Assembly (NCBI GenBank): GCA_040220235.1
Contig: JAVJTO010000051.1
Length of the DNA: 64,000 nucleotides
Reading direction: 5' to 3' (one strand)
Source of the DNA: Coleofasciculus sp. B1-GNL1-01
GTDB taxonomy: Bacteria > Cyanobacteriota > Cyanobacteriia > Cyanobacteriales > Coleofasciculaceae
The translations under genes and the position numbers were made by a program. Below are positions 1-64,000 of the stretch, piece after piece. How positions within the stretch are numbered: position 1 is the first letter of the stretch; each line of letters begins with the position of its first letter. Under the pieces are notes generated by a model that was not told where the DNA came from, did not search any database, and saw only the letters and a list, made by a program, of their open reading frames with translations.

Positions 1-272
1 TTTGGGGATGCCACGTTGAATGAGTTCGTGGTCGATGACAATCTCAGTGCTATTGTGCTGAATCCAGACTTTGCCATCAATACACTGACAAAACTTTTCA
101 CTTCTACTGCAATTTTACGACCTTCTTTTTCGGCAGCGATCGCTTCTTGTGCTGCAAGGTCTATATAAATGTCAGCAATACCATAGCGCAAACGATAGGG
201 GTCATGGGTGATTGTCCAGCTGTCCTTTTGTAGAGCCAGTTTCACAATATCGTGAAAAATATCTTTTGCCAT
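1..272 (-). pseudogene. xisH: XisH N-terminus fused out of frame to an XisI C-terminal remnant (deleted xisHI pair); runs off the window edge
   Basis: Manual translation from ATG 272 gives MAKDIFHDIVKLALQKDSWTITHDPY...AAEKEGRKIAVEVKSF (XisH-like). Below ~83 another frame reads IDGKVWIQHNSTEIVIDHELIQRGIPK (XisI-like). Confidence 0.75.
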
Positions 273-2080
273 TACCGCCACCCCAACCAGCGCAGTACAG
301 GAACCAGCAGATAACAACTGACGCCTAACCAAAAGCCTATCGTAATCCCAAGTAAACCAAAAAAACTAATGGTATTGATAAAATCTAACCAACTGCCATC
401 GGAGAAGGAAAAGATGTGAATTAATACCTCCAATGGCAAAATATTTAACCGAACTAAGCCGGAAAATATCACACCCGTACCCGCTGCGGCTACGGCGGCA
501 TGAACCAGGTAATGACTGGGTAAACCTAATCCTAACACCAAGGGAATAACCGCAATAGCTGTGACTAAACCCAGTAACCGATCCGCGATCGCATACGATA
601 ACGATACCTGCAAAAAATCCCCCAATCCTGTCAATTGTTTCCTAGCTAAAGCGGAGATCGACGCCTGCCAAATAAACCAACCCACACCATAGCCGAAAAT
701 CCCGGTTATCCCAGCAATAATCCGCCGTTTTTGTTGACCGAATCCTCCCGCCTCCGTTAATCCCCAAGCCGTCCCCAAACCCGCACAAGCGAACATCAGC
801 AGTTCCCGCCAGGGGATAATTTGAATTTCGGGAACGATTAACGTCCATTGTCCGATCATCCAATCGGCAAAGCGATCGCCTATAATCGTCCAGTTAATCA
901 AAGCAAATCCCGCGATCGCGCCAAAGGCTGCACCCATTCCCGCCATAACCATTTCCCAGGTGGTATCTAAACAAGCCAGAACCATGCTGATAAAGACTCG
1001 CCACATCCAACGCACTAGGCTAAAGATAATTTCAGCGCAGGTAATCAGAACCCGACTAGAAATCTCCTGTGCTGTTCCGGCAGCTTTAGCCAGCGTCTGA
1101 GATAATGAGGAAGACGATTTTCCTTTAAAACGGCAACTGACAACCAAACGCCGTTGAATCTCGGCAGCTTTAGTGGGTCTATGGTGAGGATCAAGGCGAA
1201 TCATACTATCGAGTAAGTTAGCTAAACCCCGACGGACTTTAGTGCGATCGCGCCAGTGAAATTCTCCCGTCGCTGGATCTTGTAACTCTGCCAAATCTTG
1301 ACCCGTGAGTAATTGAATCATGGTACGCCCTAAGGCATAAAAATCAGCCCTTGGTCCCACTACATCCCCCGCAATCTGTTCAGGGGGACTGTAACCCGGA
1401 GAAATTAAGCGGGTGGAACGATTCTCTTTCCCCACAGGTATTGCACCAATTTGTTTCGCGCCGCCAAAATCAATCGCCACCAACTGACCCGTTCCCTCTC
1501 GTACCATTAAGTTTGAGGGTTTAATGTCACGGTGAATAATTCCCAAATCATGTAACTCCTGGAGAATATCAGCCGCTTGATACAGCCAATTCATAATCAA
1601 CATCTCCGGACACCCCTGAGGGTAACGGTTTAAGATCGCCTCCAGCGTCTGACCATTTATTTTTTCCATAACCAGACAAGGGAGTACGCGCTGTGGGCAG
1701 GATCTCAGACGTATAGTGAAATAGGCATCAGACTCCACTTTAGGTACACCCGGATGTTGCAGACGTTGCAATACGGCTGCTTCTTGTTCGAATAGCTGCA
1801 ACGCCTTGGGTGATGTTTCTACCAATACCTTCAATACTTTTTCCGTTTGATCCTGCTGATCCCAAATCGTGTAAATTGCCGCAAATCCCCCTAAACCCAA
1901 ACGCTGAAGAGGAATGTAGCGATTATTTAGCCGCAGCATCGATCCACAACTGCTACAAAACTTAAAGTCCCCAGATTGAGGATAAGGACGGGGGCAGTCG
2001 GGATTAATACAATAGACCGACTCGATAAATAACTGATGCACGATCACCAGCGATAGACGGTGCCTCTTGATTCTACACAA
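272..2080 (-). CDS. Pkn2-type Ser/Thr protein kinase with N-terminal Cys zinc ribbon and C-terminal multi-pass membrane region (true start probably ~20 codons downstream)
   Basis: YCINPDC..FCSSCG; LGLGGFA Gly loop; HRDIKPSN; DFG; hydrophobic C-terminal half. Confidence 0.92.
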   Translation of the reverse strand: MCRIKRHRLSLVIVHQLFIESVYCINPDCPRPYPQSGDFKFCSSCGSMLRLNNRYIPLQRLGLGGFAAIYTIWDQQDQTEKVLKVLVETSPKALQLFEQEAAVLQRLQHPGVPKVESDAYFTIRLRSCPQRVLPCLVMEKINGQTLEAILNRYPQGCPEMLIMNWLYQAADILQELHDLGIIHRDIKPSNLMVREGTGQLVAIDFGGAKQIGAIPVGKENRSTRLISPGYSPPEQIAGDVVGPRADFYALGRTMIQLLTGQDLAELQDPATGEFHWRDRTKVRRGLANLLDSMIRLDPHHRPTKAAEIQRRLVVSCRFKGKSSSSLSQTLAKAAGTAQEISSRVLITCAEIIFSLVRWMWRVFISMVLACLDTTWEMVMAGMGAAFGAIAGFALINWTIIGDRFADWMIGQWTLIVPEIQIIPWRELLMFACAGLGTAWGLTEAGGFGQQKRRIIAGITGIFGYGVGWFIWQASISALARKQLTGLGDFLQVSLSYAIADRLLGLVTAIAVIPLVLGLGLPSHYLVHAAVAAAGTGVIFSGLVRLNILPLEVLIHIFSFSDGSWLDFINTISFFGLLGITIGFWLGVSCYLLVPVLRWLGWR

Positions 2081-2197
2081 TAAATTCCCCAGTCCTGTCC
2101 GTCATGGGGACTTAACGCTTTAATTAAAAATTAAAAGTAATAAATTTATATTATATCATCCCAGGGCATCTCCGATTTTAGCGGCTAAAAGTTTTGT

Positions 2198-2271
2198 TAT
2201 AAGTAGGTGGACAAAATTAAAGTTAAAGGTGGAGAACTCGCTGCCTGAAAAAAAGTAAGCTACGTCCTTTG
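2198..2271 (+). repeat. Dispersed MITE-like end motif TATAAGTAGGTGGAC..AATTAAAGTTAA.GGTGGAGA; further copies at ~31833-31871 and ~42313-42385
   Basis: Three similar intergenic copies seen by eye. Confidence 0.6.
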
Positions 2272-2773
2272 GAGATCCAGCATTTCAAACCCCCCTTTTT
2301 AACGATGGGCTTTCTTTACTCCTTCTGTCTTTTGCCTGATGCCGACCCAAACAAGATAAGTTAACCTGCGTTGATTATCAGGGGAGCATCCTCCCCAGTT
2401 CACCCGACAATAATATATCTGCCAAAAGAAAAGAAAGATTGCCTCTTGTTGCTCATCTTCACATTATTTTCACAATTAAAGGCTATAGTCTGCGCTTTCT
2501 TGCAGCTAAAAGACAGAAAACACCATCAATATAAAAGAAAGATAAATTACCGTCTAGCAATAGTATAAAGATTGCGTATAGATTTTTTTACTTTACGAAA
2601 ATCAAGAAAGATTAATGTTATTAATTTAAATAAGCGAATCGATTGTGAAGTTTAGATGAGTCATAGTCGATTTTAGTGTGTATGCCGCTCCTTGTGGTCA
2701 GCGATCGCGAATAGCCATCCAAAGATGACTGCTTTCTGGAAACTAACTGATTACACTGATTAATCCAAACGTT

Positions 2774-5700
2774 ATGCAACTAGACGCCAACCTCGCTGGG
2801 ACTGACGATACATCAATGATGAGTATGCAACATAATCACAATCTTCCTCATCAAGACCATCCAGGCAAGCAAACCGAACATCTAGAACTATTGGATTTAG
2901 TTCCTCATTCAGCCGCAACTCATGTCGCTATAAACGATGGGTCATGGTTTGATCCAAATACATGGGAGCAAGGTCAAGTTCCTGGAACTGATGCTAAAGT
3001 CGTCATTTCTGAAGGCGTTCATGTCACCTACGACGCCGAGAGTGACACTCGTCTAGAAACCGTGCGCGTGGACGGAACATTGGAATTCGCCCACAACCGC
3101 AATACCAAAATCGTCGTAGACACATTTATCGCATCACCGACAAGTACATTAACGATTGGTAGTGAAGCCAATCCGATTCAAGCCAATAAAACTGCCCGAA
3201 TTGTCATTGCCAACGATGGAGAAATTGATGCCAATTGGGACTCCACACTCATTAGTCGTGGCGTTATCACTCACGGTCAAGTTAGAATCCATGGTGCAGA
3301 AAAACTCGATTTTATATCGCTGCAAACAGACGCATCAGCCGGTGATAATGAACTGGTGTTAAATCTGCCCGATGGCATGACTACACCTGCTGGCTGGCAA
3401 GTTGGGGATCAATTAGTCTTAGGTGGAACATCCTACAATCCCGACGGTTCGGATGAAGATAACAGTCGGTTCCAAGATGAAGTCCTAACCATCACCGAAA
3501 TTAACGGCAACCGGATTCAATTTACCAACAACGACATTACTTCTGGTGATAACACCGTACTCCGATTTGACCACCAGCGCCCCGAAGGATTCGAGGACGA
3601 GGACTTAAACCTTTACATCGCCAACACCAGTCGGAACGTTATCTTCGAGACCGAAAACGCTGAGACAGTCCCCACTCAGCAACGGGGTCATGTGATGTTC
3701 ATGCATAACCCCGATGTCGAGGTACAAAACGCCGGATTTTACAACTTGGGACGGACGGATAAAAATCAGCTTGTTGATGACCCAGGAGAAAATGTCGATG
3801 GTTCGCCCGGTTCCGGAACCAATCCCCGTGGGCGATATGCATTGCATCTGCATCGCACTGGGGCTGAGGATATCAACAGTACACCGTCTCTAGTCAAAGG
3901 TAACGCCATTGTCGGCAGTCCGGGGTGGGGAATTGTGCATCATGACAGCCACGCCGTCTTGGAAGACAATGTGGTGTTCGATGTTGTTGGGTCTGGAATT
4001 GCCGCAGAAGCCGGAAATGAACTCGGTGCATGGCGCAATAACATTACCATCAAAACTACAGGCGATGACCGTCCCCAAGGAGATTTAGATAACTCAGATC
4101 GTGCTGCTTTCTTTGACTTCGGCTTTAACGGTGAGGGGTACTGGGTGCAAGGAGCTGCCCAAGTGGAGATGGTTGACAATATTGCCATTAGTGCAGCAGG
4201 TAGCGGGATCAATATTTTCAGTCATGCGAATGGTATAAGTAGTGTCAGAGATGCTGATAATGTCGCAATCGCTAACTTGCCCCCAGAACGACAATTTCTC
4301 TACCAAGCTTTTGAGGGTAATGATGATCCCAATACAATCGATGTGGCGAATGTACCCCTGCGTCGGTTATCAGGCTTCGAGAGCTATAACTCGGATGTGG
4401 GGATCATCTTCTGGAAACACATGTGGAACAACGATGGTCAGTTGGCGTTTCAGGCTGGCGGTTTGAAAGAACCTCATGATGCTCGTTCCCTGGTTGATAA
4501 TTTCAAACTTTGGAATATCCATGGTGAAGGGATTTTTACTAAGTACAGCACACAGATTGATTTTGTCAATGGGCTGATTGTTGGTAACGTTGAGAAACCC
4601 GTTTCCGTGGAATGGAGATCTCAGAACGCAGGTCGTGGTCACGGTATCAGTGGCAACACTCCTGCTCAAGACTTTTTGTATAAAAATCTTCGCATTGAAG
4701 GCTTCGAGCAAGGGATTCGCTTACCGCGAGAGGGAGATTACAACAATCCGATATCATTCCTTGGCTCACGTCTTGAAGACAGCTATTTAGCAAACAACAC
4801 CAATAACCTATCAAAGAAGCGGCATTCCTTTGGTGACCCAAAGGCTTTCCCGGATTACTTTGAGATTGTAAACACTCAGTTTGAAAGTTCTGCTTCTAAC
4901 CTTGCTCCCACTGCTGCTTTCAGTTATGAGTCCGTTGGTGATCAAGGTGTTGTCACCTTTGATGCTAGCGATTCATTCGACAGCGACCCATCCACCTCAC
5001 TGGAACTTGCTGGTAACGCGATCGCGAGTTACGGTTGGGATTTTGATAATGATGGAAGTATCGACGAATTCGGTCGCCAAGTCAATCACCAATTTGACTC
5101 AATCGGTTCTCACAATGTCAGCCTGACGGTTTGGGATAGCCAAGGCGCAACCAGTACCCTAACTCAACAGGTTCAGGTCATCCCAACACCTTATCCAAAC
5201 TTAATCACAGACAGCACCTTTAGCGTTTCTCAGGAATTTGGTGGAGCTGGCCATGCCTTTAACAGCTCACGCGCAGGAGAGGGTTGGATTGCCTCGAGAT
5301 GGTCACTAGATCCTGACATTGGCGATGATGGTGCTGCTGTTGTCTCAGGGGGTCCTGCGAATGTGGGAATCGGTCAAATATTTCTGGATAAGGGTGTTCG
5401 GCGGGGTCAGCAGAGTCTGAGTATTGATATCAAAAACACCGAAGGCACAGATAAGGCAAATGAAATTACGGTTAGTGTCTGGGGTGTTGATGGAGAATTT
5501 AATAATAAAGTATGGCGTCTTGATGGTCCAAACCAAGCGGGAGCAATTCCGATGACCAAGGAGATGCTCTTACAGCAAACTGTCGGGGGTTCAACTTTCG
5601 ACTGGACTACTTTCAACTGGGATGTGGACTTCGGTGAGGGGTATCAATTCCTAGTGTTCCAAGTGGCTGTCGATGATCCTGACCTAGAGAAAGGCGACTT

Positions 5701-7525
5701 CATTGCCATTGACAATATCTCTATCGACGATGATCTTCCTACTAATAGTAGCGGGAATGGTCTAAAAGCCGAATATTACAATAACCGCGATTTTACCGAC
5801 TTAGCCTTAACTCGCACTGATGAAACTGTGGACTTTAACTGGGGTTCAGGTTCACCCGATGCGACGATAGACGCCAATACCTACTCGGTACGCTGGACAG
5901 GTTCAGTCGCACCTCTCTACTCAGAAACCTACGAATTCTTCACCAATTCTGATGATGGTGTACGCCTGTGGGTGGATGACCAACTACTGATTGACAATTG
6001 GACAAATCACGCGGCGACAGAAAATAGTGGCACAATTGACCTGCAAGCGGGTCAACAGTATGACATCCGCATGGACTACTACGAAAATAAAGGCAAATCA
6101 GTAGCACAATTATTGTGGTCAAGTGAGAATCAAAGTAAGGAGATTATTCCGGAATCTCAGCTTTATTCTCCTGCTGTTGATACGCTCAGTCCAGATGTGA
6201 GTGGTAACAGTCAAGATAAGGAGATTGTTCCGGAAGCTCAGCTTTATTCCCCTGCTGTTGATACTCCCAGTCCAGAGGTTAGTGGTAATGGTACAGGGTT
6301 AACAGCCGAATACTACAATAACCGCGATTTTACCGACTTAGCCCTAACTCGCACCGATGAAACTGTGGACTTTAACTGGGGTTCAGGTTCACCCGATGCG
6401 ACGATAGACGCCAATACCTACTCGGTACGCTGGACGGGTTCAGTCGCACCCCTCTACTCAGAAACCTACGAATTCTTCACCAATTCTGATGATGGTGTAC
6501 GCCTGTGGGTGGATGACCAGCTACTGATTGACAATTGGACAAATCACGCGGCGACAGAAAATAGTGGCACAATTGACCTGCAAGGGGGTCAACAGTATGA
6601 CATCCGCATGGACTACTACGAAAACAAAGGGAAATCGGTAGCACAATTGTTGTGGTCAAGTGAGAGTCAAAGTAAAGAGATTATTCCGGAATCTCAGCTT
6701 TATTCTCCTGCTGTTGATACGCCCAGTCCAGATGTGAGTGGTAACGGTACAGGTTTAACTGCCGAATATTACAACAACCGCGATTTTACCGACTTAGCCT
6801 TAACTCGCACTGATGAAACTGTGGACTTTAACTGGGGTTCAGGTTCACCCGATGCGGCGATAGATTCCAATACCTACTCGGTACGCTGGACGGGGTTTGT
6901 GGAACCGCTTTATTCCGAAACCTATCAGTTCAAAACCTCTTCTGATGATGGGGTGCGATTGTGGGTAAATGACCAGCTACTGGTTGATAATTGGACAGAC
7001 CATGCGGTTACCGATAATCGTGGCACGATTGACCTAGAGGCGGGACAACAGTACGAAATTCGCATGGAGTATTATGAAAACTGGGGGAAATCAGTGGCAC
7101 AACTGGCTTGGTCGAGTGCGAGTCAATCGGAGGAGATTATCCCTCAAAGTCAGCTTTATGCGGCTAATTCCAGTGATTTTTCGGTGAATGCAATGATGCA
7201 AAATACTGCTGATTCTTTGACAACGGTTGCGTCGGGAGGTGACGAACTTTTAGGCAATACAGGTGTTGAGGGTTTCGACAATGATGGACATTCGCATCTG
7301 CTTGTAACTGAAGAAAATGGCAGTCAGGAGAGCTTTGATCCTTCAACTGAACAAATGACTTTAGCTAGTCATCAAGATGTATCAGACTCGTTTACTGCTA
7401 GTGAAGTGACGCCGATTAATCTGACAAACAGCATCGGTATCGGAGATCCTTTCACGAATGAGACTGTTGAATCTCTGATTGAAATGCCTCAAGCTGAACT
7501 GCTGACGGTTCCAACGCTTGTGTAA
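2774..7525 (+). CDS. Large G8-domain / parallel beta-helix / PKD / 3x PA14 protein (putative extracellular glycan-binding or -processing protein)
   Basis: G8 start (GSWFDPNTW..GQVP); GRYALHLH motif; PKD (VTFDASDSFD..YGWDFD); three PA14 repeats (GLTAEYYNN..YSVRWTG..SDDGVRLWVDDQLLIDNW). Confidence 0.85.
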   Translation: MQLDANLAGTDDTSMMSMQHNHNLPHQDHPGKQTEHLELLDLVPHSAATHVAINDGSWFDPNTWEQGQVPGTDAKVVISEGVHVTYDAESDTRLETVRVDGTLEFAHNRNTKIVVDTFIASPTSTLTIGSEANPIQANKTARIVIANDGEIDANWDSTLISRGVITHGQVRIHGAEKLDFISLQTDASAGDNELVLNLPDGMTTPAGWQVGDQLVLGGTSYNPDGSDEDNSRFQDEVLTITEINGNRIQFTNNDITSGDNTVLRFDHQRPEGFEDEDLNLYIANTSRNVIFETENAETVPTQQRGHVMFMHNPDVEVQNAGFYNLGRTDKNQLVDDPGENVDGSPGSGTNPRGRYALHLHRTGAEDINSTPSLVKGNAIVGSPGWGIVHHDSHAVLEDNVVFDVVGSGIAAEAGNELGAWRNNITIKTTGDDRPQGDLDNSDRAAFFDFGFNGEGYWVQGAAQVEMVDNIAISAAGSGINIFSHANGISSVRDADNVAIANLPPERQFLYQAFEGNDDPNTIDVANVPLRRLSGFESYNSDVGIIFWKHMWNNDGQLAFQAGGLKEPHDARSLVDNFKLWNIHGEGIFTKYSTQIDFVNGLIVGNVEKPVSVEWRSQNAGRGHGISGNTPAQDFLYKNLRIEGFEQGIRLPREGDYNNPISFLGSRLEDSYLANNTNNLSKKRHSFGDPKAFPDYFEIVNTQFESSASNLAPTAAFSYESVGDQGVVTFDASDSFDSDPSTSLELAGNAIASYGWDFDNDGSIDEFGRQVNHQFDSIGSHNVSLTVWDSQGATSTLTQQVQVIPTPYPNLITDSTFSVSQEFGGAGHAFNSSRAGEGWIASRWSLDPDIGDDGAAVVSGGPANVGIGQIFLDKGVRRGQQSLSIDIKNTEGTDKANEITVSVWGVDGEFNNKVWRLDGPNQAGAIPMTKEMLLQQTVGGSTFDWTTFNWDVDFGEGYQFLVFQVAVDDPDLEKGDFIAIDNISIDDDLPTNSSGNGLKAEYYNNRDFTDLALTRTDETVDFNWGSGSPDATIDANTYSVRWTGSVAPLYSETYEFFTNSDDGVRLWVDDQLLIDNWTNHAATENSGTIDLQAGQQYDIRMDYYENKGKSVAQLLWSSENQSKEIIPESQLYSPAVDTLSPDVSGNSQDKEIVPEAQLYSPAVDTPSPEVSGNGTGLTAEYYNNRDFTDLALTRTDETVDFNWGSGSPDATIDANTYSVRWTGSVAPLYSETYEFFTNSDDGVRLWVDDQLLIDNWTNHAATENSGTIDLQGGQQYDIRMDYYENKGKSVAQLLWSSESQSKEIIPESQLYSPAVDTPSPDVSGNGTGLTAEYYNNRDFTDLALTRTDETVDFNWGSGSPDAAIDSNTYSVRWTGFVEPLYSETYQFKTSSDDGVRLWVNDQLLVDNWTDHAVTDNRGTIDLEAGQQYEIRMEYYENWGKSVAQLAWSSASQSEEIIPQSQLYAANSSDFSVNAMMQNTADSLTTVASGGDELLGNTGVEGFDNDGHSHLLVTEENGSQESFDPSTEQMTLASHQDVSDSFTASEVTPINLTNSIGIGDPFTNETVESLIEMPQAELLTVPTLV

Positions 7526-7590
7526 TATCAGATTCGGTTCAGTCTACTGCTAGAATAGGGCACGGCAATGCCGTGTCCCTACCCTTCTAC

Positions 7591-8427
7591 CTAAATATGG
7601 GGATCTAAAGCGTCTCTTAAACCATCTCCGAGTAAATTAAAGGCTAAAACAGTTAGGGTAATAAACAAACCAGGAAACAAAATTGTCCAGGGAGATGATA
7701 GGGAATAGCCGCCCTTAAATGCATCGGATAACATCGTTCCTAATTCCGGCGTGGGAGGTTGTGCGCCTAACCCTAAAAAACCTAATCCCGCTGCTTCTAA
7801 GGTAGCCGTACCAATAGAAAGAGTGGCTTGAACAACTAAAGGACTTAAGCTAGCTGGTAAGATATGATAAACAATAATCCGTCCCGACGTAGCACCAAAC
7901 GATCGCACGGTTTGCACAAAGTCCTGTTCCCGCAAGGATAGCACCATACTGCGAGTCAAACGGATAAAGATGGGGACTTGCACCACACCCACAGCAATCA
8001 TCACACTGGAGATACTAGGACCGGTTACCGTGACGATCGCGATCGCAAGTAGAATTGAGGGAAAGGCTAACAGAATATCAGTGAACCAGCCAATCACGGT
8101 TTCTAACCCGCCTCGAAAATAACCCGCGATTAACCCCAACACAACTCCCACAATTAACCCTAATCCCACGGAAACTAAACCGATAAACAAAGACGTGCGT
8201 AACCCATACCATACCAGGTCAAGAATATCTCGTCCTAAACCATCAGTGCCAAACCAATGATCCAAGCTGGGGGGTTGTAACCGGGCGGTATAATTGCGAT
8301 CTGTTGCGGGATTATAAGGATTGAGAATCGGTGCTAGCAGCGCCAATATGATGATGGTGAACGTGATTCCTAGACCAATTTTGCCAGATGTTGATTGCCC
8401 AAATCGTTTAACGGCGTTGTTTTCCAT
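7591..8427 (-). CDS. dppC: Peptide/nickel ABC transporter permease (DppC/OppC family)
   Basis: HWFGTDGLGRD; EAA-like loop; LGFLGLGAQPPTPELG. Confidence 0.9.
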   Translation of the reverse strand: MENNAVKRFGQSTSGKIGLGITFTIIILALLAPILNPYNPATDRNYTARLQPPSLDHWFGTDGLGRDILDLVWYGLRTSLFIGLVSVGLGLIVGVVLGLIAGYFRGGLETVIGWFTDILLAFPSILLAIAIVTVTGPSISSVMIAVGVVQVPIFIRLTRSMVLSLREQDFVQTVRSFGATSGRIIVYHILPASLSPLVVQATLSIGTATLEAAGLGFLGLGAQPPTPELGTMLSDAFKGGYSLSSPWTILFPGLFITLTVLAFNLLGDGLRDALDPHI

Positions 8428-8568
8428 GGATGCTGGTAAGGGGGAACGGGAAATGGAGAGTCGGTGTTGTAGTTTTACCTAATCACCCCACACTCCATAC
8501 CGTGACTACTGTTTAAGTAGCTTACCTGTCCTTTTTGGTTTATGGCGCTAAAGCGCAACTACGAACAA

Positions 8569-10302
8569 TCAATAACGATTGCCTGATTTGCGGTGATGTA
8601 CGGCCGTCATCCCGGTTGATTGCAATACTTTACCATTATCAACAACCGCATAGACTAACCAGTGATCGCCGCAGTCCATCCGACTCTTAACCGTACATTC
8701 TAAATAAGCCAGGGCATCTTTAATAATCGGACAACCATTTTCCGCTGTTTCCGTCTCTAACCCCGCAAATCGATCATCCCCTGGGGCAAAGGATTGCAAG
8801 AAGTGTCGCCGGACATTCATCCCTTCTTTTAAGATATTCAGGACAAAACTATCTCCCGTATGCGTCAGAGATTCAACTGCCCGATCTTTGGCGATCGCAA
8901 CAGTAATTCCTGGCGGATTGAATGAGGCTTGCGTTACCCAAGAGGCTAACATACCACTGCGGACATTCCCGCGCTGCGCCGCGACAACACATAATGATCC
9001 GACAATTCGTCCCACCGCCTGCGCCGTTCGGTCAATTTGGGCGCTGCTGACGGCTTGTTTGGGGGCGCGGAATTTCTTGGATTTTTTCAGCGCCTGGGCA
9101 AAATCTGTGCCGACTTCTTTACAATATTGAATTGTCTCGTCGTCAGGTTTAAACTTAACTCGAATCGGTTCAAATCCCAGGCGATACCCCGCATCTAAGA
9201 GTTTACTTTCAATTTCATCAACGGCTTCGCCACTCCAGCCATACGATCCAAACACCCCAGCCAGTTTGGTTTTGGCAGCATTGGAGAGGACAATCCCTAA
9301 CGCCGTTTGCACTTGAGTGGGGGTATGTCCGCCTAGGGTTGGGGAACCAATTAAAAAGCCATCACTGCGTTGAATTGCGGCTTCAATATCAGTCGGTTCG
9401 GCAAATTCACAGTTAATCGATTCGACAGCTGCACCAGTTTTGGTGATTCCTTTGGCGATCGCTTGGGCTAAGGTTGCGGTATTTCCATAAGCTGATGCAT
9501 AAATTAGCGCCACTGTCAAGTCTTGTTCGGTTTGCTGCTGACCCCATTGGCGATAATCATGGATGAATCGGCTGAGGCTATAACGAACAATCGGACCATG
9601 ACCCGGGGCGTACATTTTCGCCGAGAACGTGGCTAGTTTGTTCAGGGCGACGTCTACCTGTCGTGCTTGGGCGGCATGGAGACAATCATAATAGTAGCGT
9701 CGGTCTTCGTCTAAGCGTTTCCAGTTTTCGTCAAAGAGTTCATCGCCGCAGACATGGGCGCCAAAGAGTTTATCGGTAAATAGGATACGACTTTGGGGGT
9801 CATAAGTACATTGTCCATCGGGCCAACGGGGTGTGGGGATGGGAATGAATTGTAGCTGATGATTTTGACCTAAATCTAAGGTTTCCTCGCCTTTAGGTAC
9901 CCAAACATTACATTGGTGTTCCCGTAAGGCATTTTGTAACGCAACTGCCCCGGCTTTAGAACAAACAAAGGTAATTTGCGGGGCTAAGTCTAGCAAGGCT
10001 TTCAGCGTCACCATTCGGTTGGGATTAACGTGACCTAAAATCACATAATCTAATTGCTGCACATTTAGGCATTGCTGCAATTGAGTCAGGAAGATTTCAG
10101 TAAACGATTCCCCTGGCGGATCAATCAGCGCTGTTTTATCGGCTTGGATAAGATAAGAGTTGGCAGTAGTCCCCCGTTGTAGGGAATATTCCACCTCAAA
10201 CTTGAGTCTATCCCAGGTTCGCGATCGCAAAACCGTTGTATCCGTTCCTTCGATGGCGACAACTTGGACATCACGGGGTTTAATATTAGGTATTGTAGTC
10301 AT
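8569..10302 (-). CDS. Flavodiiron protein (beta-lactamase-like, flavodoxin and flavin reductase domains), Flv1/Flv2-type with non-canonical iron ligands
   Basis: RSRTWDRLKFEVEY..RGTTANSYLI; HVNPNR in place of HTEPDH; SAYGNT flavodoxin motif; C-terminal GDHW and HHRKSG. Confidence 0.9.
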   Translation of the reverse strand: MTTIPNIKPRDVQVVAIEGTDTTVLRSRTWDRLKFEVEYSLQRGTTANSYLIQADKTALIDPPGESFTEIFLTQLQQCLNVQQLDYVILGHVNPNRMVTLKALLDLAPQITFVCSKAGAVALQNALREHQCNVWVPKGEETLDLGQNHQLQFIPIPTPRWPDGQCTYDPQSRILFTDKLFGAHVCGDELFDENWKRLDEDRRYYYDCLHAAQARQVDVALNKLATFSAKMYAPGHGPIVRYSLSRFIHDYRQWGQQQTEQDLTVALIYASAYGNTATLAQAIAKGITKTGAAVESINCEFAEPTDIEAAIQRSDGFLIGSPTLGGHTPTQVQTALGIVLSNAAKTKLAGVFGSYGWSGEAVDEIESKLLDAGYRLGFEPIRVKFKPDDETIQYCKEVGTDFAQALKKSKKFRAPKQAVSSAQIDRTAQAVGRIVGSLCVVAAQRGNVRSGMLASWVTQASFNPPGITVAIAKDRAVESLTHTGDSFVLNILKEGMNVRRHFLQSFAPGDDRFAGLETETAENGCPIIKDALAYLECTVKSRMDCGDHWLVYAVVDNGKVLQSTGMTAVHHRKSGNRY

Positions 10303-10477
10303 AGAGAATCAGTTGGATGAGATTAATGTTGACGGTTTAAATTAGGACTTACGCAAAGGATCTATATGTAGGGTGGGGAGAGCGTAGTGTAACGCATCTT
10401 AACCAATATATAGGGTGTGGCTGCGTAAGTTCTGAGATTAGGAAAAAGGGAACAGCAAATAACGTGATATTCGGAAT

Positions 10478-11065
10478 TCAGTGACCTCTTTTATCTGCCA
10501 CAACAGTCGTCTTGGGGTAAGGCGTTAACGGGTTATTATTAGAGTCATTAACCTGATGCTGAGTCGGCTGTTTATATCGAATAGAGAACCGTTTCTCCGG
10601 ATCAATCCCATCGAATGTTGGCGGCAAATAGACTCGTACAATTAATAAGGCTGCCATCACAATTAAGAACGCACAGGCAGCTAAAATTTGAATCCACGAG
10701 GTTTCCAAGACTCCTCGCACAATCACCTCCCGCAGAACGGAGACAATGGAAACTTCTACCGCGACGCCTATCGATACCCTTTGTTCTTGTAAGTAAATAA
10801 TCAGCAGTCGAAATAATTCAACCAAAATCAGCAAGAACAGAATATCTGACGTTACGCCAGGGAAATCTAAGGGCGGTAGCAACTCCACAAACATCTCTCG
10901 TAGCTGAATCGCCATAAAAGCAAATAAGCCAACACAGAGGGAAATGATAAATAAGTCTTGGATTGTTTCCAGCGCCCGGACAATGTGATTCCGCTTAACC
11001 TGTTCGTACCAGTTTGGCGGCGAGGATGGTAGAGGCTCGTGCATGGGAGGTTCCTTCTGTATCAC
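10478..11065 (-). CDS. PsiE-family membrane protein
   Basis: Four TM helices; LFLLILVELFRLLIIYL; EVSIVSVLREVI. Confidence 0.75.
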   Translation of the reverse strand: MIQKEPPMHEPLPSSPPNWYEQVKRNHIVRALETIQDLFIISLCVGLFAFMAIQLREMFVELLPPLDFPGVTSDILFLLILVELFRLLIIYLQEQRVSIGVAVEVSIVSVLREVIVRGVLETSWIQILAACAFLIVMAALLIVRVYLPPTFDGIDPEKRFSIRYKQPTQHQVNDSNNNPLTPYPKTTVVADKRGH

Positions 11066-11253
11066 TAGCTCCTAGATTACATTGTTAACGCTTATCACTG
11101 CAACATTTTTTTATTTGCAAATTTAATGTATTACATCAACAGATTATAGAGGGAGAGAGGCTAACGATTAAACCTTAAATATCAATAATGACGCCATACT
11201 TGTAGTACGAGCATCTTGCTCGCTACTCGTACCCAATTTAAATACATGACAGA

Positions 11254-12213
11254 TTAATGGGCAAACATTGGTGTACTCAGATACCGTTCTCCACCACTGG
11301 CTTGAATCACCACAATTAGGCGATCGCGATTTTCGGGACGACAACCTATCTGTAATGCAGCATACACCGCCGCCCCTGTAGAAATGCCACTGAGAATTCC
11401 TTCATCCTGCGCCAACTGACGCCCGATTTCGTAGGCTTGCGCCTCATTCACCTGCATAATTTCGTCAATCAAATTCACCCGCAACACGTCAGGAACAAAC
11501 CCCGCACCAATTCCTTGTAAATTATGGATTCCCGCAGGTTTGCCACTTAAAACCGCACTCTTAGTTGGCTCAATTGCCACAATTTTCAATTGGGGTTTTT
11601 GTTGTTTGAGATAGCGCCCCGCCCCGGTGAGTGTCCCCCCTGTGCCAACGCCTAGCACAAGATACTCAATTTGTCCATCTGTCCCTTGCCAAATCTCTGG
11701 TCCCGTGGTTTGATAATGGATTTTCGGGTTAGCGGGATTACTAAATTGTTGTGGGGAAAACGTATTTGGGAGAGTCGCCAGCAACTCATTCGCCCGGGCG
11801 ATCGCGCCAGCCATATCTGCTTTAGCAGGTGTCAGCATAACCTCCGCACCGTAGGCTTTCACCAATTGCTGACGCTCACGGCTCATATTTTCTGGCATGG
11901 TTAAAATTAAACGATATCCCTTAGCCGCACAAACCATGGCTAAACCAATACCCGTATTCCCCGATGTCGCCTCAATAATCGTCGAAACTCCCGGCTGAAT
12001 CAATCCCGCCTCCTCCGCCTCCGCAACCATACTAATCGCGATTCTGTCTTTAATCGATTTGGCTGGATTCATCCCCTCCAGTTTTAAGACAATTGTGGCG
12101 ACGCAGCCGTGACGTTGAGGAAGGCGTTGAAGTTGCACCAGGGAAGTGCTACCGATAACATCTGTAATATTCGAGTAAATTTTCATAGATGGCAGATGGA
12201 AGTACAATTTCAC
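11254..12213 (-). CDS. cysK: Cysteine synthase A
   Basis: KLEGMNPAKSIKDRIA (PLP lysine); EATSGNTG; GVGTGGT; QGIGAGF; SGGERYLST. Confidence 0.95.
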   Translation of the reverse strand: MKLYFHLPSMKIYSNITDVIGSTSLVQLQRLPQRHGCVATIVLKLEGMNPAKSIKDRIAISMVAEAEEAGLIQPGVSTIIEATSGNTGIGLAMVCAAKGYRLILTMPENMSRERQQLVKAYGAEVMLTPAKADMAGAIARANELLATLPNTFSPQQFSNPANPKIHYQTTGPEIWQGTDGQIEYLVLGVGTGGTLTGAGRYLKQQKPQLKIVAIEPTKSAVLSGKPAGIHNLQGIGAGFVPDVLRVNLIDEIMQVNEAQAYEIGRQLAQDEGILSGISTGAAVYAALQIGCRPENRDRLIVVIQASGGERYLSTPMFAH

Positions 12214-12226
12214 TTACTATAAAGTC

Positions 12227-12628
12227 TTAGGGAAATAAACCTAAACGAATCCATAGTTGCCTTGCTGTTACTTGTGCTTGACTGTTCATCTCTAAATACG
12301 CGATCGCGACTCTTCCAATAGGTGTTTTCGCCACCAATTTTCCCGAATCGCTGTCTACTTGGAAATGATCATCCCACAAGTCTTGTCTGGGATGAAACAG
12401 ACGAACTTCCCGATTGGATTCAGGATCGAGTCCACTGATACGAGTTCCTTTACGCAGATTGCAGGAGCGACAAGCAAGAGCCAGATTGAATTCAGCATTA
12501 GCGCCGCCTCGGTAAAGGGGTATGATGTGTTCGACTTCAAACGGAAAGTTGAATACCAGTTCAGGAGCATGACAATATTCACAGCGATGAAAGGCACGAT
12601 CAGCAACTAGAGTATAGAAAGGATTCAT
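12227..12628 (-). CDS. HNH endonuclease
   Basis: RCEYC..EVEHIIP..GG..NLALACRSCNLRKG..RLFHPR. Confidence 0.9.
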   Translation of the reverse strand: MNPFYTLVADRAFHRCEYCHAPELVFNFPFEVEHIIPLYRGGANAEFNLALACRSCNLRKGTRISGLDPESNREVRLFHPRQDLWDDHFQVDSDSGKLVAKTPIGRVAIAYLEMNSQAQVTARQLWIRLGLFP

Positions 12629-13014
12629 GGGTTCAGTTGCTGTATCAAAGCGGCGGTTCGGGCTGTGGCGGCTTTCAATTCAGCCTCGACAAGACTATCT
12701 AACTCCGCTTGTTGTTCTGGAGGTAGCGTCTGTCCCTGATCGCGGGCTGTTCGCCACCGATTTATCAACTTAGATAAACGCTGTTGCTCAACTTCACTAA
12801 AAAACCAGTCAGGACGAAAGCTTTGGAGAATCAGTAGAGTACCTAATTCACCTCCTTCTAGCTGGGCGGTCAATGCATCTAACGCTTCACCTGCGGTTTT
12901 ACCAGTGGATTGCTTATCACCTGCAATCGCTCGATAAAGCCTCTCACCGCTTGCATCGGATACTGGCAAGATAGCAACTGTAGTCATGTCTTTACTTGAG
13001 AGTCTCTTGCTCAC
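12625..13014 (-). CDS. Hypothetical protein overlapping the HNH gene (possible antitoxin)
   Basis: 4-bp ATGA overlap; GKTAGEALDAL and EQQRLSKL..LPPEQQAELDSL helical motifs. Confidence 0.65.
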   Translation of the reverse strand: MSKRLSSKDMTTVAILPVSDASGERLYRAIAGDKQSTGKTAGEALDALTAQLEGGELGTLLILQSFRPDWFFSEVEQQRLSKLINRWRTARDQGQTLPPEQQAELDSLVEAELKAATARTAALIQQLNP

Positions 13015-13074
13015 TAATTATAGTTTATAGTTGGTTCGTCATTGCGCTGTCTTCGCTTACCTAAACACTGAAAT

Positions 13075-15732
13075 TCACCCGATCATTAATTGAAAGAAAA
13101 CCACGGTAAAACCAGCCATCAGCACCAAATGAGGTAAATTGTTCCAGAACGGACGTTGGGTAATTTTTAACAACGGATAGATACTGAACGCTAAAAGTGA
13201 AAGCAACGTCACCCCCTGTAAAAAACTCGCCACATCCATACTCCAGGTTAACGTTGGCCAATTCACCCCAGAATAGCCAAAAGTACGAGCCATAACAGGT
13301 AAAATTTGACCTGCTTCCGTAATTCCGGCTGGCACATAATAGGCTAAGTTCGCCGCTAACACCATGGGCAGATAGGCATAAATGACCCTTAAATAATCCG
13401 GCATTTCTTGGTCAAATAGACGCGCCAGTTGATGGGTCAAATAGGTCGCGACAAAGGGAATCAGCAGCAATAACGTCACCACAGGGAACGCCGTCAATAA
13501 ATGCTCAGAATCTAAGGGTATATTTCCCAAACCCAACCACCCCAGAATCCGGTGCGAATAGTGCATAAAGACGCCGCCAAATAAGAGCAACATCAATGCC
13601 ACTTCTGCCCAAAATCCTTGATGATTCTCCAATAAATCCGCCGCCGGAAATCGCAAATTGAATTGCGCTGAACGGTTCGGACAAGCCTTAAGACAGGTCA
13701 TACATAACACACAATCTCGATTATCCTGTAACTGAGCCGGATGAGAATAGAGAGGACATCCTCCTGTGGCTTGTCCTTCATTCGGTAAGGGATTCCTAAA
13801 ATTAACGGGTGTCGCCTCACTACCTTTATAACAACCAAACGTACTGCATTGACTCCCACAAACTTGCTGAACCGATCGCACTTCAATCATAGAAAGTTTG
13901 GCAAACATCCCATTCATCCCACCAATGGGACAGAGATAGCGACACCAGAGGCGGCGTTCATAAATGACACTACAAATCACCGCACCCGCAGCAATGGCGA
14001 CTAATAGCCAAGAGGACAGGTAAGGCGTATGAGGTAAATCCCAGAGTTTCTCCCACAAATAAATCGCCACAAATCCGGCAAATAACACCCAAGCGCCCCA
14101 TTTATTTAACCATTTCGTGGACCACGGTAAGAGTTGGCGCGGAAATATCCACAGGGAGACTTTTCTAATCCATTCCCCTGTAATCATAAACGGACATATT
14201 GCACACCAAAGGCGACCGACAAAGGCAAATAAAAAGAGGTAGAGGGGCCACCACCACGCCCAGAAAAAATTCAACGTAATACTGGCATCTCGGCTTTGCG
14301 GACCGATATATCCCATCACTGTCACTGGGATAAAAATTGCCATGACGATAAACCAGAACCGTTGGGGCCACCAGTCACTTAAGAGAAATTTACGTAACCA
14401 AGGTAGTTGGTTGAGTAAATCGACGCGGAAGGCATTTTTCTTTGATTCTACAGACCAAAGAACCTGTTCTGGAATCACCGATTGTCCGGCGGGTGTCATC
14501 AAGACGGCGCGTTGCAGGATTCCTGCGAGTTCGGCAATATTTCCGGGATAATCATAACTGATTAATCGGCGCAAATTGGCTTGATCCAGTTGCAGGATTT
14601 CCTCGCGTTGGCGACAGAATTTATGGAGGAAATAGCGAGCAAATTCGGGAATATCTCCTTTACGTTGGGGGAGGCTAAAGAGTTTGATGGTATGAACATC
14701 TACCCCAGACAAGGCGATTTTTTGGGGACTGGCGAGGATCAGGCGCACCCAGGATTGGACAAGGGGTGGCGGTGAGGATTCCTCAGGTTCGGGGTTGGGA
14801 TTGGGGGTAAAGCTGCCTGTTTTGATAAAGTGAATTAGGCGATCGCGCTCTTGAGGGGTTAAGAGATGGACATTATCAATCAGTAAACTCCCCCGTTCAA
14901 GTAGTTCAATCACCCCCAGTTGTTCTCCCTGTTTACCAAATAGGGCATCGGTATTCACGACACCCGCTTCAGTTTTGGGTAACTCAGCGCAGTCAATTTC
15001 GGCAAACTGACGGTTTTGCAGGGATGAACCAGCATGAATTAACCCCGCCAAGAAGGTTTTGCCACTCCCGGCTGGGGCTTGAAACATGACAGGTTTTAGG
15101 TCATCCTGGGCTTGTTGAATCTGCGATCGCAGTTTTTTGGTGGCTTTACTCGTACCGATGATATCTTCTCCCCTGGGTACGGGCTGAATATAGCGCTGTA
15201 ACCCCTGAATTCTCGCCTGTTCCTTTGCCATTCGCATGGCAAAGTTGGCTAAGTCTTGCGCCAATAGGGTATTAATTGCCCCTTGAAAGTCTGGATAGGT
15301 GCGACAGAGGGTACGAAACTCAGTTTGTCCGAGGAACCAAATTTCACTCTTCGTCAGGGCGACGGCGCTGGCGCGATAGCTAGCGGTGTCTTGGTTTTCT
15401 ACTAATGGCACATAGCCAAAGGTTTCCCCCGCATTGCGATAAGTAATATGGGTTCTACCCACCAGAGAATGGCGATAAATCTCCACAGTTCCCCATTTGA
15501 GTAGATACAAACCCGCTGGCTGTAATCCTTGGCGATAGATTTCGCGATTCGGTTCCACTGTCAAGGGTTTAAAAGCCCTCGCCATGGCTTGAATCGCAGC
15601 GTCGCTAAGTTCTCCCCAAACTCGGTGAAAACTCAACCAGTTACAGCATTCCTGAATTGCTTGATCATCTAGAGTAGTTCCGACATCATGGGTAGGTTGG
15701 AGAGGGAGTTGTTCAATTGGGCTGGCTGACAT
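13075..15732 (-). CDS. cNMP-binding + degenerate sigma54-activator-type AAA+ + membrane 4Fe-4S domain protein
   Basis: Crp-like GLYLLKWGTVEI..GETFG; APAGSGKT; YDYPGNIAEL; GRLWCAICPF, RLWCRYLCPIG, DCVLCMTCLKACP. Confidence 0.85.
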   Translation of the reverse strand: MSASPIEQLPLQPTHDVGTTLDDQAIQECCNWLSFHRVWGELSDAAIQAMARAFKPLTVEPNREIYRQGLQPAGLYLLKWGTVEIYRHSLVGRTHITYRNAGETFGYVPLVENQDTASYRASAVALTKSEIWFLGQTEFRTLCRTYPDFQGAINTLLAQDLANFAMRMAKEQARIQGLQRYIQPVPRGEDIIGTSKATKKLRSQIQQAQDDLKPVMFQAPAGSGKTFLAGLIHAGSSLQNRQFAEIDCAELPKTEAGVVNTDALFGKQGEQLGVIELLERGSLLIDNVHLLTPQERDRLIHFIKTGSFTPNPNPEPEESSPPPLVQSWVRLILASPQKIALSGVDVHTIKLFSLPQRKGDIPEFARYFLHKFCRQREEILQLDQANLRRLISYDYPGNIAELAGILQRAVLMTPAGQSVIPEQVLWSVESKKNAFRVDLLNQLPWLRKFLLSDWWPQRFWFIVMAIFIPVTVMGYIGPQSRDASITLNFFWAWWWPLYLFLFAFVGRLWCAICPFMITGEWIRKVSLWIFPRQLLPWSTKWLNKWGAWVLFAGFVAIYLWEKLWDLPHTPYLSSWLLVAIAAGAVICSVIYERRLWCRYLCPIGGMNGMFAKLSMIEVRSVQQVCGSQCSTFGCYKGSEATPVNFRNPLPNEGQATGGCPLYSHPAQLQDNRDCVLCMTCLKACPNRSAQFNLRFPAADLLENHQGFWAEVALMLLLFGGVFMHYSHRILGWLGLGNIPLDSEHLLTAFPVVTLLLLIPFVATYLTHQLARLFDQEMPDYLRVIYAYLPMVLAANLAYYVPAGITEAGQILPVMARTFGYSGVNWPTLTWSMDVASFLQGVTLLSLLAFSIYPLLKITQRPFWNNLPHLVLMAGFTVVFFQLMIG

Positions 15733-15820
15733 AAATTCGCCCCGGAAAACCTTAAATACGTTTTAACTTATCGGTTATTGACAAAGGACCAATGACCAAT
15801 GATCAATGACAAATAACCCG

Positions 15821-16405
15821 TTACAATCGACTGTAACAGCGCTCAAACGCAGGTAAATGGCGATTAGCGGAAGCGTCACGCAATTGGGAGAAAGCTGCAA
15901 CGATATCAGGTTCCTGGACAAAGGATAAGAAGCGATCGTACATTTTGAGATTCTCGATTTCGCCGTCTATGCTGATTTGACAGGCGGTTTTTAGGCTATC
16001 GGGTGCCTCAATCGTTCCAGTAAACGTATCTGCTGGTACTGGCACTCCATACTTCATGAACAGGGCTGCCAATCGTTGAGCGTGTCTGGCTTCGGCGTGA
16101 ACAATATTACTAAATGGTCGCACACTACCGAACTTATTGATAACCGCTTCGTAGAAAGCGCGGGCTTTATATTCATCTTCGATGGCTTCAACCAACGCGG
16201 CTTGGGTTTCGGAGTTGAGTTGATTCACAACATGACTGGGTTGTGAAAAGCCTCTCTCCTTGCAGGAGAGAGGTTGTCTAGATCCCGTCAAAAGTAAGGG
16301 GAATCGACACCCTCTGCGTCGTCGCCCATGGTTGCCCGTCTCCAGGGTTGTCTGACGATACCGACAATGCCTGTGCTGCCGTTGGTTATGGTGAAGGTTA
16401 TTCAT
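15821..16405 (-). CDS. Ferritin-like (DUF2202-type) protein
   Basis: EDEYKARAFY..PFSNIVHAEARH..EIENLKMYDRFL..LRDASANRHLPAFERC. Confidence 0.8.
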   Translation of the reverse strand: MNNLHHNQRQHRHCRYRQTTLETGNHGRRRRGCRFPLLLTGSRQPLSCKERGFSQPSHVVNQLNSETQAALVEAIEDEYKARAFYEAVINKFGSVRPFSNIVHAEARHAQRLAALFMKYGVPVPADTFTGTIEAPDSLKTACQISIDGEIENLKMYDRFLSFVQEPDIVAAFSQLRDASANRHLPAFERCYSRL

Positions 16406-16529
16406 GGAGGTTTTCCTATCTATATCTCTATCGTTGCCTGATCCAGGAATCGACGAGGCATTACTGTAAATTTTCTTCTAATTATTTTATATCACTATAA
16501 AGTTATTTAACAATCTTATTGTTTCATAC

Positions 16530-17990
16530 TTAATCTCTCCCATCTCCCCTATCTCCCCCATCTCCCCCATCTCTTAACGTTTCCGTATTCCGGCGTTCGA
16601 TGAGTTTTAGGAGGATTTCGCCATGGAAGGAACGACTAATCGGATAGAAGTACGCCCAAGCTAAACCGCCCATGAGGACAATAGCGGGAATCGGACCAAT
16701 CAGCAGACGAATCGTCCACAACGCGGATTCTGGTTGAGTCGTGGGTAACTGTTCAGATGTGCTGGAGATAAACCCCGACATATCTAGGGCTTTACCCACG
16801 AGGAATAGTGCGATCGCGACGGCAATTTTGTGTATTTGTACCACTAACCCATAGAAAATACCCTCCCGTCGTTGTCCGGTGTTGAGTTCGTCGAAATCAA
16901 CAACATCGGGAAGCATTGACCAGGGTACAATGTAAGCCGTGGACAAACCCAGCCCCACAAATACCGCCAGAACATACATTAATCCCACTTGATTGGGTTG
17001 TAAGAAACACAGTCCCAGCAACGCGCATAAGCTAAACGGGATACCCATGCCATAGATAGCCCGTTTACCCACACGTTTCGCGATCGCACTCCAGACAAAT
17101 GTCATGCTTAGGGCTGTCCCTTGAACGGTTAGGGCGGTTTGGGTAAAGTGGTGATCCGGTAATCCCATCCAATGAATCACAAAATAGGGCAGAATCGCCG
17201 CCGTTGTTTGCAGACTTAACCAAGAACACAAATAAATCCCAATTACACAAATAAACGGGAAGTTACTGAACGCAATCCGAAACTGTTGGGTGATGGGTAA
17301 AAACGATACTTGAGTCACGGATTCCCGTTGGGCTTCAATTTGCTTATAACGCTTATACGTTCCCCAAACACACAGGAAAATCGCTAACGTGGCGACGATT
17401 GCACAAATTGTTCCCAGAATCCGATACTCTTGAGACGGATCATCAATCTGGGCAAAAATAATCTGGGCTAAACCCAGCGAGAAAATACTTGCACCGATAC
17501 TAAACGCGGCTTTAACGCCAATTAAACCAATGCGCTCATCATAGCTTTGAGTGAGTTCAGCCGCTAACGCATTATGGGTGAGAACAACCGAGGTAAACGC
17601 GGCATAAAATAGAATCCCAATTCCGCCATAATAGGCAAACAGTAGCCATTGATTTGAGGTAGGCGGAACAAACCACTGTAAGCCAAAGCCAATCCCCAAG
17701 GGAATCGCCCCAATCAGCATCCACGGGTAACGCCGCCCTAACGGGGAACGAGTGCGATCGCTCAAATACCCGATCATCGGATCATTAATCGCATCCCAAA
17801 CCTTGCCAATCAGCAAAACACTCCCCGCCAAGGTGGGATTTAACCCCGCGACATTGGTGAGAAAAAACAGCAAGAAAAAGACTAAGATGTTACCCGGAAT
17901 CTCTCCTCCCAGTTCTCCAACTCCATAAGCGAGTTTGGTGGGCAAATTCAAGGGTTCACTGGGAGTTTTCTGGGGAAAAGGGTTAGCCAT
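16530..17990 (-). CDS. MFS glycoside-pentoside-hexuronide (MelB-like) symporter
   Basis: KVWDAINDPMIGYLSDRTRSPLGRRYPW; MLPDVVDFDELNTGQRREGIFYG. Confidence 0.9.
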   Translation of the reverse strand: MANPFPQKTPSEPLNLPTKLAYGVGELGGEIPGNILVFFLLFFLTNVAGLNPTLAGSVLLIGKVWDAINDPMIGYLSDRTRSPLGRRYPWMLIGAIPLGIGFGLQWFVPPTSNQWLLFAYYGGIGILFYAAFTSVVLTHNALAAELTQSYDERIGLIGVKAAFSIGASIFSLGLAQIIFAQIDDPSQEYRILGTICAIVATLAIFLCVWGTYKRYKQIEAQRESVTQVSFLPITQQFRIAFSNFPFICVIGIYLCSWLSLQTTAAILPYFVIHWMGLPDHHFTQTALTVQGTALSMTFVWSAIAKRVGKRAIYGMGIPFSLCALLGLCFLQPNQVGLMYVLAVFVGLGLSTAYIVPWSMLPDVVDFDELNTGQRREGIFYGLVVQIHKIAVAIALFLVGKALDMSGFISSTSEQLPTTQPESALWTIRLLIGPIPAIVLMGGLAWAYFYPISRSFHGEILLKLIERRNTETLRDGGDGGDRGDGRD

Positions 17991-18102
17991 CAGGGAAGTT
18001 TACCACTCATTTTGAGCGATCATCTCACTTCTGATGGCAGATGACAAGGTTGTCCTTTGTCCGTCGTCCTTCGTCCTTTGTCCTGAGTTCACAGGTTATC
18101 AA

Positions 18103-18438
18103 TTAATTATCATGCATTTCTGCGACTTCGTGCAGCGACTTTTCAAATTCCATGCGCTGTTGAGCATTGCGGAGAAAGTAACCGCTCATCATCGCAGAAA
18201 CTAATAACCGACTCAGATTTTCGCGGTTGGTCGTAACAGTGACATTAAAATGTTCGTGAGGGAGTGCGCCTAACATTCCGATTAGGTTACGTTCCATCAC
18301 CTGAACCACTTCCGGATCGGGTTTAGAGAGTTGGGCGACGGTTTCTGGATGCAGAGACTGGACATATTGCCAGAGTAAGTTACCGCCTTCGCCGTCGTGA
18401 TCAAATAATTCTGGAACTCGATTGGGCAGATTGTTCAT
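18103..18438 (-). CDS. DUF760 family protein
   Basis: NLLWQYVQSL..LGALPHEHFNVTVTTNRENLSRLLVSAMMSGYFLRNAQQR. Confidence 0.85.
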   Translation of the reverse strand: MNNLPNRVPELFDHDGEGGNLLWQYVQSLHPETVAQLSKPDPEVVQVMERNLIGMLGALPHEHFNVTVTTNRENLSRLLVSAMMSGYFLRNAQQRMEFEKSLHEVAEMHDN

Positions 18439-18699
18439 GGTGATAATCGAATTTGGGTAGTGTCGTTTGTTTTCCTATCTCTTATCTATTACTTTAAACA
18501 ATCTTCTAGTCCTCGCCTAGTGAGTGCAACCGAACACCTGTGGCGGATTTTACGACGTGATGAACCCTAGACGCACATTAGCCCAGCATAGACAATCTAA
18601 CATCTAATCAGACAACTTCCAATACGGAATTCAAAGCCTCTCTCCTTGCAGGAGAGAGGTTTGGAGAGAGGTTTTCCAAATCTCGACCAAAAGTAAGTT

Positions 18700-19527
18700 T
18701 TACAACTCCATCTCCCCCAAGACAACACCCCTCACCACTTCCGCCCAACCCTGAGAACCGGGTGCGGGTGCGACTTGCCATCCTTTACCGGATAATCCGG
18801 GATGAATCCCTTTATTTCCGGGAACAATGATGGGAATATCCACCGCTTCCAGCATCTCCAAGTCATTGGGACTATTGCCTAAACCCAGGGTAGTAATTTT
18901 GGCATCGGGTTGAGCAGATTGGTAGGAATCTACCAACCACTGTACCGCTTTTCCTTTACCTGCCCCAGCACCAATCAAATGACAGAAGCGATCGCCAACA
19001 ACTATCCGGTATCCTAAGTCTTGTACAATCTCGTTCAGGCGTTCTGGTGTCGTTTTGTCTGGAGTCAGAAAGGGTTCGGTAAACTCCCGCGCCTTGGCTT
19101 GTTTGGCTTCATCCCAGGACAATCCTGTCAAGTGACAAATTTCGGCTTCACTCATATCCCCAAATCCCCGCAAGGGTTCATTGAGAACGGTGGCTATTTT
19201 CTCTAATCCCCGTCTTGCTTCAGCATAAGTACAACCTAAGCGATGCAGATGATAACCCGCCCATGGGTTACTTTTGGGTAAGGTTAAGGGGTTATAATCG
19301 AGGGGAACAAAGATACCGCTACCATTTTCCACAATAAACGGATGATTGAGTTTCAGAGATTGGCATAGCGTTTCGACTTCTAGGCGTGTCTTACTGGTAA
19401 CCGGAATAACCGGAACCTGATTATCCTTTAAGGTATTGAGAACAGGAATAGCCTTCTGATAACTATAAGTTTCAGAATCCAGAAGTGTGCCATCTAAGTC
19501 GGTAAAAATAATTAAAAATTTTTTCAT
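18700..19527 (-). CDS. HAD-IIB mannosyl/glucosyl-3-phosphoglycerate phosphatase (MpgP/GpgP family)
   Basis: FTDLDGTLLD; TSKTRLE; FIVENG; REFTEPF; LGNSPNDLEML. Confidence 0.85.
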   Translation of the reverse strand: MKKFLIIFTDLDGTLLDSETYSYQKAIPVLNTLKDNQVPVIPVTSKTRLEVETLCQSLKLNHPFIVENGSGIFVPLDYNPLTLPKSNPWAGYHLHRLGCTYAEARRGLEKIATVLNEPLRGFGDMSEAEICHLTGLSWDEAKQAKAREFTEPFLTPDKTTPERLNEIVQDLGYRIVVGDRFCHLIGAGAGKGKAVQWLVDSYQSAQPDAKITTLGLGNSPNDLEMLEAVDIPIIVPGNKGIHPGLSGKGWQVAPAPGSQGWAEVVRGVVLGEMEL

Positions 19528-19796
19528 CTTTCATCCTATCAATTCTATTGTAGGGCTAGGTCTAGGAACTGTAGGAGCGGGTTTATCAACTTAAATCAGC
19601 TAATCAGAAATAACGGAACAACAAAACCCGCCCTTGTCAGAAATAACAAAACAAAAAAACGCCCTGATTCATCAGTCTTAAGTCATAAAATACGGAATTA
19701 AAAATTGTAAACTATTTCAATCCATCCAGGATAGGAGCATCACCGAAAACGTTCAGGAGTCAACTGATATACTTAAGAGAACTTAACCACAGACAT

Positions 19797-21509
19797 CTAC
19801 TCACCACCCTGAATGAAATCAGCCTGACGAAGCTGCGCGATCGCGACTCGGTTTTGCTGTAGATTATCTTGGTGTGATTGCTCCTCCTGCATCATCTGTT
19901 CAATATCTTCCTCTTCCCGTTCTAGCTGTGCTTGTAAGGCGGTGATTTGGGATTGGATAATCGCTTTCTGGCGGACAAAATCACGGCGCTTGCGCTCAAA
20001 TTCCTGTTTTCGAGTCACGTTCACGGCTTTTTCTTTTTCCTCTTGAATCCTTCGCGCCGTACCCGTCAGCACCATCCCTTCTCCCAAATAGACATCGACT
20101 AACTCGACTCCCTGCTTGGTTAATTTTAATTCCCGCACCTGATTGGAGTGTTGCATTCCACGAGATTTGAGGATAAAAAATACACGATTGCGTTCGCCAT
20201 TACTCTCCACAAAGCGCACCTCCAGCCAGGTATCCATTAACGAGGAAACGCCGATCTCAGTCTGCTCAACAGGCATCCCCCCTTGGATTAAATTCGTCAA
20301 AAAAACCGTAATTTGTTGGGATTTAAGCAGATCAATCAGACGGAAGAGAAAGGCTTTTGCCTGTAAGAGAGTACCGCCCATCGTCAGATTACTCATCGGG
20401 TCAATAATCACAACCGTGGGCTGAAACTCTTGAATTAAACTGTGGATTTGTACCAGGTGCATTTCTAAGCCATAAGCCGTCGGACGTCTCGCCTGAAACC
20501 GTAACAAGCCTTGGTTGACAAATTCCGGTAAATTAATGCCAACCGATTGCATATTGCGGATAATTTGCTGCGGGGCTTCTTCAAAGGCAAAATAGAGACA
20601 GCGTTCACCCCGCCGACAGGTGGCTTCAGCAAAATGTGCCGCCAACGTCGTTTTTCCCGTTCCCGCTGTACCTGTGATCAGAATACTGCTACCACGAAAA
20701 TATCCCTCTCCTCCCAGCATAGTGTCGAGGCGTTCAATCCCACTCGATATCCGTTCGTGGATTACGGTATGATCTAATCCCACGGATGTAATCGGCAATA
20801 CAGTAATCCCGTCTGAATTAATCAGAAAGGGATAGTCATTTGTCCCATGACTAGACCCCCGGTACTTGACAATTTGCAACTTACGGGTTGAAATATCTTC
20901 GTAGAGACGGTGATCAAGGCGAATCACGCAATCAGAAACATACTCTTCAATGCCATAACGAGTCAGAGAGTTCTCCCCTTTTTCCCCGGTAACAATTGCC
21001 GTAACCCCTTTCGTTTTCAACCAGCGAAATAACCGCCGCAACTCTGCCCGAACAATCGCGGTATTGGACAAGCCAGAAAACAGCACTTCAACGGTATCCA
21101 GGACAACTCGCTTGGCATCGATGGCGTCAATGGCACTACTGAGGCGAATAAATAAAGCTTCTAAATCATAATCCCCAGTTTCTTCAATCTCCTGCGGATC
21201 AATATAAACATAATCAATCAAGAGTTTTTCCGTTGCCGTCAATTCTTCTAAATCCCAACCTAAAGAGGCGACATTTTGCGTCAATTCTGCCGCTGTTTCT
21301 TCAAACGCCATGAACACACCCGGTTCTGAGTAGTCTAGGATACCTCGTACTATAAACTCCATCCCCATTAACGTCTTTCCACACCCGGCTGTTCCACAAA
21401 CCAGAGTTGTTCGTCCTAAAGGCAATCCGCCATCAGTAATTTCGTCTAATCCTTTGATCCCGGTTGGGCATTTGCAAAGTTGATTTTTGGCTAATGTAGT
21501 TTTTGACAC
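19797..21509 (-). CDS. kaiC: KaiC homologue (KaiC2-type), no adjacent kaiA/kaiB
   Basis: Two RecA-like domains (GTAGCGKT, GTAGTGKT); EE motifs; KYRGSSH and KSRGMQHSNQVRE; phosphosite context VSSLMD; C-terminal coiled coil. Confidence 0.9.
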   Translation of the reverse strand: MSKTTLAKNQLCKCPTGIKGLDEITDGGLPLGRTTLVCGTAGCGKTLMGMEFIVRGILDYSEPGVFMAFEETAAELTQNVASLGWDLEELTATEKLLIDYVYIDPQEIEETGDYDLEALFIRLSSAIDAIDAKRVVLDTVEVLFSGLSNTAIVRAELRRLFRWLKTKGVTAIVTGEKGENSLTRYGIEEYVSDCVIRLDHRLYEDISTRKLQIVKYRGSSHGTNDYPFLINSDGITVLPITSVGLDHTVIHERISSGIERLDTMLGGEGYFRGSSILITGTAGTGKTTLAAHFAEATCRRGERCLYFAFEEAPQQIIRNMQSVGINLPEFVNQGLLRFQARRPTAYGLEMHLVQIHSLIQEFQPTVVIIDPMSNLTMGGTLLQAKAFLFRLIDLLKSQQITVFLTNLIQGGMPVEQTEIGVSSLMDTWLEVRFVESNGERNRVFFILKSRGMQHSNQVRELKLTKQGVELVDVYLGEGMVLTGTARRIQEEKEKAVNVTRKQEFERKRRDFVRQKAIIQSQITALQAQLEREEEDIEQMMQEEQSHQDNLQQNRVAIAQLRQADFIQGGE

Positions 21510-21901
21510 GGATTGCCCCTCCTCAGATTTTTGTTAGTCGTGGACTGGTGAAAATGAGCCACCATTATCCCTCACCTTATCCTATATAGAAAACATGAGG
21601 AATTTATGACGATTGGAGGTAGGAGGCAGGAGGAAATGATGACGGGCAACAAGGAACATAATATTACCATTAAATCGGGCGCACGTCGGTAAATCGGGCG
21701 CACGTCGGTGCGCCCCTACAGATATTACTGAACTGATTCTTTATAAGCTGTCACGCATTTAAATTGGGTATAGGTAGTGAGCAAGATGCTCACACTACGA
21801 CAAGGATTTGGCAATTTTTGACATTAAGGTTTAAATGCCGAACAGCTGAGACTGGCAAAGTAAGATAAACTTCTAAACTCGTAGACTATTCCCATGCCCC
21901 A

Positions 21902-23038
21902 ATGACTCGATTTCCTCACGACCAATTCGCCAAGGACTATCTTGACCAACTCTTGTCCCCTATCGGAAAAGTGGAAACCAGTCGCGACATTGCTGGGGAA
22001 GTGCGAGAGGTTGACGTTTTATTTATCCCCACCTCTATCTCAAATGACTACCTCCTCTCTCTGGGACTTTTAGGGCGCTTTGTCACAACTCCTGCTGTCT
22101 TTGAACCTTTTCGCAACGCCGTCACCGCCGATCAAATTTGTGATTGTCTGGCTAAACTGTTTGACCTACATCGGGAATTAAGACGACGCGCCAGACGGGA
22201 GTCCACTTCCATTAATCTGAGTGAACTCTCCCAATTATGGATACTCACCCCCACCGCCTCAACACCCTTACTCGATAGCTTTGGAGCCTTCAGTGATGAG
22301 CAAAACTGGTTAAGTGGACTCTACTTTCTCCCCCAAGCTTTCCGAACAGCCATCGTCGTCATTCACCAACTCCCCCGTACCCCCCAAACCCTATGGTTGA
22401 GACTTTTGGGAAAGGGCAGAGTCCAACAGCAAGCCATCGAGGAGATCACCGCATTACCCGAAGACAGCCAACGGCGGGAGTCTACGCTAGAGTTATTGTA
22501 TAACTTGCAAGCCAACTTACAAGCCAATCAAGAACAACCCTTAGATACAGAGGAGAGGGAGTTAATTATGGCATTAGCACCCCTTTATCGGCAACAACTG
22601 GATGCGGCTCGGCAACAAGCCAGGGAAGAAGCTATGCAACAGGGATTACAACAAGGATTACAACAGGGTCTACAACAGGGTCTACAACAGGGACAACGGC
22701 TGATTATCGAAAACGTTCTCCAGACTCGCTTGGGACAGTTAACCTCTACCCTCGCTGCTTTAATCACTCCCTTATCGGCATTGCCCTCTCAGCAGTTAAC
22801 TCCCTTTCTACTGCAACTGTCTCAACTCGAAAATAGTGAATCAGGAATTCAACAGGCACAACGTTTCATTGTCGAAAATTTACTCAGAATTCGTTTTGGA
22901 GAATTGGACGCTCAACTCACCGCACTGGTTACTCCTTTATTAGGATTACCCCCCCAAGACTTAAGCCAATACCTCTCACAATTGTCTCAACTATCCCGTG
23001 AGCAACTCCTGGCTCGATTTCCCCAAGCCAGTTCTTAA
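21902..23038 (+). CDS. Rpn/PD-(D/E)xK-like cyanobacterial protein with QQGL repeats and duplicated DUF4351-like C-terminal module
   Basis: HDQFAKDYL..EVREVDVLF..FEPFRN..VIHQLPRTPQTLWLRLLGKG; (QQGL)x4; two repeats of ENxLxxRxGxL. Confidence 0.75.
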   Translation: MTRFPHDQFAKDYLDQLLSPIGKVETSRDIAGEVREVDVLFIPTSISNDYLLSLGLLGRFVTTPAVFEPFRNAVTADQICDCLAKLFDLHRELRRRARRESTSINLSELSQLWILTPTASTPLLDSFGAFSDEQNWLSGLYFLPQAFRTAIVVIHQLPRTPQTLWLRLLGKGRVQQQAIEEITALPEDSQRRESTLELLYNLQANLQANQEQPLDTEERELIMALAPLYRQQLDAARQQAREEAMQQGLQQGLQQGLQQGLQQGQRLIIENVLQTRLGQLTSTLAALITPLSALPSQQLTPFLLQLSQLENSESGIQQAQRFIVENLLRIRFGELDAQLTALVTPLLGLPPQDLSQYLSQLSQLSREQLLARFPQASS

Positions 23039-23165
23039 ACGTTCCGTTGTCGTTTCCTCAGAGGAGCGAGCTGGGGGAAGTTTGACCCTTCTTAACCCTC
23101 GAGGGCATGGCGCGTGAATTTTGAGTCTTGAGTTCGCAAAGATAAATGATACAGCAAATTTCAGG

Positions 23166-24740
23166 TTAATACTGAACTGATTCTTGATAAACTGGCAACG
23201 TAAAATAAAAGGTACTCCCAGAACCTAGGGTACTTTCCGCCCAAATTTCCCCCCCATGTTGCTGGATAATGCTGCGGCAAATCGCCAATCCTAAACCGGT
23301 ACCTCCTTTTTGGCGGGAATCGGAAACATCGACTTGCTGAAATCGCCCAAAGATGCGTTCAAGGTGTTCCCGGGGAATTCCTCGTCCTTGGTCGGTAACT
23401 TGAAATAAAATACAATCTGACTGATGTTGCACACCCACGGTGATCGTGGTATTTCTCTCAGAAAACTTGATCGCATTACTCAACAGATTCGTCAGGGTTT
23501 GAATAATAGTATCAGGGGCAACATAAACTTGAGCCGTTAGGGGAGTCACCTGGATAGCAATTCCCGCCGCCTCTGCGATCGCATCTATCGCTTCCACGGA
23601 ATGGTTGATTAAATCTGCCACATCGCAGACTTCCTTGACTAAGGTTACTTGACCAGAATCCAAGCGTTCTAAACTGAGGATGTCATTCACCAACCGCCCT
23701 AAGCGATCGCAGTCTCCCGCCGCTATATCTAACATCCGTTTGGCTTTGTCAGGTTGATCATCATAGACTCCCATCTTAAGCAAACCCAGAGAACCGCGCA
23801 TTGAGGTGAGTGGGGTGCGAAGTTCATGACTCACCAGGGAGATGAATTCATTTTTCATCCGTTCCACCGCTTGACGCTGGGTAATATCTTCGCCAATACT
23901 CATCAATCCTGCGATCGCGCCAGTAATATCTCGGAGTACGGTATTATTCCACGCAATCAGTCGTTCTTCACCGGATTTAGTCCGAATGGAGTTCTGGTAG
24001 TAGGTGTGGCTATTGTGGTATAAAAGTTCATGGAAAACCTGCTTCAGTTGCGGCTGATCGGAGGGTGGGATAAATAGGTTGAACCAGTTTTTGCCAACAA
24101 CTTCAGCCTGAGTATAACCCATTAAACCTAAACCAAAGGGATTCATATACTCCACATTCCCCTGCCAATCTAAGCCAATAACCAGCAGTTGCACATTCTC
24201 CAAGAGCGATCGCCATCGACGTTCCGTTTCTTGCAGGATCTGTTGGGTTTGATGATGCACGCGAATCTCTTGCTGTAAACGGGTATTTTGTTCGGTGAGT
24301 TGCTGGGTTAACGCCCGCAGTTGCAGGTGAGTCTGGACGCGAAGTAACACCTCTTCAAGCTGAATTGGCTTGCTGATATAGTCTACAGCACCCAGCTTTA
24401 GCCCCTTAATCTTGTAACTAGGATTGGCGCGATCGGCAACGGCTGTCATAAAAATAACTGGAATATCTTGGGTTTCCTCCTGCGCTTTTAAACGACGACA
24501 GACTTCAAACCCGTCCATTTCTGGCATCACCACATCCAACAAAATTAGATCCGGTGAGGTTATTGCCACAATTTTTAACGCTTGGACGCCACTTTTAACC
24601 GCGAGGACGTTAAATCCTGCTTTCATTAACCAATCTGAGACTAATTGCAGATTAGCCACAGTATCATCAACCAATAAGATTTGGGGCAATTGGGAATACA
24701 TGAAAGGATTGGCATGACTGAATTTGACAAAAAGCGGCAA
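23166..24740 (-). CDS. Hybrid sensor histidine kinase (REC-PAS-HisKA-HATPase)
   Basis: ILLVDD..DLILLDVVMPEMDG; PAS; SHELRTPL; NLLSNAIKF; DQGRGI; GTGLGL. Confidence 0.92.
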   Translation of the reverse strand: MPLFVKFSHANPFMYSQLPQILLVDDTVANLQLVSDWLMKAGFNVLAVKSGVQALKIVAITSPDLILLDVVMPEMDGFEVCRRLKAQEETQDIPVIFMTAVADRANPSYKIKGLKLGAVDYISKPIQLEEVLLRVQTHLQLRALTQQLTEQNTRLQQEIRVHHQTQQILQETERRWRSLLENVQLLVIGLDWQGNVEYMNPFGLGLMGYTQAEVVGKNWFNLFIPPSDQPQLKQVFHELLYHNSHTYYQNSIRTKSGEERLIAWNNTVLRDITGAIAGLMSIGEDITQRQAVERMKNEFISLVSHELRTPLTSMRGSLGLLKMGVYDDQPDKAKRMLDIAAGDCDRLGRLVNDILSLERLDSGQVTLVKEVCDVADLINHSVEAIDAIAEAAGIAIQVTPLTAQVYVAPDTIIQTLTNLLSNAIKFSERNTTITVGVQHQSDCILFQVTDQGRGIPREHLERIFGRFQQVDVSDSRQKGGTGLGLAICRSIIQQHGGEIWAESTLGSGSTFYFTLPVYQESVQY

Positions 24741-24894
24741 ATTGCCATTTTCATTTTTGCATAATTTGGCTGGTCTGAACTCAGACCTGGCAGCGTTTTC
24801 AGTCCGCCTATTTCATCTAGCTCAATCCTTATCGGTTTGATCAATAATCTTATCGGTCAAACCCGTCCCAACAATTATAATTTTGTTTGAATCT

Positions 24895-25803
24895 TCACTT
24901 TGTCAAAAGCTGAACCAATTCCTGAGTGATGGGAAAACCCGTTTTAGACTCGACATGTAAAAACATCGGGCTAGGATTTGCCTCTAAAAATACATACTCA
25001 CCCTGGGGACTCAGACGCCAATCAATGGCTGTCCACTCCAGCATTAAGGCTTTGGTAATAGCTAAACACTGCTGTTGAACCCTGTCTGGTAATTCGACTG
25101 GACGTAATTCCGCCTGTAAGTCTTGCCGAAAGTCCAAAGCCGGAGAGCGAATTTCCACAGAATAGACAGATCCATTAATCACATAACTGCGAATATTTGT
25201 TCCGGGAATATATTCTTGTATTGTAACTGGCGAAAGACCGAGAACTAATTGCAGTCGTTCCGGTTCTAAGTGAGATTCTTTAAGCAACTGAGTATGTGTC
25301 CCGCCATAGACGGGCTTAAAAACTAGCATGGGCTGAGATTGAGCGAATTTAAGGACTTGCTCTGAATCATTACTAATTAAAGTCGCTGGAATCGCTATTC
25401 CTAATTGTTTGACTCGACTCAATTGGAGAGGTTTTTCTTTGTGAAATTGATAGGCTTGCCAAGAATTAACCCAACGAGCTGGGCAGGCTTGTATTAGAGT
25501 TCGCAGCGCACTCATTGAATCATTCAAGGCAATTCTTTGCTGTTCTGGCTCCAGATATGAGGGCAGATCAATACTGGAAAGACTACGCCAAAATACGCTA
25601 TGAATATCTTGAAAGTCTAACTTAACACCTTCAGGTAAGTTTAAACAACCCAACTGAGTATCAGGTTGCCAAGACATTTTTAACTGAGTAGGAAATAAGT
25701 GAGTATCTAAATAATAGACGGTTGCTCCTGCCTGGGTGAGCGCATTTTTCAGGTGTACAGCATGGACATCTTCAGAGTTGCCGAGGATTAAAATATTCAT
25801 CAA
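24895..25803 (-). CDS. RimK-like ATP-grasp ligase (graspetide synthetase candidate)
   Basis: HKEKPLQL..IPATLISND..VFKPVYGG..IQEYIPGTNIR..DFR..AIDWRL..FLEANPSPMF. Confidence 0.88.
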   Translation of the reverse strand: MMNILILGNSEDVHAVHLKNALTQAGATVYYLDTHLFPTQLKMSWQPDTQLGCLNLPEGVKLDFQDIHSVFWRSLSSIDLPSYLEPEQQRIALNDSMSALRTLIQACPARWVNSWQAYQFHKEKPLQLSRVKQLGIAIPATLISNDSEQVLKFAQSQPMLVFKPVYGGTHTQLLKESHLEPERLQLVLGLSPVTIQEYIPGTNIRSYVINGSVYSVEIRSPALDFRQDLQAELRPVELPDRVQQQCLAITKALMLEWTAIDWRLSPQGEYVFLEANPSPMFLHVESKTGFPITQELVQLLTK

Positions 25804-26065
25804 TCAAATCGGAATTCTCGATCAGGTGAGTTAGGAAAGATACCAATTAAGCCAATCAGTGTTGAATGTAATATCTACCTTAACTCACCAATTATAAGCC
25901 TTTAGCGCTTGCTCAATCATCTCTAAACTATGAAGCCGCAGTTAGAGAAATATCTGGCAACTTCATAATTTCTCTGACTGTTGACTGGGGAGGTATTTCT
26001 GCCATCTTATAGGAGAGTGTTGGCTGGCGTAACCCCAGTTCAATGACCAACAGTATGCTGATGTT

Positions 26066-26332
26066 CTAGATGAATGTAGACCAATCTAGGTCTCCACCCT
26101 CTTCACCTAACGCTGCACTTGTAACCCCTCCAGCATCAACGGGAAGCTTGGGAACGGTAAAGGGAAGGGGAAATCGTCTTGGAGGCTGCATATAACCGCC
26201 TTCTTCACCCACTGCCATAGTTGTAGCTTGTGCTGTTCCTCCTGTCACTTGTGAATTGTCTTCACTTATAACATCTTCCAGGTCATCAAGATGTTCTAAG
26301 TCCGAAACGTCTAGTTCAAATGGATGTTTCAT
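26066..26332 (-). CDS. Graspetide (omega-ester RiPP) precursor with two T(T/S)xxxxEE cores
   Basis: Acidic leader ending VTGG; cores TTMAVGEEGG and TSAALGEEGG; co-oriented directly upstream of the ATP-grasp gene. Confidence 0.85.
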   Translation of the reverse strand: MKHPFELDVSDLEHLDDLEDVISEDNSQVTGGTAQATTMAVGEEGGYMQPPRRFPLPFTVPKLPVDAGGVTSAALGEEGGDLDWSTFI

Positions 26333-26564
26333 GATTTTCTCTTAAACTCTAATATTAGATAATCATATTTTTGCCATCAACACATGCCAATTTGGCAGTA
26401 AAATATTATAAATCTACCTTTAGTAAATTTTACCCGATGATAATATTTGCGCCTTAGGGTCAGAGTGTACAGCAAAAGCGTGGGACGATCATCTCTCTTC
26501 AGGAGGGGCAACACCCCACACCCCACACCCAGTCTCTCTACCCTTCAGTGCGTGACAGCCAACC

Positions 26565-28715
26565 TCAAGCACCGATGGCTTGGCGTAACCATTGAACTTG
26601 ACTCCATTGTTCTGTTTTATGACTCAACGTGATCGGAATTTCAATCACAAACTCTGTGCCGATACCCACTTGAGAATTACAGGTAATTTTTCCTTTGTGT
26701 TTCTCAATAATTTGATAACTTACGGCTAATCCCAATCCTGTCCCTTGTCCAACAGGTTTCGTCGTGAAAAACGGTTCAAACAAATGCTCTTGCAGATGAT
26801 CAGGAATACCTAAACCATTATCGGAAATCCGAATAATGACGGTTGAGTTTAACTCAGCTATTTCCGTACTAATCCTAATCTGGGGTATAAAGGAATCATT
26901 CTGCTGGCTTTTTTCGTCTAACGCCTCAATCGCATTACCAAGAATATTGATAAACACTTGATTAATTTGACCCGGATAACATTCAATTTTAGGCAACTGA
27001 CCAAATTGTTTATTCACTTCAATAGCTGGTCGGTTGGGTTTTTTGTTGAAGCGATTCTGTAAAAGTATCAAGGTACTCTCCAACCCCTGATGTAAATCAA
27101 TTGTCTTCATCTGTGCCTCATTCAGGTGGGAAAAATGCTGGAGCGATCGCACAATGTCTTGAACCCGAACAACGCCTTCGCGAATCGAGTTGAGGGCTTT
27201 GGGAAAGTCTGTCCTGAGAAAGTCAAGCTCAACCGCTTCCATTTGATCTTGAATCGCGGCAACAGGGTGAGGATAATACTGTTGATAGAGATCGATCAAT
27301 TTGAGCAGATCACACCCATATTGATGGGCAAAGCCAACATTTCCGGAAATAAAACCAATGGGATTATTAATCTCATGGGCAATTCCCGCCACTAACTGTC
27401 CCAAGGATGCCATTTTTTTGGTTTGGACTAACTGCGCTTGGGCATTTTTTAGTTCACACAAGGTAAGTTCTAACTGATACGCTTTTTTCCGTTCCCGCGC
27501 TTCTGACTCTCGCAAAGCCTCCTCCGCTTGTCTGCGATCGCTAATATCCCGATGAGTCCCTGTCATCCTTAGTGGGTTCCCGGCTTCATCCCACTCAAAG
27601 ACTTTACCACGAGACAAAATCCACTTCCATTCCCCTGTTTTACATCGCATCCTAAATTCGACTTCATAGATAGGAATTAATCTATCTATATAAGCATTTA
27701 ATACGGCTTTCACTCTTGAGAAATCCTCAGGATGTACTAATTCTTCAAATGCCTGAAAATTATCGTCGATTTCGTATTCTGCATACCCCAGCATCGTTTT
27801 CCACTGCGGATTAAAATAAATATCTCCAGTGATTAATTGCCAATCCCATAATCCCAAATCACTACCAGATAACGCCATTTGCAATCGTTCTTCGGAAATG
27901 CGTAAGGCGGATTGGGTTAACACCTGTTCCGTAATATCATTGAGGGTTCCTGTGGTTCCCGAAACCGTACCATCGGCGGCAAAATTTATCCGCGCATGTA
28001 CCTCCAACCAGCGAATGTCACCCGATTTTGTCAGGTAGCGTACTGTAGGGCGACAGGATTGTTGGACTCCAGTAATCAGCGCATCAAAGTTGTCTCGCCC
28101 CTTTTGCCAGTCATCCGGATGAATACCGTTTAAAAAGGATGTTCCGATACTTTCAGCGATTGAAAAGCCAGTAATTTCTGTCCAAGCCCGATTCAGGAAT
28201 GTCCAGTGTCCGTGAGTATCGGTTTGGAAAATGACTTCTTTAACATTATCGATAACCGACTGATATTTTTCCTGATTCAGACGTTGGCATTCTTGGCGTT
28301 GCTGACTGTCAATCGCATGACGAAATGCCCGAATTAAGCGGTAACTTTTGAGATTTTCGGTCACCTGATCATCCGGTGTCCCCGCTTGGATAACTTGCAG
28401 GCTTAAGGGTTCATCCTGGTTCGCCCTTAATCCGAGAATTGGTAGCGTTAAGCCTAACTGTTTGATTTGAGTAACCGTATCGAAAACGTGAGGATCAGCG
28501 TGGGACAAATGAACGACGATAAGATCAAATGTTTCCTGACTTAATCGGCTTAGGGCTTGACAACTCTGCCTAACTTGTTGAATAATAAACGAATATCTAA
28601 TTTCAGAACATAATCCTTCTCCCAGTAGTTTTATCGTTTGGTAACCATCTTCGACGATGAGAACCTTCAGCGATATAGTGTTGGGGTTTTGCGTAGGGTC
28701 TAGCACCGATAACAT
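26565..28715 (-). CDS. Sensor histidine kinase (degenerate REC, 2x PAS/PAC, HisKA, HATPase)
   Basis: IHPDD and VHPED PAS motifs; GIAHEINNP; NAIEA; DNGLGI; PFFTTKPVGQGTGLGL. Confidence 0.92.
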   Translation of the reverse strand: MLSVLDPTQNPNTISLKVLIVEDGYQTIKLLGEGLCSEIRYSFIIQQVRQSCQALSRLSQETFDLIVVHLSHADPHVFDTVTQIKQLGLTLPILGLRANQDEPLSLQVIQAGTPDDQVTENLKSYRLIRAFRHAIDSQQRQECQRLNQEKYQSVIDNVKEVIFQTDTHGHWTFLNRAWTEITGFSIAESIGTSFLNGIHPDDWQKGRDNFDALITGVQQSCRPTVRYLTKSGDIRWLEVHARINFAADGTVSGTTGTLNDITEQVLTQSALRISEERLQMALSGSDLGLWDWQLITGDIYFNPQWKTMLGYAEYEIDDNFQAFEELVHPEDFSRVKAVLNAYIDRLIPIYEVEFRMRCKTGEWKWILSRGKVFEWDEAGNPLRMTGTHRDISDRRQAEEALRESEARERKKAYQLELTLCELKNAQAQLVQTKKMASLGQLVAGIAHEINNPIGFISGNVGFAHQYGCDLLKLIDLYQQYYPHPVAAIQDQMEAVELDFLRTDFPKALNSIREGVVRVQDIVRSLQHFSHLNEAQMKTIDLHQGLESTLILLQNRFNKKPNRPAIEVNKQFGQLPKIECYPGQINQVFINILGNAIEALDEKSQQNDSFIPQIRISTEIAELNSTVIIRISDNGLGIPDHLQEHLFEPFFTTKPVGQGTGLGLAVSYQIIEKHKGKITCNSQVGIGTEFVIEIPITLSHKTEQWSQVQWLRQAIGA

Positions 28716-29472
28716 AAGATTTGCCTAAGAACTTGCTTCTACTTAGTTTGACTGTTATTTAAGAGGCAAGATAGTGCTGTAGCGAATTAAACTGTGACAG
28801 TTTATCAACTGAACTACACCTTGCCTATCTATCCTCGGTATAATGCCTATTCAGACGGTTTTCAACGCTCTGCCAATTTGTTCAAATCCAGATAGTTGGT
28901 CTAATTTGTTCACTCTACAGAGAACGTCAGTTCGGTAATTGCCGTTAGAGGTTAAAATCCGTAAAAATTAATCCGGAAAACTTGGTCTTGTCTGTAGCTA
29001 TTGTTACTCGTTTTCAGGAACGTCAGCCGACAACTTTGATTACTGAACCGATTTTCTAAAGTAAACCAGATGACACCCATATAGTCATTCGAGAGTCTAG
29101 TCTTAGTGATGTGTACTCAGCAACCCGTTAAGTGAATTGATGAATGGTTCCTGGGTTAGGGCTGGTTACCGGGTCACTGCTTTTCACTGCACTACGCTAG
29201 TTCTTCCCTTAAACGTTTCTAGACGTTTTTTCCTGAACGTGATCGAAGTTGTGATTTCATGATAGTTAGGGATTCGACCCCCAATTCATATTTTTAATAT
29301 TAATTTAATTTATACTTAATATAAGTTAAAGATATAAATATCCGATTCGTTGTTCATTGTCATTTATCCGCAGTAGTTGACCCAACAAACCGAGAGCAGC
29401 GAGAATCATCAAAAGGAAGGATGGGCTAGTATAGCCACCTTTTTGTAGAATAACTCCACAGTCTAATTTTAA

Positions 29473-30036
29473 GTGGTTATGAACAGAATTCATCAACTCT
29501 TTAAACTCGTTGTGATCGCGATCGCCTTCACCCTAGTTCCCCTAATTTATACTCCATCTGCCTTCGCGCAAACCACACCACCGATGGCTCAAGCCATTAT
29601 CAAAAGCACCTCAGATCCCGCCCAAGTGATGGGGACTGTTAAGTTTACCCAAACCCAAACCGGAATGCAAATTGTTGCAGATATTGATAATGCGCCTCTT
29701 GGCACCCATGGGTTTCACATTCACGAATTTGGCAGTTGTCAAGATTCGGGTAAAGCGGCGGGTGGTCATTTCAACCCCGATGCGGTCAAACATGGTGATT
29801 TGGTTAAAGATGGGTTTACCAGCGCCCACGCTGGAGACTTAGGCAATATCTCGGTAGCGAGTAATGGTGATGGGGGCAAAAGTGTCACTGTACCCGGACT
29901 CACCTTTCATGGAAACCAATATGCGATCGCAGGTCGGGCTGTGATTGTTCACGACCAAGCCGATGACTTTGGTCAACCTACGGGTCATGCAGGCGGACGG
30001 ATTGGCTGTGGTGCGATCGCCCTCGTCGGGTCATAA
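29473..30036 (+). CDS. sodC: Exported Cu/Zn superoxide dismutase
   Basis: Signal peptide (..SAFAQ); HGFHIHEFG; GGHFNP; HAGDLGN; IVH; RIGCG. Confidence 0.93.
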   Translation: MVMNRIHQLFKLVVIAIAFTLVPLIYTPSAFAQTTPPMAQAIIKSTSDPAQVMGTVKFTQTQTGMQIVADIDNAPLGTHGFHIHEFGSCQDSGKAAGGHFNPDAVKHGDLVKDGFTSAHAGDLGNISVASNGDGGKSVTVPGLTFHGNQYAIAGRAVIVHDQADDFGQPTGHAGGRIGCGAIALVGS

Positions 30037-30075
30037 TTTTAAGGGAAGCTCCCCCAGCTTCCCTTCAACATGTCC

Positions 30076-31470
30076 TTATTCCTGCATCCCAGAATACAAG
30101 AGTCGGGCAAATAAACGAGCGCCATCATCACGCTTCAACTCGTCATAAGTGGGAGGTTCCCGGTGATGAAGATCCTTTAGATCCTGAAGCAGTTCAGGAT
30201 GGAATTGACAGGTAAATGAACGGCGGATCAACTTACTCTCGAAATCTTTGTAGTTAATACAGGTTGCTGAACATTCTGTCACGACTTCCGTTTCGTCAGC
30301 CGTTGAACAAAGAATTTCCACCGCAAAGGGAAGCTGCATTAACCAAGACAAAGGACTCCCAGCTAAAATATGCCGATGGGAGATAATCGCATCATGCAGC
30401 AGGCGATATGCCCAATTCGCGAAGAGAATCGCTTCTTCATTCACTTCATCGGAGTGGAACATGGAAATATTTAATTCATGTTCATACTCAATCGACGTAT
30501 CGATTACCCCTTCAAATTCATCAGCCGTCACCTCATGGGCGATAATTACGTCTTCGGGAATGTTAGATGTGTCGCTATCTGGAGATTCATAATGCAACAA
30601 TTGGCGATCGCCCACTTCTTTCTTTTCATTGGGACCAACCGCAAATTCCGGATCATCCCAGTTTTTGGCAACCAGGTGTCCATTTTTCTTCTTCACCTGT
30701 AACGTAGTTCCCACCTGTTGAATATGCTGGCAGACTTTTTGCAAAGATTTTAGGGCTTTACCATTGCGATCGCGTGCCAGATACTCTAGGCTGAATACCT
30801 CATCCACTGCTCGTTTAATTAACCGAACGTGAGATTGTGCTGCCAATTGATGTCCCAAGCAAATAAATAAAGCAGGCGCACTGGTAGGCGATCGCGAAAG
30901 CAGTAGTTTATCGGTGAATCTGTGGAGTTCCTCTAGGGAAATTTTGGCATCGTTAAAGCTGCTAGCATCGCGCACCGACGGATCACCGCCTTCTACAACC
31001 ACCGCTAACCCCGACGTGATCAGCGGTACGACTAACTCTGGATCAAGCATACCCGACGACCAAAACGGGAACAGCAGTGAATCACAATCGGCAATTTTCT
31101 GCGCCAAATACGCCACATTCAGCGAAGCCCGTACCTCTTCACCAACGTGATTGCACCCGACGTGTTCCCAGGGTTCGATCACCGCGATCGCATTCCGGAA
31201 TAAGCTCGGATTCTTCATCAGGAATTCCAAATCTTCCTGAGAATTAATCACCTTTTCCAACGGCAATCCTTTGCCCCATTCAAAGCCTTCGTTTTCCATC
31301 GTCATGGATAGGTCAGGCAAGGGATCGTCTGAATGGCGATCGGCTAAAAACCGACCCAACAAAATATGAACGGATTCAAAATCAGATCCCCCTTCACACA
31401 AGTAACCGGGGCTGAGTCTCCAATCGTTGGTTGTTAATATTTGAGGCTTAACGGATGATGAGTTTGACAT
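30076..31470 (-). CDS. Class I glutamine amidotransferase-like domain protein of unknown function
   Basis: FICLGHQ nucleophile elbow and CQFHPE; VEGGDPSV. Confidence 0.75.
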   Translation of the reverse strand: MSNSSSVKPQILTTNDWRLSPGYLCEGGSDFESVHILLGRFLADRHSDDPLPDLSMTMENEGFEWGKGLPLEKVINSQEDLEFLMKNPSLFRNAIAVIEPWEHVGCNHVGEEVRASLNVAYLAQKIADCDSLLFPFWSSGMLDPELVVPLITSGLAVVVEGGDPSVRDASSFNDAKISLEELHRFTDKLLLSRSPTSAPALFICLGHQLAAQSHVRLIKRAVDEVFSLEYLARDRNGKALKSLQKVCQHIQQVGTTLQVKKKNGHLVAKNWDDPEFAVGPNEKKEVGDRQLLHYESPDSDTSNIPEDVIIAHEVTADEFEGVIDTSIEYEHELNISMFHSDEVNEEAILFANWAYRLLHDAIISHRHILAGSPLSWLMQLPFAVEILCSTADETEVVTECSATCINYKDFESKLIRRSFTCQFHPELLQDLKDLHHREPPTYDELKRDDGARLFARLLYSGMQE

Positions 31471-32266
31471 CTATAATTTGACTCCTTAACACGTTTTTTT
31501 ATCTAGTCCACTCATCAACGAGTGACCCTGGTAATTGGCTATAGATAGCGTTTTCAAATGAGATGAAAGAAACCCTGAACACAATTCAACAATGAGGCTT
31601 GCAGACCTTTTTGGGTTTACAAATGATTTGTAAACGCTATATAATTTTGCAAGCTGATTGTCTGCTGTAAATACGGAATCAATATCGTCTATCTTTATCA
31701 TATTCGTTATTGAAAGTCAATTCCCATTTTTAACATTCAAAGAACTGACAAAAACTGTAGTGTTGACTACAAAAAAAATCTAAAAGTAGTGACGTGGCAA
31801 ATCTAGGGCTTGCTGTACAACTCGAAAACCCTTATAAGTAGGTGGTAAACAATTAAAGTTAACGGTGGAGATCGTTATTTGTCATTTGTCAGATCCCAGC
31901 CCCTCACAGAACAACCCAAAACCTAATACCTAATACCTAATCCGGCATACATAACCCTTTTATGTCCAGATTCTAGAAGACGTTGCATCCAAGGTCTCTA
32001 CTGGCGTGACCCAGCTAAAATTGTGGGATAGGTTGTAGGTTGGGTTGACGCCAGGAAACCCAACGGAATCTAGGGCTGAGGTTCCCTTACTAAAAGCCGA
32101 ATTTAAGTCATCAAATAAGGTGTGCCACGCCACTACAGGGTTTTGGTGATTTGCTCTCAAAGGGGTAGTTAACCCGGATTTGGTATAATCTCATACCCAC
32201 GCCCAAAAACAGTAGGGGCGCACCGACGTGCGCCCGATTTATCGCAGAAGCCAAAGAATGTTCTGA

Positions 32267-33760
32267 TTAAACCTTCGCTTCTTCTAGCATCAACTTAGAC
32301 CGTTTTAGCCTTTCCGGAACTGGAATCGGATAATCCCCAGTAAAACACGCCGAACAGAACGTATTCGCATTATCTTGAGTCGCCAGCATCATGCCTTCCC
32401 AACTCACATACGCCAGAGAATCCACGCCAATTTGTTCAGCAATTTCCTCAACCGACTTGGTTGCCGCAATAAGCTGGTCTTGAGAATCAGTATCAATCCC
32501 ATAGAAACAGGGATGAGTCACAGGGGGTGCAGACACCCGCATGTGAACCTCACTCGCCCCGGCATCCCGTAACGCTTTGACAATCTTCCGACTCGTGGTT
32601 CCCCGGACAATGGAATCGTCCACAATAATCACTCGCTTACCCGTAAGCACATCTTTCAGCGGATTCAGTTTCATCCGAATCCCCGACTCTCGCATACTCT
32701 GCGTCGGTTGGATAAACGTGCGCCCCACATAGCGATTTTTAATCAATCCTTCCGCGTAGGGAATTCCCGACTCTTGGGAAAAGCCGATCGCGGCGGGAAC
32801 CCCTGAATCCGGCACCGCAATCACAATATCAGCGTCAGTCGCCGCTTCTTTTGCCAATTGACGCCCTAAGCGTAGCCGATAGCTGTAGATGGTTTCATCC
32901 TGCATCACGCTATCCGGGCGGGCAAAATAAATCATTTCAAAAATACACAGCTTCCGTTGGGGTTTTTGACTCCAGTGGAAGGATGCCATCCCCTCATCGG
33001 TAATCCAAACCATTTCTCCCGGTTCGACATCCCGCAGGTATTCTGCGCCAATAATATCTAACCCACAGGTTTCTGAGGCGAGGACATAACGCATCGGATT
33101 CGTGCCTAAGGTACCAATCACCAAGGGACGAACGCCATGGGGATCACGCACCCCCATCACTCCTTCCGGCGTGCCAATCACCAAACTATAGGCACCTTCA
33201 CAGAGGTTAAACGCACTAATCGCCGCCTCTAACCAATCCTTACCTTGATCCACTTCCGCACCGATCGCGATCGCAATCATCTCGGAATCCGTTGTGGTCA
33301 AAAATTCATCATAGTTACGGTTCTCTAAATGGGTTCGCAACGCTGAGGCATTGACTAAATTGCCATTATGTGCTAGAGCAAAAGACCCTAAGCGAGTCTG
33401 AACCACAGCAGGTTGGGCGTTAACCACTCGACTTGACCCGGTTGTCGAGTAACGGGTATGACCTACCGCCATAGTCCCCGGTAGCCGTTGCAAAATTTCT
33501 TCGTTAAAGACTTGGGAAACAAGTCCCATATTCTTATAGAGATGCACCTGTTCTCCCTCAAAGGTGGCAATCCCCGCTGATTCTTGACCCCGATGTTGCA
33601 GGGCAAACAGACCGAAGTATGTTAGCTTGGCGACATCTTCTTCTGGCGCATAGATACCAAAAACCCCGCAAGCTTCTTCAGGTTTGTCGGGGCGCTGGCT
33701 AACAATCTGATCAGATTGAGCAGAATTGGGGATAGAGGAGTGGGGTGGCTGGAGAATCAT
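32267..33760 (-). CDS. purF: Amidophosphoribosyltransferase
   Basis: EACGVFG; LQHRGQESAG; GHTRYST; VDDSIVRGTT; PCFYGID. Confidence 0.97.
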   Translation of the reverse strand: MILQPPHSSIPNSAQSDQIVSQRPDKPEEACGVFGIYAPEEDVAKLTYFGLFALQHRGQESAGIATFEGEQVHLYKNMGLVSQVFNEEILQRLPGTMAVGHTRYSTTGSSRVVNAQPAVVQTRLGSFALAHNGNLVNASALRTHLENRNYDEFLTTTDSEMIAIAIGAEVDQGKDWLEAAISAFNLCEGAYSLVIGTPEGVMGVRDPHGVRPLVIGTLGTNPMRYVLASETCGLDIIGAEYLRDVEPGEMVWITDEGMASFHWSQKPQRKLCIFEMIYFARPDSVMQDETIYSYRLRLGRQLAKEAATDADIVIAVPDSGVPAAIGFSQESGIPYAEGLIKNRYVGRTFIQPTQSMRESGIRMKLNPLKDVLTGKRVIIVDDSIVRGTTSRKIVKALRDAGASEVHMRVSAPPVTHPCFYGIDTDSQDQLIAATKSVEEIAEQIGVDSLAYVSWEGMMLATQDNANTFCSACFTGDYPIPVPERLKRSKLMLEEAKV

Positions 33761-33928
33761 GGGTATTATTAGCTTACTCCTGATAGTGGCAGTCAGTTCG
33801 ACTTGTATTAACGCAAATCAATCGGGAATCGTTAAGTTTAATTAACGATTCCTTAACGATACCATTAATTTGTAAGTCATGGATCATGCGTCATTAGTCC
33901 TTCATCAGCCGTGACTGCCTCAACACGG

Positions 33929-36286
33929 CTACAAGCGACGTTCTAGGGCGTTAAAGAAGCGATCGCTCATATCTGCGATCGTAGCGTTGATTAAGGGAGG
34001 ATGATCATTCATTAAAATTTTTAATCCTTCCGAGAGAGATTTAACCCTCCCCAACCGTTGCCAATCCTGGGTCGATTCCCCTAGAGACTCCCGCAGGTAA
34101 GCCTCCCAATCCCCTTGGGCTTCCGGCTTCACCGACACCAGAATCCGACTGGCGCTTTCACCGAATAAAATTTCATCCCAGCGCCGTTCCCCAGACGCAT
34201 CGCCCAATTCAATCTCAGCCCCCAATCCGCCAGAAATACAACATTCCGCCAGCGCCACAGCTAATCCACCCTCGGCACAGTCATGGGCTGAATTCAGGAA
34301 GCGGCGGCGAATGCCTTCACGACAAGCCGCTTGCACCCGACGTTCTAACTCAAAATCCACAATAGGCGGTTTTCCAGCAACAACGCCATGAATCGCACTC
34401 AAGTATTCTGAACCACCTAGGGTTAACTGCGGTGTGGTTACAGTTAGTGATAATCCCAATAAATAAATTAAATCCCCTTCACCCTGCCATCCTTGAGAAC
34501 AAATCTGACTTAAATCTGGAATCGCCCCCACCATTCCAATCACCGGAGTCGGATAAATCGGTTGGGGATTTCCCTGACTATCCACGGTTTCGTTATACAG
34601 CGAGACATTTCCCCCCGTCACAGGCGTCGCCAATTCTGCACAAGCCTCAGCGATACCCTGACAAGCCGATGCCAGTTGCCAGTATCCTATCGGCTTTTCT
34701 GGTGAACCAAAATTCAGATTATCGGTGACGGCGACAGGTTCTGCCCCTACACAGCTTAAATTACGGGCGGCTTCGGCGACGACTACCTTTGCGCCTTCGT
34801 AGGGGTCAAGATAGATATAGCGAGAATTACAATCTACCGTAGCCGCGACACCGGATTGGGCATTGCGCCCTGATTCCGGGGGACGTAAGCGGATGATTGC
34901 CGCATCTGCACCACCAGGAAGCATGACCGTGTTATTTTGTACCTGATGGTCATACTGACGATAGACCCAGCATTTTGAAGCAATGGTTGGTGTATCCAGG
35001 AGTTGTAGGAGAATATCACTCCAGGATTTAGCCTCACCCGAAACTTCTATCCCCGTACTGGTACAACTCGGTAATGACTCAACCGCCCATTGCCAAGCCT
35101 CTTTTGCATAATCTGGCGCTTCAGTCAACACATCCCGATAATAAATCGGCGTATTATCCGATAACGCCGTAGCTGGGATTTCCGCCGCCACTCCCCCTTG
35201 GAACAGAATCCGTACAATCGGTTCTTCAATCACCGTACCGGCGACAACGGCATGAAGTTCCCAACGGTGGAAAATATCAATTAACTCCTGTTCTCGTCCC
35301 TTATGTGCCACAAACAGCATCCGTTCCTGGGATTCCGAGAGTAAATATTCATAGGGAACCATCCCGGTTTCGCGGACTGGAATTAAATCTAAATCCAATT
35401 CAATTCCCACACCCCCCTTTGCCGCCATTTCCGAGGTGGAACAAGTAATCCCCGCCGCCCCCATATCCTGTGCCGCGACAACTGCACCAGTTTTAAAGGC
35501 TTCTAGACAGGCTTCAATCAGGCATTTTTCTAAGAAGGGGTCGCCTACTTGCACTGCTGGGCGGTCATCCATGGATTTATCGGTCAGTTCTGCACTAGCA
35601 AAACTCGCACCCCCCATGCCATCGCGCCCAGTTGTAGACCCCACATACAGCACCGGATTCCCAATTCCTGACGCCCCCGATTTAACAATTTCTGGCGTTT
35701 CCATCAATCCCAGCGCCATCACATTGACCAGGGGATTCCCAGTATAGGCAGGGTCAAAGTACACCTCACCGCCAACCGTAGGGACACCAACAGAGTTACC
35801 ATACCCAGAAATACCCGCCACAACCCCCGAAAATAAGCGCCGGGTGCGGGGATTATCCAGGGAACCGAAACGCAGGGAATTCAAAACCGCAATGGGACGT
35901 GCCCCCATGGTAAAGATATCCCGCAGAATTCCACCAACGCCTGTAGCTGCACCTTGATAGGGTTCTACCGCCGAGGGATGGTTATGGGATTCAATTTTAA
36001 ACGCGAGTTGGAGTCCGTCGCCCAAGTCTACCACACCCGCATTTTCCCCCGGACCAACAAGGATACGTTTCCCGGTGGTGGGGAATTGTTTGAGGAGGGG
36101 GCGGGAGTTCTTGTAGCAACAATGTTCTGACCACATGACGCCGAACATCCCCAGTTCCGCTTTATTGGGGTGACGTCCTAGGCGTTTAACAATTTCCGCG
36201 TATTCGTCCGGCTTGAGTCCTTCAGCGGCGATTTCTTCGGGGGAAAAGGGGGCAGAGGATAGAGTAGACATGGAACCCTTGTACAA
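33929..36286 (-). CDS. purL: Phosphoribosylformylglycinamidine synthase subunit PurL
   Basis: [48 protein letters not shown]. Confidence 0.97.
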
Positions 36287-36451
36287 ATGGCACAGGGATA
36301 ATTGTATCGATTAATGGGCGTCTGGCTAGTAATTCTGAATCAGAGACTGTAGGGGCGGGTTTGACTGCTATCCTTTCTTGGTTGACCCTGATGTGACTAA
36401 ACCCGCCCCGATAAACGTCGCTTGGCAAGGAGATAGTTAACACGGATGGAT

Positions 36452-36553
36452 TCACAGCGCCCCACCAGGGCGAGGGATTGGCTGAAACTGGTCATTGAAA
36501 CAGGACTGACAAGTTCCCTCAAAACCATCAATAAACCGCTTCAACATATCAGT
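36452..36553 (-). pseudogene. 33-codon 3' remnant of the same gene family as 37799-38092
   Basis: Translates TDMLKRFIDGFEGTCQSCFNDQFQPIPRPGGAL*, nearly identical to the end of ORF 37799..38065. Confidence 0.75.
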
Positions 36554-36740
36554 TTGTAGGGTGTGTTAGCGAAGCGTAACGCACCTTTACCATCAGTAGT
36601 GTGTGCTTCCACTATTCTAGCTGTGTCAATCCACTACAACAAATCTCATGTTCATAAAAAATAATGGATTGGATAACCGTAATTTGGTGAATCCAACCCA
36701 TTCATAGTTTATCACTAGAAAGCGTGCAAGGTTATTGTTT

Positions 36741-37476
36741 CTATGACTTGGTCGTGTCTTTCTGGCTCTTTTTCGCTGATTTTTTCTTGAGTAATCTACC
36801 CATTCCCAGAGCAGCCACTGAACCCAGAATAGTTGCGGGTTCAGGAACGGGTTCAGCCTCTACTGAAGTTGTGGTAAAACTCGGACCAAAATAACCCGGG
36901 GTTCTTGAGGAGGAAACATTATCCGGTCGAGTCAGACTGGGAACATTGAACGCTTGACGAGCTTCACCAAATACAACGTCAGGACTGGTCGTGATATTCA
37001 CAAAAGAATTCAAAATAGAGGAACTGGTAACAGTAGCATCAAATCCATCTGCAGGGTTGTAGTAACCAATTACATAAGTTGTGTTGGGATTCAGTTGCAG
37101 ATTAGGCACATCAAGAACGCGCCATATTCCTCGGCTATCTGCACTAGCAAGAGTGGGGTTGCTTGTACCTGCTGAAAAAGTTCCTTGTAAGAGCGGAGTA
37201 GTCGAAGTAGTATCCCAAACTCCCACATCATGATTTCCCGAGAACCCATTACTATCTAGATCAAAAAGCAAGAGTTCATCTAGAGCAACAGTATTATTGA
37301 CGGTAAAACTCCAACCTAAAGTTGAATCTAGACTAGCTGTAGCTATCCCCCCCATTAGGATCTACTGCCCCATTAGGATCTACTGCGATTGTTGACGCTT
37401 GAGCAAAATTAGAACAAATGAGATTGAAGGTTAACACTGTTGCCGCTGTGCCTAATACTTTTCCTAAATTATGCAT
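36741..37476 (-). pseudogene. PEP-CTERM exported protein split by a +1 frameshift in a G7 tract (phase-variable or sequencing error)
   Basis: Signal peptide MHNLGKVLGTAATVL..NFAQA from ATG 37476. C7 on + strand at 37347-37353; with six G the frame continues NGGIATASLD. C-terminal VPEPATILG + TM + KKK. Confidence 0.85.
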
Positions 37477-37798
37477 TTTATTTGCCTCTGATTTTTGGTT
37501 GTTTTGGCTGTTAAACATAAGCATAACAGGATTTTTGGTGGCTGAAAGGATAAAGCAATAACTTTACATTATTTTTACAAGAATCTGCTTTTTTTTTAAG
37601 ATTTGATGAAGTTGGGAAAAAGGGGTGGGTATTTCAGTAGTGCCACACCGCTATCGTGGGGAGAGCGAAGCGTAACGCACCTTTACCATCAGTAGTGTGT
37701 CCTCCAGCATTGTAAGCTGTTCTATGCCAGTAGTAAGGGAACCTTAGCTCTATATTGTTGGGTTTCCTGTCGTCAACCCAACCTACAACCTGCACGAT

Positions 37799-38092
37799 TT
37801 ACAGCGCCCCACCTGGGCGAGGAATTGGTTGAAACTGGTCATTAAAACAGGTTTTACAAGTTCCCGGAAAAGCATGAATAAACCGCTTTAACATATCAGT
37901 ATCTTCGACGAATACAGTCATCCACACCGACCAAAATCCTCTTGTCTTAGCCGTTTCTACAATCTGTTCTCGCATGAACGATGTATCGTTCTTTTTCAGA
38001 TTATTCAATGACCGTTCAGCAATATCCCAAGCTTTTTGGCGATTAAGCCAGCGTCGGTCTTTCATGGCTGGAAGGTCTTGTTCCCTTTTGTA
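37799..38092 (-). pseudogene. 5'-truncated C-terminal remnant, probably of an HNH nuclease of the type paired with AAA ATPases
   Basis: DRRW..R..AW and RGFWSVWMTVF motifs; no N-terminal HNH core; frame closes ~9 codons upstream of Met 38065. Confidence 0.55.
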
Positions 38093-38509
38093 CTACATTT
38101 TGAAGTGGACAATTTGGGCTTGAATATCTGCGGAATGGGAATGTCGATTATATATATAGCAACCGCCATAGCGGTTAGGACACATCATTTATGTTCCAGA
38201 CGCGCCATGGCGCGTCTCTACAATGGTGCTTAGCGAGCAAGATGCTCGCACTACAAGGATTTCACAATTCTTGCCAAACCTCTAAAGGATGGTTTGTAAT
38301 CTGGGATAGCGTAGATTCTTTTACTGAAAAATAATACGGTCTACCACCCGCACAACCAATCTATTCTGACCAACTCAATCGCATTTGATTGAAGCCTTAG
38401 TCCCAAACTGGCGGATTGCTTTGTTTTGAGTACCTGCTACTTTTTCCACTTACCTGTTCACCCCAACCTACAAATGGGATCAAATGTGAAATTCTAGATA
38501 GTTGCAGCG

Positions 38510-39322
38510 ATGAAAGATACTGAATGCGTTCGCTTATTACAGTGGGCTTTACCTCAATTAAACCTACGTTGGGCGGGGTTTCGTAAGGTGCGAAAGCAAG
38601 CCTGTAAACGAATCCAACAGCGTATTTTTGAACTTGGACTATCCGATAGTGACGCCTATCAATCTTACCTAAATACCCATCCGGAAGAATGGACAATATT
38701 AGATTGCTACTGTCGAATTACGATTTCCCGATTTTATCGCGATCAACAAATTTTCCAACCGTTACATCAAGAACTATTTCCCCAACTTATCCAACTTGCC
38801 CAAGAACGAGGTGACACAGAATTTGTCTGCTGGAGTGCTGGCTGTGCATCGGGAGAAGAAGCATATACTCTTTCTATTCTCTGGCATTTAGCTAAATTCT
38901 CTCAAATTTATAACCTTTCACTGCGAATTGTTGCGACTGACGCCAATGGCTATCTGTTGGAGAGGGCAAGAATGGGTTGTTATCAATGGGGAAGTTTAAA
39001 AGAACTTCCGTCTGACTGGTTGGCACAGGCTTTCACTAAATCTGATGAATTTTATTGTATTCGTCCTGAGTTTCGTGAAGGAATTGAGTTTAAACAACAG
39101 GATATTCGTACCACTATGCCTTCGGAGTCATTTAATATGATATTGTGTCGAAATCTAGTCTTAACCTATTTCGATGCAGACTTACAACAAAAGGTGTTAT
39201 CACAGATGCTCAAGCGATTGCTTCCTAGAGGCGTATTTGTTGTTGGCAGCCATGAATCTTTACCTGAAAATTTTCGGCAGATGCAAGCTATTCGGCTAGG
39301 ACTTTATCGAAAAGAACACTAA
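38510..39322 (+). CDS. cheR: CheR-type protein-glutamate O-methyltransferase (stand-alone)
   Basis: ITISRFYRD; WSAGCASGEEAYTL; ILCRNL; VGSHESL. Confidence 0.9.
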   Translation: MKDTECVRLLQWALPQLNLRWAGFRKVRKQACKRIQQRIFELGLSDSDAYQSYLNTHPEEWTILDCYCRITISRFYRDQQIFQPLHQELFPQLIQLAQERGDTEFVCWSAGCASGEEAYTLSILWHLAKFSQIYNLSLRIVATDANGYLLERARMGCYQWGSLKELPSDWLAQAFTKSDEFYCIRPEFREGIEFKQQDIRTTMPSESFNMILCRNLVLTYFDADLQQKVLSQMLKRLLPRGVFVVGSHESLPENFRQMQAIRLGLYRKEH

Positions 39323-39386
39323 TTTGGGTTAGGATTGACGATTGATGGTTGACGGTGGCTAAGTCACTGGGATTTCTCAAAAGACG

Positions 39387-39671
39387 TTAACCAACACAAG
39401 CGCTGGCTTTTAAAGGCTGATGAGAGGCTAATGAACGGGGGATTAAGCCCGCAAAGGATAACTCCCCTTGTTGTTTGATTTGAGTATTTTGAGAATTGTT
39501 CTTGGCAATAATAAATTCGAGAATTGACTGGGCTTGTTGGGGATCGTGTAGGTAGTAGATCGCCTGAGATTTAGGCGAGAGCCAGATTTGCAGCTTCCAG
39601 GGCTTAGATGCAGATACAGAGTTAGGTTCGAGGGAAAAGGTAATCATTATCGGCTGGTGTCCTGATTTCAA
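39387..39671 (-). CDS. Hypothetical protein
   Basis: Fills an intergenic gap; no recognisable motif. Confidence 0.3.
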   Translation of the reverse strand: MKSGHQPIMITFSLEPNSVSASKPWKLQIWLSPKSQAIYYLHDPQQAQSILEFIIAKNNSQNTQIKQQGELSFAGLIPRSLASHQPLKASACVG

Positions 39672-40113
39672 GGGAGTAAAGTAAATAGATGGAGAACCTG
39701 AAAGTTGAGAGAAAGAAATGCTTTCTTGATTCCCACTTATAACTTTACCGGATTTTCCTACTCTTTAGAGAGAGTTAAATCATACCGAAGTTTTGATTGT
39801 AATCCGCCCTGGGGGTGAGCTACGTAATATAAATTTGCTGAAATCGATCAACTTAATAACGTGATTGAAGTCACAAGCATGGTGGCGCAAAACTCATTCT
39901 TTGGCTGGAGAAAAACTGCCGAGCTGCCATTATTTAGGAGTCATTTGTTATTCGCTCTTTCTCCAGTGAGTCTATTATTGATCAGAAAATGTTGTTTTTG
40001 TCAATCCCACCGAATGCATAGGTAGTCTCAAATATGACCCTATCGGTGCGTTCTGTTGGGAAGCGCCAATACTATTACAATAAGTTAAGCAAGTATAATC
40101 TGAGTTTAAACTT

Positions 40114-40995
40114 ATGGTAAGTAGCCAAGACACGCTTTGGGAGCGATTCTTACAACCCATTGTTGGCGTATTCATCGATCAAGAGAAACTGCGCCAGCTT
40201 TATGAGAGCATTGACTGGCAACGAGAGAGCGATCGCCTTTCTACACCTGACTTAGTTTACCCGGATTACTACAAGAGTCAGAACTTCCACGGGATTGAAG
40301 GGGGTTACTTGAATGGTGGTGCAGCAACCAGCTATGATCCGATTACCCAATACGCTTTACCTCCCAACGAAACCTGGGTACGCCAGGAGTTAATCGATCG
40401 CATCCAGGGAACACCGCGACGGATTCTGGATTTAGGCTGCGGTACGGGTTCAACTACCCTGCTGTTAAAACAGGCATTTCCTGAAGCTGAGGTAATCGGT
40501 TTGGATTTATCCCCTTATATGTTAGTCATGGCAGAGCGCAAAGCTGAAGCCTCTGGGATAGACATTCAATGGCGTCATGGTAAAGCGGAAGAGACAGGCT
40601 TACCAGAAGCGTCTTTTGACCTAGTGACAGCTTCCTTATTATTCCACGAAACCCCCCCAGCCGTGGCGAAGTCGATTTTGCGGGAAAGCTTCCGACTCCT
40701 CAAGGGAGGTGGACAAGTTCTGATCTTAGATGGTAACCAGCGAACCTTGCGTCAAGTAAACTGGTTAACGGAGGTGTTTGAAGAACCCTATATTCAAGAT
40801 TACGCCACCGATAGCGTAGACGCCTGGATGGGTTCGGCTGGGTTTGAAGCGGTGCAGACTCAAGACGTGTGGTGGCTGAATCAGGTTACCCAAGGCATGA
40901 AACCTCTCCCCGTAGACGGACAAGTGTACCAACGGACTCAACGCCGCACAATCGACGACTTAGGTTCCCAAGGTATTTTAGCTCCAGCATATTGA
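40114..40995 (+). CDS. Class I SAM-dependent methyltransferase (UbiE-like)
   Basis: RILDLGCGTGS; GLDLSPYML; LLFHETP; LLKGGG. Confidence 0.9.
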   Translation: MVSSQDTLWERFLQPIVGVFIDQEKLRQLYESIDWQRESDRLSTPDLVYPDYYKSQNFHGIEGGYLNGGAATSYDPITQYALPPNETWVRQELIDRIQGTPRRILDLGCGTGSTTLLLKQAFPEAEVIGLDLSPYMLVMAERKAEASGIDIQWRHGKAEETGLPEASFDLVTASLLFHETPPAVAKSILRESFRLLKGGGQVLILDGNQRTLRQVNWLTEVFEEPYIQDYATDSVDAWMGSAGFEAVQTQDVWWLNQVTQGMKPLPVDGQVYQRTQRRTIDDLGSQGILAPAY

Positions 40996-41005
40996 AGAAT
41001 GTGGT

Positions 41006-41713
41006 ATGAGTTTAAAGGCAGTTCTGTTTGATTTCAACGGCGTGATTATCAACGATGAGTCGATTCACCAGCAACTCATCGAAGACATTCTGCTGGGTGA
41101 AAATCTGCGTCCCTCGGCGGCGGATTACTGGGAGGATTGTTTAGGGCGTAGCGATCGCGCTTGCTTAAAAGTGTTATTGGAGAAACGAGGTCGGGTACTG
41201 AGTGAGGAGGAATTAACCCGTTTAATCACCAAAAAAGCCAACGCCTACCGTCGTCAACTGAAAACTCTATCTAAATTACCGATATATCCGGGAGTCGAAG
41301 ATTTAATTTACAAAATCCGCGTGGCTCAACTCCCCATGGGGGTGGTGAGTGGGGCGTTGCGATCAGAAGTTGAGTTAGTCTTGGATCGAGCTGAATTATT
41401 GCAATATTTTCCGGTTATTGTGGCAGGTGATGACATTAAAGTGAGTAAACCGGAACCGGATGGCTATCTGTTAGCAGTGGAACGCCTCAATCAGCAGTTT
41501 CCACAACTTAATGCCAAATCCTCTGATTGTCTCGCCATTGAAGACACCCCGGCGGGTATTGAAGCGGCAAAACGAGCCGGGATGCAAGTCGTCGGCGTTG
41601 CTAATACCTATCCCTTCCACATGCTTCAGCGTCAAGCCGACTGGACGGTTGATTACCTGCATCAGCTTGAACTTGAGCGCGTGCAGGAAGTCTACGCTCA
41701 GGTTGTGGGTTAG
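41006..41713 (+). CDS. HAD-IA family phosphatase
   Basis: FDFNGVIINDE; SKPEPDGY; IEDTPAGIEAAKRAGM. Confidence 0.9.
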   Translation: MSLKAVLFDFNGVIINDESIHQQLIEDILLGENLRPSAADYWEDCLGRSDRACLKVLLEKRGRVLSEEELTRLITKKANAYRRQLKTLSKLPIYPGVEDLIYKIRVAQLPMGVVSGALRSEVELVLDRAELLQYFPVIVAGDDIKVSKPEPDGYLLAVERLNQQFPQLNAKSSDCLAIEDTPAGIEAAKRAGMQVVGVANTYPFHMLQRQADWTVDYLHQLELERVQEVYAQVVG

Positions 41714-41775
41714 ATAGCGTAGCCGTGCGATTTGCAGCAACGGTGGAACAATCAAATGCACAAGAAGGAGCAATC

Positions 41776-42312
41776 ATGGAACTCGCTACCGCCGCCAATG
41801 CATGGATCAACACAAAGGACTCCAAGAATCCGGAGGTCATAGAGAAAGCTCGCTACATTATTAACCATAACTACTATTGTGTGCTTTCAACCTGTTCACC
41901 TGATGGATTACCTTGGGGTTCTCCCGTGTTCTTTGCTTATGAATACAACCGGGGTTATCACATTTACTGGTGTTCGGCTGTAGATGCAAAGCATTCGCAA
42001 AATCTTTATCATAATTATGGACGAGTCGCTATCACTATATTTGATTCAAGCGTCGCCGAAGGAACAGGTAGTGGCTTATATTTCTATGGTTCAGCGTCTG
42101 AGCTGGATGTAGACCAAATAGAAAGAGTCGTTAAACTGATGGCGAATCGCGCTGGCAAGGAGATTAATCGGACAGTAACGGATTACTTAGATGGGTCACC
42201 TCGTAGGCTTTACCACTTCCAGCCTGATCAAGTGTGGATAACTGGAGAAAGGCTTCCCGTGGGTAATCAGTTAGTTGACACAAAAATCCAAATTAGTTTG
42301 TCTGAGTTTTGA
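41776..42312 (+). CDS. Pyridoxamine 5'-phosphate oxidase (FMN-binding split barrel) family protein
   Basis: AAGGAG RBS before ATG 41776; LSTCSPDGLPWGSPVFF..S..AKHSQN..VAITIFDS. Confidence 0.8.
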   Translation: MELATAANAWINTKDSKNPEVIEKARYIINHNYYCVLSTCSPDGLPWGSPVFFAYEYNRGYHIYWCSAVDAKHSQNLYHNYGRVAITIFDSSVAEGTGSGLYFYGSASELDVDQIERVVKLMANRAGKEINRTVTDYLDGSPRRLYHFQPDQVWITGERLPVGNQLVDTKIQISLSEF

Positions 42313-42436
42313 TATAAGTAGGTGGACACAATAAAAGCTAACGGTGGAGAACTCGCTTCCCTTGAGAAGCAAGCTACGTCCTTTGTCAGGGTTTATCGCT
42401 CAGGTGAGCCGCTACAGTATGCTAGACTAGGAGTCT

Positions 42437-42509
42437 GGGGAATTAGCTCAGTTGGTAGAGCGCTGCGATCGCACCGCAGAGGTCACCGGTTCAAATCCGG
42501 TATTCTCCA
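42437..42509 (+). tRNA. tRNA-Ala (anticodon CGC)
   Basis: 73-nt cloverleaf: GGGGAAT/ATTCTCC acceptor stem with G3:U70; anticodon arm CTGCG-ATCGCAC-CGCAG; T-loop TTCAAAT; CCA not encoded. Confidence 0.97.
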
Positions 42510-42513
42510 TTTT

Positions 42514-42578
42514 TGTCAATTGCCACATTATTTGTCATCGTTGTTTGATTAGTGTCATCTTGACAAATTGAATTAACT
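42514..42578 (+). mobile_element. Tn7-like (type V-K CAST-type) transposon end
   Basis: Terminal TGT 4 bp after the tRNA, then 20-bp-period TnsB-site-like units at 42521, 42541 and 42561 (TGCCACATTATTTGTCATCG / TTGTTTGATTAGTGTCATCT / TGACAAATT..). Confidence 0.7.
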
Positions 42579-42766
42579 GGCATCTGTGGTTAGATCGAAT
42601 TCATGCAAAACTTCAGTGAAAGTTGTAGGCGCGTTGGTTGCCCGATCAAAAGCCGATACCGTTGGAGTAAAATACTCAATGGAAGAGTTGCAGATCGGTG
42701 GCGATGATGGTCGTTTGCATCCCAATCCGCGAGAATTGAAATTCTGAGAGATTTAGCGTTAAAGCT

Positions 42767-43756
42767 ATGAATGCAGTCGAAATCGAAGAAGCTGTTTCCC
42801 AACTCGCCGAAGCTCCCTTTGACTCAGAGGAGTTTCCCTTTGCCTTCCTTATAAATCCCTACTTAATCACAGGAGTAAACACAATAATTCAGCCTATTTC
42901 AAAACCCATATCTTCTGTGGATGAGATGAGTTTCGGTAATATGCCGAATGAAGGTGGTTTTTTACTACTGGATCAGATTGAAGCAGAGAATGCCACCAAA
43001 AAGCATCAAGTAAAGTCCCACTTTATACGACACTTTATAGGTTCTCAAGAATTTATTAAGGGTCAGCAACGTCGTTGTATTTGGATCAATGATGACGAAT
43101 ATCCTGAAGCTAAACATAATGCTTGGTTAAGCGACAGGTTTGAATCCGTTCGCATCAAAAGAGAAACTTCCAATCGACAGACAACCAAGCAACTTGCAGA
43201 TACTCCATATCGTTTTGGTGAAGTTCGCCAGCGTGGTGATGAAAGAGTAATTGTAGTTGCTGCCATTAGTTCTGAAAATCGAGACTTTCTTCCCTGTGGA
43301 CTTCTACAACGAGGCACGATTATATCTAACAAATGCTACGCCCTATATGATGCCCCCCTCTGGAACATGGCAATCATCGCCTCGCGCCTCCACTGGGTCT
43401 GGATTGGCACAGTTTGCGTTCGCATGAGAACCGATTTTTCCTACTCCAACACCCTTGGCTGGAATACCTTCCCCGTCCCCACCCTCACTGAAAAAAATAA
43501 AACCGATCTCACCCGTTGCGCTGAAGACATCCTTTTAGCGCGGGAACAGTATTTCCCCGCCACGATTGCGGATATGTACGACCCAGAGCGCATGGACAAA
43601 GAGTTTCCCCTAGTGCGAGAAGCCCACGATCGCAATGATGAAGTATTAGAGCGCATCTACATCGGTCGTCGCTTCAAAAATGACACAGAACGCTTAGAGA
43701 AGCTGTTTGAACTTTATACGAAAATGACCACACCGAAATCTTCCTCAAGGTTGTAG
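42767..43756 (+). pseudogene. YeeA/MmeI-like type IIG/IIL DNA methyltransferase with a large in-frame internal deletion (N-terminal 28 aa fused to TRD and C-terminus)
   Basis: MNAVEIEEAVSQLAEAPFDSEEFPFAFL joined directly to INPYL..FGNMPNEGG..YSNTLGWNTFPVP..TIADMYDP..ERLEKLFELY; no SAM-binding or NPPF motifs. Confidence 0.8.
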
Positions 43757-43983
43757 TATTCGCCCTCATCCCCCAGCCCCTTCTCCCAATCTGGATATTG
43801 CTGGCGAATTGGAAAAACCTAACCCCCCAGCCCCCTTCCCTGCGTAGCTTGCTTCCCCGAAGGGGTGGGAAGGGGGAGAATCAAAGCCCCTCCTCGCGTC
43901 GGGGAGGGGTTTGGGGAGGGGTCTGACCCCTCAGTTAATGACCAGCAGTATCAATCTGAGAGAGGGATTTAGGGTGAGGGAAA

Positions 43984-44550
43984 TCAGAAGGCAATGTCTT
44001 CGTACAGGTTAGTCAACTCAGCTTCAAACTCAAGGCTAGTCAGGTGAAAAGTATTGTGACTGGGGGCATAGAATTGAAATAACCACAGCCCCTCCTCGGT
44101 ACGACGGTAACAATCTACTCGTTGCTGTCTGGTACTAATCAAGACATATTCTTGCAGACTGTCGAGGGTTTGATAGTCGATGAATTTATCCCCTCGGTCA
44201 AAGGCTTCGGTAGAGTCAGAGAGGACTTCAATGATTAGTTTGGGATAACGCTTATAGGTAGTAGTTTCTGCGTCGCGGGGGTCACAAGTCACCATCAAAT
44301 CAGGATAGTAGTAACAGTTGCACTCTTCAAGTCTGGCTTTGACATCGGCAAAATAGACGCGACAGTCTGACCCCCGTAGGTGGCTACGCAGCAGGGTGTA
44401 GAGGTTTCCAGCAATCGTATTATGAGCATCGGTTGTCCCCGCCATAGCATAGGCTTCACCATTGCGATATTCGTGTTTGGTGTCGCTGGTGGCTTCGAGT
44501 TGGAGGTACTCGTCAGGAGAGAGGTAATAATTGTCTGGGGTAGCAATCAT
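43984..44550 (-). CDS. Uma2 (DUF820) family endonuclease
   Basis: KHEYRNGEAYAMAG; YYPDLMVTCD; IIEVLSDSTEAFDRGDKF; LQEYVLI. Confidence 0.92.
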   Translation of the reverse strand: MIATPDNYYLSPDEYLQLEATSDTKHEYRNGEAYAMAGTTDAHNTIAGNLYTLLRSHLRGSDCRVYFADVKARLEECNCYYYPDLMVTCDPRDAETTTYKRYPKLIIEVLSDSTEAFDRGDKFIDYQTLDSLQEYVLISTRQQRVDCYRRTEEGLWLFQFYAPSHNTFHLTSLEFEAELTNLYEDIAF

Positions 44551-44712
44551 GGATGAGGAAGGGGTGAATTGGGTAGTCCTGTTTTTAATTTAGTTCAAAA
44601 AGTGCAATGCATTCAGCAGGCTACACCTACGCGCCTCCAACAGCAAGTCAAGCCCAATCTCAATCGGGGCAAATGATAAAATTAAACCAGTTTCTTCGCG
44701 TTAAACTAGCCA

Positions 44713-44952
44713 ATGCTGACCCTAGACCAACTCATTGCCGAAGCCACTGCCCTCCCTGATGCTGACAAAGCAATCCTGATTGATAAACTGACAGCAAGCA
44801 TGGACGAACAACGCACGGCTTCAAAAACCGCAACTATTCCCCCTGGTACTCTCACCAAACTTCGAGGTATCGCTAAACGTTCTAGAAAAACCCCCAGCGA
44901 TAAAGAACTGCAAGCAGAGTACACCGATTATTTAGTTCAAAAATATCAGTAA
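44713..44952 (+). CDS. Putative antitoxin upstream of the PIN toxin
   Basis: 79 aa; C-terminal KLRGIAK..PSDKELQAEYTDYLVQKYQ; 8 bp from the PIN gene. Confidence 0.7.
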   Translation: MLTLDQLIAEATALPDADKAILIDKLTASMDEQRTASKTATIPPGTLTKLRGIAKRSRKTPSDKELQAEYTDYLVQKYQ

Positions 44953-44960
44953 CCTTTCTC

Positions 44961-45371
44961 GTGAAAATTCTCATTGATACCAATGTTGTCATCGATCTAA
45001 TTTCGGAACGAGAACCCTTTGTGGAAGAGGCAGTGAGACTTTTCCAAAAGATTGAACAAGGTAATTTAGAGGGCTATATTGCAGCTACTACCATCACCAA
45101 TATTTTCTACATCATCCGCAAAATAGAAGGTCGTGCAGTTGCCCTCGAAGCAATCAAGCAACTTTTAAGCGGTCTAAGACTCTGTTCTGTTGACCGTCAG
45201 ACTATCGAAACAGCCCTTAGCTTTGACCTCATTGACTTTGAAGATGGCATTCAACTCGCCTGCGCGACTTTATCTCAACTTGACGGCATTGTAACCCGCG
45301 ATCGCCAAGATTTTCTCAACAGTCCCCTCCCTGTTTATTCCCCCACAGAACTGTTAAACCAACTCCAGTAG
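44961..45371 (+). CDS. PIN-domain (VapC-like, PIN_3) toxin
   Basis: ILIDTNVVID; DFEDGIQ; IVTRDRQDF. Confidence 0.88.
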   Translation: MKILIDTNVVIDLISEREPFVEEAVRLFQKIEQGNLEGYIAATTITNIFYIIRKIEGRAVALEAIKQLLSGLRLCSVDRQTIETALSFDLIDFEDGIQLACATLSQLDGIVTRDRQDFLNSPLPVYSPTELLNQLQ

Positions 45372-45448
45372 AAAACCGATGAACAACGCGATGCCTACGG
45401 CAGACAATGCTCTCGTCCTAAGCTAAAACGCATTTAAATTGGGAATGG

Positions 45449-45473
45449 GTAGCGAGCAAGATGCTCGCACTAC
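45449..45473. repeat. REP-like palindrome GTAGCGAGCAAGATGCTCGCACTAC; related copies at ~11202-11226 (inverted), ~21773-21797, ~38231-38254 and ~56237-56283 (tandem)
   Basis: GTAG/CTAC-flanked hairpin repeated across intergenic regions. Confidence 0.8.
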
Positions 45474-45474
45474 T

Positions 45475-45552
45475 ATTACACTATACGAACCCAACCCCAA
45501 AAAATGGAATAACAACTTTACGCAAAGGAGACTAAATAGCCATGACGACTAA
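45475..45552 (+). pseudogene. 3' remnant of a DUF4258 toxin-like gene
   Basis: ITLYEPNPKKWNNNFTQRR; begins right after a REP-like palindrome and overlaps the YgiT-type gene start. Confidence 0.6.
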
Positions 45553-45775
45553 CTCACAAGCAGCTTATGTTGAGAAACAAGTAACCTATACCTTAAATCT
45601 GAATGGTCAAATTATTTTGATCGAAAACGTCCCTGCCCGTGTTAATGAAGAAACAGGGGAACAGTTTTTCTCCCCCTCAACCGTAGAACATTTACAACAG
45701 ACCCTTTTAGATCACCCAGAACCCGACCATTTTATCCGCGTTCCGGTGTACAACTATTCAAAAAATGTAGCATGA
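45542..45775 (+). CDS. YgiT-type (MqsA-like) small protein, cysteine-less variant
   Basis: VTYTLNLNGQIILIENVPARVNEETGEQFFSPSTVE..VPVYNY; AGGAG RBS. Confidence 0.8.
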   Translation: MTTNSQAAYVEKQVTYTLNLNGQIILIENVPARVNEETGEQFFSPSTVEHLQQTLLDHPEPDHFIRVPVYNYSKNVA

Positions 45776-45805
45776 ATCCTCTGCCCAAAAATTTCTCCCT
45801 TGCCC

Positions 45806-47881
45806 ATGACCCAACCTAACACCATTCCCGCCGTTTCCGTCACCTACACCCAAGCGGGCACTTCTACTCGCCTCAATGAGCTAGGGATGCGCCCGATGCA
45901 GGAACGGGCTTACCAAAAGCGGGGGGAACAATACCTGTTGATTAAATCCCCCCCTGCGTCTGGCAAAAGTCGCGCCCTGATGTTCATCGCCCTGGATAAA
46001 CTCGAAAACCAGGGATTACAACAAGCGATTATTGTTGTTCCTGAAAAGTCCATCGGGGCAAGTTTTCACAATGAACCCCTGAGTCAGTTTGGTTTCTGGG
46101 CAGATTGGTTCGTTGAACCCAAGTGGAACCTCTGCGACGCACCGGGTACTGATGGCGGTAAGGTCGATGCAGTGCGGAAATTCCTTGATAGTGATGCCAA
46201 AGTGCTGGTCTGTACCCATGCCACCTTTCGCTTTGCCGTAGATAAATTTGGGGTGGAAGCCCTGGATAACCGCCTGATTGCCGTCGATGAGTTTCACCAC
46301 ATTTCCGCCAACCCAGACAACAAGCTGGGCGATATTATACGTCAACTGATCAGCCGCGACCAAACCCACATTGTCGCCATGACAGGTTCCTATTTTCGCG
46401 GGGATGCCGAAGCGGTGCTACATCCTGAGGACGAGGCGAGATTTGATACTGTCACCTACACCTATTACGAACAACTCAATGGCTACCAATACCTGAAACA
46501 ACTGGATATTGGCTACTATTTCTATGCAGGAAGCTACACCGACGCCATCATGGAGGTACTCAATCCCCAAGAGAAAACCATTATCCACATCCCCAACGTC
46601 AACTCCCGCGAAAGTACCAAAGATAAAATCCGCGAAGTCGAACACATCATCGAGGAACTAGGGGAATGGCAGGGAACTGACCCGGCAACGGGGTTTCAAC
46701 TGGTACAAACCGCCGATGGTAAAGTCTTGAAGATTGCCGATCTCGTAGACGACGACCCCAGCAAGCGAGATAAAGTCACAGCTACCCTGAAAGACCCCAG
46801 ACAGAAAAATAAGCGCGATCGCGTGGATATCATTATCGCCCTGGGTATGGCAAAGGAAGGCTTCGACTGGATTTGGTGCGAACACGCCCTCACCATCGGT
46901 TATCGTTCCAGCCTCACCGAGATTGTTCAAATCATCGGTCGCGCCACCCGTGATGCCCCCGGGAAAACCCACGCCCGTTTCACCAACCTCATCGCTGAAC
47001 CCGATGCCAGCGAAACTGCCGTGACTGAGGCAGTGAACGACACCCTCAAAGCCATTGCTGCCAGCCTCTTGATGGAACAGGTACTTGCTCCCCGCTTCGA
47101 GTTCAAACCGAAAAACCCCAACAATCAACCCACCCCTGGCTTTGATTACGGAGAAAATGGCTACGATCCCCATGGGTGTAATGTGGGAGTCAATGCAGAA
47201 ACGGGACAAATCCAGCTAGAAATTAAAGGACTCGCTGAACCCAAAAGCCAGGAAGCCCAACGGGTTTGTCGGGAGGACTTAACCGAACTGGTGACAGCTT
47301 TTGTCCAAGACAAGCCTAGCCTTGAGCGGGGTTTGTTCGACGAAGAACTGGTGCCAGAAGAACTAACCCAGGTGCGGATGGGCAAAATTATCACAGAGAA
47401 GTTTCCCGATTTAGAAAAGGAAGATCAAGAAGCAGTTCGTCAACACGCGATCGCGGCGCTTAACCTCGTCCAACAAGCCAAGCAAACCGTAAATGAAAAG
47501 GGTGGGACGTATAATGTGAATTCCAATGATGGCGAAGGGACAAAAAACACCGCCCTTATCGACGGGGTAAGGCAGTTCGCCCTCTCAGTTACAGAACTGG
47601 ATATGGATTTGATCGACCGCATCAATCCCTTTGGGGAAGCCTACGCTATCCTAGCTAAGTCCATGAGCGAAGAACGGCTCAAGCAAGTCGCGGCAGTGAT
47701 TGCTGCCAAGCGAATCAGTCTCTCGGTTGATGAAGCCAGAGAACTCGCCAAACGAGCAAAGCGATTCAAGCAGGAACGGGGACGATTACCCTCCCTCACA
47801 GCAACAGACCCCTGGGAAAAACGCATGGCTGAGGGGGTAGCTTTCCTGCAACGTAAAGTGAAGGAGGAAAAAAATGGTTAA
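45806..47881 (+). CDS. YeeB-like SF2 (DEAD/DEAH) helicase
   Basis: SPPASGKS; VDEFHH; MTGSYFRGD; GMAKEGFDW; QIIGRATRD. Confidence 0.88.
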   Translation: MTQPNTIPAVSVTYTQAGTSTRLNELGMRPMQERAYQKRGEQYLLIKSPPASGKSRALMFIALDKLENQGLQQAIIVVPEKSIGASFHNEPLSQFGFWADWFVEPKWNLCDAPGTDGGKVDAVRKFLDSDAKVLVCTHATFRFAVDKFGVEALDNRLIAVDEFHHISANPDNKLGDIIRQLISRDQTHIVAMTGSYFRGDAEAVLHPEDEARFDTVTYTYYEQLNGYQYLKQLDIGYYFYAGSYTDAIMEVLNPQEKTIIHIPNVNSRESTKDKIREVEHIIEELGEWQGTDPATGFQLVQTADGKVLKIADLVDDDPSKRDKVTATLKDPRQKNKRDRVDIIIALGMAKEGFDWIWCEHALTIGYRSSLTEIVQIIGRATRDAPGKTHARFTNLIAEPDASETAVTEAVNDTLKAIAASLLMEQVLAPRFEFKPKNPNNQPTPGFDYGENGYDPHGCNVGVNAETGQIQLEIKGLAEPKSQEAQRVCREDLTELVTAFVQDKPSLERGLFDEELVPEELTQVRMGKIITEKFPDLEKEDQEAVRQHAIAALNLVQQAKQTVNEKGGTYNVNSNDGEGTKNTALIDGVRQFALSVTELDMDLIDRINPFGEAYAILAKSMSEERLKQVAAVIAAKRISLSVDEARELAKRAKRFKQERGRLPSLTATDPWEKRMAEGVAFLQRKVKEEKNG

Positions 47882-49094
47882 ACACACCACTGATGAGGAT
47901 ATAGACCTACTCGCGGAATTAGGAGTAGATACCGCCCCTCCACCCCAAGTCAAGCGCACCCCCAGAGAAGAACGGATCATCGCTGGATTTGAGGAAATCG
48001 AACGCTTTGTCACCGAACAAGGGCGACTTCCTCAACACGGGGAAGACCGCGATATTTTTGAGCGCATCTACGCCGTGCGCTTAGATCGTCTACGGAACTC
48101 GGAGGAATGTCGCGCCCTCCTCGAACCGTTAGACTCACGGGGTATCCTCAATGCTGACACCGATTTTAACCTCCCTCCAGAAACAGATCTGGATGATGAA
48201 GCTCTGTTAACCTCCCTGGGGGTTGAGGCAACACCAGGGAACGATATTACCCAGCTTACCCATGTGCGATCGCGTAGCGTTGCCGGAGGCAAATCGCGTC
48301 AGGAGATTAAAGCTGCCGAGGAAATTGCCCAACGCACCCCCTGTCAGGACTTTAAACAGTTCAAACCCATCTTTAAAAAAGTGCAACAGGAGTTAGAAAC
48401 TGGGGCTAGAGAAACCCTGAAATATCGGGATGATGCCACTGTCAATCAGGGGGATTTCTTTATTCTGGATGGGCAGAAGTTGATTGTTGCCGATCTCGGT
48501 GAACCGTTTATTAGCGATTATGGTAAGCCAGACCGCAGGTTACGAGTCATTTATGACAACGGGACAGAGAGTAATTTATTGCTGCGATCGCTCCAACGGG
48601 CATTGAATAAAGACAAAACCAGTCGTCGCATCACCAACCCTGATTTTAGTTCCCTGCCCCTGTTTGCCCAAACCGAAGCCGAAGACGATATCACAACGGG
48701 CTACATCTATGTGCTCAGAAGCCAATCCGACGATCCTTTCATTGTTCAGAATTATGAGTTAGTCCACAAAATTGGTGTCACGGTCGGTGATGTCAAAAAG
48801 CGAATTGCTAACGCGGAAAAAGACCCAACCTACCTACTCGCAGAGGTGGAAATCGTCGCTACCTTCAAACTGGCTAATATCAACCCACAGAAACTGGAAG
48901 CACTCCTGCACAAGTTTTTCGACAATGTTCGTTTAGATGTAGAATTGCGCGATCGCTTTGGCATTCCCGTACAGCCGAGAGAATGGTTTCTCGTGCCATT
49001 AGAAGCGATTGAAGAAGCGATTGAAAAAATCAAAGCAGGAACAATCGATCAATTTCGCTACGATCCAGAAACAGCAAGTCTCACCAGCTCGTAA
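47874..49094 (+). CDS. YeeC-like GIY-YIG (T5orf172) nuclease
   Basis: GYIYVLRS..HKIGVT..KRIANAEKDPTYL..LEALLHKFF..PREWF; overlaps the helicase stop. Confidence 0.88.
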   Translation: MVKHTTDEDIDLLAELGVDTAPPPQVKRTPREERIIAGFEEIERFVTEQGRLPQHGEDRDIFERIYAVRLDRLRNSEECRALLEPLDSRGILNADTDFNLPPETDLDDEALLTSLGVEATPGNDITQLTHVRSRSVAGGKSRQEIKAAEEIAQRTPCQDFKQFKPIFKKVQQELETGARETLKYRDDATVNQGDFFILDGQKLIVADLGEPFISDYGKPDRRLRVIYDNGTESNLLLRSLQRALNKDKTSRRITNPDFSSLPLFAQTEAEDDITTGYIYVLRSQSDDPFIVQNYELVHKIGVTVGDVKKRIANAEKDPTYLLAEVEIVATFKLANINPQKLEALLHKFFDNVRLDVELRDRFGIPVQPREWFLVPLEAIEEAIEKIKAGTIDQFRYDPETASLTSS

Positions 49095-49278
49095 GGTCAT
49101 CCGAGCATCCTTCTCCGCATCCTCTGGACGTTCCTGTATATTTACAGTATAAGCGATGGTGCAGGCTCCCCCGTGTTTCAACCGGGGGAGTGTCAACCGT
49201 GTACCCAGGGAGTGTCGAAAATAGCTCTGTGTTGAATGTCCCGAAAGGACGCTCAACTGCTCCTCCCTCAGAAGGGCG
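49088..49278 (-). pseudogene. tnsB: tnsB (Tn7-like/V-K CAST DDE transposase) fragment interrupted by a ~50-bp insertion
   Basis: RPSEGGAVERPFGTFNTELFSTLPGYT-[insert]-NIQERPEDAEKDARMTLR, recognised as the catalytic-Glu region of cyanobacterial V-K TnsB. Confidence 0.8.
49146..49196 (-). mobile_element. IS200/IS605-like end remnant inside tnsB
   Basis: TTGAC followed by hairpin CTCCCCCG-GTTGAAACA-CGGGGGAG. Confidence 0.5.
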
Positions 49279-49556
49279 TAGGCGTAGCCCGTAGCCCGCC
49301 GAAGGCATCGCCCAGCCAATCGACGTAGCTGGTCAGTTTTACAAAGTAATTTTTCAGTTTGTTAAGGCTTTGGTAACTCTTGTATCAACATCACTACAAT
49401 CGTGAGTTGGTGGAGCCAGATGAGTTATGGTAAAAAAAACAAGCAATCCTTAAGTAATTCTTAAAGGAGTCGTGTTCTTGCTCAGATCGCGACACAGCGC
49501 TGGAAAACCAGCTTTATTTCTCGGCTGCTGCCACTTTACCTAAGGAAGGAGATTGT

Positions 49557-49790
49557 ATGACTCCCACAATGCTGCGTCAGTTGTGGTCTTTAATTGAAAC
49601 GACTCAAACGAATCTGCTACTGAAACTCGATGATGCTAGTCTGGTTCAGTGGATACTCAAGCAATTCAAACAAGAGCGAGGTCTTAACTCAGAGGAAATG
49701 CATATTTTGAATGACTATCTCTATAATCGCTTGTCTCTGATCCGGGATCTGGCAGAACAACGGTACACGGCGAGTAATCCGTCATCCTAG
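49557..49790 (+). CDS. Small cyanobacterial hypothetical protein
   Basis: Strong RBS (AAGGAG); MTPTMLRQLWSLIETTQ..LIRDLAEQR. Confidence 0.7.
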   Translation: MTPTMLRQLWSLIETTQTNLLLKLDDASLVQWILKQFKQERGLNSEEMHILNDYLYNRLSLIRDLAEQRYTASNPSS

Positions 49791-50321
49791 GGTAATTTGG
49801 GGGTAATTTGGGGGTAAATACCCATCCGGAACAAAAGAAAGAGGGGGGATGGGGTGATGGAGTGAGTAACGGTGACAGGCAGCAAGAAGATTGAGGTGGG
49901 CAATAGCACGCTCTGGATAACTTGAGTATTTCCTTATTGGAGGACTCTTGCCCACCTTATTTTTAATTAAATCGGCTGATTCTTAACGTTTATTAAAAAA
50001 TATTGCGATAAATTACTAACTGTTTCGTGTCTAGCCAACACCACGTTGCGACTAATCCCTAGTACAGTAAAGGGAATTTGTTTCAACGTTTATCCATCTT
50101 GTCAGACTGAGACAATAGGTTTAAACTTTTATCAGGACAGGGAAAAAGACTTCCGGTTATTGGAGCTCAGCTGAGAGAGGTTCCTCTTACCCTGCTTAAA
50201 TATTAAGCTTTCTTAAAAGGTAGACCTGATACAGAAACCTAGGTCATTATTGACTACACTTAATGAGAATTACTTTTAACAAGTTGGAGAATTTGCTTTC
50301 CATCATTGGAGTCAAAACGAT

Positions 50322-50942
50322 ATGGAATGTCACAAATGTCAGAACACCTGCCACCGCAAGCCTAACAGAAGGAGGGGCTGGAAGTGGTGGAGCAAACCGC
50401 CGCAACCCTCACCCCTGAACACTGAACCGATTCCCCAAGTCGCGTTGGTGGGGACGCCCAATGTGGGTAAAAGTGTTCTGTTTAATGCCCTGACGGGTAC
50501 GTATGTCACCGTCTCCAACTATCCTGGTACAACGGTGGAAGTCTCCAGAGGTCAGATGACGGTTGGGGATCGCCTGTTTGCGGTGGTGGATACGCCAGGA
50601 ATGTATTCCCTACTCCCGATTACCGAAGAGGAAAAAGTGTCGCGGGATTTATTACTCCGCGAATCCGTAGACGTGGTGATTCATGTCGTCGATGCCAAAA
50701 ACTTAGGGCGGATGCTTCCCTTGACGTTTCAGCTTATTGAAGCAGGTTTGCCTGTGCTGTTAGCCGTGAACATGATCGATGAAGCCGAACAACTGGGGAT
50801 TCAGATTCACCGGGATCATCTGGAGATGGAATTAGGGATTCCGGTTGTCACTATGGCAGCGGCACTGAATGTTGGTTTACGAGACTTGAAATATAAGGTG
50901 GATGATTATGTTAAGTCAGGTTGCTTATCCGGAACCTATTGA
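50322..50942 (+). CDS. feoB: FeoB N-terminal GTPase domain encoded as a separate ORF
   Basis: GTPNVGKS; NYPGTTVE; DTPG; NMID. Confidence 0.88.
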   Translation: MECHKCQNTCHRKPNRRRGWKWWSKPPQPSPLNTEPIPQVALVGTPNVGKSVLFNALTGTYVTVSNYPGTTVEVSRGQMTVGDRLFAVVDTPGMYSLLPITEEEKVSRDLLLRESVDVVIHVVDAKNLGRMLPLTFQLIEAGLPVLLAVNMIDEAEQLGIQIHRDHLEMELGIPVVTMAAALNVGLRDLKYKVDDYVKSGCLSGTY

Positions 50943-52359
50943 GGGGGCGATCGCGAAACTGGAGTCTTTGTTATCACGATTGTCGCTATCCCAGGATTAT
51001 CCCCTATCTCGGCGTAGTATTGCCCTACTCTTATTGCAAAAAGATCCGGCATTGTGGCAACAGCTTCAGCTTCAGGGGACAGAAGCCGAAATTCAAGCCG
51101 CGATCGCCGATGCTGAGAGTCAGTTGGATGAACCGTTAATTTCTGTCATTGCTAAGGCGCGTCAGCAACGGGCGTGGGTGATCGAACAAACGGTTCTCAG
51201 CGAATCCAGTCAAGGCAAAACCCCGTTAGCGGAACGACTGCACCAACTCACGGTGAATCCGTGGACAGGATTTCCGATTTTGCTGGCGATTCTCTATTAC
51301 GGGGTTTACAAATTTGTCGGCGAATTCGGGGCGGGGACGATGGTGGATACCATTGAAACCTTCTTTGAGACATATATTAATCCCGTTGTCAACCAAACGG
51401 TAGCGGTCATTTTACCCTGGCAACCCCTACAGGATTTAATTGCCCACGATTACGGGATTATTACCTTAGGGATTCGCTATGCGGTGGCGATTGTCTTACC
51501 CGTGGTTGCTACATTCTTTTTAATGTTTTCCTTCCTGGAAGACAGTGGCTATCTGCCGCGACTATCCCTAATGCTAGATAACCTGTTCAAAGCGATCGGG
51601 TTATCGGGGCGGGCGGTAATTCCGATTGTGTTGGGATTGGGATGTGATACGATGGCAACCTTAGTCACGCGAACCCTGGAAACGACACGGGAACGACTGA
51701 TTGCCACATTTTTACTCTCCTTAGCCATTCCCTGTGCGGCACAGTGGGGGGTAATTGTGGGATTGTTAGCTCAAAAACCTGCCGCGTTGTTGATTTGGGG
51801 AGGAGTGATTGGGGCGATTTTTATGATTACGGGCTATTTAAGCGCCCGCATGCTTCCGGGAAACCCAGCTAGTTTTTACATGGAAATTCCCCCCTTGCGC
51901 TTTCCCAAACTGCAAAACATTCTGGTGAAAACCTATCTCAGAATGAAGTGGTATTTCTTGGAAATTATGCCCCTATTTATTTGGGCATCAGTGATTATTT
52001 GGTTTGGGCGTTTGACCGGGTTGTTTGGCTGGATTATTCGGGGGATTGAGCCGATTGCCTTAGGATTAGGATTGCCCAGAGAAGCTGCACCTATCTTTTT
52101 ATATGGCTTCTTCCGGCGGGATTACGGCGCAGCTGGGTTGTTTGATATGCAGCAAGAGGGGATTTTTACGGGGAATCAGTTGGTGGTGACAGCGATTGTG
52201 TTGACGCTGTTTTTACCTTGTATTGCCCAACTGCAAGTCATGTTGAAAGAGCGCGGGGCGAAAATAACCTGGGCGATTGTGGCATTTATTTTTCCCTTTG
52301 CCTTTTTTGTGGGATATCTGGTCAATAGTTTGTTAAATGTATTAGGAGTGACGATTTAA
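50908..52359 (+). CDS. feoB: FeoB membrane domain
   Basis: LEDSGYLPR; GLGCDT; AIPC; MEIPPLRFP; LFLPC. Confidence 0.88.
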   Translation: MLSQVAYPEPIEGAIAKLESLLSRLSLSQDYPLSRRSIALLLLQKDPALWQQLQLQGTEAEIQAAIADAESQLDEPLISVIAKARQQRAWVIEQTVLSESSQGKTPLAERLHQLTVNPWTGFPILLAILYYGVYKFVGEFGAGTMVDTIETFFETYINPVVNQTVAVILPWQPLQDLIAHDYGIITLGIRYAVAIVLPVVATFFLMFSFLEDSGYLPRLSLMLDNLFKAIGLSGRAVIPIVLGLGCDTMATLVTRTLETTRERLIATFLLSLAIPCAAQWGVIVGLLAQKPAALLIWGGVIGAIFMITGYLSARMLPGNPASFYMEIPPLRFPKLQNILVKTYLRMKWYFLEIMPLFIWASVIIWFGRLTGLFGWIIRGIEPIALGLGLPREAAPIFLYGFFRRDYGAAGLFDMQQEGIFTGNQLVVTAIVLTLFLPCIAQLQVMLKERGAKITWAIVAFIFPFAFFVGYLVNSLLNVLGVTI

Positions 52360-52578
52360 ATGATTGCACTAGCATCAGTCAAACGAGGAAATAGCGGCAC
52401 CGTTGCTGCGTTGAAGACAAAGGATGAGATGACGTTGCAGAAGTTAATGGCGATGGGGATTAGTCCCGGAATGCCGATTCTGTTGGAGCAACGGTTTCCT
52501 TCTTATATTATTAAGGTGGGCAGAACTCGGGCGGCGTTGGATCGGGAAATGGCAAAGATTATTTATTTGCATCGCTAA
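52360..52578 (+). CDS. feoA: FeoA
   Basis: KLMAMGISPG..IIKVGRTRAALDREMAKII. Confidence 0.88.
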   Translation: MIALASVKRGNSGTVAALKTKDEMTLQKLMAMGISPGMPILLEQRFPSYIIKVGRTRAALDREMAKIIYLHR

Positions 52579-52907
52579 GGGGTAAAGGTTATCGGGTTTA
52601 GGGTGATTTTGGCTAGGGTTAGATTGACGACAAGTGGAGGGTTAGGCAATGCTGTGTCTTTACCCTAGACAAACCCCTCCCTAACCCTCCCCTGCAAGGG
52701 GAGGGAACTGGAATTGATTGAGAACGGGCAATTAAAGAGATTTCTGTGGGATTGGATTTAGGATCTATATTGATGATGAGAGGGTGTGGCAGTGCCATGC
52801 CCCTACCGTAATTCAAAAGATGGTTGATGGGGTAGGGGTACGATACTATCGTGCCCTTATGATTGTGATGTCAACCGCCCAGTTGACGGCAAGAGATTGG
52901 TTGAAAA

Positions 52908-53170
52908 TGCAAGCATCTGTGTCTGTTCAGGTTTGGAAGGCTGGGGAATGGGGTGCAAATCCATACAGGGCTTGGGTTTGCGGCTAGTTCAAGGAGGAGG
53001 GAGATGCTTGCAAAATGCTGGAATTCCTTGTATAGTAAGGGCTGTAGCGTTTTGGATTTTGGGAATTTTGCCCCGATTTGACCCGATTTTGGCGTGAGGA
53101 GAGTTGGATTTTGGAGATGCTTGCAAAATCGATTGGCAGCCATTATGATTTAAGGGGTCTAGCGATCGCG
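52908..53170 (+). promoter_or_regulatory. CRISPR leader 1 with sigma70-like promoter (TTGCAA 53121-26 / 17 bp / TATGAT 53144-49)
   Basis: 263-bp sequence closely similar to leader 63399-63661. Confidence 0.85.
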
Positions 53171-54136
53171 GTGCTATTACCTTTGATGCCGTAAGGCGTT
53201 GAGCACGCTCGCAAAAAAACGGTTTCTGACGTGATACGTGAGTGCTATTACCTTTGATGCCGTAAGGCGTTGAGCACAAAACTTAGTGTTCGACAAAGAT
53301 AACACTGTATCGTGCTATTACCTTTGATGCCGTAAGGCGTTGAGCACGATAGATTTTTATTCAGCCTATCGTGGATTTTTTGGGTGCTATTACCTTTGAT
53401 GCCGTAAGGCGTTGAGCACAGAGCATTTAGACCTACGGCGCTACCCAAGCCAGTTGTGCTATTACCTTTGATGCCGTAAGGCGTTGAGCACCCTTCCTAG
53501 AGGGTAAATACTATACTTTATCTTTAGAGTGCTATTACCTTTGATGCCGTAAGGCGTTGAGCACTGAACCGTATTCTCTTTCAAATCCATCGTGACTGTA
53601 GTGCTATTACCTTTGATGCCGTAAGGCGTTGAGCACGTTCTCAGCCGTGTTTAAGATTGTTTGATTTCCCTGGTGCTATTACCTTTGATGCCGTAAGGCG
53701 TTGAGCACTAGTAAACGAGCCTGGTCAAAAGGGCTGTCCTGCTGTTGTGCTATTACCTTTGATGCCGTAAGGCGTTGAGCACTTAGTTTAAGCTGTCAGC
53801 AAGCAACTGAGAATAAGTGCTATTACCTTTGATGCCGTAAGGCGTTGAGCACGATACAGTGTTCTTGGGAAAAGAGCACCTAGAGATCTGTGCTATTACC
53901 TTTGATGCCGTAAGGCGTTGAGCACCTCCTTTTCGGAAAGAGGTATTGTTCGAGCCTCTGTGCTATTACCTTTGATGCCGTAAGGCGTTGAGCACAGACT
54001 AATAACACACAACAAGACACTCGGTTAAATGTGCTATTACCTTTGATGCCGTAAGGCGTTGAGCACGAAGAATCCTTAGATGCGATCGCGAATAGTTCTC
54101 GTGCGATTACCTCAGATGCCAATCGGCGTGTTCAAC
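53171..54136 (+). CRISPR. CRISPR array 1: 13 identical 36-bp repeats GTGCTATTACCTTTGATGCCGTAAGGCGTTGAGCAC plus a degenerate terminal repeat (54101-54136); 13 spacers of 34-38 bp
   Basis: Repeats start at 53171, 53242, 53312, 53384, 53456, 53529, 53601, 53673, 53747, 53817, 53890, 53960 and 54031. Confidence 0.98.
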
Positions 54137-54156
54137 TCTAACCAAAGGTATCTTTT

Positions 54157-55809
54157 ATGCAAACACTTGATTCGACCCAAGACACGATTCGTGTGTCTGC
54201 CCTCCACGCCCTCGCTTATTGTCCGCGCCTATTCTATCTAGAAGAAGTCGAAGAACTCTACACCCAAGACGCCGCCGTTTTTGCAGGGCGCCGACTCCAT
54301 GTCGAACTGGAAAAACAAGAGGATGAAGACTGGGAAGACTTATTCCTAGAAAGCCCAGAACTCGGATTACGCGGTCGAGTGGACGCCCTCCGCACCCGCG
54401 ATGGACAAACCATTCCCTACGAACATAAACGCGGACGCTGTTACCGAGACGAGAACAATCAACCCCAAGCCTGGGACAGTGATAAACTGCAAATTCTCGC
54501 CTACGCTTACCTGATTGAATCGGCTTTGGGTATCCCAATTTCAGAAGGACGAATTCGTTACCACGCCGATAACGTCTTAGTTCATGTTCCCCTAGATGAT
54601 CTCGGACGCGCCACGGTGCGAGATGCTATCCAACAAGCGCGAATTCTGCGACAATCCAGTCATCGTCCCCCCGTCACCGACAACGAGAGGATGTGTGTCC
54701 GTTGTTCCCTCTCCCCCGTCTGTTTACCCGAAGAAGCCCGACTCGCCCATAATCGGGAATGGCAACCGATGCGCCTCTTTCCCCCGGATGATGAACGCCA
54801 GGTGATTCATGTCTTGGAACCCGGAACAGCCGTTGGGCGTACCGGGGAACAACTGAAACTCAGCCGCCGGGGTCAACCTGTGGAAACGGTTCCCGTGCGT
54901 CAGGTGGGACAACTCGTCCTCCATAGTTTCTCCCAAATCTCCACCCAAGCGCTGCATTTTTGTGTGACTCAAGGAATTGGTGTGCATTTTATTTCTGGGG
55001 GTGGACGTTATATCGGTAGTTTTGATACCCGACAAGGCAGTATTCAGCGGCGCATCCATCAATATCAAGCCTTGAGTCAGCCGGATACTTGTCTGGAATT
55101 AGCCCGAAAATTAGTCACCTGTCGCGGTCAAGTACAGCGCAAATTCCTGATGCGGGGAAAGCGTGGCAGTCAGGGAAAATCGGCTAAACTAAAACGTGCG
55201 ATCGCGCAGATGAAAGCGGTACTAAAAAATGTCTCTTCTGCCCCATCTCGTGAATCGTTATTGGGATTGGAAGGGAATTTAGCCGCGTCCTATTTTGCCG
55301 CGTTACCCTGTTTAATTGCCGCCACAGTTCCGCCTGAATTACGCTTTGACCATCGCAATCGCCGCCCCCCCAAAGACCGATTTAATGCTTTGTTGAGTTT
55401 TGGCTATGCCTTATTAATTAAGGATGTGATGAATGCCATCCTCACCGTGGGACTAGAACCCGCATTGGGATTTTACCACCAACCTCGTTCTCAAGCTTCA
55501 CCATTGGCACTGGATTTAATGGAAATTTTCCGAGTTCCGTTGGTGGATATGGTGGTTATGGCTTCGATTAATAAAGGTCAGTGGGATGTACAAGCTGACT
55601 TTGACGTGCGAGGAGTACAGGTGTGGTTAAGTGATACGGGACGACGAAAGTTCGTGGGTTTATATGAACGCCGGAAACAGGAAACCTGGAAGCATCCTGT
55701 TACGGGTTATTCTCTCACCTATCGCCGTTTGTTGGAACTTGAAGTCCGTTTGCTGGAAAAAGAATGGTTCGGTGAAGGCGGTTTATTTGGTCAATTAATA
55801 GTGCGTTGA
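54157..55809 (+). CDS. cas1: Cas4-Cas1 fusion
   Basis: N-terminal YCPR..GRVD..EHKRG..C..CSL..VC (Cas4); C-terminal LLGLEG..YF..RRPPKDRFNALLSFGY..GFYH..LALDLMEIFR (Cas1). Confidence 0.95.
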   Translation: MQTLDSTQDTIRVSALHALAYCPRLFYLEEVEELYTQDAAVFAGRRLHVELEKQEDEDWEDLFLESPELGLRGRVDALRTRDGQTIPYEHKRGRCYRDENNQPQAWDSDKLQILAYAYLIESALGIPISEGRIRYHADNVLVHVPLDDLGRATVRDAIQQARILRQSSHRPPVTDNERMCVRCSLSPVCLPEEARLAHNREWQPMRLFPPDDERQVIHVLEPGTAVGRTGEQLKLSRRGQPVETVPVRQVGQLVLHSFSQISTQALHFCVTQGIGVHFISGGGRYIGSFDTRQGSIQRRIHQYQALSQPDTCLELARKLVTCRGQVQRKFLMRGKRGSQGKSAKLKRAIAQMKAVLKNVSSAPSRESLLGLEGNLAASYFAALPCLIAATVPPELRFDHRNRRPPKDRFNALLSFGYALLIKDVMNAILTVGLEPALGFYHQPRSQASPLALDLMEIFRVPLVDMVVMASINKGQWDVQADFDVRGVQVWLSDTGRRKFVGLYERRKQETWKHPVTGYSLTYRRLLELEVRLLEKEWFGEGGLFGQLIVR

Positions 55810-55817
55810 GGTGGGAT

Positions 55818-56111
55818 ATGGGTGAACAAAAAAACTGGTACTTAATTTGTTACGATATCCGCTGTCCCAAGCGCTGGCGCAAGGCGTATAAGTTACTTCA
55901 GGGATACGGTGAGCGGATTCAATACTCTATTTTCCGCTGTTTTTTGACCTTGCGGGGACGGGAAAAGTTGCGATGGGAGTTGGAGAGGGTATTAAAGGCG
56001 GAGGATAGTTTATTGCTAATTCGTCTTTCCGATCAATGTGTAAGTGGACTTCGCGCTTATAATCGTCCTGAGGCTTGGTCTGAGGTTCAAGCGGGATATC
56101 GGATTGTTTGA
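55818..56111 (+). CDS. cas2: Cas2
   Basis: WYLICYDIRCPKRWRK..GYGERIQYSIF. Confidence 0.95.
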   Translation: MGEQKNWYLICYDIRCPKRWRKAYKLLQGYGERIQYSIFRCFLTLRGREKLRWELERVLKAEDSLLLIRLSDQCVSGLRAYNRPEAWSEVQAGYRIV

Positions 56112-56307
56112 TGCAACACTTAAGATTACCTCGGATGCCATTAGGTGTTGATTGATCATGTTTTAACCTCTCTCCTACAAGGAGAGAGTGCTTTTCTACT
56201 CTTGGAAATGGTGTATCACATTGAGTCTGAAAACGCTGTAGCAGCGAGCAAGATGTTAGCAGCGAGCAAGATGCTCGCACTACTATAAGGATGGGTTTGG
56301 GAAAGGC

Positions 56308-56542
56308 TTGCCAAACCGATTGGCAGTTATTATGATTTAAGAGTTCCTGTGATCGCTGTGCCATTACCTTTGATGCTGTAAGCGTTGAGTAGAGTAGAGT
56401 AGAGTACCCATTAGGTGTTGAGCAGAGCAGCGTTGAGCACTATCCCGTAAGTTGGACAGTTGCTGTGAAGCGGGCGGTGAGATTTATTCTTACTTGGGTC
56501 TTGCTGTCCTTGTTCCCTCAGATGCCGTCAGGCGTTTTTCTT
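56308..56542 (+). ncRNA. Candidate crRNA-like regulatory RNA (leader-type promoter, pseudo-repeat, spacer matching the cas6 promoter, pseudo-repeat/terminator)
   Basis: TTGCCA-17-TATGAT at 56308-56336; pseudo-repeat 56358-56440 ending in an intact GCGTTGAGCAC; spacer from 56441 TATCCCGTAAGT; second pseudo-repeat 56507-56542 with GATGCC/GGCGTT stem and T-run. Confidence 0.7.
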
Positions 56543-56558
56543 GAATTTCCTTTTACTG

Positions 56559-56587
56559 TTGACGAGGTGTATAAACCAATGTATCCT
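56559..56587 (+). promoter_or_regulatory. Predicted promoter of the cas6-cas3-cas8-cas7-cas5 operon
   Basis: TTGACG (56559-64), 17 bp, TATCCT (56582-87). Confidence 0.7.
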
Positions 56588-56736
56588 GTAAGTAAGAATA
56601 GAACATCTTAAGCCAGATGGTGCTGAAATTTTGGCTGGTGGGCAATACCCACCCTACGACTGATTTGAGTGCCATTCATCCCCACCTCTGATCGCCGTCA
56701 GGCGCTGAAAACACCTGGTTTCAACTAGGTTCAACA

Positions 56737-57372
56737 ATGAATTCGACAATAGTAGAACGGCAAACAGGTGCGTCTCCTATCGAACTGTTTGTCAATTTAA
56801 GCTTTAGTATTCAAGGACAAATGCTGCCGGCTGATCACGGCTTTGGCTTGTTTTCGGCTTTATCTAAACTTTGTGCGGCGATTCACCAGCAGAATGAAAT
56901 TCAGATATTGACGATTCCCGGTATTCCCGATCGCCAAGGGAAGATTGCGCTGACGGATAGATCGCGCCTGCTGATTCGTTTACCGATTACCAAGATTCCC
57001 TTGGTTTATGCGATCGCGGGAAAGCGAGTTCACATTGGTAATCATCCCATCCAGATTGGGATTCCCAGGATTGAACCCCTCAACGCCAAGTCAAGGGTGC
57101 GATCGCGGATTGTGACGATTAAAGGTTATACCGAACCCGAATCCTTCCTCCAGGCGGCGCAGCGTCAACTGAATCGGTTGGGGGTGTCGGGAGAGGTGCG
57201 AATTCCTCTAAATCGGGATCAAACACCAAAGCGCAAAGCGATAAAAATTCAGCAGGATACGGTAGTTGGATTTACCACTGAAGTTAGCCATCTTAGTGAA
57301 GAGGATTCCCTGACATTGCAACGGTGGGGATTAGGAGGGCGGCGACACATGGGTTGTGGGGTGTTTTTGTAA
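56737..57372 (+). CDS. cas6: Cas6 (Cmx6, MYXAN type)
   Basis: LPADHGFGLFSALS; RIVTIKG; Gly-rich loop GLGGRRHMGCGVF. Confidence 0.93.
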   Translation: MNSTIVERQTGASPIELFVNLSFSIQGQMLPADHGFGLFSALSKLCAAIHQQNEIQILTIPGIPDRQGKIALTDRSRLLIRLPITKIPLVYAIAGKRVHIGNHPIQIGIPRIEPLNAKSRVRSRIVTIKGYTEPESFLQAAQRQLNRLGVSGEVRIPLNRDQTPKRKAIKIQQDTVVGFTTEVSHLSEEDSLTLQRWGLGGRRHMGCGVFL

Positions 57373-57497
57373 CCACTGATTTGACAGATTTATGGGGGAG
57401 ATGGGGGTGGGGGTGAGAGGTTAGTCACACTGATTACACTGAAACGTTAGTTCTCTCGTCTTGGGATGCTGAATCTGCCGCGAAAATTAGGTTGATT

Positions 57498-59849
57498 ATG
57501 TCTAAATTTAAACGACTTCTGGCTAAATCTATCTCTGATTCTGACTCAATTCGGAGTCAAAATGCGGCAAGATTTATAGGTCATATTGCTTTAGTTAAAC
57601 GAGGGGCTGAGGTATTACTTCAGCGTTTAGATAAACGGATTTTTCAACAACTGGGATTGGATGAGAATGAAGTGGAATTATTTACCAATACGGTGAGATT
57701 GGGGGCGTACTTACATGATTGGGGTAAGGCAAATCAGCATTTTCAAGAGATGGTTTATCTGCATACTGCCAAAAAATCCCAAGATCCGAAAAAACGGGAC
57801 AAGCTTAAACAACTGCGTCAATTATGGAATAAACATCAGGGTAAACAAATGATTCGCCATGAAGTTTTAAGCGGTATCCTCGCCTTGCGTGTTCCTGAAT
57901 TTCGCCATTGGTTAGAACAATGTCCCAATACTAATCTGGTGATAGCTGTTTGGGCGGCGATGGGACATCATTTGAAGATGAGTTCTGACCTGGACTTGAC
58001 AATCCGTAGTGGTACCGGAAGTGGTTTATTTATTTATACCGACCACAATGATTTTAAACAAATGTTAAAAATGGGTCGGCAATTGGGACTCCCGGCTAAT
58101 TTGCCTGCCGTTCCTGGAAAAGTTTGGCAGAAGGAAGAACTAGAACGAGAATTAAAAGAATTATATCAGGAATTTGACCAGATTGAACAGCAGATTATCG
58201 CTGAAAACGATACTAGGCGACTGAGATTTATTGCGGCGGTGAAAGCTACGGTAATCGCGGCGGATTTAGCGGGTTCGGCTTTACCTGTTGTGGACGAGAA
58301 TATTAAGGATTGGATTGAGAACGTTTTATCGATTACCCTATCTGAAAACGACTTAGATCAGGTTCTCCAACAACGACTGCAAGGGAAAAAATTACGCCCG
58401 TTTCAACAGAAAATTGCCGCGACTCCCCATCGAATTACTTTAGTTAAAGCCGGGTGTGGTACGGGAAAAACCGTTGGGGCGTATGCGTGGGCAAAAAAAT
58501 GGGCAGGCGATCGCAAGTTATTTTTTGGCTATCCGACGACGGGAACCGCGACTCAGGGGTTTATTGATTACGCCCATGAGACAAAAATTGAAGCCGATTT
58601 AATGCATTCTCGCGCTGATTTAGACCGAGAGATCTTGTTTTCTGGGGATGAAGATGAAGGGATTGAGGATCGCTTAGCCGCCCTCACCGCTTGGAGACAA
58701 AAGTTGATTGTTTGCACCGTAGATACGGTTTTGGGGCTAATGCAAAATAATCGGCGATCGCTGTATTCCTGGAGTGCGATCGCTCAAGGGGCTTTTGTGT
58801 TTGATGAGGTTCATGCTTATGATAACCGCTTATTTGGGGCTTTATTGCGATTTATAGACACCTTTCGCGGCGCACCCATTCTGTTGATGAGTGCCAGTTT
58901 TACACCAGAACAGATTCAGGCAATTCAAGGAGTAGTTGGCGAATTAGGAGAAGCGACTCAGATTATTGAAGGTCCGAAAAATTTAGAAGTTTTACCGCGA
59001 TATCAGATTGAGTCTATCCCATCAGCCGATAACGCTTGGCAGAAGGTGCGAGAAACCTTAACTCGTCAACACCAGAATAAAGTGTTATGGGTGACAAATT
59101 CGGTTAACACCTGTCGGGAACTGTATCTAGAGGCAAAAAAACAGCTTCCGGATTCAATCCCTATATTAATTTATCACAGTCGCTATCGCTATTTTGACCG
59201 ATTGGAGAAACATAAAGCCGTGATCAACGCCTTTGAACGTGACGGGGCGGTGTTAGCAATTACCACTCAAGTTTGTGAAATGTCCTTAGATTTGAGTGCG
59301 GATTTATTAGTCACGCCCATCGCCCCAGCATCGGCGTTAATTCAGCGATTAGGGCGATTAAATCGGCGGGTGATTACTACAGCAAACTATCGGGTAAAAC
59401 TGGCGTCGGGTCAAATTACCCCAGCCTTAGTTTACCCCTGGGATGATTCACGTCCTTATTCCCAAGACGAATTAGAAACGGGACAGCAGTTGGTTAATAA
59501 ACTAGCCGAAAAAGTGATTTCCCAGCAAGATTTAGCCACGATTGTCGCCCAAATGTCTACTCCAGAACAACAGCCAAGTCAATCGGAATGGTTAGAGGGA
59601 TGTTGGTGTACCCGTCCTAATTTTCTACGGGAACCGGGCTATACGATTACGGTTTTACTAGAGGAAGATTTAGTTAATATTAAAAATGCCGCCAATCAAC
59701 GTCAGGATAAATCCTTTAAAAAAGAACGTCAACGGTGGACAATTCCAATTCGGATTATCCCTGGGTTTGAGAAGTGGCGGCGGAATGGATATTATCCCAT
59801 CGCACCCCCTGATCAAGTGGAATACAGTTCAGAAACAGGGGCAAAATGA
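57498..59849 (+). CDS. cas3: Cas3 HD nuclease-helicase
   Basis: LHDWGKAN; RHE; GHH; AADLAGS; GCGTGKT; FDEVH; YHSRY; TQVCEMSLD; QRLGRLNR. Confidence 0.95.
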   Translation: MSKFKRLLAKSISDSDSIRSQNAARFIGHIALVKRGAEVLLQRLDKRIFQQLGLDENEVELFTNTVRLGAYLHDWGKANQHFQEMVYLHTAKKSQDPKKRDKLKQLRQLWNKHQGKQMIRHEVLSGILALRVPEFRHWLEQCPNTNLVIAVWAAMGHHLKMSSDLDLTIRSGTGSGLFIYTDHNDFKQMLKMGRQLGLPANLPAVPGKVWQKEELERELKELYQEFDQIEQQIIAENDTRRLRFIAAVKATVIAADLAGSALPVVDENIKDWIENVLSITLSENDLDQVLQQRLQGKKLRPFQQKIAATPHRITLVKAGCGTGKTVGAYAWAKKWAGDRKLFFGYPTTGTATQGFIDYAHETKIEADLMHSRADLDREILFSGDEDEGIEDRLAALTAWRQKLIVCTVDTVLGLMQNNRRSLYSWSAIAQGAFVFDEVHAYDNRLFGALLRFIDTFRGAPILLMSASFTPEQIQAIQGVVGELGEATQIIEGPKNLEVLPRYQIESIPSADNAWQKVRETLTRQHQNKVLWVTNSVNTCRELYLEAKKQLPDSIPILIYHSRYRYFDRLEKHKAVINAFERDGAVLAITTQVCEMSLDLSADLLVTPIAPASALIQRLGRLNRRVITTANYRVKLASGQITPALVYPWDDSRPYSQDELETGQQLVNKLAEKVISQQDLATIVAQMSTPEQQPSQSEWLEGCWCTRPNFLREPGYTITVLLEEDLVNIKNAANQRQDKSFKKERQRWTIPIRIIPGFEKWRRNGYYPIAPPDQVEYSSETGAK

Positions 59850-59907
59850 TTTGTAGGGGCGCTATCCTTGCGCCCGAAAAACTCAAGGAAACGCCAATAA
59901 TTTGAAT

Positions 59908-60082
59908 CAGGGCGGGTTTTGTTGTTCATTTATCGGTGAGGAGGGCGGGTTTTGTTGTTCATTTATCGGTGAATATCTGAATTTAGTCCCTAAACCCGCC
60001 CCTACAGATTCCCTAAACCCGCCCCGACAATTGATTCCCTAAACCCGCCCCGACAATTGTCCCTAAACCCGCCCCGACAATC
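59908..60082. repeat. Cluster of REP-like units: 2x AGGGCGGGTTTTGTTGTTCATTTATCGGTGA and 4x CCCTAAACCCGCCCC(T/G)ACA; related copies at ~19570-19635, ~36349-36410 and ~61725-61792
   Basis: Tandem and inverted repeats visible between cas3 and cas8. Confidence 0.8.
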
Positions 60083-60130
60083 CGGATTAATCAAAGGTAA
60101 ATTCATAACTAATAGGTCGATTAAACGTTT

Positions 60131-61633
60131 ATGTCAACCCAATTAACTTTAAAATTAAATAATCCTCACTTTACTTTACTCCATCGCGCCGGATTAGCTG
60201 GGTTATGGATGAGTTTAAAGCAACTTGAAGCCGAAACAAATATTCGCGATCGCCCGGGTTATATTACCTGGGAACTAACACAGCGTCAGGTGAGTTTACA
60301 GTGGGAGGGAGAGGATTTTCAAGTCTTAAATTGGCTATTAAACGAATCCTTTCAATTAGACGATGGACGGATATCTTTAAGAGGATTAGTCTCGAAGACA
60401 ATGGACATTCAATCTCAGTTAATCCTGCACCAAGGTATCCTGGGAACATTTTTACAACATAATAAAACCCATACATCTACAGGACTTGTCTCTAAATCCT
60501 TTGTGATTGAAGAAGGTAAACCCGAATTAGTGGCGCGATATAAACATCTCTCTGGATACATCTATCAACAGGCAAAAATACTGTGTGACAAGCAGGGAAA
60601 ATTCCTCACCAAACCGATTAAAGTACCGGGATGGTTAAATCCGGGGACAGTAGTACGACATATTGCCTTTAGTTCCAGTACCAGCTTTGAAGAACCACCA
60701 GACGCCGTATTCGTTTTATTATTTGCCGCCGTAGCCTGTTGTTACTATTCGATTCGGTCTAAATTACGGGATAAACGGGCAGAATATGCTTTAGTAATTC
60801 CCGAAATTACCGACTTAGCCGCTTATGCCAATTGGCGGCGTCATCGGAAATGGCGCGAGGAGGGATACAAGGACTTTTTTGCCTCTGGGTTAGGGGATGC
60901 GGGGTTAAAATTTTTGACTTATATTACTAAGGATATTTTGGCAGAACGTCCCTTACAACGCTGTCAGGTGATTACATTAGGAACAGTTCCTTGGGCAAGT
61001 CAACAAAAAACGCGCACGGATTTGTATTTAGTGGAGGCAAATGAACGAATTGAGCGGAATTATCAGGTTTGCGATAATTATTTAAGTACCCGTGATGTGG
61101 CGGGGAAAGAAGGGTTGTTTATTTCCTGTAGTTTTGCCAGGGAGTTAATTGCAGAAAACTTAGCCAGGGGTAAACATTGGTATGCAGGTTTGGCAGATAA
61201 TGCCACAAGTAACGAGTTATTTCAAAAATTGACCTATGAACGCGGAGGACTAAATCAGATGGTTCAAGAAGTGGAATGGGATCGAGAAAGTGAGAAGCTA
61301 TTTGTCAAGGCTTGTCATGAAGCGATCGCCTATAACCATAAACAACTTTATAAACGAGCAAAAGAGAAGAAGGAAGAGCCGAATTATGAACGGGAGGATA
61401 CCAAATTTCGCACCGGATTAGCACGGTGTAAAACCGCTGTGGCGTTTCGGGAGTTTATTACCGATTACTTGTCGAGGGCGCAATTTATGCCCACCCTGGA
61501 GGAAAATTGGGAAGAGTTTATGGATTTGATTCTGGGGGCAAAGGATTGGAAAAAAGGACGAGATTTAGCGTTATTAGCCTTAGCCAGTTATCAGCGCAGT
61601 AGTCAGAGTCAAGAGGAGGAATTTGATTTTTAA
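60131..61633 (+). CDS. cas8: Cas8a1/Cmx1 (DevT-like) large subunit
   Basis: TLLHRAGLAGLWMSL; GILGTFLQH; WLNPG..VRH; WASQQKTRT; RDLALLALASY. Confidence 0.9.
   Translation: MSTQLTLKLNNPHFTLLHRAGLAGLWMSLKQLEAETNIRDRPGYITWELTQRQVSLQWEGEDFQVLNWLLNESFQLDDGRISLRGLVSKTMDIQSQLILHQGILGTFLQHNKTHTSTGLVSKSFVIEEGKPELVARYKHLSGYIYQQAKILCDKQGKFLTKPIKVPGWLNPGTVVRHIAFSSSTSFEEPPDAVFVLLFAAVACCYYSIRSKLRDKRAEYALVIPEITDLAAYANWRRHRKWREEGYKDFFASGLGDAGLKFLTYITKDILAERPLQRCQVITLGTVPWASQQKTRTDLYLVEANERIERNYQVCDNYLSTRDVAGKEGLFISCSFARELIAENLARGKHWYAGLADNATSNELFQKLTYERGGLNQMVQEVEWDRESEKLFVKACHEAIAYNHKQLYKRAKEKKEEPNYEREDTKFRTGLARCKTAVAFREFITDYLSRAQFMPTLEENWEEFMDLILGAKDWKKGRDLALLALASYQRSSQSQEEEFDF
61259..61633 (+). CDS. cas11: Putative internally initiated Cas11 small subunit (124 aa, in frame within cas8)
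   Basis: GGAGG at 61244-48 ahead of in-frame ATG 61259 (MVQEVEW..). Confidence 0.7.
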   Translation: MVQEVEWDRESEKLFVKACHEAIAYNHKQLYKRAKEKKEEPNYEREDTKFRTGLARCKTAVAFREFITDYLSRAQFMPTLEENWEEFMDLILGAKDWKKGRDLALLALASYQRSSQSQEEEFDF

Positions 61634-61846
61634 TAGTAAATGTTGTCAGGGCGTGTAGGGGCGAAGCATTGGTGCCACCATCTTTATCCGAATCCGAATA
61701 ATTTTGGGTTTTAATCATCAATTGAATCAGGGCGGGTTTCGTTGTTCAGTTATCAGTCACCCCCTTAATTAAGTCCCTAAACCCGCCCCTACAGCCCAGA
61801 TCTCAACCCCAAAGTAATCAATTATCAACCATTTGGAGAACAAATC

Positions 61847-62767
61847 ATGACCTTTCATTTATTTGGCAATATCTTAACTAGCTACGGCACCGCCGCCAAT
61901 AACCGTGGCGAAAATGAAGGCAATATTACCACCCTGCAAAAACTCCTCTGGAAAGGAGAGGTTCACACCACCGTATCCGCTGAAGCCATCCGCTGGGCGC
62001 TACGATACTATTGGCAAACTGCTGGGGGTGACTATGCGGTAAATCGCTGTTGGGATGATCAGAAAAATGATAATGTTTTACAGGGGAGTTTTGATGAAAC
62101 CACCTACATTGATGATGATGTCCTCGGTTACATGAAAGCGGAAGGGGCGAAACAAGAATTTAGTGACGAAGAGAAAAAAGGGAAAGGGAAGAAAGCCAAA
62201 GGGACTAATTTAGCAAGGCGGGGAGTCTTAGAAGTCACTCGCGCTGTTTCCACGATTCCTTATGCGGGAGATATTACCTTTAATTCCGCCAGTGGACAAA
62301 AGGGGAGAACCTCTCTTTATGGCACAGAAGTTCACGCCACGCGCTATCAATATGGGTTCGCTTTAACCCCTAATCGATTGAAAGAGACATCTCGGATCAT
62401 TCCAGTGTTAGACGGGTTAGTATCCCTAGGAGAAGTCGCCGGAAACCACGCCCGTTTTCTCTATGATTTTTCGCCAGAAAGTTTAGTCTTGCGGTGGACA
62501 CAGGATTTCTCGCCTCGGATTCTCTATTGTTTCCAGGAAAATGAAGATGGGGAGATATCTTTGCCCAGTTTAATCCATCGTGTGGAAGTGGGAGACATTG
62601 AAGCAACGGAACTTTGGGTAGCCGGTGCAATTGCCAAAACCCCAGAGGGCGATCGCTTGGAGGAATTAGGTGCTAATGTGCTAGCGGGGACAAAAGTAGC
62701 ACTTTCGACGCTAAAACAACGGATTGCTGATGATTTACAGTTACCGCAATTGGAGGGAGTATCATGA
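61847..62767 (+). CDS. cas7: Cas7 (Cst2/DevR)
   Basis: AANNRGENEGNITTLQK; VSAEAIRWALR; IDDDVLGYM; VAGNHARFLYDFSP. Confidence 0.93.
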   Translation: MTFHLFGNILTSYGTAANNRGENEGNITTLQKLLWKGEVHTTVSAEAIRWALRYYWQTAGGDYAVNRCWDDQKNDNVLQGSFDETTYIDDDVLGYMKAEGAKQEFSDEEKKGKGKKAKGTNLARRGVLEVTRAVSTIPYAGDITFNSASGQKGRTSLYGTEVHATRYQYGFALTPNRLKETSRIIPVLDGLVSLGEVAGNHARFLYDFSPESLVLRWTQDFSPRILYCFQENEDGEISLPSLIHRVEVGDIEATELWVAGAIAKTPEGDRLEELGANVLAGTKVALSTLKQRIADDLQLPQLEGVS

Positions 62768-63396
62768 TTACCGCCCTCAAAGTTGAGGTTCCCATCGCCT
62801 GTTTCCGTGTCTCCCGCGCCAGGGAATATGCCCAAACTTATCCGGTTCCGCCTCCAGCTACGGTTTATGGTATGCTTTTATCCATGGTGGGAGAAATGGA
62901 TCGATATCGGTATTGTGGGACTAAGTTAGCGATCGCACTATTAAATGAGCCGGAAAAATCCACCATCCTCCGCACCTTTCGCCGATTCAAAAAGAAGCAA
63001 ATCTTTGATCCCACGAATGCCCGTCCTGATTATCAAGAGTTACTCAGTGATATTCAGTTTATCGTCTGGGTAGCCTCTGGAAACGACAACGCCCAACCAA
63101 CATTATGCCAACGATTAACCGAGGCGATCGCGAATCCAGAAACGGTGGATCGATTTGGTGGGTTAAGTTTGGGTGAAAGTCGGGATTTAGTCAATGCGAT
63201 TAATTTGTTACCGGAAGACTATCGGGGTGAATCCCTACGCTGGTTAGTGCAGCAGGAGGATGGTTTGTTAACATTACCCTATTGGGTGGATCACGTTGGT
63301 TCAAAAGGAACCCGTTGGCAACGATTTCAGTTACTTCCTCCCCGTGAATGGTGTCAACCGCCGGATAATGCGTGGATAGAGATTCGGGTGGAGTAA
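62764..63396 (+). CDS. cas5: Cas5 (Cmx5/DevS)
   Basis: VPIACFR..YPVPPPATVYGMLLSMVGE; RPDYQELL; LSLGES; LPYWVDHVGS. Confidence 0.93.
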   Translation: MITALKVEVPIACFRVSRAREYAQTYPVPPPATVYGMLLSMVGEMDRYRYCGTKLAIALLNEPEKSTILRTFRRFKKKQIFDPTNARPDYQELLSDIQFIVWVASGNDNAQPTLCQRLTEAIANPETVDRFGGLSLGESRDLVNAINLLPEDYRGESLRWLVQQEDGLLTLPYWVDHVGSKGTRWQRFQLLPPREWCQPPDNAWIEIRVE

Positions 63397-63398
63397 TT

Positions 63399-63661
63399 TG
63401 CAAGCATCTGTGTCTGTTGAGGGTTTGAAGGCTGGGGAATAGGGTGCAAATCCAGACAGGGCTTGGGTTTGCGGCTAGTTCAAGGGTGGGGGAGATGCTT
63501 GCAAAATGCTGGAATTCCTCTCAGGGTAAGGGTTATAGCGTTTTGGGTTTTGGCAAAATTAGCCAAATTTGAGTCAATTTTGGCGTGAGGAGAGTTGGAT
63601 TAGGGAGATGCTTGCAAAACCGATTGGCAGCCATTATGATTTAAGGGTTCGCGCGATCGCG
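63399..63661 (+). promoter_or_regulatory. CRISPR leader 2 (TTGCAA 63612-17 / 17 bp / TATGAT 63635-40)
   Basis: Close copy of leader 1. Confidence 0.85.
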
Positions 63662-64000
63662 GTGCTATTACCTTTGATGCCGTTAGGCGTTGAGCACAGG
63701 ATATTTTGGCTGATTTATAGCATTTTTGTCTAAGGTGCTATTACCTTTGATGCCGTTAGGCGTTGAGCACGATAAGTACTTTTGTAAGTATCCTCGCTTT
63801 AATTGTGCTATTACCTTTGATGCCGTTAGGCGTTGAGCACATCAATCAGCATGAAGAAAGCAGCCAGCAACTTAATGTGCTATTACCTTTGATGCCGTTA
63901 GGCGTTGAGCACCGTTGTCCAGTGGTACTTGAATCAGTTTCCTGAGTGCTATTACCTTTGATGCCGTTAGGCGTTGAGCACACTATCCTCCTTAATATTC
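63662..64000 (+). CRISPR. CRISPR array 2 (continues past the window): 5 repeats GTGCTATTACCTTTGATGCCGTTAGGCGTTGAGCAC
   Basis: Repeats at 63662, 63735, 63805, 63877 and 63946; differs from array 1 by one loop base (GTTA vs GTAA). Confidence 0.97.

Follow-up and report, generated by a model that had tools for sequence, protein, structure and literature searches.

The closest described systems to the locus reported here are the type V-K CASTs, such as ShCAST/Tn7747, AcCAST/Tn7746 and AnCAST. Passages of PMC9938897 give their order as tRNA, left end, cargo, inward-facing tnsB and right end, with a GTN PAM lying 46–82 nt from the end. Parts of a survey of cas12k loci report that the tnsBCQ operon is kept in 152 of 282 and has been lost by decay in 130 (bioRxiv 10.1101/2021.02.06.429022). 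Decayed V-K elements at tRNAs have already been described and are common, and a single further locus matters little. A copy decayed as far as this one would escape surveys based on cas12k.

The window is the whole 64,000-nucleotide stretch of DNA that was analyzed, from contig JAVJTO010000051.1 of Coleofasciculus sp. B1-GNL1-01. Within it, an island of 6.8 kb (42514–49325) sits directly behind a tRNA-Ala(CGC) gene. Like the V-K CASTs, the locus has a left end behind the tRNA, an inward tnsB, and restriction-modification and toxin-antitoxin cargo, and its order of tRNA, left end, cargo, inward tnsB and right end is the same as that of the intact element in the relative G019. Unlike them, it is without cas12k, cvkR, tracrRNA, array, anchor spacer, tnsC and tniQ, its tnsB is a 45-codon scrap, and its right end is a 12-bp stub. 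We conclude that, very probably, a Cas12k-guided (type V-K) transposon once homed to tRNA-Ala(CGC) and left this island as its immobile remnant. Because cas12k, the defining gene, is gone, we infer V-K membership from the ends and the transposase. A preliminary description had likewise read the locus as a decayed V-K CAST at tRNA-Ala; this reading is supported, with details of the PAM, stub, duplication and cargo corrected below. The features are as follows.

42436–42510 (Rfam 42437–42509), plus strand: tRNA-Ala(CGC), the attachment (homing) site, from Rfam and from homing spacers in 34 cyanobacterial loci
42455–42474, plus strand: likely PAM GTA (42455–57) and 17-nt anchor protospacer (42458–74), the PAM lying 56 bp before the left end
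42514–42577, plus strand: V-K-type left end, TGT and three 20-bp-spaced TnsB-site-like units, the third degenerate
42767–43756, plus strand: yeeA/MmeI-like gene (Pfam MmeI_TRD, MmeI_C)
43984–44550, minus strand: Uma2-family putative nuclease (PF05685, E 1e-39)
44713–45371, plus strand: 79-aa probable antitoxin and PIN-domain toxin (PIN_3, E 1.5e-21; DUF2281 weak, below cut-off)
45542–45775, plus strand: YgiT-type zinc-finger small protein (TIGR03831)
45800–47881, plus strand: YeeB-type superfamily 2 helicase (DEAD/ResIII), motifs intact
47874–49094, plus strand: YeeC-type T5orf172/GIY-YIG protein, final codons supplied by the tnsB scrap
49084–49143, minus strand: tnsB scrap, 3' piece, identical to the cas12k-linked TnsB of G010 at 15/18 residues and 45/57 bases
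[quoted passage not shown]
49197–49278, minus strand: tnsB scrap, 5' piece, catalytic-core region, identical to G010 TnsB at 26/27 residues
49279–49306, plus strand: 28-bp SDR5-like repeat (21-bp unit and 7-bp internal duplication) inside a HIP1 site
49314–49325, minus strand: 12-bp right-end stub with a mutated terminal base, stopping exactly at the empty-site junction
49326–49790: promoter and 77-aa gene, right flank of the island

The limits of the island are fixed by the empty site of G002, a member of the same genus, in which the tRNA is joined directly to 49326 and the sequence 42514–42578 is absent. The preliminary reading, which was to fall if island-free relatives carried that sequence, survives this comparison. 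In nine of the 24 relatives' tRNA loci examined, G002 among them, the tRNA is followed directly by this promoter and its 77-aa gene. No cas12k was found at the tRNA site in eight genus relatives, two of which (G005 and G007) were not readable at the tRNA. The span first proposed, 42437–49311, had the locus right but ended 14 bp short of the right boundary, and no right end had been reported. A stub of one does survive at 49314–49325, and from its sequence and position it is likely a remnant of the right end: G001, G003, G005, G006 and G008 retain a TGT with an 11–12-bp end match there, and G004 lengthens the match by 2 bp.

The preliminary description had also expected an ATTTT duplication beyond the right end. 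The right flank instead reads TAGCT against ATTTT on the left, so the target-site duplication is absent. This and the shortness of the stub, just 11–12 bp, stand against the V-K reading. An exact 5-bp duplication was found in only two of 14 other natural end pairs used as a control set, and its absence is common even among intact V-K elements.

Cargo varies strongly within the genus, with type I restriction-like genes in G008 and a different 1 kb of genes in G006, and the tnsB scrap occurs in only two of nine genomes (G000 and G007). Both observations would suit an island that an integrase-type element or a recombination event had delivered, with the transposon end and tnsB scrap as unrelated debris. 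However, the island contains no integrase, its right boundary has no repeat of the tRNA 3' end, and both boundaries are inward-facing TGT-type ends at the exact junction. This reading is largely refuted, and we consider it extremely unlikely.

At the left boundary, the TGT begins at 42514, four bases past the CCA of the tRNA, as first described. The 20-bp-period units end in TGTCA at 42537 and 42557, and the third, degenerate unit reaches 42577. We searched the 8.66-Mb genome with a profile built from 14 ends adjoining cas12k genes (one of its rows, L022, stood in the wrong orientation yet was included). This left end was the top site at 46.2 bits, followed by sites at 18.8 and 11.7 bits, so the match is not a chance one. 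It also shares 51 of 64 positions with the ends that adjoin an intact cas12k in G019 and in G010. Profile and alignment together uphold the V-K type of the units first noticed here. Just 189 bp separate the left end from yeeA. A 53-codon ORF in this interval (42586–42747) has no Pfam or NCBIfam family match and is found in the same place in G001 and G004 only.

The tnsB scrap (49084–49278, minus strand, 45 codons) points toward the tRNA, in agreement with the unannotated fragment of the preliminary description. Its 5' piece matches ShCAST TnsB (PDB 7svw, residues 310–339, E 2e-9), and in total 41 of its 45 residues (91%) are identical to cas12k-linked TnsB. The four best DNA matches among 60 relatives (G010, G019, G055 and G049) all share a contig with an intact cas12k. 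A fragment closer to something other than Tn7/Mu-type TnsB had been named as grounds for abandoning the reading; the best matches are Mu-type/V-K TnsB, and the reading survives. The scrap resembles the 553-aa V-K TnsB and not the long TnsB forms; the other TnsB of this genome (C85, 898 aa) matches it at just 12/27 and 5/18 residues.

As no CRISPR part is left, the source of the island might instead be a Tn7-like/Tn5053-like element that lacks both TnsA and Cas12k, or a tRNA-targeting TnsAB/TnsD element of the I-B2/I-D branch. Parts of PMC9881144 describe the TnsA-less clade as 'predominated' by V-K elements rather than made up of them alone, and state that other cyanobacterial Tn7-like elements target tRNAs as well. 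We nevertheless regard such an origin as improbable, given the high identity of the scrap to cas12k-linked TnsB, its distance from the 898-aa TnsB, and the match of the left end to cas12k-linked ends. Moreover, the tRNA-targeting TnsAB elements (I-B2, I-D) are described in sections of bioRxiv 10.1101/2021.02.06.429022 as having a fused TnsA-TnsB, whereas the scrap matches the 553-aa type.

The junction between tnsB scrap and right stub is spanned by contigs in three of four sequencing runs, from different studies, and is identical in G007. The relic that splits the scrap we take to be of IS200/IS605 type, without a library match; each of its halves matches many dispersed hairpin ends across this genome and genus. 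The neighboring 28-bp repeat, which occurs once in the genome, is presumably the SDR5 of Elhai et al. (2008). It lies between the third and fourth bases of a HIP1 site that forms part of the tnsB Arg-Asp-Arg codons. Insertion between these two bases is reported for the small dispersed repeat SDR5 in a portion of PMC4390886, and 21-bp copies sit likewise in all six other-genome loci inspected. The repeat here shares this position and differs by its 7-bp internal duplication.

Searches for the remaining machinery agree with the preliminary description, in which cas12k, tracrRNA, array, tnsC and tniQ were not found. The genome (172 contigs, 100% complete by marker genes) contains no cas12k by NF038191 search and tblastn, no match to G019 TnsC and TniQ queries at E 1e-4 (tblastn), and no homing spacer; tracrRNA- and array-region queries had no match on this contig. 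With all of these missing, the element is dead, and the present island would serve as passive cargo only. A trans-acting helper elsewhere in the genome was considered and rejected, as there are no V-K genes and the C85 TnsB/TnsC/TniQ set is distant. Also set aside was a nearby CRISPR array (53153–54069), whose 12 spacers match neither the island nor any relative locus examined.

The cargo had been described as defense cargo, V-K CASTs being known to carry restriction-modification and toxin-antitoxin genes. A likely toxin-antitoxin pair, of type II from its domains, is present, while the restriction-type module no longer has a methylase domain. An internal deletion of 2379 bp at 42850/42851, which keeps the reading frame, leaves yeeA with its N-terminal 28 residues and its target-recognition and C-terminal domains, and the methylase motifs are gone; the G003 copy (1119 aa) has an MTase domain with both motifs. 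This deletion is bridged in none of four sequencing runs, so its support is this assembly alone. The YgiT-type protein is missing the 110-aa upstream partner that is present in G001, and yeeC carries a 24-bp in-frame insert near 48273. The RNA runs contain just 0.23–0.25 of the words.

Compared by domains and order alone, these genes resemble the DnmA(YeeA)-YeeB-YeeC cluster, a 'second set' of MmeI homologues (PMC2731913), in having an MmeI-like gene, a DEAD helicase and a GIY-YIG/T5orf172 gene in one direction. They differ in that three to four passenger genes separate yeeA from yeeB and in that yeeA of this genome has no intact methyltransferase domain. The three-gene order of yeeA-yeeB-yeeC type recurs on a Nitrobacter plasmid.

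We propose the following history. Cas12k with a 17-nt homing guide would have recognized the protospacer of the tRNA at its GTA PAM. TniQ, TnsC and TnsB would then have placed the element 56 bp downstream with its left end leading, so that the tRNA stayed whole. In an ancestor of the studied genus members, cas12k may have been deleted along with the tracrRNA, array and homing spacer, and the right end would have been cut to ~12 bp and probably joined to mid-tnsB. In this lineage, tnsB would have gained the SDR5-like repeat at the HIP1 site, and an IS200/IS605-like element may have entered it and later collapsed between twin hairpins. A further deletion would have fused the scrap to the end of yeeC, with loss of tnsC, tniQ and ~3 kb of cargo kept in G001 and G003. 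Deletion of the yeeA methylase domain would be the last step. The genus offers a well-resolved decay series of empty site, 1-kb remnant, and 7–13-kb islands with differing cargo, in which cargo outlives the transposon at the tRNA-Ala(CGC) island.

One observation is not well explained by a single V-K element. Over the first 14 positions, the left end (type …GCCACA) and the right stub (type …GACTAA in G004, whose longer stub was used) differ at three, while six intact left/right end pairs differ at zero to two. A refinement, which we entertain at somewhat less than even confidence, is that two or more V-K transposons, arriving successively at the same tRNA, made the island a palimpsest, the right stub and tnsB scrap coming from the older element and the left end from a younger, tRNA-side insertion. 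The stub type is that of the left end of another G004 element (L078), the island flanks form no duplication, and a TGT stub occurs in 14 of 20 homing loci having at least four bases between tRNA and end. Nostoc sp. NIES-4103 shows nesting directly at its tRNA-Ala(CGC): there the 5-bp duplication consists of the five bases that open an older end, and the older element's tnsB and matching end lie ~47 kb further. However, no second left or right end was found inside the five genus islands scanned, a duplication is often missing even in intact elements, and drift in a dead element can yield three mismatches. Three sequencing runs show an extra TGTC ahead of this left end, but in the same contigs it adjoins a 12-bp tandem duplication, so slippage explains it equally well.

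More generally, we tentatively suggest that V-K transposons of differing end types may re-target an occupied tRNA, landing in the first bases of the resident left end. Such serial homing could conceivably, though we lean slightly against it, stack defense cargo in a growing island whose outer ends come from different elements. If true, it would explain the TGT stubs and absent duplication in most of the natural V-K elements sampled, and V-K target immunity in nature would, by implication, be specific to the end type; serial nesting, if general, is a testable claim on target immunity between CASTs whose end types differ. Searches relying on ends and duplications would overlook most natural V-K boundaries. 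A search by title and abstract opening found no account of V-K elements nested at tRNAs; Table S1 and Fig. S1 (att sites, PAM distances) of bioRxiv 10.1101/2021.02.06.429022 may already hold the tRNA-Ala(CGC) register and nested cases.

Returning to the V-K remnant itself, a GTT at 42451–53 had been noted as lying 60 bp before the TGT. Its presence and distance are correct, but spacers favor another PAM. A repeat followed by a tRNA-Ala(CGC) spacer gave 43 database matches, and all 34 cyanobacterial ones start after GTA. None of the 43 is in the GTT register by a pattern search that was exact, so that a mismatched spacer could escape it, and GTT was rejected as the PAM. Given the 34 cyanobacterial spacers, the PAM is likely GTA at 42455–57, 56 bp from the end. 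Across 27 parsed loci this distance is 52–69 bp, and it is 56 bp in three. A GTN within 46–82 bp, as found here, is weak evidence by itself because tRNAs contain several. One match to the tRNA-end pattern, in G018:C61, was dismissed as chance, there being no tRNA there. Judging by these spacers, tRNA-Ala(CGC) is common as a V-K homing site, and a by-product of the analysis is its natural homing register, GTA and not GTT. The intact V-K element of Anabaena azotica SJ-1 uses the same tRNA-Ala CGC and GTA protospacer, but its end is of another subtype and lies at 53 bp, whereas the intact G019 and G010 elements, of the same family, share the end and TnsB subtypes of this island but home to tRNA-Val GAC at 60–62 bp.

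The island at tRNA-Ala(CGC) is real, and likely dead and derived from a type V-K CAST (V-K), a Cas12k-guided Tn7-like transposon. It is one more example of something known; several reports already describe decayed V-K elements (bioRxiv 10.1101/2021.02.06.429022; PMC9938897; PMC11406308; PMC9881144; PMC8649781). Its parts are as follows.

42436-42510, plus strand: tRNA-Ala(CGC), the sole tRNA found by ARAGORN
42514-42577: left (tRNA-side) end, starting with TGT four bases past CCA; TGTCA-ending units at 42537 and 42557, third unit to 42577
Between the ends: cargo, with a yeeA/MmeI-like gene, Uma2, an antitoxin-like gene and PIN toxin, a YgiT finger, a helicase and a T5orf172 protein
49084-49278, minus strand: tnsB pieces (the scrap)
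49325-49314, minus strand: 12-bp right-end stub, window sequence CGTCGATTGGCT

The preliminary description had proposed comparing the left-end sequence with relatives that lack the island, and one of these, G002 (G001-G008 are of the same genus), joins the tRNA straight to the sequence at 49326. Among the tRNA-Ala(CGC) loci of 24 relatives, nine (G002 and eight from other genera) run directly into the promoter and 77-aa gene found beside the window's island; in the remainder the gene is more distant in two, and end-like sequence occurs in several. From the G002 junction and these nine loci we infer that the empty arrangement is ancestral and that the island spans 42514-49325. G002 would either never have had the element or have lost it.

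A V-K-like left end had been described just behind the tRNA, and the comparison confirms it. The window's left end shares 51 of 64 bases with ends adjoining intact cas12k in G019 and G010, both of the same family. With a profile built from 14 cas12k-linked ends, one of them a mis-oriented row, the site scores 46.2 bits, the highest in the whole of the window's genome (G000), followed by 18.8 and 11.7. The tail of the third unit is degenerate in the window and intact in G008. Four of the eight genus relatives have the same left end at the same position; only the first unit remains in G001 and G004, and only TGTCG in G006. The right end, reported as not found, had been overlooked. On the minus strand the right junction reads TGTCGATTGACT in five relatives and has a slightly eroded form, two bases longer, in G004. 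In G000, 7 in 10,000 positions carry a stub-type 11-mer with at most two mismatches; as the junction was fixed independently, a stub there by chance would be unlikely.

The tnsB fragment pointing to the tRNA is indeed of V-K type. The scrap matches ShCAST TnsB (PDB 7svw, residues 310-339; E 2e-9), as well as Mu-type transposases of cyanobacterial plasmids. Of the tnsB DNA in 60 relatives, that of G010, G019, G055 and G049 matches it best, and each of these copies lies on a contig with intact cas12k. Its two pieces are identical to G010 TnsB at 26/27 and 15/18 residues, versus only 12/27 and 5/18 for the other TnsB of G000, on contig C85. A 53-bp hairpin splits the scrap, with halves matching both kinds of dispersed insertion-sequence ends in G000; we read it as an element, presumably IS200/IS605-like, that may have collapsed between twin hairpins. 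On the 5' side, a HIP1 octamer in the Arg-Asp-Arg codons of tnsB (HIP1 density in this 8.66-Mb, 172-contig genome is 0.81 sites per kb) is split between bases three and four by a 28-bp insert, whose 21-bp form has a like HIP1 context in 6/6 other loci inspected and is present in 13/61 genomes. Insertion between the third and fourth HIP1 base is the rule stated for SDR5 in PMC4390886, and in this position the insert resembles SDR5. The right stub lies two bases beyond the interrupted site; on the 3' side, the final codons of yeeC are supplanted by the scrap. A further small dispersed repeat may be present in yeeC, where a 24-bp in-frame insert that three sequencing runs lack adjoins a HIP1 site (48266-48297).

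The scrap/stub junction is not an assembly error, because it is identical in full in G007 and is spanned by contigs from three of four sequencing runs from separate studies. At the same spot, G001, G003 and G004 carry 1.5-3.2 kb of other cargo and tnsB is absent. In the simplest history the gene order stays the standard one; a shared deletion would first have fused the right stub to mid-tnsB, and separate deletions would afterwards have taken either the remaining tnsB or the adjacent cargo, presumably in that order.

Cyanobacterial V-K elements abound among the relatives of G000, and 18 of the 61 genomes, G000 and relatives together, have cas12k above its family cut-off. No cas12k was found in G000, Cas12k, CvkR-like, TnsC and TniQ proteins of G019 gave no match there, and no V-K repeat with a homing spacer was found in it. 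On the window's contig, C51, 11 tracrRNA/array-region queries had no match, though they readily find one another. The loss of machinery described earlier thus holds for cas12k, tnsC and tniQ across G000 and for tracrRNA and array on C51, and the element is predicted to be unable to move. Elsewhere, G000:C143:556-602 and 5881-5920 match V-K array/tracrRNA regions over 40-47 bp and probably belong to a CRISPR array whose repeat is related. G000:C85:48029-54684 holds a separate Tn7-like set unrelated to the scrap (898-aa TnsB, 395-aa TnsC, 414-aa TniQ-like; a cas6-like gene adjoins) that may represent a CRISPR-associated element or one that targets CRISPR. Window 53153-59849 contains a CRISPR array of 13 repeats, then a cas4-cas1 fusion, cas2-like, cas6 and cas3; spacers of this array had no match to the island.

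Across 185,579 species genomes we looked for the tail of the V-K repeat with tRNA-Ala(CGC) sequence 0-4 bases behind it. Of 43 loci, 34 were gapless, all cyanobacterial by record title; in 31 of these the locus contains the tRNA, and the PAM is GTA. The nine gapped loci are non-cyanobacterial. PAM-to-end distance was 52-69 bp over 27 parsed loci, three of them at 56 bp. In the window, GTA at 42455-57 is likewise 56 bp from the left end, within the 46-82 range given in PMC9938897. A script detected a homing spacer in 16 of 26 relatives' loci, after GTN every time. The GTT PAM at 60 bp proposed at first gives way to the likelier GTA: the 34 gapless loci fit the GTA register, and the 60-bp spacing is that of a coincidental second GTN. 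The predicted homing spacer starting GGTA was seen in none of the nine gapped loci, and none of the 43 exact-pattern matches starts after GTT.

The island has no target-site duplication: the left flank reads ATTTT (ATTTG in G001) versus TAGCT on the right, and the ATTTT sought beyond the right end is not there. This is no evidence against the V-K reading because control elements mostly have no exact duplication. Exact 5-bp copies were found in 0/6 cas12k + tnsB elements with the right end located (a seventh without one was left out; one end pair is 250 kb apart) and, among 11 elements at tRNA-Ala(CGC), in 2/8 of those whose right end matches at least 22/24 bases, with contig linkage confirmed for only part; by eye, a 6-bp repeat is visible in one and a 4-bp repeat in another.

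Instead of a single element, the island could represent nested V-K insertions at one tRNA, a possibility from which we lean slightly away. Nesting at tRNA-Ala(CGC) is direct in Nostoc sp. NIES-4103, where the duplication consists of an older end's first five bases and the older tnsB and matching end lie ~47 kb on. Of 20 loci whose gap is at least four bases, 14 have a TGT stub ahead of the end, which would also fit nesting, as would the 3/14 differing bases between left end and right stub (that of G004) in the window's genus, against 0-2 in six intact pairs. However, five islands scanned contained no internal ends, and the extra TGTC of three sequencing runs is explicable by slippage. In NIES-4103 (L129, L209, L213; AP018288.1, ~1.609-1.689 Mb) the younger V-K sits five bases inside the left end of the older one, and the duplication is perfect. 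G055:C35 (L004, L159) is probably another nested pair: a TGTACAGTG stub stands in the left flank, and ~830 bp past the first right end comes a second one of the stub's type.

As for cargo, the methylase-helicase-GIY-YIG set fits YeeA/B/C as presented in PMC2731913, and such genes stand side by side on a Nitrobacter plasmid. V-K transposons usually carry restriction and toxin-antitoxin genes as cargo, according to PMC9938897 and PMC8649781. From yeeA, 2379 bp are gone in frame, both methylase motifs included, a deletion bridged by 0/4 sequencing runs; the yee module probably no longer works as a restriction system. The G008 island has type I restriction-like genes in its place. The yeeA target-recognition region (42851-43340) is unalignable in G001, G004 and G007 while its flanks align, which suggests that specificity domains were swapped. 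L063:3919-7278 (G003) encodes a full-length YeeA with an internal DUF559 nuclease-like domain (residues 312-412). A 153-bp segment before yeeA (42600-42752), common to G001 and G004 and absent in G003, had no family match.

G000 carries other V-K traces. C119:48053-53616 is another decayed island, where a second end of V-K type, scoring 18.8 bits and with its TGT intact, faces tRNA-Thr(GGT) 5.5 kb off and the left end is gone; at tRNA-Thr(GGT), left ends are present in G004 and G039. An eroded end-like sequence of another V-K end type follows tRNA-Gly(TCC) at C135:30279, and a short TGTACA stub follows tRNA-Val(TAC) at C112:6393. At C100:7671-9038, at least 12 tRNA genes form an array resembling the cryptic L-array of filamentous cyanobacteria, as labelled in PMC9938897.

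Follow-up and report, generated by a model that had tools for sequence, protein, structure and literature searches.

Does the gap between cas2 and cas6 of a cyanobacterial CRISPR-Cas locus encode a guide RNA that directs Cascade to the promoter of its own cas operon? The question arises from a 64,000-nt stretch of contig JAVJTO010000051.1 of Coleofasciculus sp. B1-GNL1-01 (hereafter the window), which holds a complete type I-B system of the MYXAN branch: cas4-cas1, cas2, a gap of 625 nt, cas6, cas3, cas8a1, cas7 and cas5, with an array on each flank (Table 1). Cmx6, Cas3, Cas8a1/Cmx1, Cas7/DevR, Cas5/DevS and Cas1-MYXAN all score above curated cut-offs, with TIGR02807, TIGR01587, TIGR03485/03486, TIGR02585 and TIGR02586 as the family models of the operon, which places the system in I-B MYXAN and agrees with the genes called earlier. 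The closest named relative is Coleofasciculus sp. (locus L013), whose Cas6 is 98% identical to that of the window. All 18 full repeats of the array type in the genome are confined to the two arrays, and Rfam gave no match within 52800-64000. A minus-strand open reading frame at 55927-56364, which has no Pfam match, was judged spurious.

Table 1. Features of the cas locus and of the guide unit in the cas2-cas6 gap (positions in the window).
Feature	Position	Strand	Remarks
CRISPR array 1	53171..54136	+	13 exact repeats, followed by a degenerate one at the end
cas4-cas1 fusion and cas2	54157..56111	+	upstream of the guide unit
Array-leader copy	56292..56357	+	predicted promoter TTGCCA (56308-56313), 17 nt, TATGAT (56331-56336)
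First pseudo-repeat, scrambled	56358..56432	+	degenerate repeat 56358-56390, pentamers, second repeat fragment 56405-56425
Stem arms in first pseudo-repeat	56372..56378 (5' arm), 56428..56434 (3' arm)	+	3' arm as given in the earlier note; ends at 56432 in the present analysis
crRNA 5' handle, 8 nt	56433..56440	+	identical to last 8 nt of array repeat; predicted mature 5' end
Guide seed	56441..56452	+	11 of 12 nt identical to 56582-56593, mismatch at nt 6
Extra hairpin	56472..56509	+	between a spacer of normal length and the second pseudo-repeat; recurs in the window's Cas6 clade
Second pseudo-repeat	56507..56542	+	intact stem 56521-56534, T-run; either a terminator or a predicted Cas6 cut site after 56534
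Predicted promoter of cas6-cas3-cas8-cas7-cas5	56559..56587	+	TTGACG, 17 nt, TATCCT; 9/12 consensus
PAM, ATG	56579..56581	+	from PAMs of related systems and the tally across relatives
Target (protospacer)	56582..56593	+	over predicted -10 box and discriminator
Third repeat-like hairpin, cas6 5' leader	56690..56704	+	kept in G003 and G686; similar in 8/31 units
cas6/Cmx6	56737..57372	+	first gene of the predicted regulated operon (56737..63396)
cas3	57492..59849	+	predicted regulated operon
cas8a1/Cmx1 (DevT family)	60131..61633	+	predicted regulated operon
cas7/DevR	61847..62767	+	predicted regulated operon
cas5/DevS	62764..63396	+	last gene of the predicted regulated operon
CRISPR array 2	63662..63981	+	5 repeats

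Within the gap lie two degenerate repeats around a single spacer, outside the arrays and inside the cas locus, as in CreR. An earlier note on this DNA had proposed such a guide, and all of its coordinates proved correct when re-checked against the sequence. The promoter TTGCCA-17-TATGAT that it described is present at 56308-56336, and is part of a 91-nt segment copied from an array leader together with the start of a repeat, with identities of 82% and 84% to the leaders of the two arrays; the predicted transcription start of the unit is near 56343. As the orthologous unit in G686, the nearest diverged relative, lacks this leader copy, the copy is lineage-specific. The exact 8-nt repeat end reported to finish at 56440 is there, as is the second pseudo-repeat with its intact GATGCC/GGCG stem and T-run at 56507-56542. 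That stem starts 80 nt after the guide start, and a terminator scan of the window did not list the T-run hairpin. The third hairpin, on which the earlier note was silent, lies 33 nt before the cas6 start and is a possible Cas6 site for binding or cutting the enzyme's own mRNA leader. Pentamer repeats (AGTAG, AGAGC) occupy 56386-56404 and 56421-56430 within the first pseudo-repeat, and their copy number differs in the relative G003; the distant loci L139, L146, L123 and L019 likewise have pentamers in their first pseudo-repeat, along with handle copies in tandem at a period of 15 nt. A tandem repeat of variable copy number (56240-56292) sits immediately 5' of the leader copy.

The guide starting at 56441 matches a site 141 nt downstream, at 56582, in 11 of 12 nt, nt 6 being the one mismatch, and ATG stands at 56579-56581, exactly as had been claimed. 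Past nt 12, identity is restricted to nt 15-16 and scattered bases. By chance, ATG followed by all 10 seed positions would be expected 2.3e-5 times in the 625-nt intergenic region; among the 26 occurrences of the seed pattern in the whole genome of 8.66 Mb, ATG or ACG precedes the window target alone. A second apparent ATG-flanked match (from the 56412 region to 56137) was dismissed because both sides consist of repeat-derived sequence. The target covers the predicted promoter of the cas6 operon, whose boxes are conserved in G003 and G686. Although the sequence between the boxes diverges in G686, that genome keeps TTGAC-17-TATCCT, and this conservation backs the prediction that TATCCT is the -10 box. 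RNA data for the window consist of contigs from four metatranscriptome runs, whose cover is flat over genes, arrays and gaps, so that neither expression level nor RNA ends can be read from them.

To ask how general this arrangement is, we drew on 133 cas6/Cmx6 places from three genome searches, of which 100 were fetched with their flanks (the 33 omitted were mostly lower-scoring); the plasmid locus of Synechocystis PCC 6714, six named loci and the window were added and four duplicates removed, the final set being 108. Guides were taken as the bases following an 11-nt repeat end (at most 2 mismatches) located outside arrays, and targets as matches to at least 9/10 of nt 1-5 and 7-11, on either strand, between -2500 and +300 of cas6, with no PAM required. 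Guide and target co-vary strongly across relatives, a test that the earlier note had asked for: 40/108 cyanobacterial loci satisfied this rule, and their 31 distinct seeds, which form 24 clusters, each match the locus they come from, although the surveyed loci are related and the counts are not independent. Guides swapped between clusters matched in only 2/1488 pairs, and array spacers in 4/447. Between the window and G686 nt 7 changed from G to A in both guide and target, while TTGAC, ATG and the TATCCT box were kept. Looser handles add L150, L158 and L163, and L158 and L163 differ from each other by paired changes.

The survey also bears on the PAM, which the earlier note had taken to be ATG. 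In the PAM-blind tally, ATG precedes 32/33 perfect matches and 46/74 of those at 9/10 or better, in agreement with the PAMs of related systems, namely AYG for the Cascade of PCC 6714 (PMC11096372) and ATG as the dominant PAM of RoCAST and PmcCAST (bioRxiv 2021.10.18.464778). The 17 spacers of the window's own system, from which the earlier note had expected a PAM, gave none: array 1 had just two weak matches among phages, both to one Streptomyces phage (E about 1), and repeat matches only among plasmids, and 415 pooled spacers yielded no usable protospacer in the spacers' own genome and the fetched loci. The PAM-reading Cas5 loop of PCC 6714 falls in a gapped section of a 22% alignment.

Positions on which no selection was made bear on the pairing. 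Nucleotide 6 is matched in 6/31 units and nt 12 in 10/31, against 21-23/31 for nt 13-16; nt 18 is matched in 10/31, and positions beyond it in 5-11/31, which is background. The result is a 5+1 match pattern, also described for the PCC 6714 Cascade (PMC11096372). Judged from the aligned guides and targets, the free nt 6, 12 and 18 follow the period of Cas7 base flipping and are a Cascade signature.

The site of the target is less uniform. In the window it covers the predicted -10 box and in PCC 6714 the -35 region; in several loci it falls downstream of the promoter and in others at the cas6 start, and a strict sigma-70-like promoter lies within -120 to +90 of the target in only 15/40 positive loci; with few strict promoters and targets at or inside the cas6 start, the geometry of any blocking varies. 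Targets at or inside the cas6 start were seen in L139, L146, L147, L170, L178, L180, L201 and L204, where the ATG PAM may double as the start codon of cas6 if the target is at that start. A pair of targets was seen in L147, L170, L178, L180 and L204; one of the two lies upstream of the guide, which suggests that the guide also limits its own transcript. In L219 and L168 the unit directly adjoins a true array, forming the last array element in L219. Apparent decay was seen in L142, with a 1-nt gap at target position 6, and in L019, where the handle is lost and cas3 matches poorly.

For one orthologue, published data provide evidence of expression, of a 5' end at the handle and of a target that overlaps a mapped promoter. 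In Synechocystis PCC 6714 the unit lies on plasmid pSYLB between a WYL gene and hicB-hicA-cas6. In Table S1 of Kopf et al. (2015; PMC5386190), the non-coding, unannotated transcript TU6041 spans 41118-41245 with an alternative start at 41165, and its maximum of 45,734 reads is the highest among 90 of the 99 pSYLB rows. The predicted handle, placed from sequence before the transcript table was consulted, begins with the base at 41165. The base is a U without a good -10 box upstream, so that processing fits better than initiation; the end itself comes from exonuclease-treated libraries, a chemistry meant for primary ends (PMC5386190). Array transcripts, which would serve as a control for Cas6 ends, are absent from those same 90 of 99 rows. 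The table coordinates are consistent with the sequence record, the WYL unit ending 22 nt past the annotated stop. The hicB-hicA-cas6 unit, TU6042, starts at 41300 with a maximum of 936 reads (PMC5386190, Table S1), and the predicted target lies at -40 to -24 of this start, behind ATG, with 15 of the first 17 nt matched.

How the guide would be released is less certain in the window itself. The earlier note had described a Cas6-type stem with a compensatory change between 56372-56378 and 56428-56434; the letters are as described, but this is not the favoured fold. In the predicted transcript (56343-56545; ViennaRNA) the long-range stem has a pairing probability of about 0, since its 5' arm is taken up by a local hairpin whose probability is about 0.9, and imposing the long stem carries a penalty of 8.7 kcal/mol. 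Comparison across relatives favours stems of this kind: in 21/31 distinct units the four bases that precede the handle can be paired with an arm further upstream, with loops ranging from normal size to about 60 nt; PCC 6714 belongs to the enlarged-loop cases, and G686 had no detectable stem before the handle in this comparison. The innermost pair of the 21 stems is C-G in 11, T-A in 7, G-C in 2 and A-T in 1. The innermost base is not G in 11 units, 10 of which keep the pair through a matching change, while swapped stem arms pair in 15/502 cases. The compensated stem of the window thus appears to belong to a real pattern among these units, and its function there is plausible. The cut site is nonetheless uncertain, as the stem competes with two nearer hairpins: the local hairpin would direct Cas6 to 56385, and the repeat fragment adds a candidate site near 56418. 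Of these sites, only 56433 would release the guide if cut there.

Downstream of the guide, a second hairpin follows in 30/31 distinct units, at 34-58 nt in 14 and at 71-90 nt in 16, the window being in the longer class. Units of this class carry an extra hairpin after a spacer of normal length. RNAalifold applied to the clade alignment found the stem of the second pseudo-repeat only; in a count made by hand after that run, 74-82% of cells in the extra hairpin were paired, compared with 36-55% for slid controls of the whole structure, and its co-variation was not above that of shuffles (53/500 match the score). Support for this structure in the window's Cas6 clade is moderate.

Taken together, we consider it very probable that the unit is a CreR-type guide RNA gene and that Cascade would act through it as an autorepressor at the cas6 promoter, the repression step being predicted. 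For the window we infer Cas6 cutting, Cascade loading, repression, absence of cleavage and sensing. The promoter copied from the array leader would transcribe the unit, and Cas6 would cut at the handle and at the second pseudo-repeat to release an RNA some 100 nt long that runs from 56433 to about 56534. This RNA would load into the I-B Cascade of Cas5/DevS, Cas7/DevR and Cas8a1/DevT; the complex would recognise the ATG PAM, and nt 1-5 and 7-12 would pair with the template strand over the -10 box, so that Cascade bound to the cas6 promoter would block RNA polymerase. We propose that the duplex is too short to license Cas3, and that the DNA is therefore bound and not cut. Cascade would in this way cap its own synthesis, and repression would ease when array crRNAs compete for the complex or an anti-CRISPR disables it. 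Experiments on CreA/CreR of I-B, I-E and V-A systems showed that a short match brings about repression while the DNA stays uncut, and that crRNAs and anti-CRISPRs lift it (bioRxiv 2023.03.10.532045).

Other readings of the unit are less probable. It might serve mainly as the antitoxin of an addiction module of the CreTA/CrePA type, held against a toxic first gene or RNA, with cas repression as a by-product of co-transcription. Where relatives have their target further upstream, a small unannotated ORF stands first behind it; six such ORFs share a coiled coil and an S-x-D-x-x-x-x-x-D-type end and are candidate Cascade-repressed toxins; in PCC 6714 hicB-hicA (L121:8571-8982) is co-transcribed with cas6 behind the targeted promoter. 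Precedents exist as well, since the CreA of Haloarcula represses toxin and cas8 promoters together (bioRxiv 2023.03.10.532045) and I-F systems include a known case, CreP, in which the toxin is a protein (bioRxiv 2024.01.05.574328). The window, however, offers only a 143-nt leader between the start predicted near 56594 and cas6, with no conserved ORF (the frame differs in G003 and G686) and hence no toxin candidate; an RNA toxin could still exist in that leader, and the toxicity of the ORFs is only putative. We regard this reading as unlikely for the window.

We give still less weight to action through the hairpins alone, in which Cas6 would bind or cut the pseudo-repeats to trim mRNAs, or be soaked up by them, and the seed match would be secondary. 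Repeat-like hairpins do occur at 56120-56155, 56521-56534 and 56690-56704, and the leader hairpin is conserved and present in 8/31 units, but co-varying seeds, an invariant ATG and free sixth and twelfth positions are left unexplained, and we hold the reading to be very improbable as a full account. Such action can coexist with autorepression as a second layer. Nor would we expect a neutral relic, a duplicated leader and repeat whose self-derived spacer decayed to escape autoimmunity. The 5' part of the unit is visibly a leader duplication, and decayed units exist (L019, L142); decay would not, however, keep nt 1-5 and 7-11 across 24 clusters while freeing nt 6 and 12, and neither a paired change of guide and target nor an abundant transcript in PCC 6714 is expected under it. 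The survey counts, the change at nt 7 and the PCC 6714 transcript have already largely refuted the relic, to which we attach next to no probability.

Autorepression by a Cascade-bound guide belongs to a class known since 2021-2023, here in the I-B MYXAN branch, and our surprise is limited accordingly. CreR of types I-E and V-A and the haloarchaeal I-B CreA (Liu et al., bioRxiv 10.1101/2023.03.10.532045) are, like the unit of the window, degenerate two-repeat mini-CRISPRs in a cas locus; in both, the first pseudo-repeat keeps the 8-nt handle and the second keeps the 3'-handle hairpin, and a short seed match stands beside the system's PAM at a cas promoter, as a stand-alone element with no toxin. 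The unit described here differs from them in its Cascade lineage (Cas8a1/Cmx1 and Cmx8, ATG PAM), in its place upstream of cas6, from which it would also control cas6 and cas3, in being driven by a copied array leader, and in a first pseudo-repeat that often has an enlarged loop, with an extra hairpin in the window's clade. Closer in position are the I-B crlRNA mini-arrays of Shmakov et al. (PMC10120712), which lie in the same place upstream of cas6 and share the predicted target (the cas6 promoter), the PAM and the free sixth position; the I-B cases named there are Clostridium and Fusobacterium, whereas ours is a cyanobacterium, and their repeat-similarity search would probably have difficulty with a repeat whose loop is enlarged. 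In CreTA and CrePA (bioRxiv 10.1101/2024.01.05.574328; Li et al., 2021, as cited there) a partially matching crRNA-like RNA likewise represses a neighbouring promoter, and some relatives resemble them in having a small ORF or hicBA behind the target, unlike the window with its lack of a toxin candidate.

The earlier note was not aware of a described example in this lineage. That part stands, in that literature searches found no paper describing the cyanobacterial I-B MYXAN unit, but the class had already been described, including the I-B mini-arrays upstream of cas6 (PMC10120712). Cyanobacteria, Synechocystis, Myxococcus and WYL are unmentioned in the text of bioRxiv 2023.03.10.532045, the supplement of which could list such loci; cyanobacteria, Synechocystis and Myxococcus are likewise unmentioned in PMC10120712 and two of its supplements, while its Supplementary files 2-5 may list cyanobacterial loci. 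The same three names do not occur in the covered sections of the CrePA and phage-mimic preprints, nor is cas self-repression of the present kind mentioned in those of a 2025 review of cyanobacterial type I systems. With the unit, RNA-guided CRISPR-Cas self-repression would extend to the I-B MYXAN branch, on comparative evidence that is unusually clean, and it offers a function for an abundant unannotated RNA of Synechocystis PCC 6714. Because the I-B Cascade of PCC 6714 has been structurally solved and used in genome editing, the circuit is testable at once, and the engineering of endogenous I-B systems is affected, as their output would be capped by an autorepression loop.

Among loci with at least 900 nt upstream (n=101), 37/63 cas3-containing loci were positive, compared with 0/34 cas3-less loci and 0/4 others. 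TniQ is present in 19/27 cas3-less loci whose nearest upstream ORFs were scanned, which indicates that the cas3-less loci are largely CRISPR-associated transposons, and in a quick tree they fall mostly in one Cas6 clade, so that the 34 represent a few events. Where a WYL gene abuts cas6, 1/14 loci were positive, against 36/49 elsewhere, and the sister pairs L144/L145 and L130/L131 of the quick tree differ by this WYL-versus-unit pattern. The alternation is partly a lack of room, but in the negatives a scan of all the sequence fetched revealed no unit further upstream. Outside the cyanobacteria, a scan that required ATG gave 11 clear cases (12 with a doubtful one) in 39 mostly planctomycete loci; the planctomycete units (L023, L026, L031, L033, L034, L046, L049, L051, L062, L065 and L068) have the order handle, guide, ATG and target on the opposite strand and are transcribed away from cas6. 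Metagenomes scanned with a GC-rich DevT-family alignment yielded 61 loci, and 0/22 with enough upstream DNA passed the rule, which counts against generality of the unit. The arrays at these loci share the same repeat end, and L276 and L277 carry a weak 9-of-10 candidate.

These DevT-family relatives lead to Myxococcus xanthus, whose dev operon matches the same family models as the window (DevT, DevR, DevS). Loss of any one of DevT, DevR and DevS increases the dev transcript 10- to 20-fold and leads to overproduction of DevI, which inhibits sporulation and whose gene stands first in the operon (bioRxiv 10.1101/415331, 10.1101/2023.07.26.550624). A 2021 review (PMC8616872) calls the DevTRS mechanism unknown and leaves guiding by something other than a crRNA open; it reports that none of the array spacers matches and that Cas6 is dispensable. 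Unlike in the window, no guide RNA is described for the dev operon. The M. xanthus genome has a second Cas6, 66% identical, which the dev Cas6 can replace (PMC6061681), and this redundancy could blunt the argument from Cas6 dispensability. For the myxobacterial B type, PAM prediction ranks ATG first (PMC11237760). One may thus speculate that RNA-guided self-repression is general in I-B MYXAN and is the missing mechanism of DevTRS autoregulation; that devI, the coiled-coil ORFs and hicBA are Cascade-repressed growth inhibitors; and that the RNA brake alternates with WYL and is missing from transposon-borne cas3-less systems. Given the 0/22 result in GC-rich relatives, we hold this wider reading to be possible but rather doubtful. 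If true, the unit offers an explanation of how DevTRS represses the dev operon in Myxococcus.

Several minor features of these loci may be recorded. The small first ORFs gave 0/13 matches above Pfam cut-off and weak PHROG matches in 2/13 (E 0.005-0.008). The coiled-coil ORFs lie at L016:2638-2844, L121:8282-8479, L123:10722-11060 (minus strand), L144:5719-5886, L162:3268-3474 and L169:7945-8178 (minus strand), and a second, HTH-like set of small ORFs occurs in L128, L135 and L164. In the window, feoB (50322-52359) is split into two overlapping ORFs, each under the full-length cut-off, a possible frameshift. Dispersed short repeats occupy the cas3-cas8 gap (59897-60088) and the cas8-cas7 gap (61717-61812), and right behind the cas2 stop is a degenerate repeat (56120-56155), shared with G003, at which the cas1-cas2 mRNA may be ended or processed.
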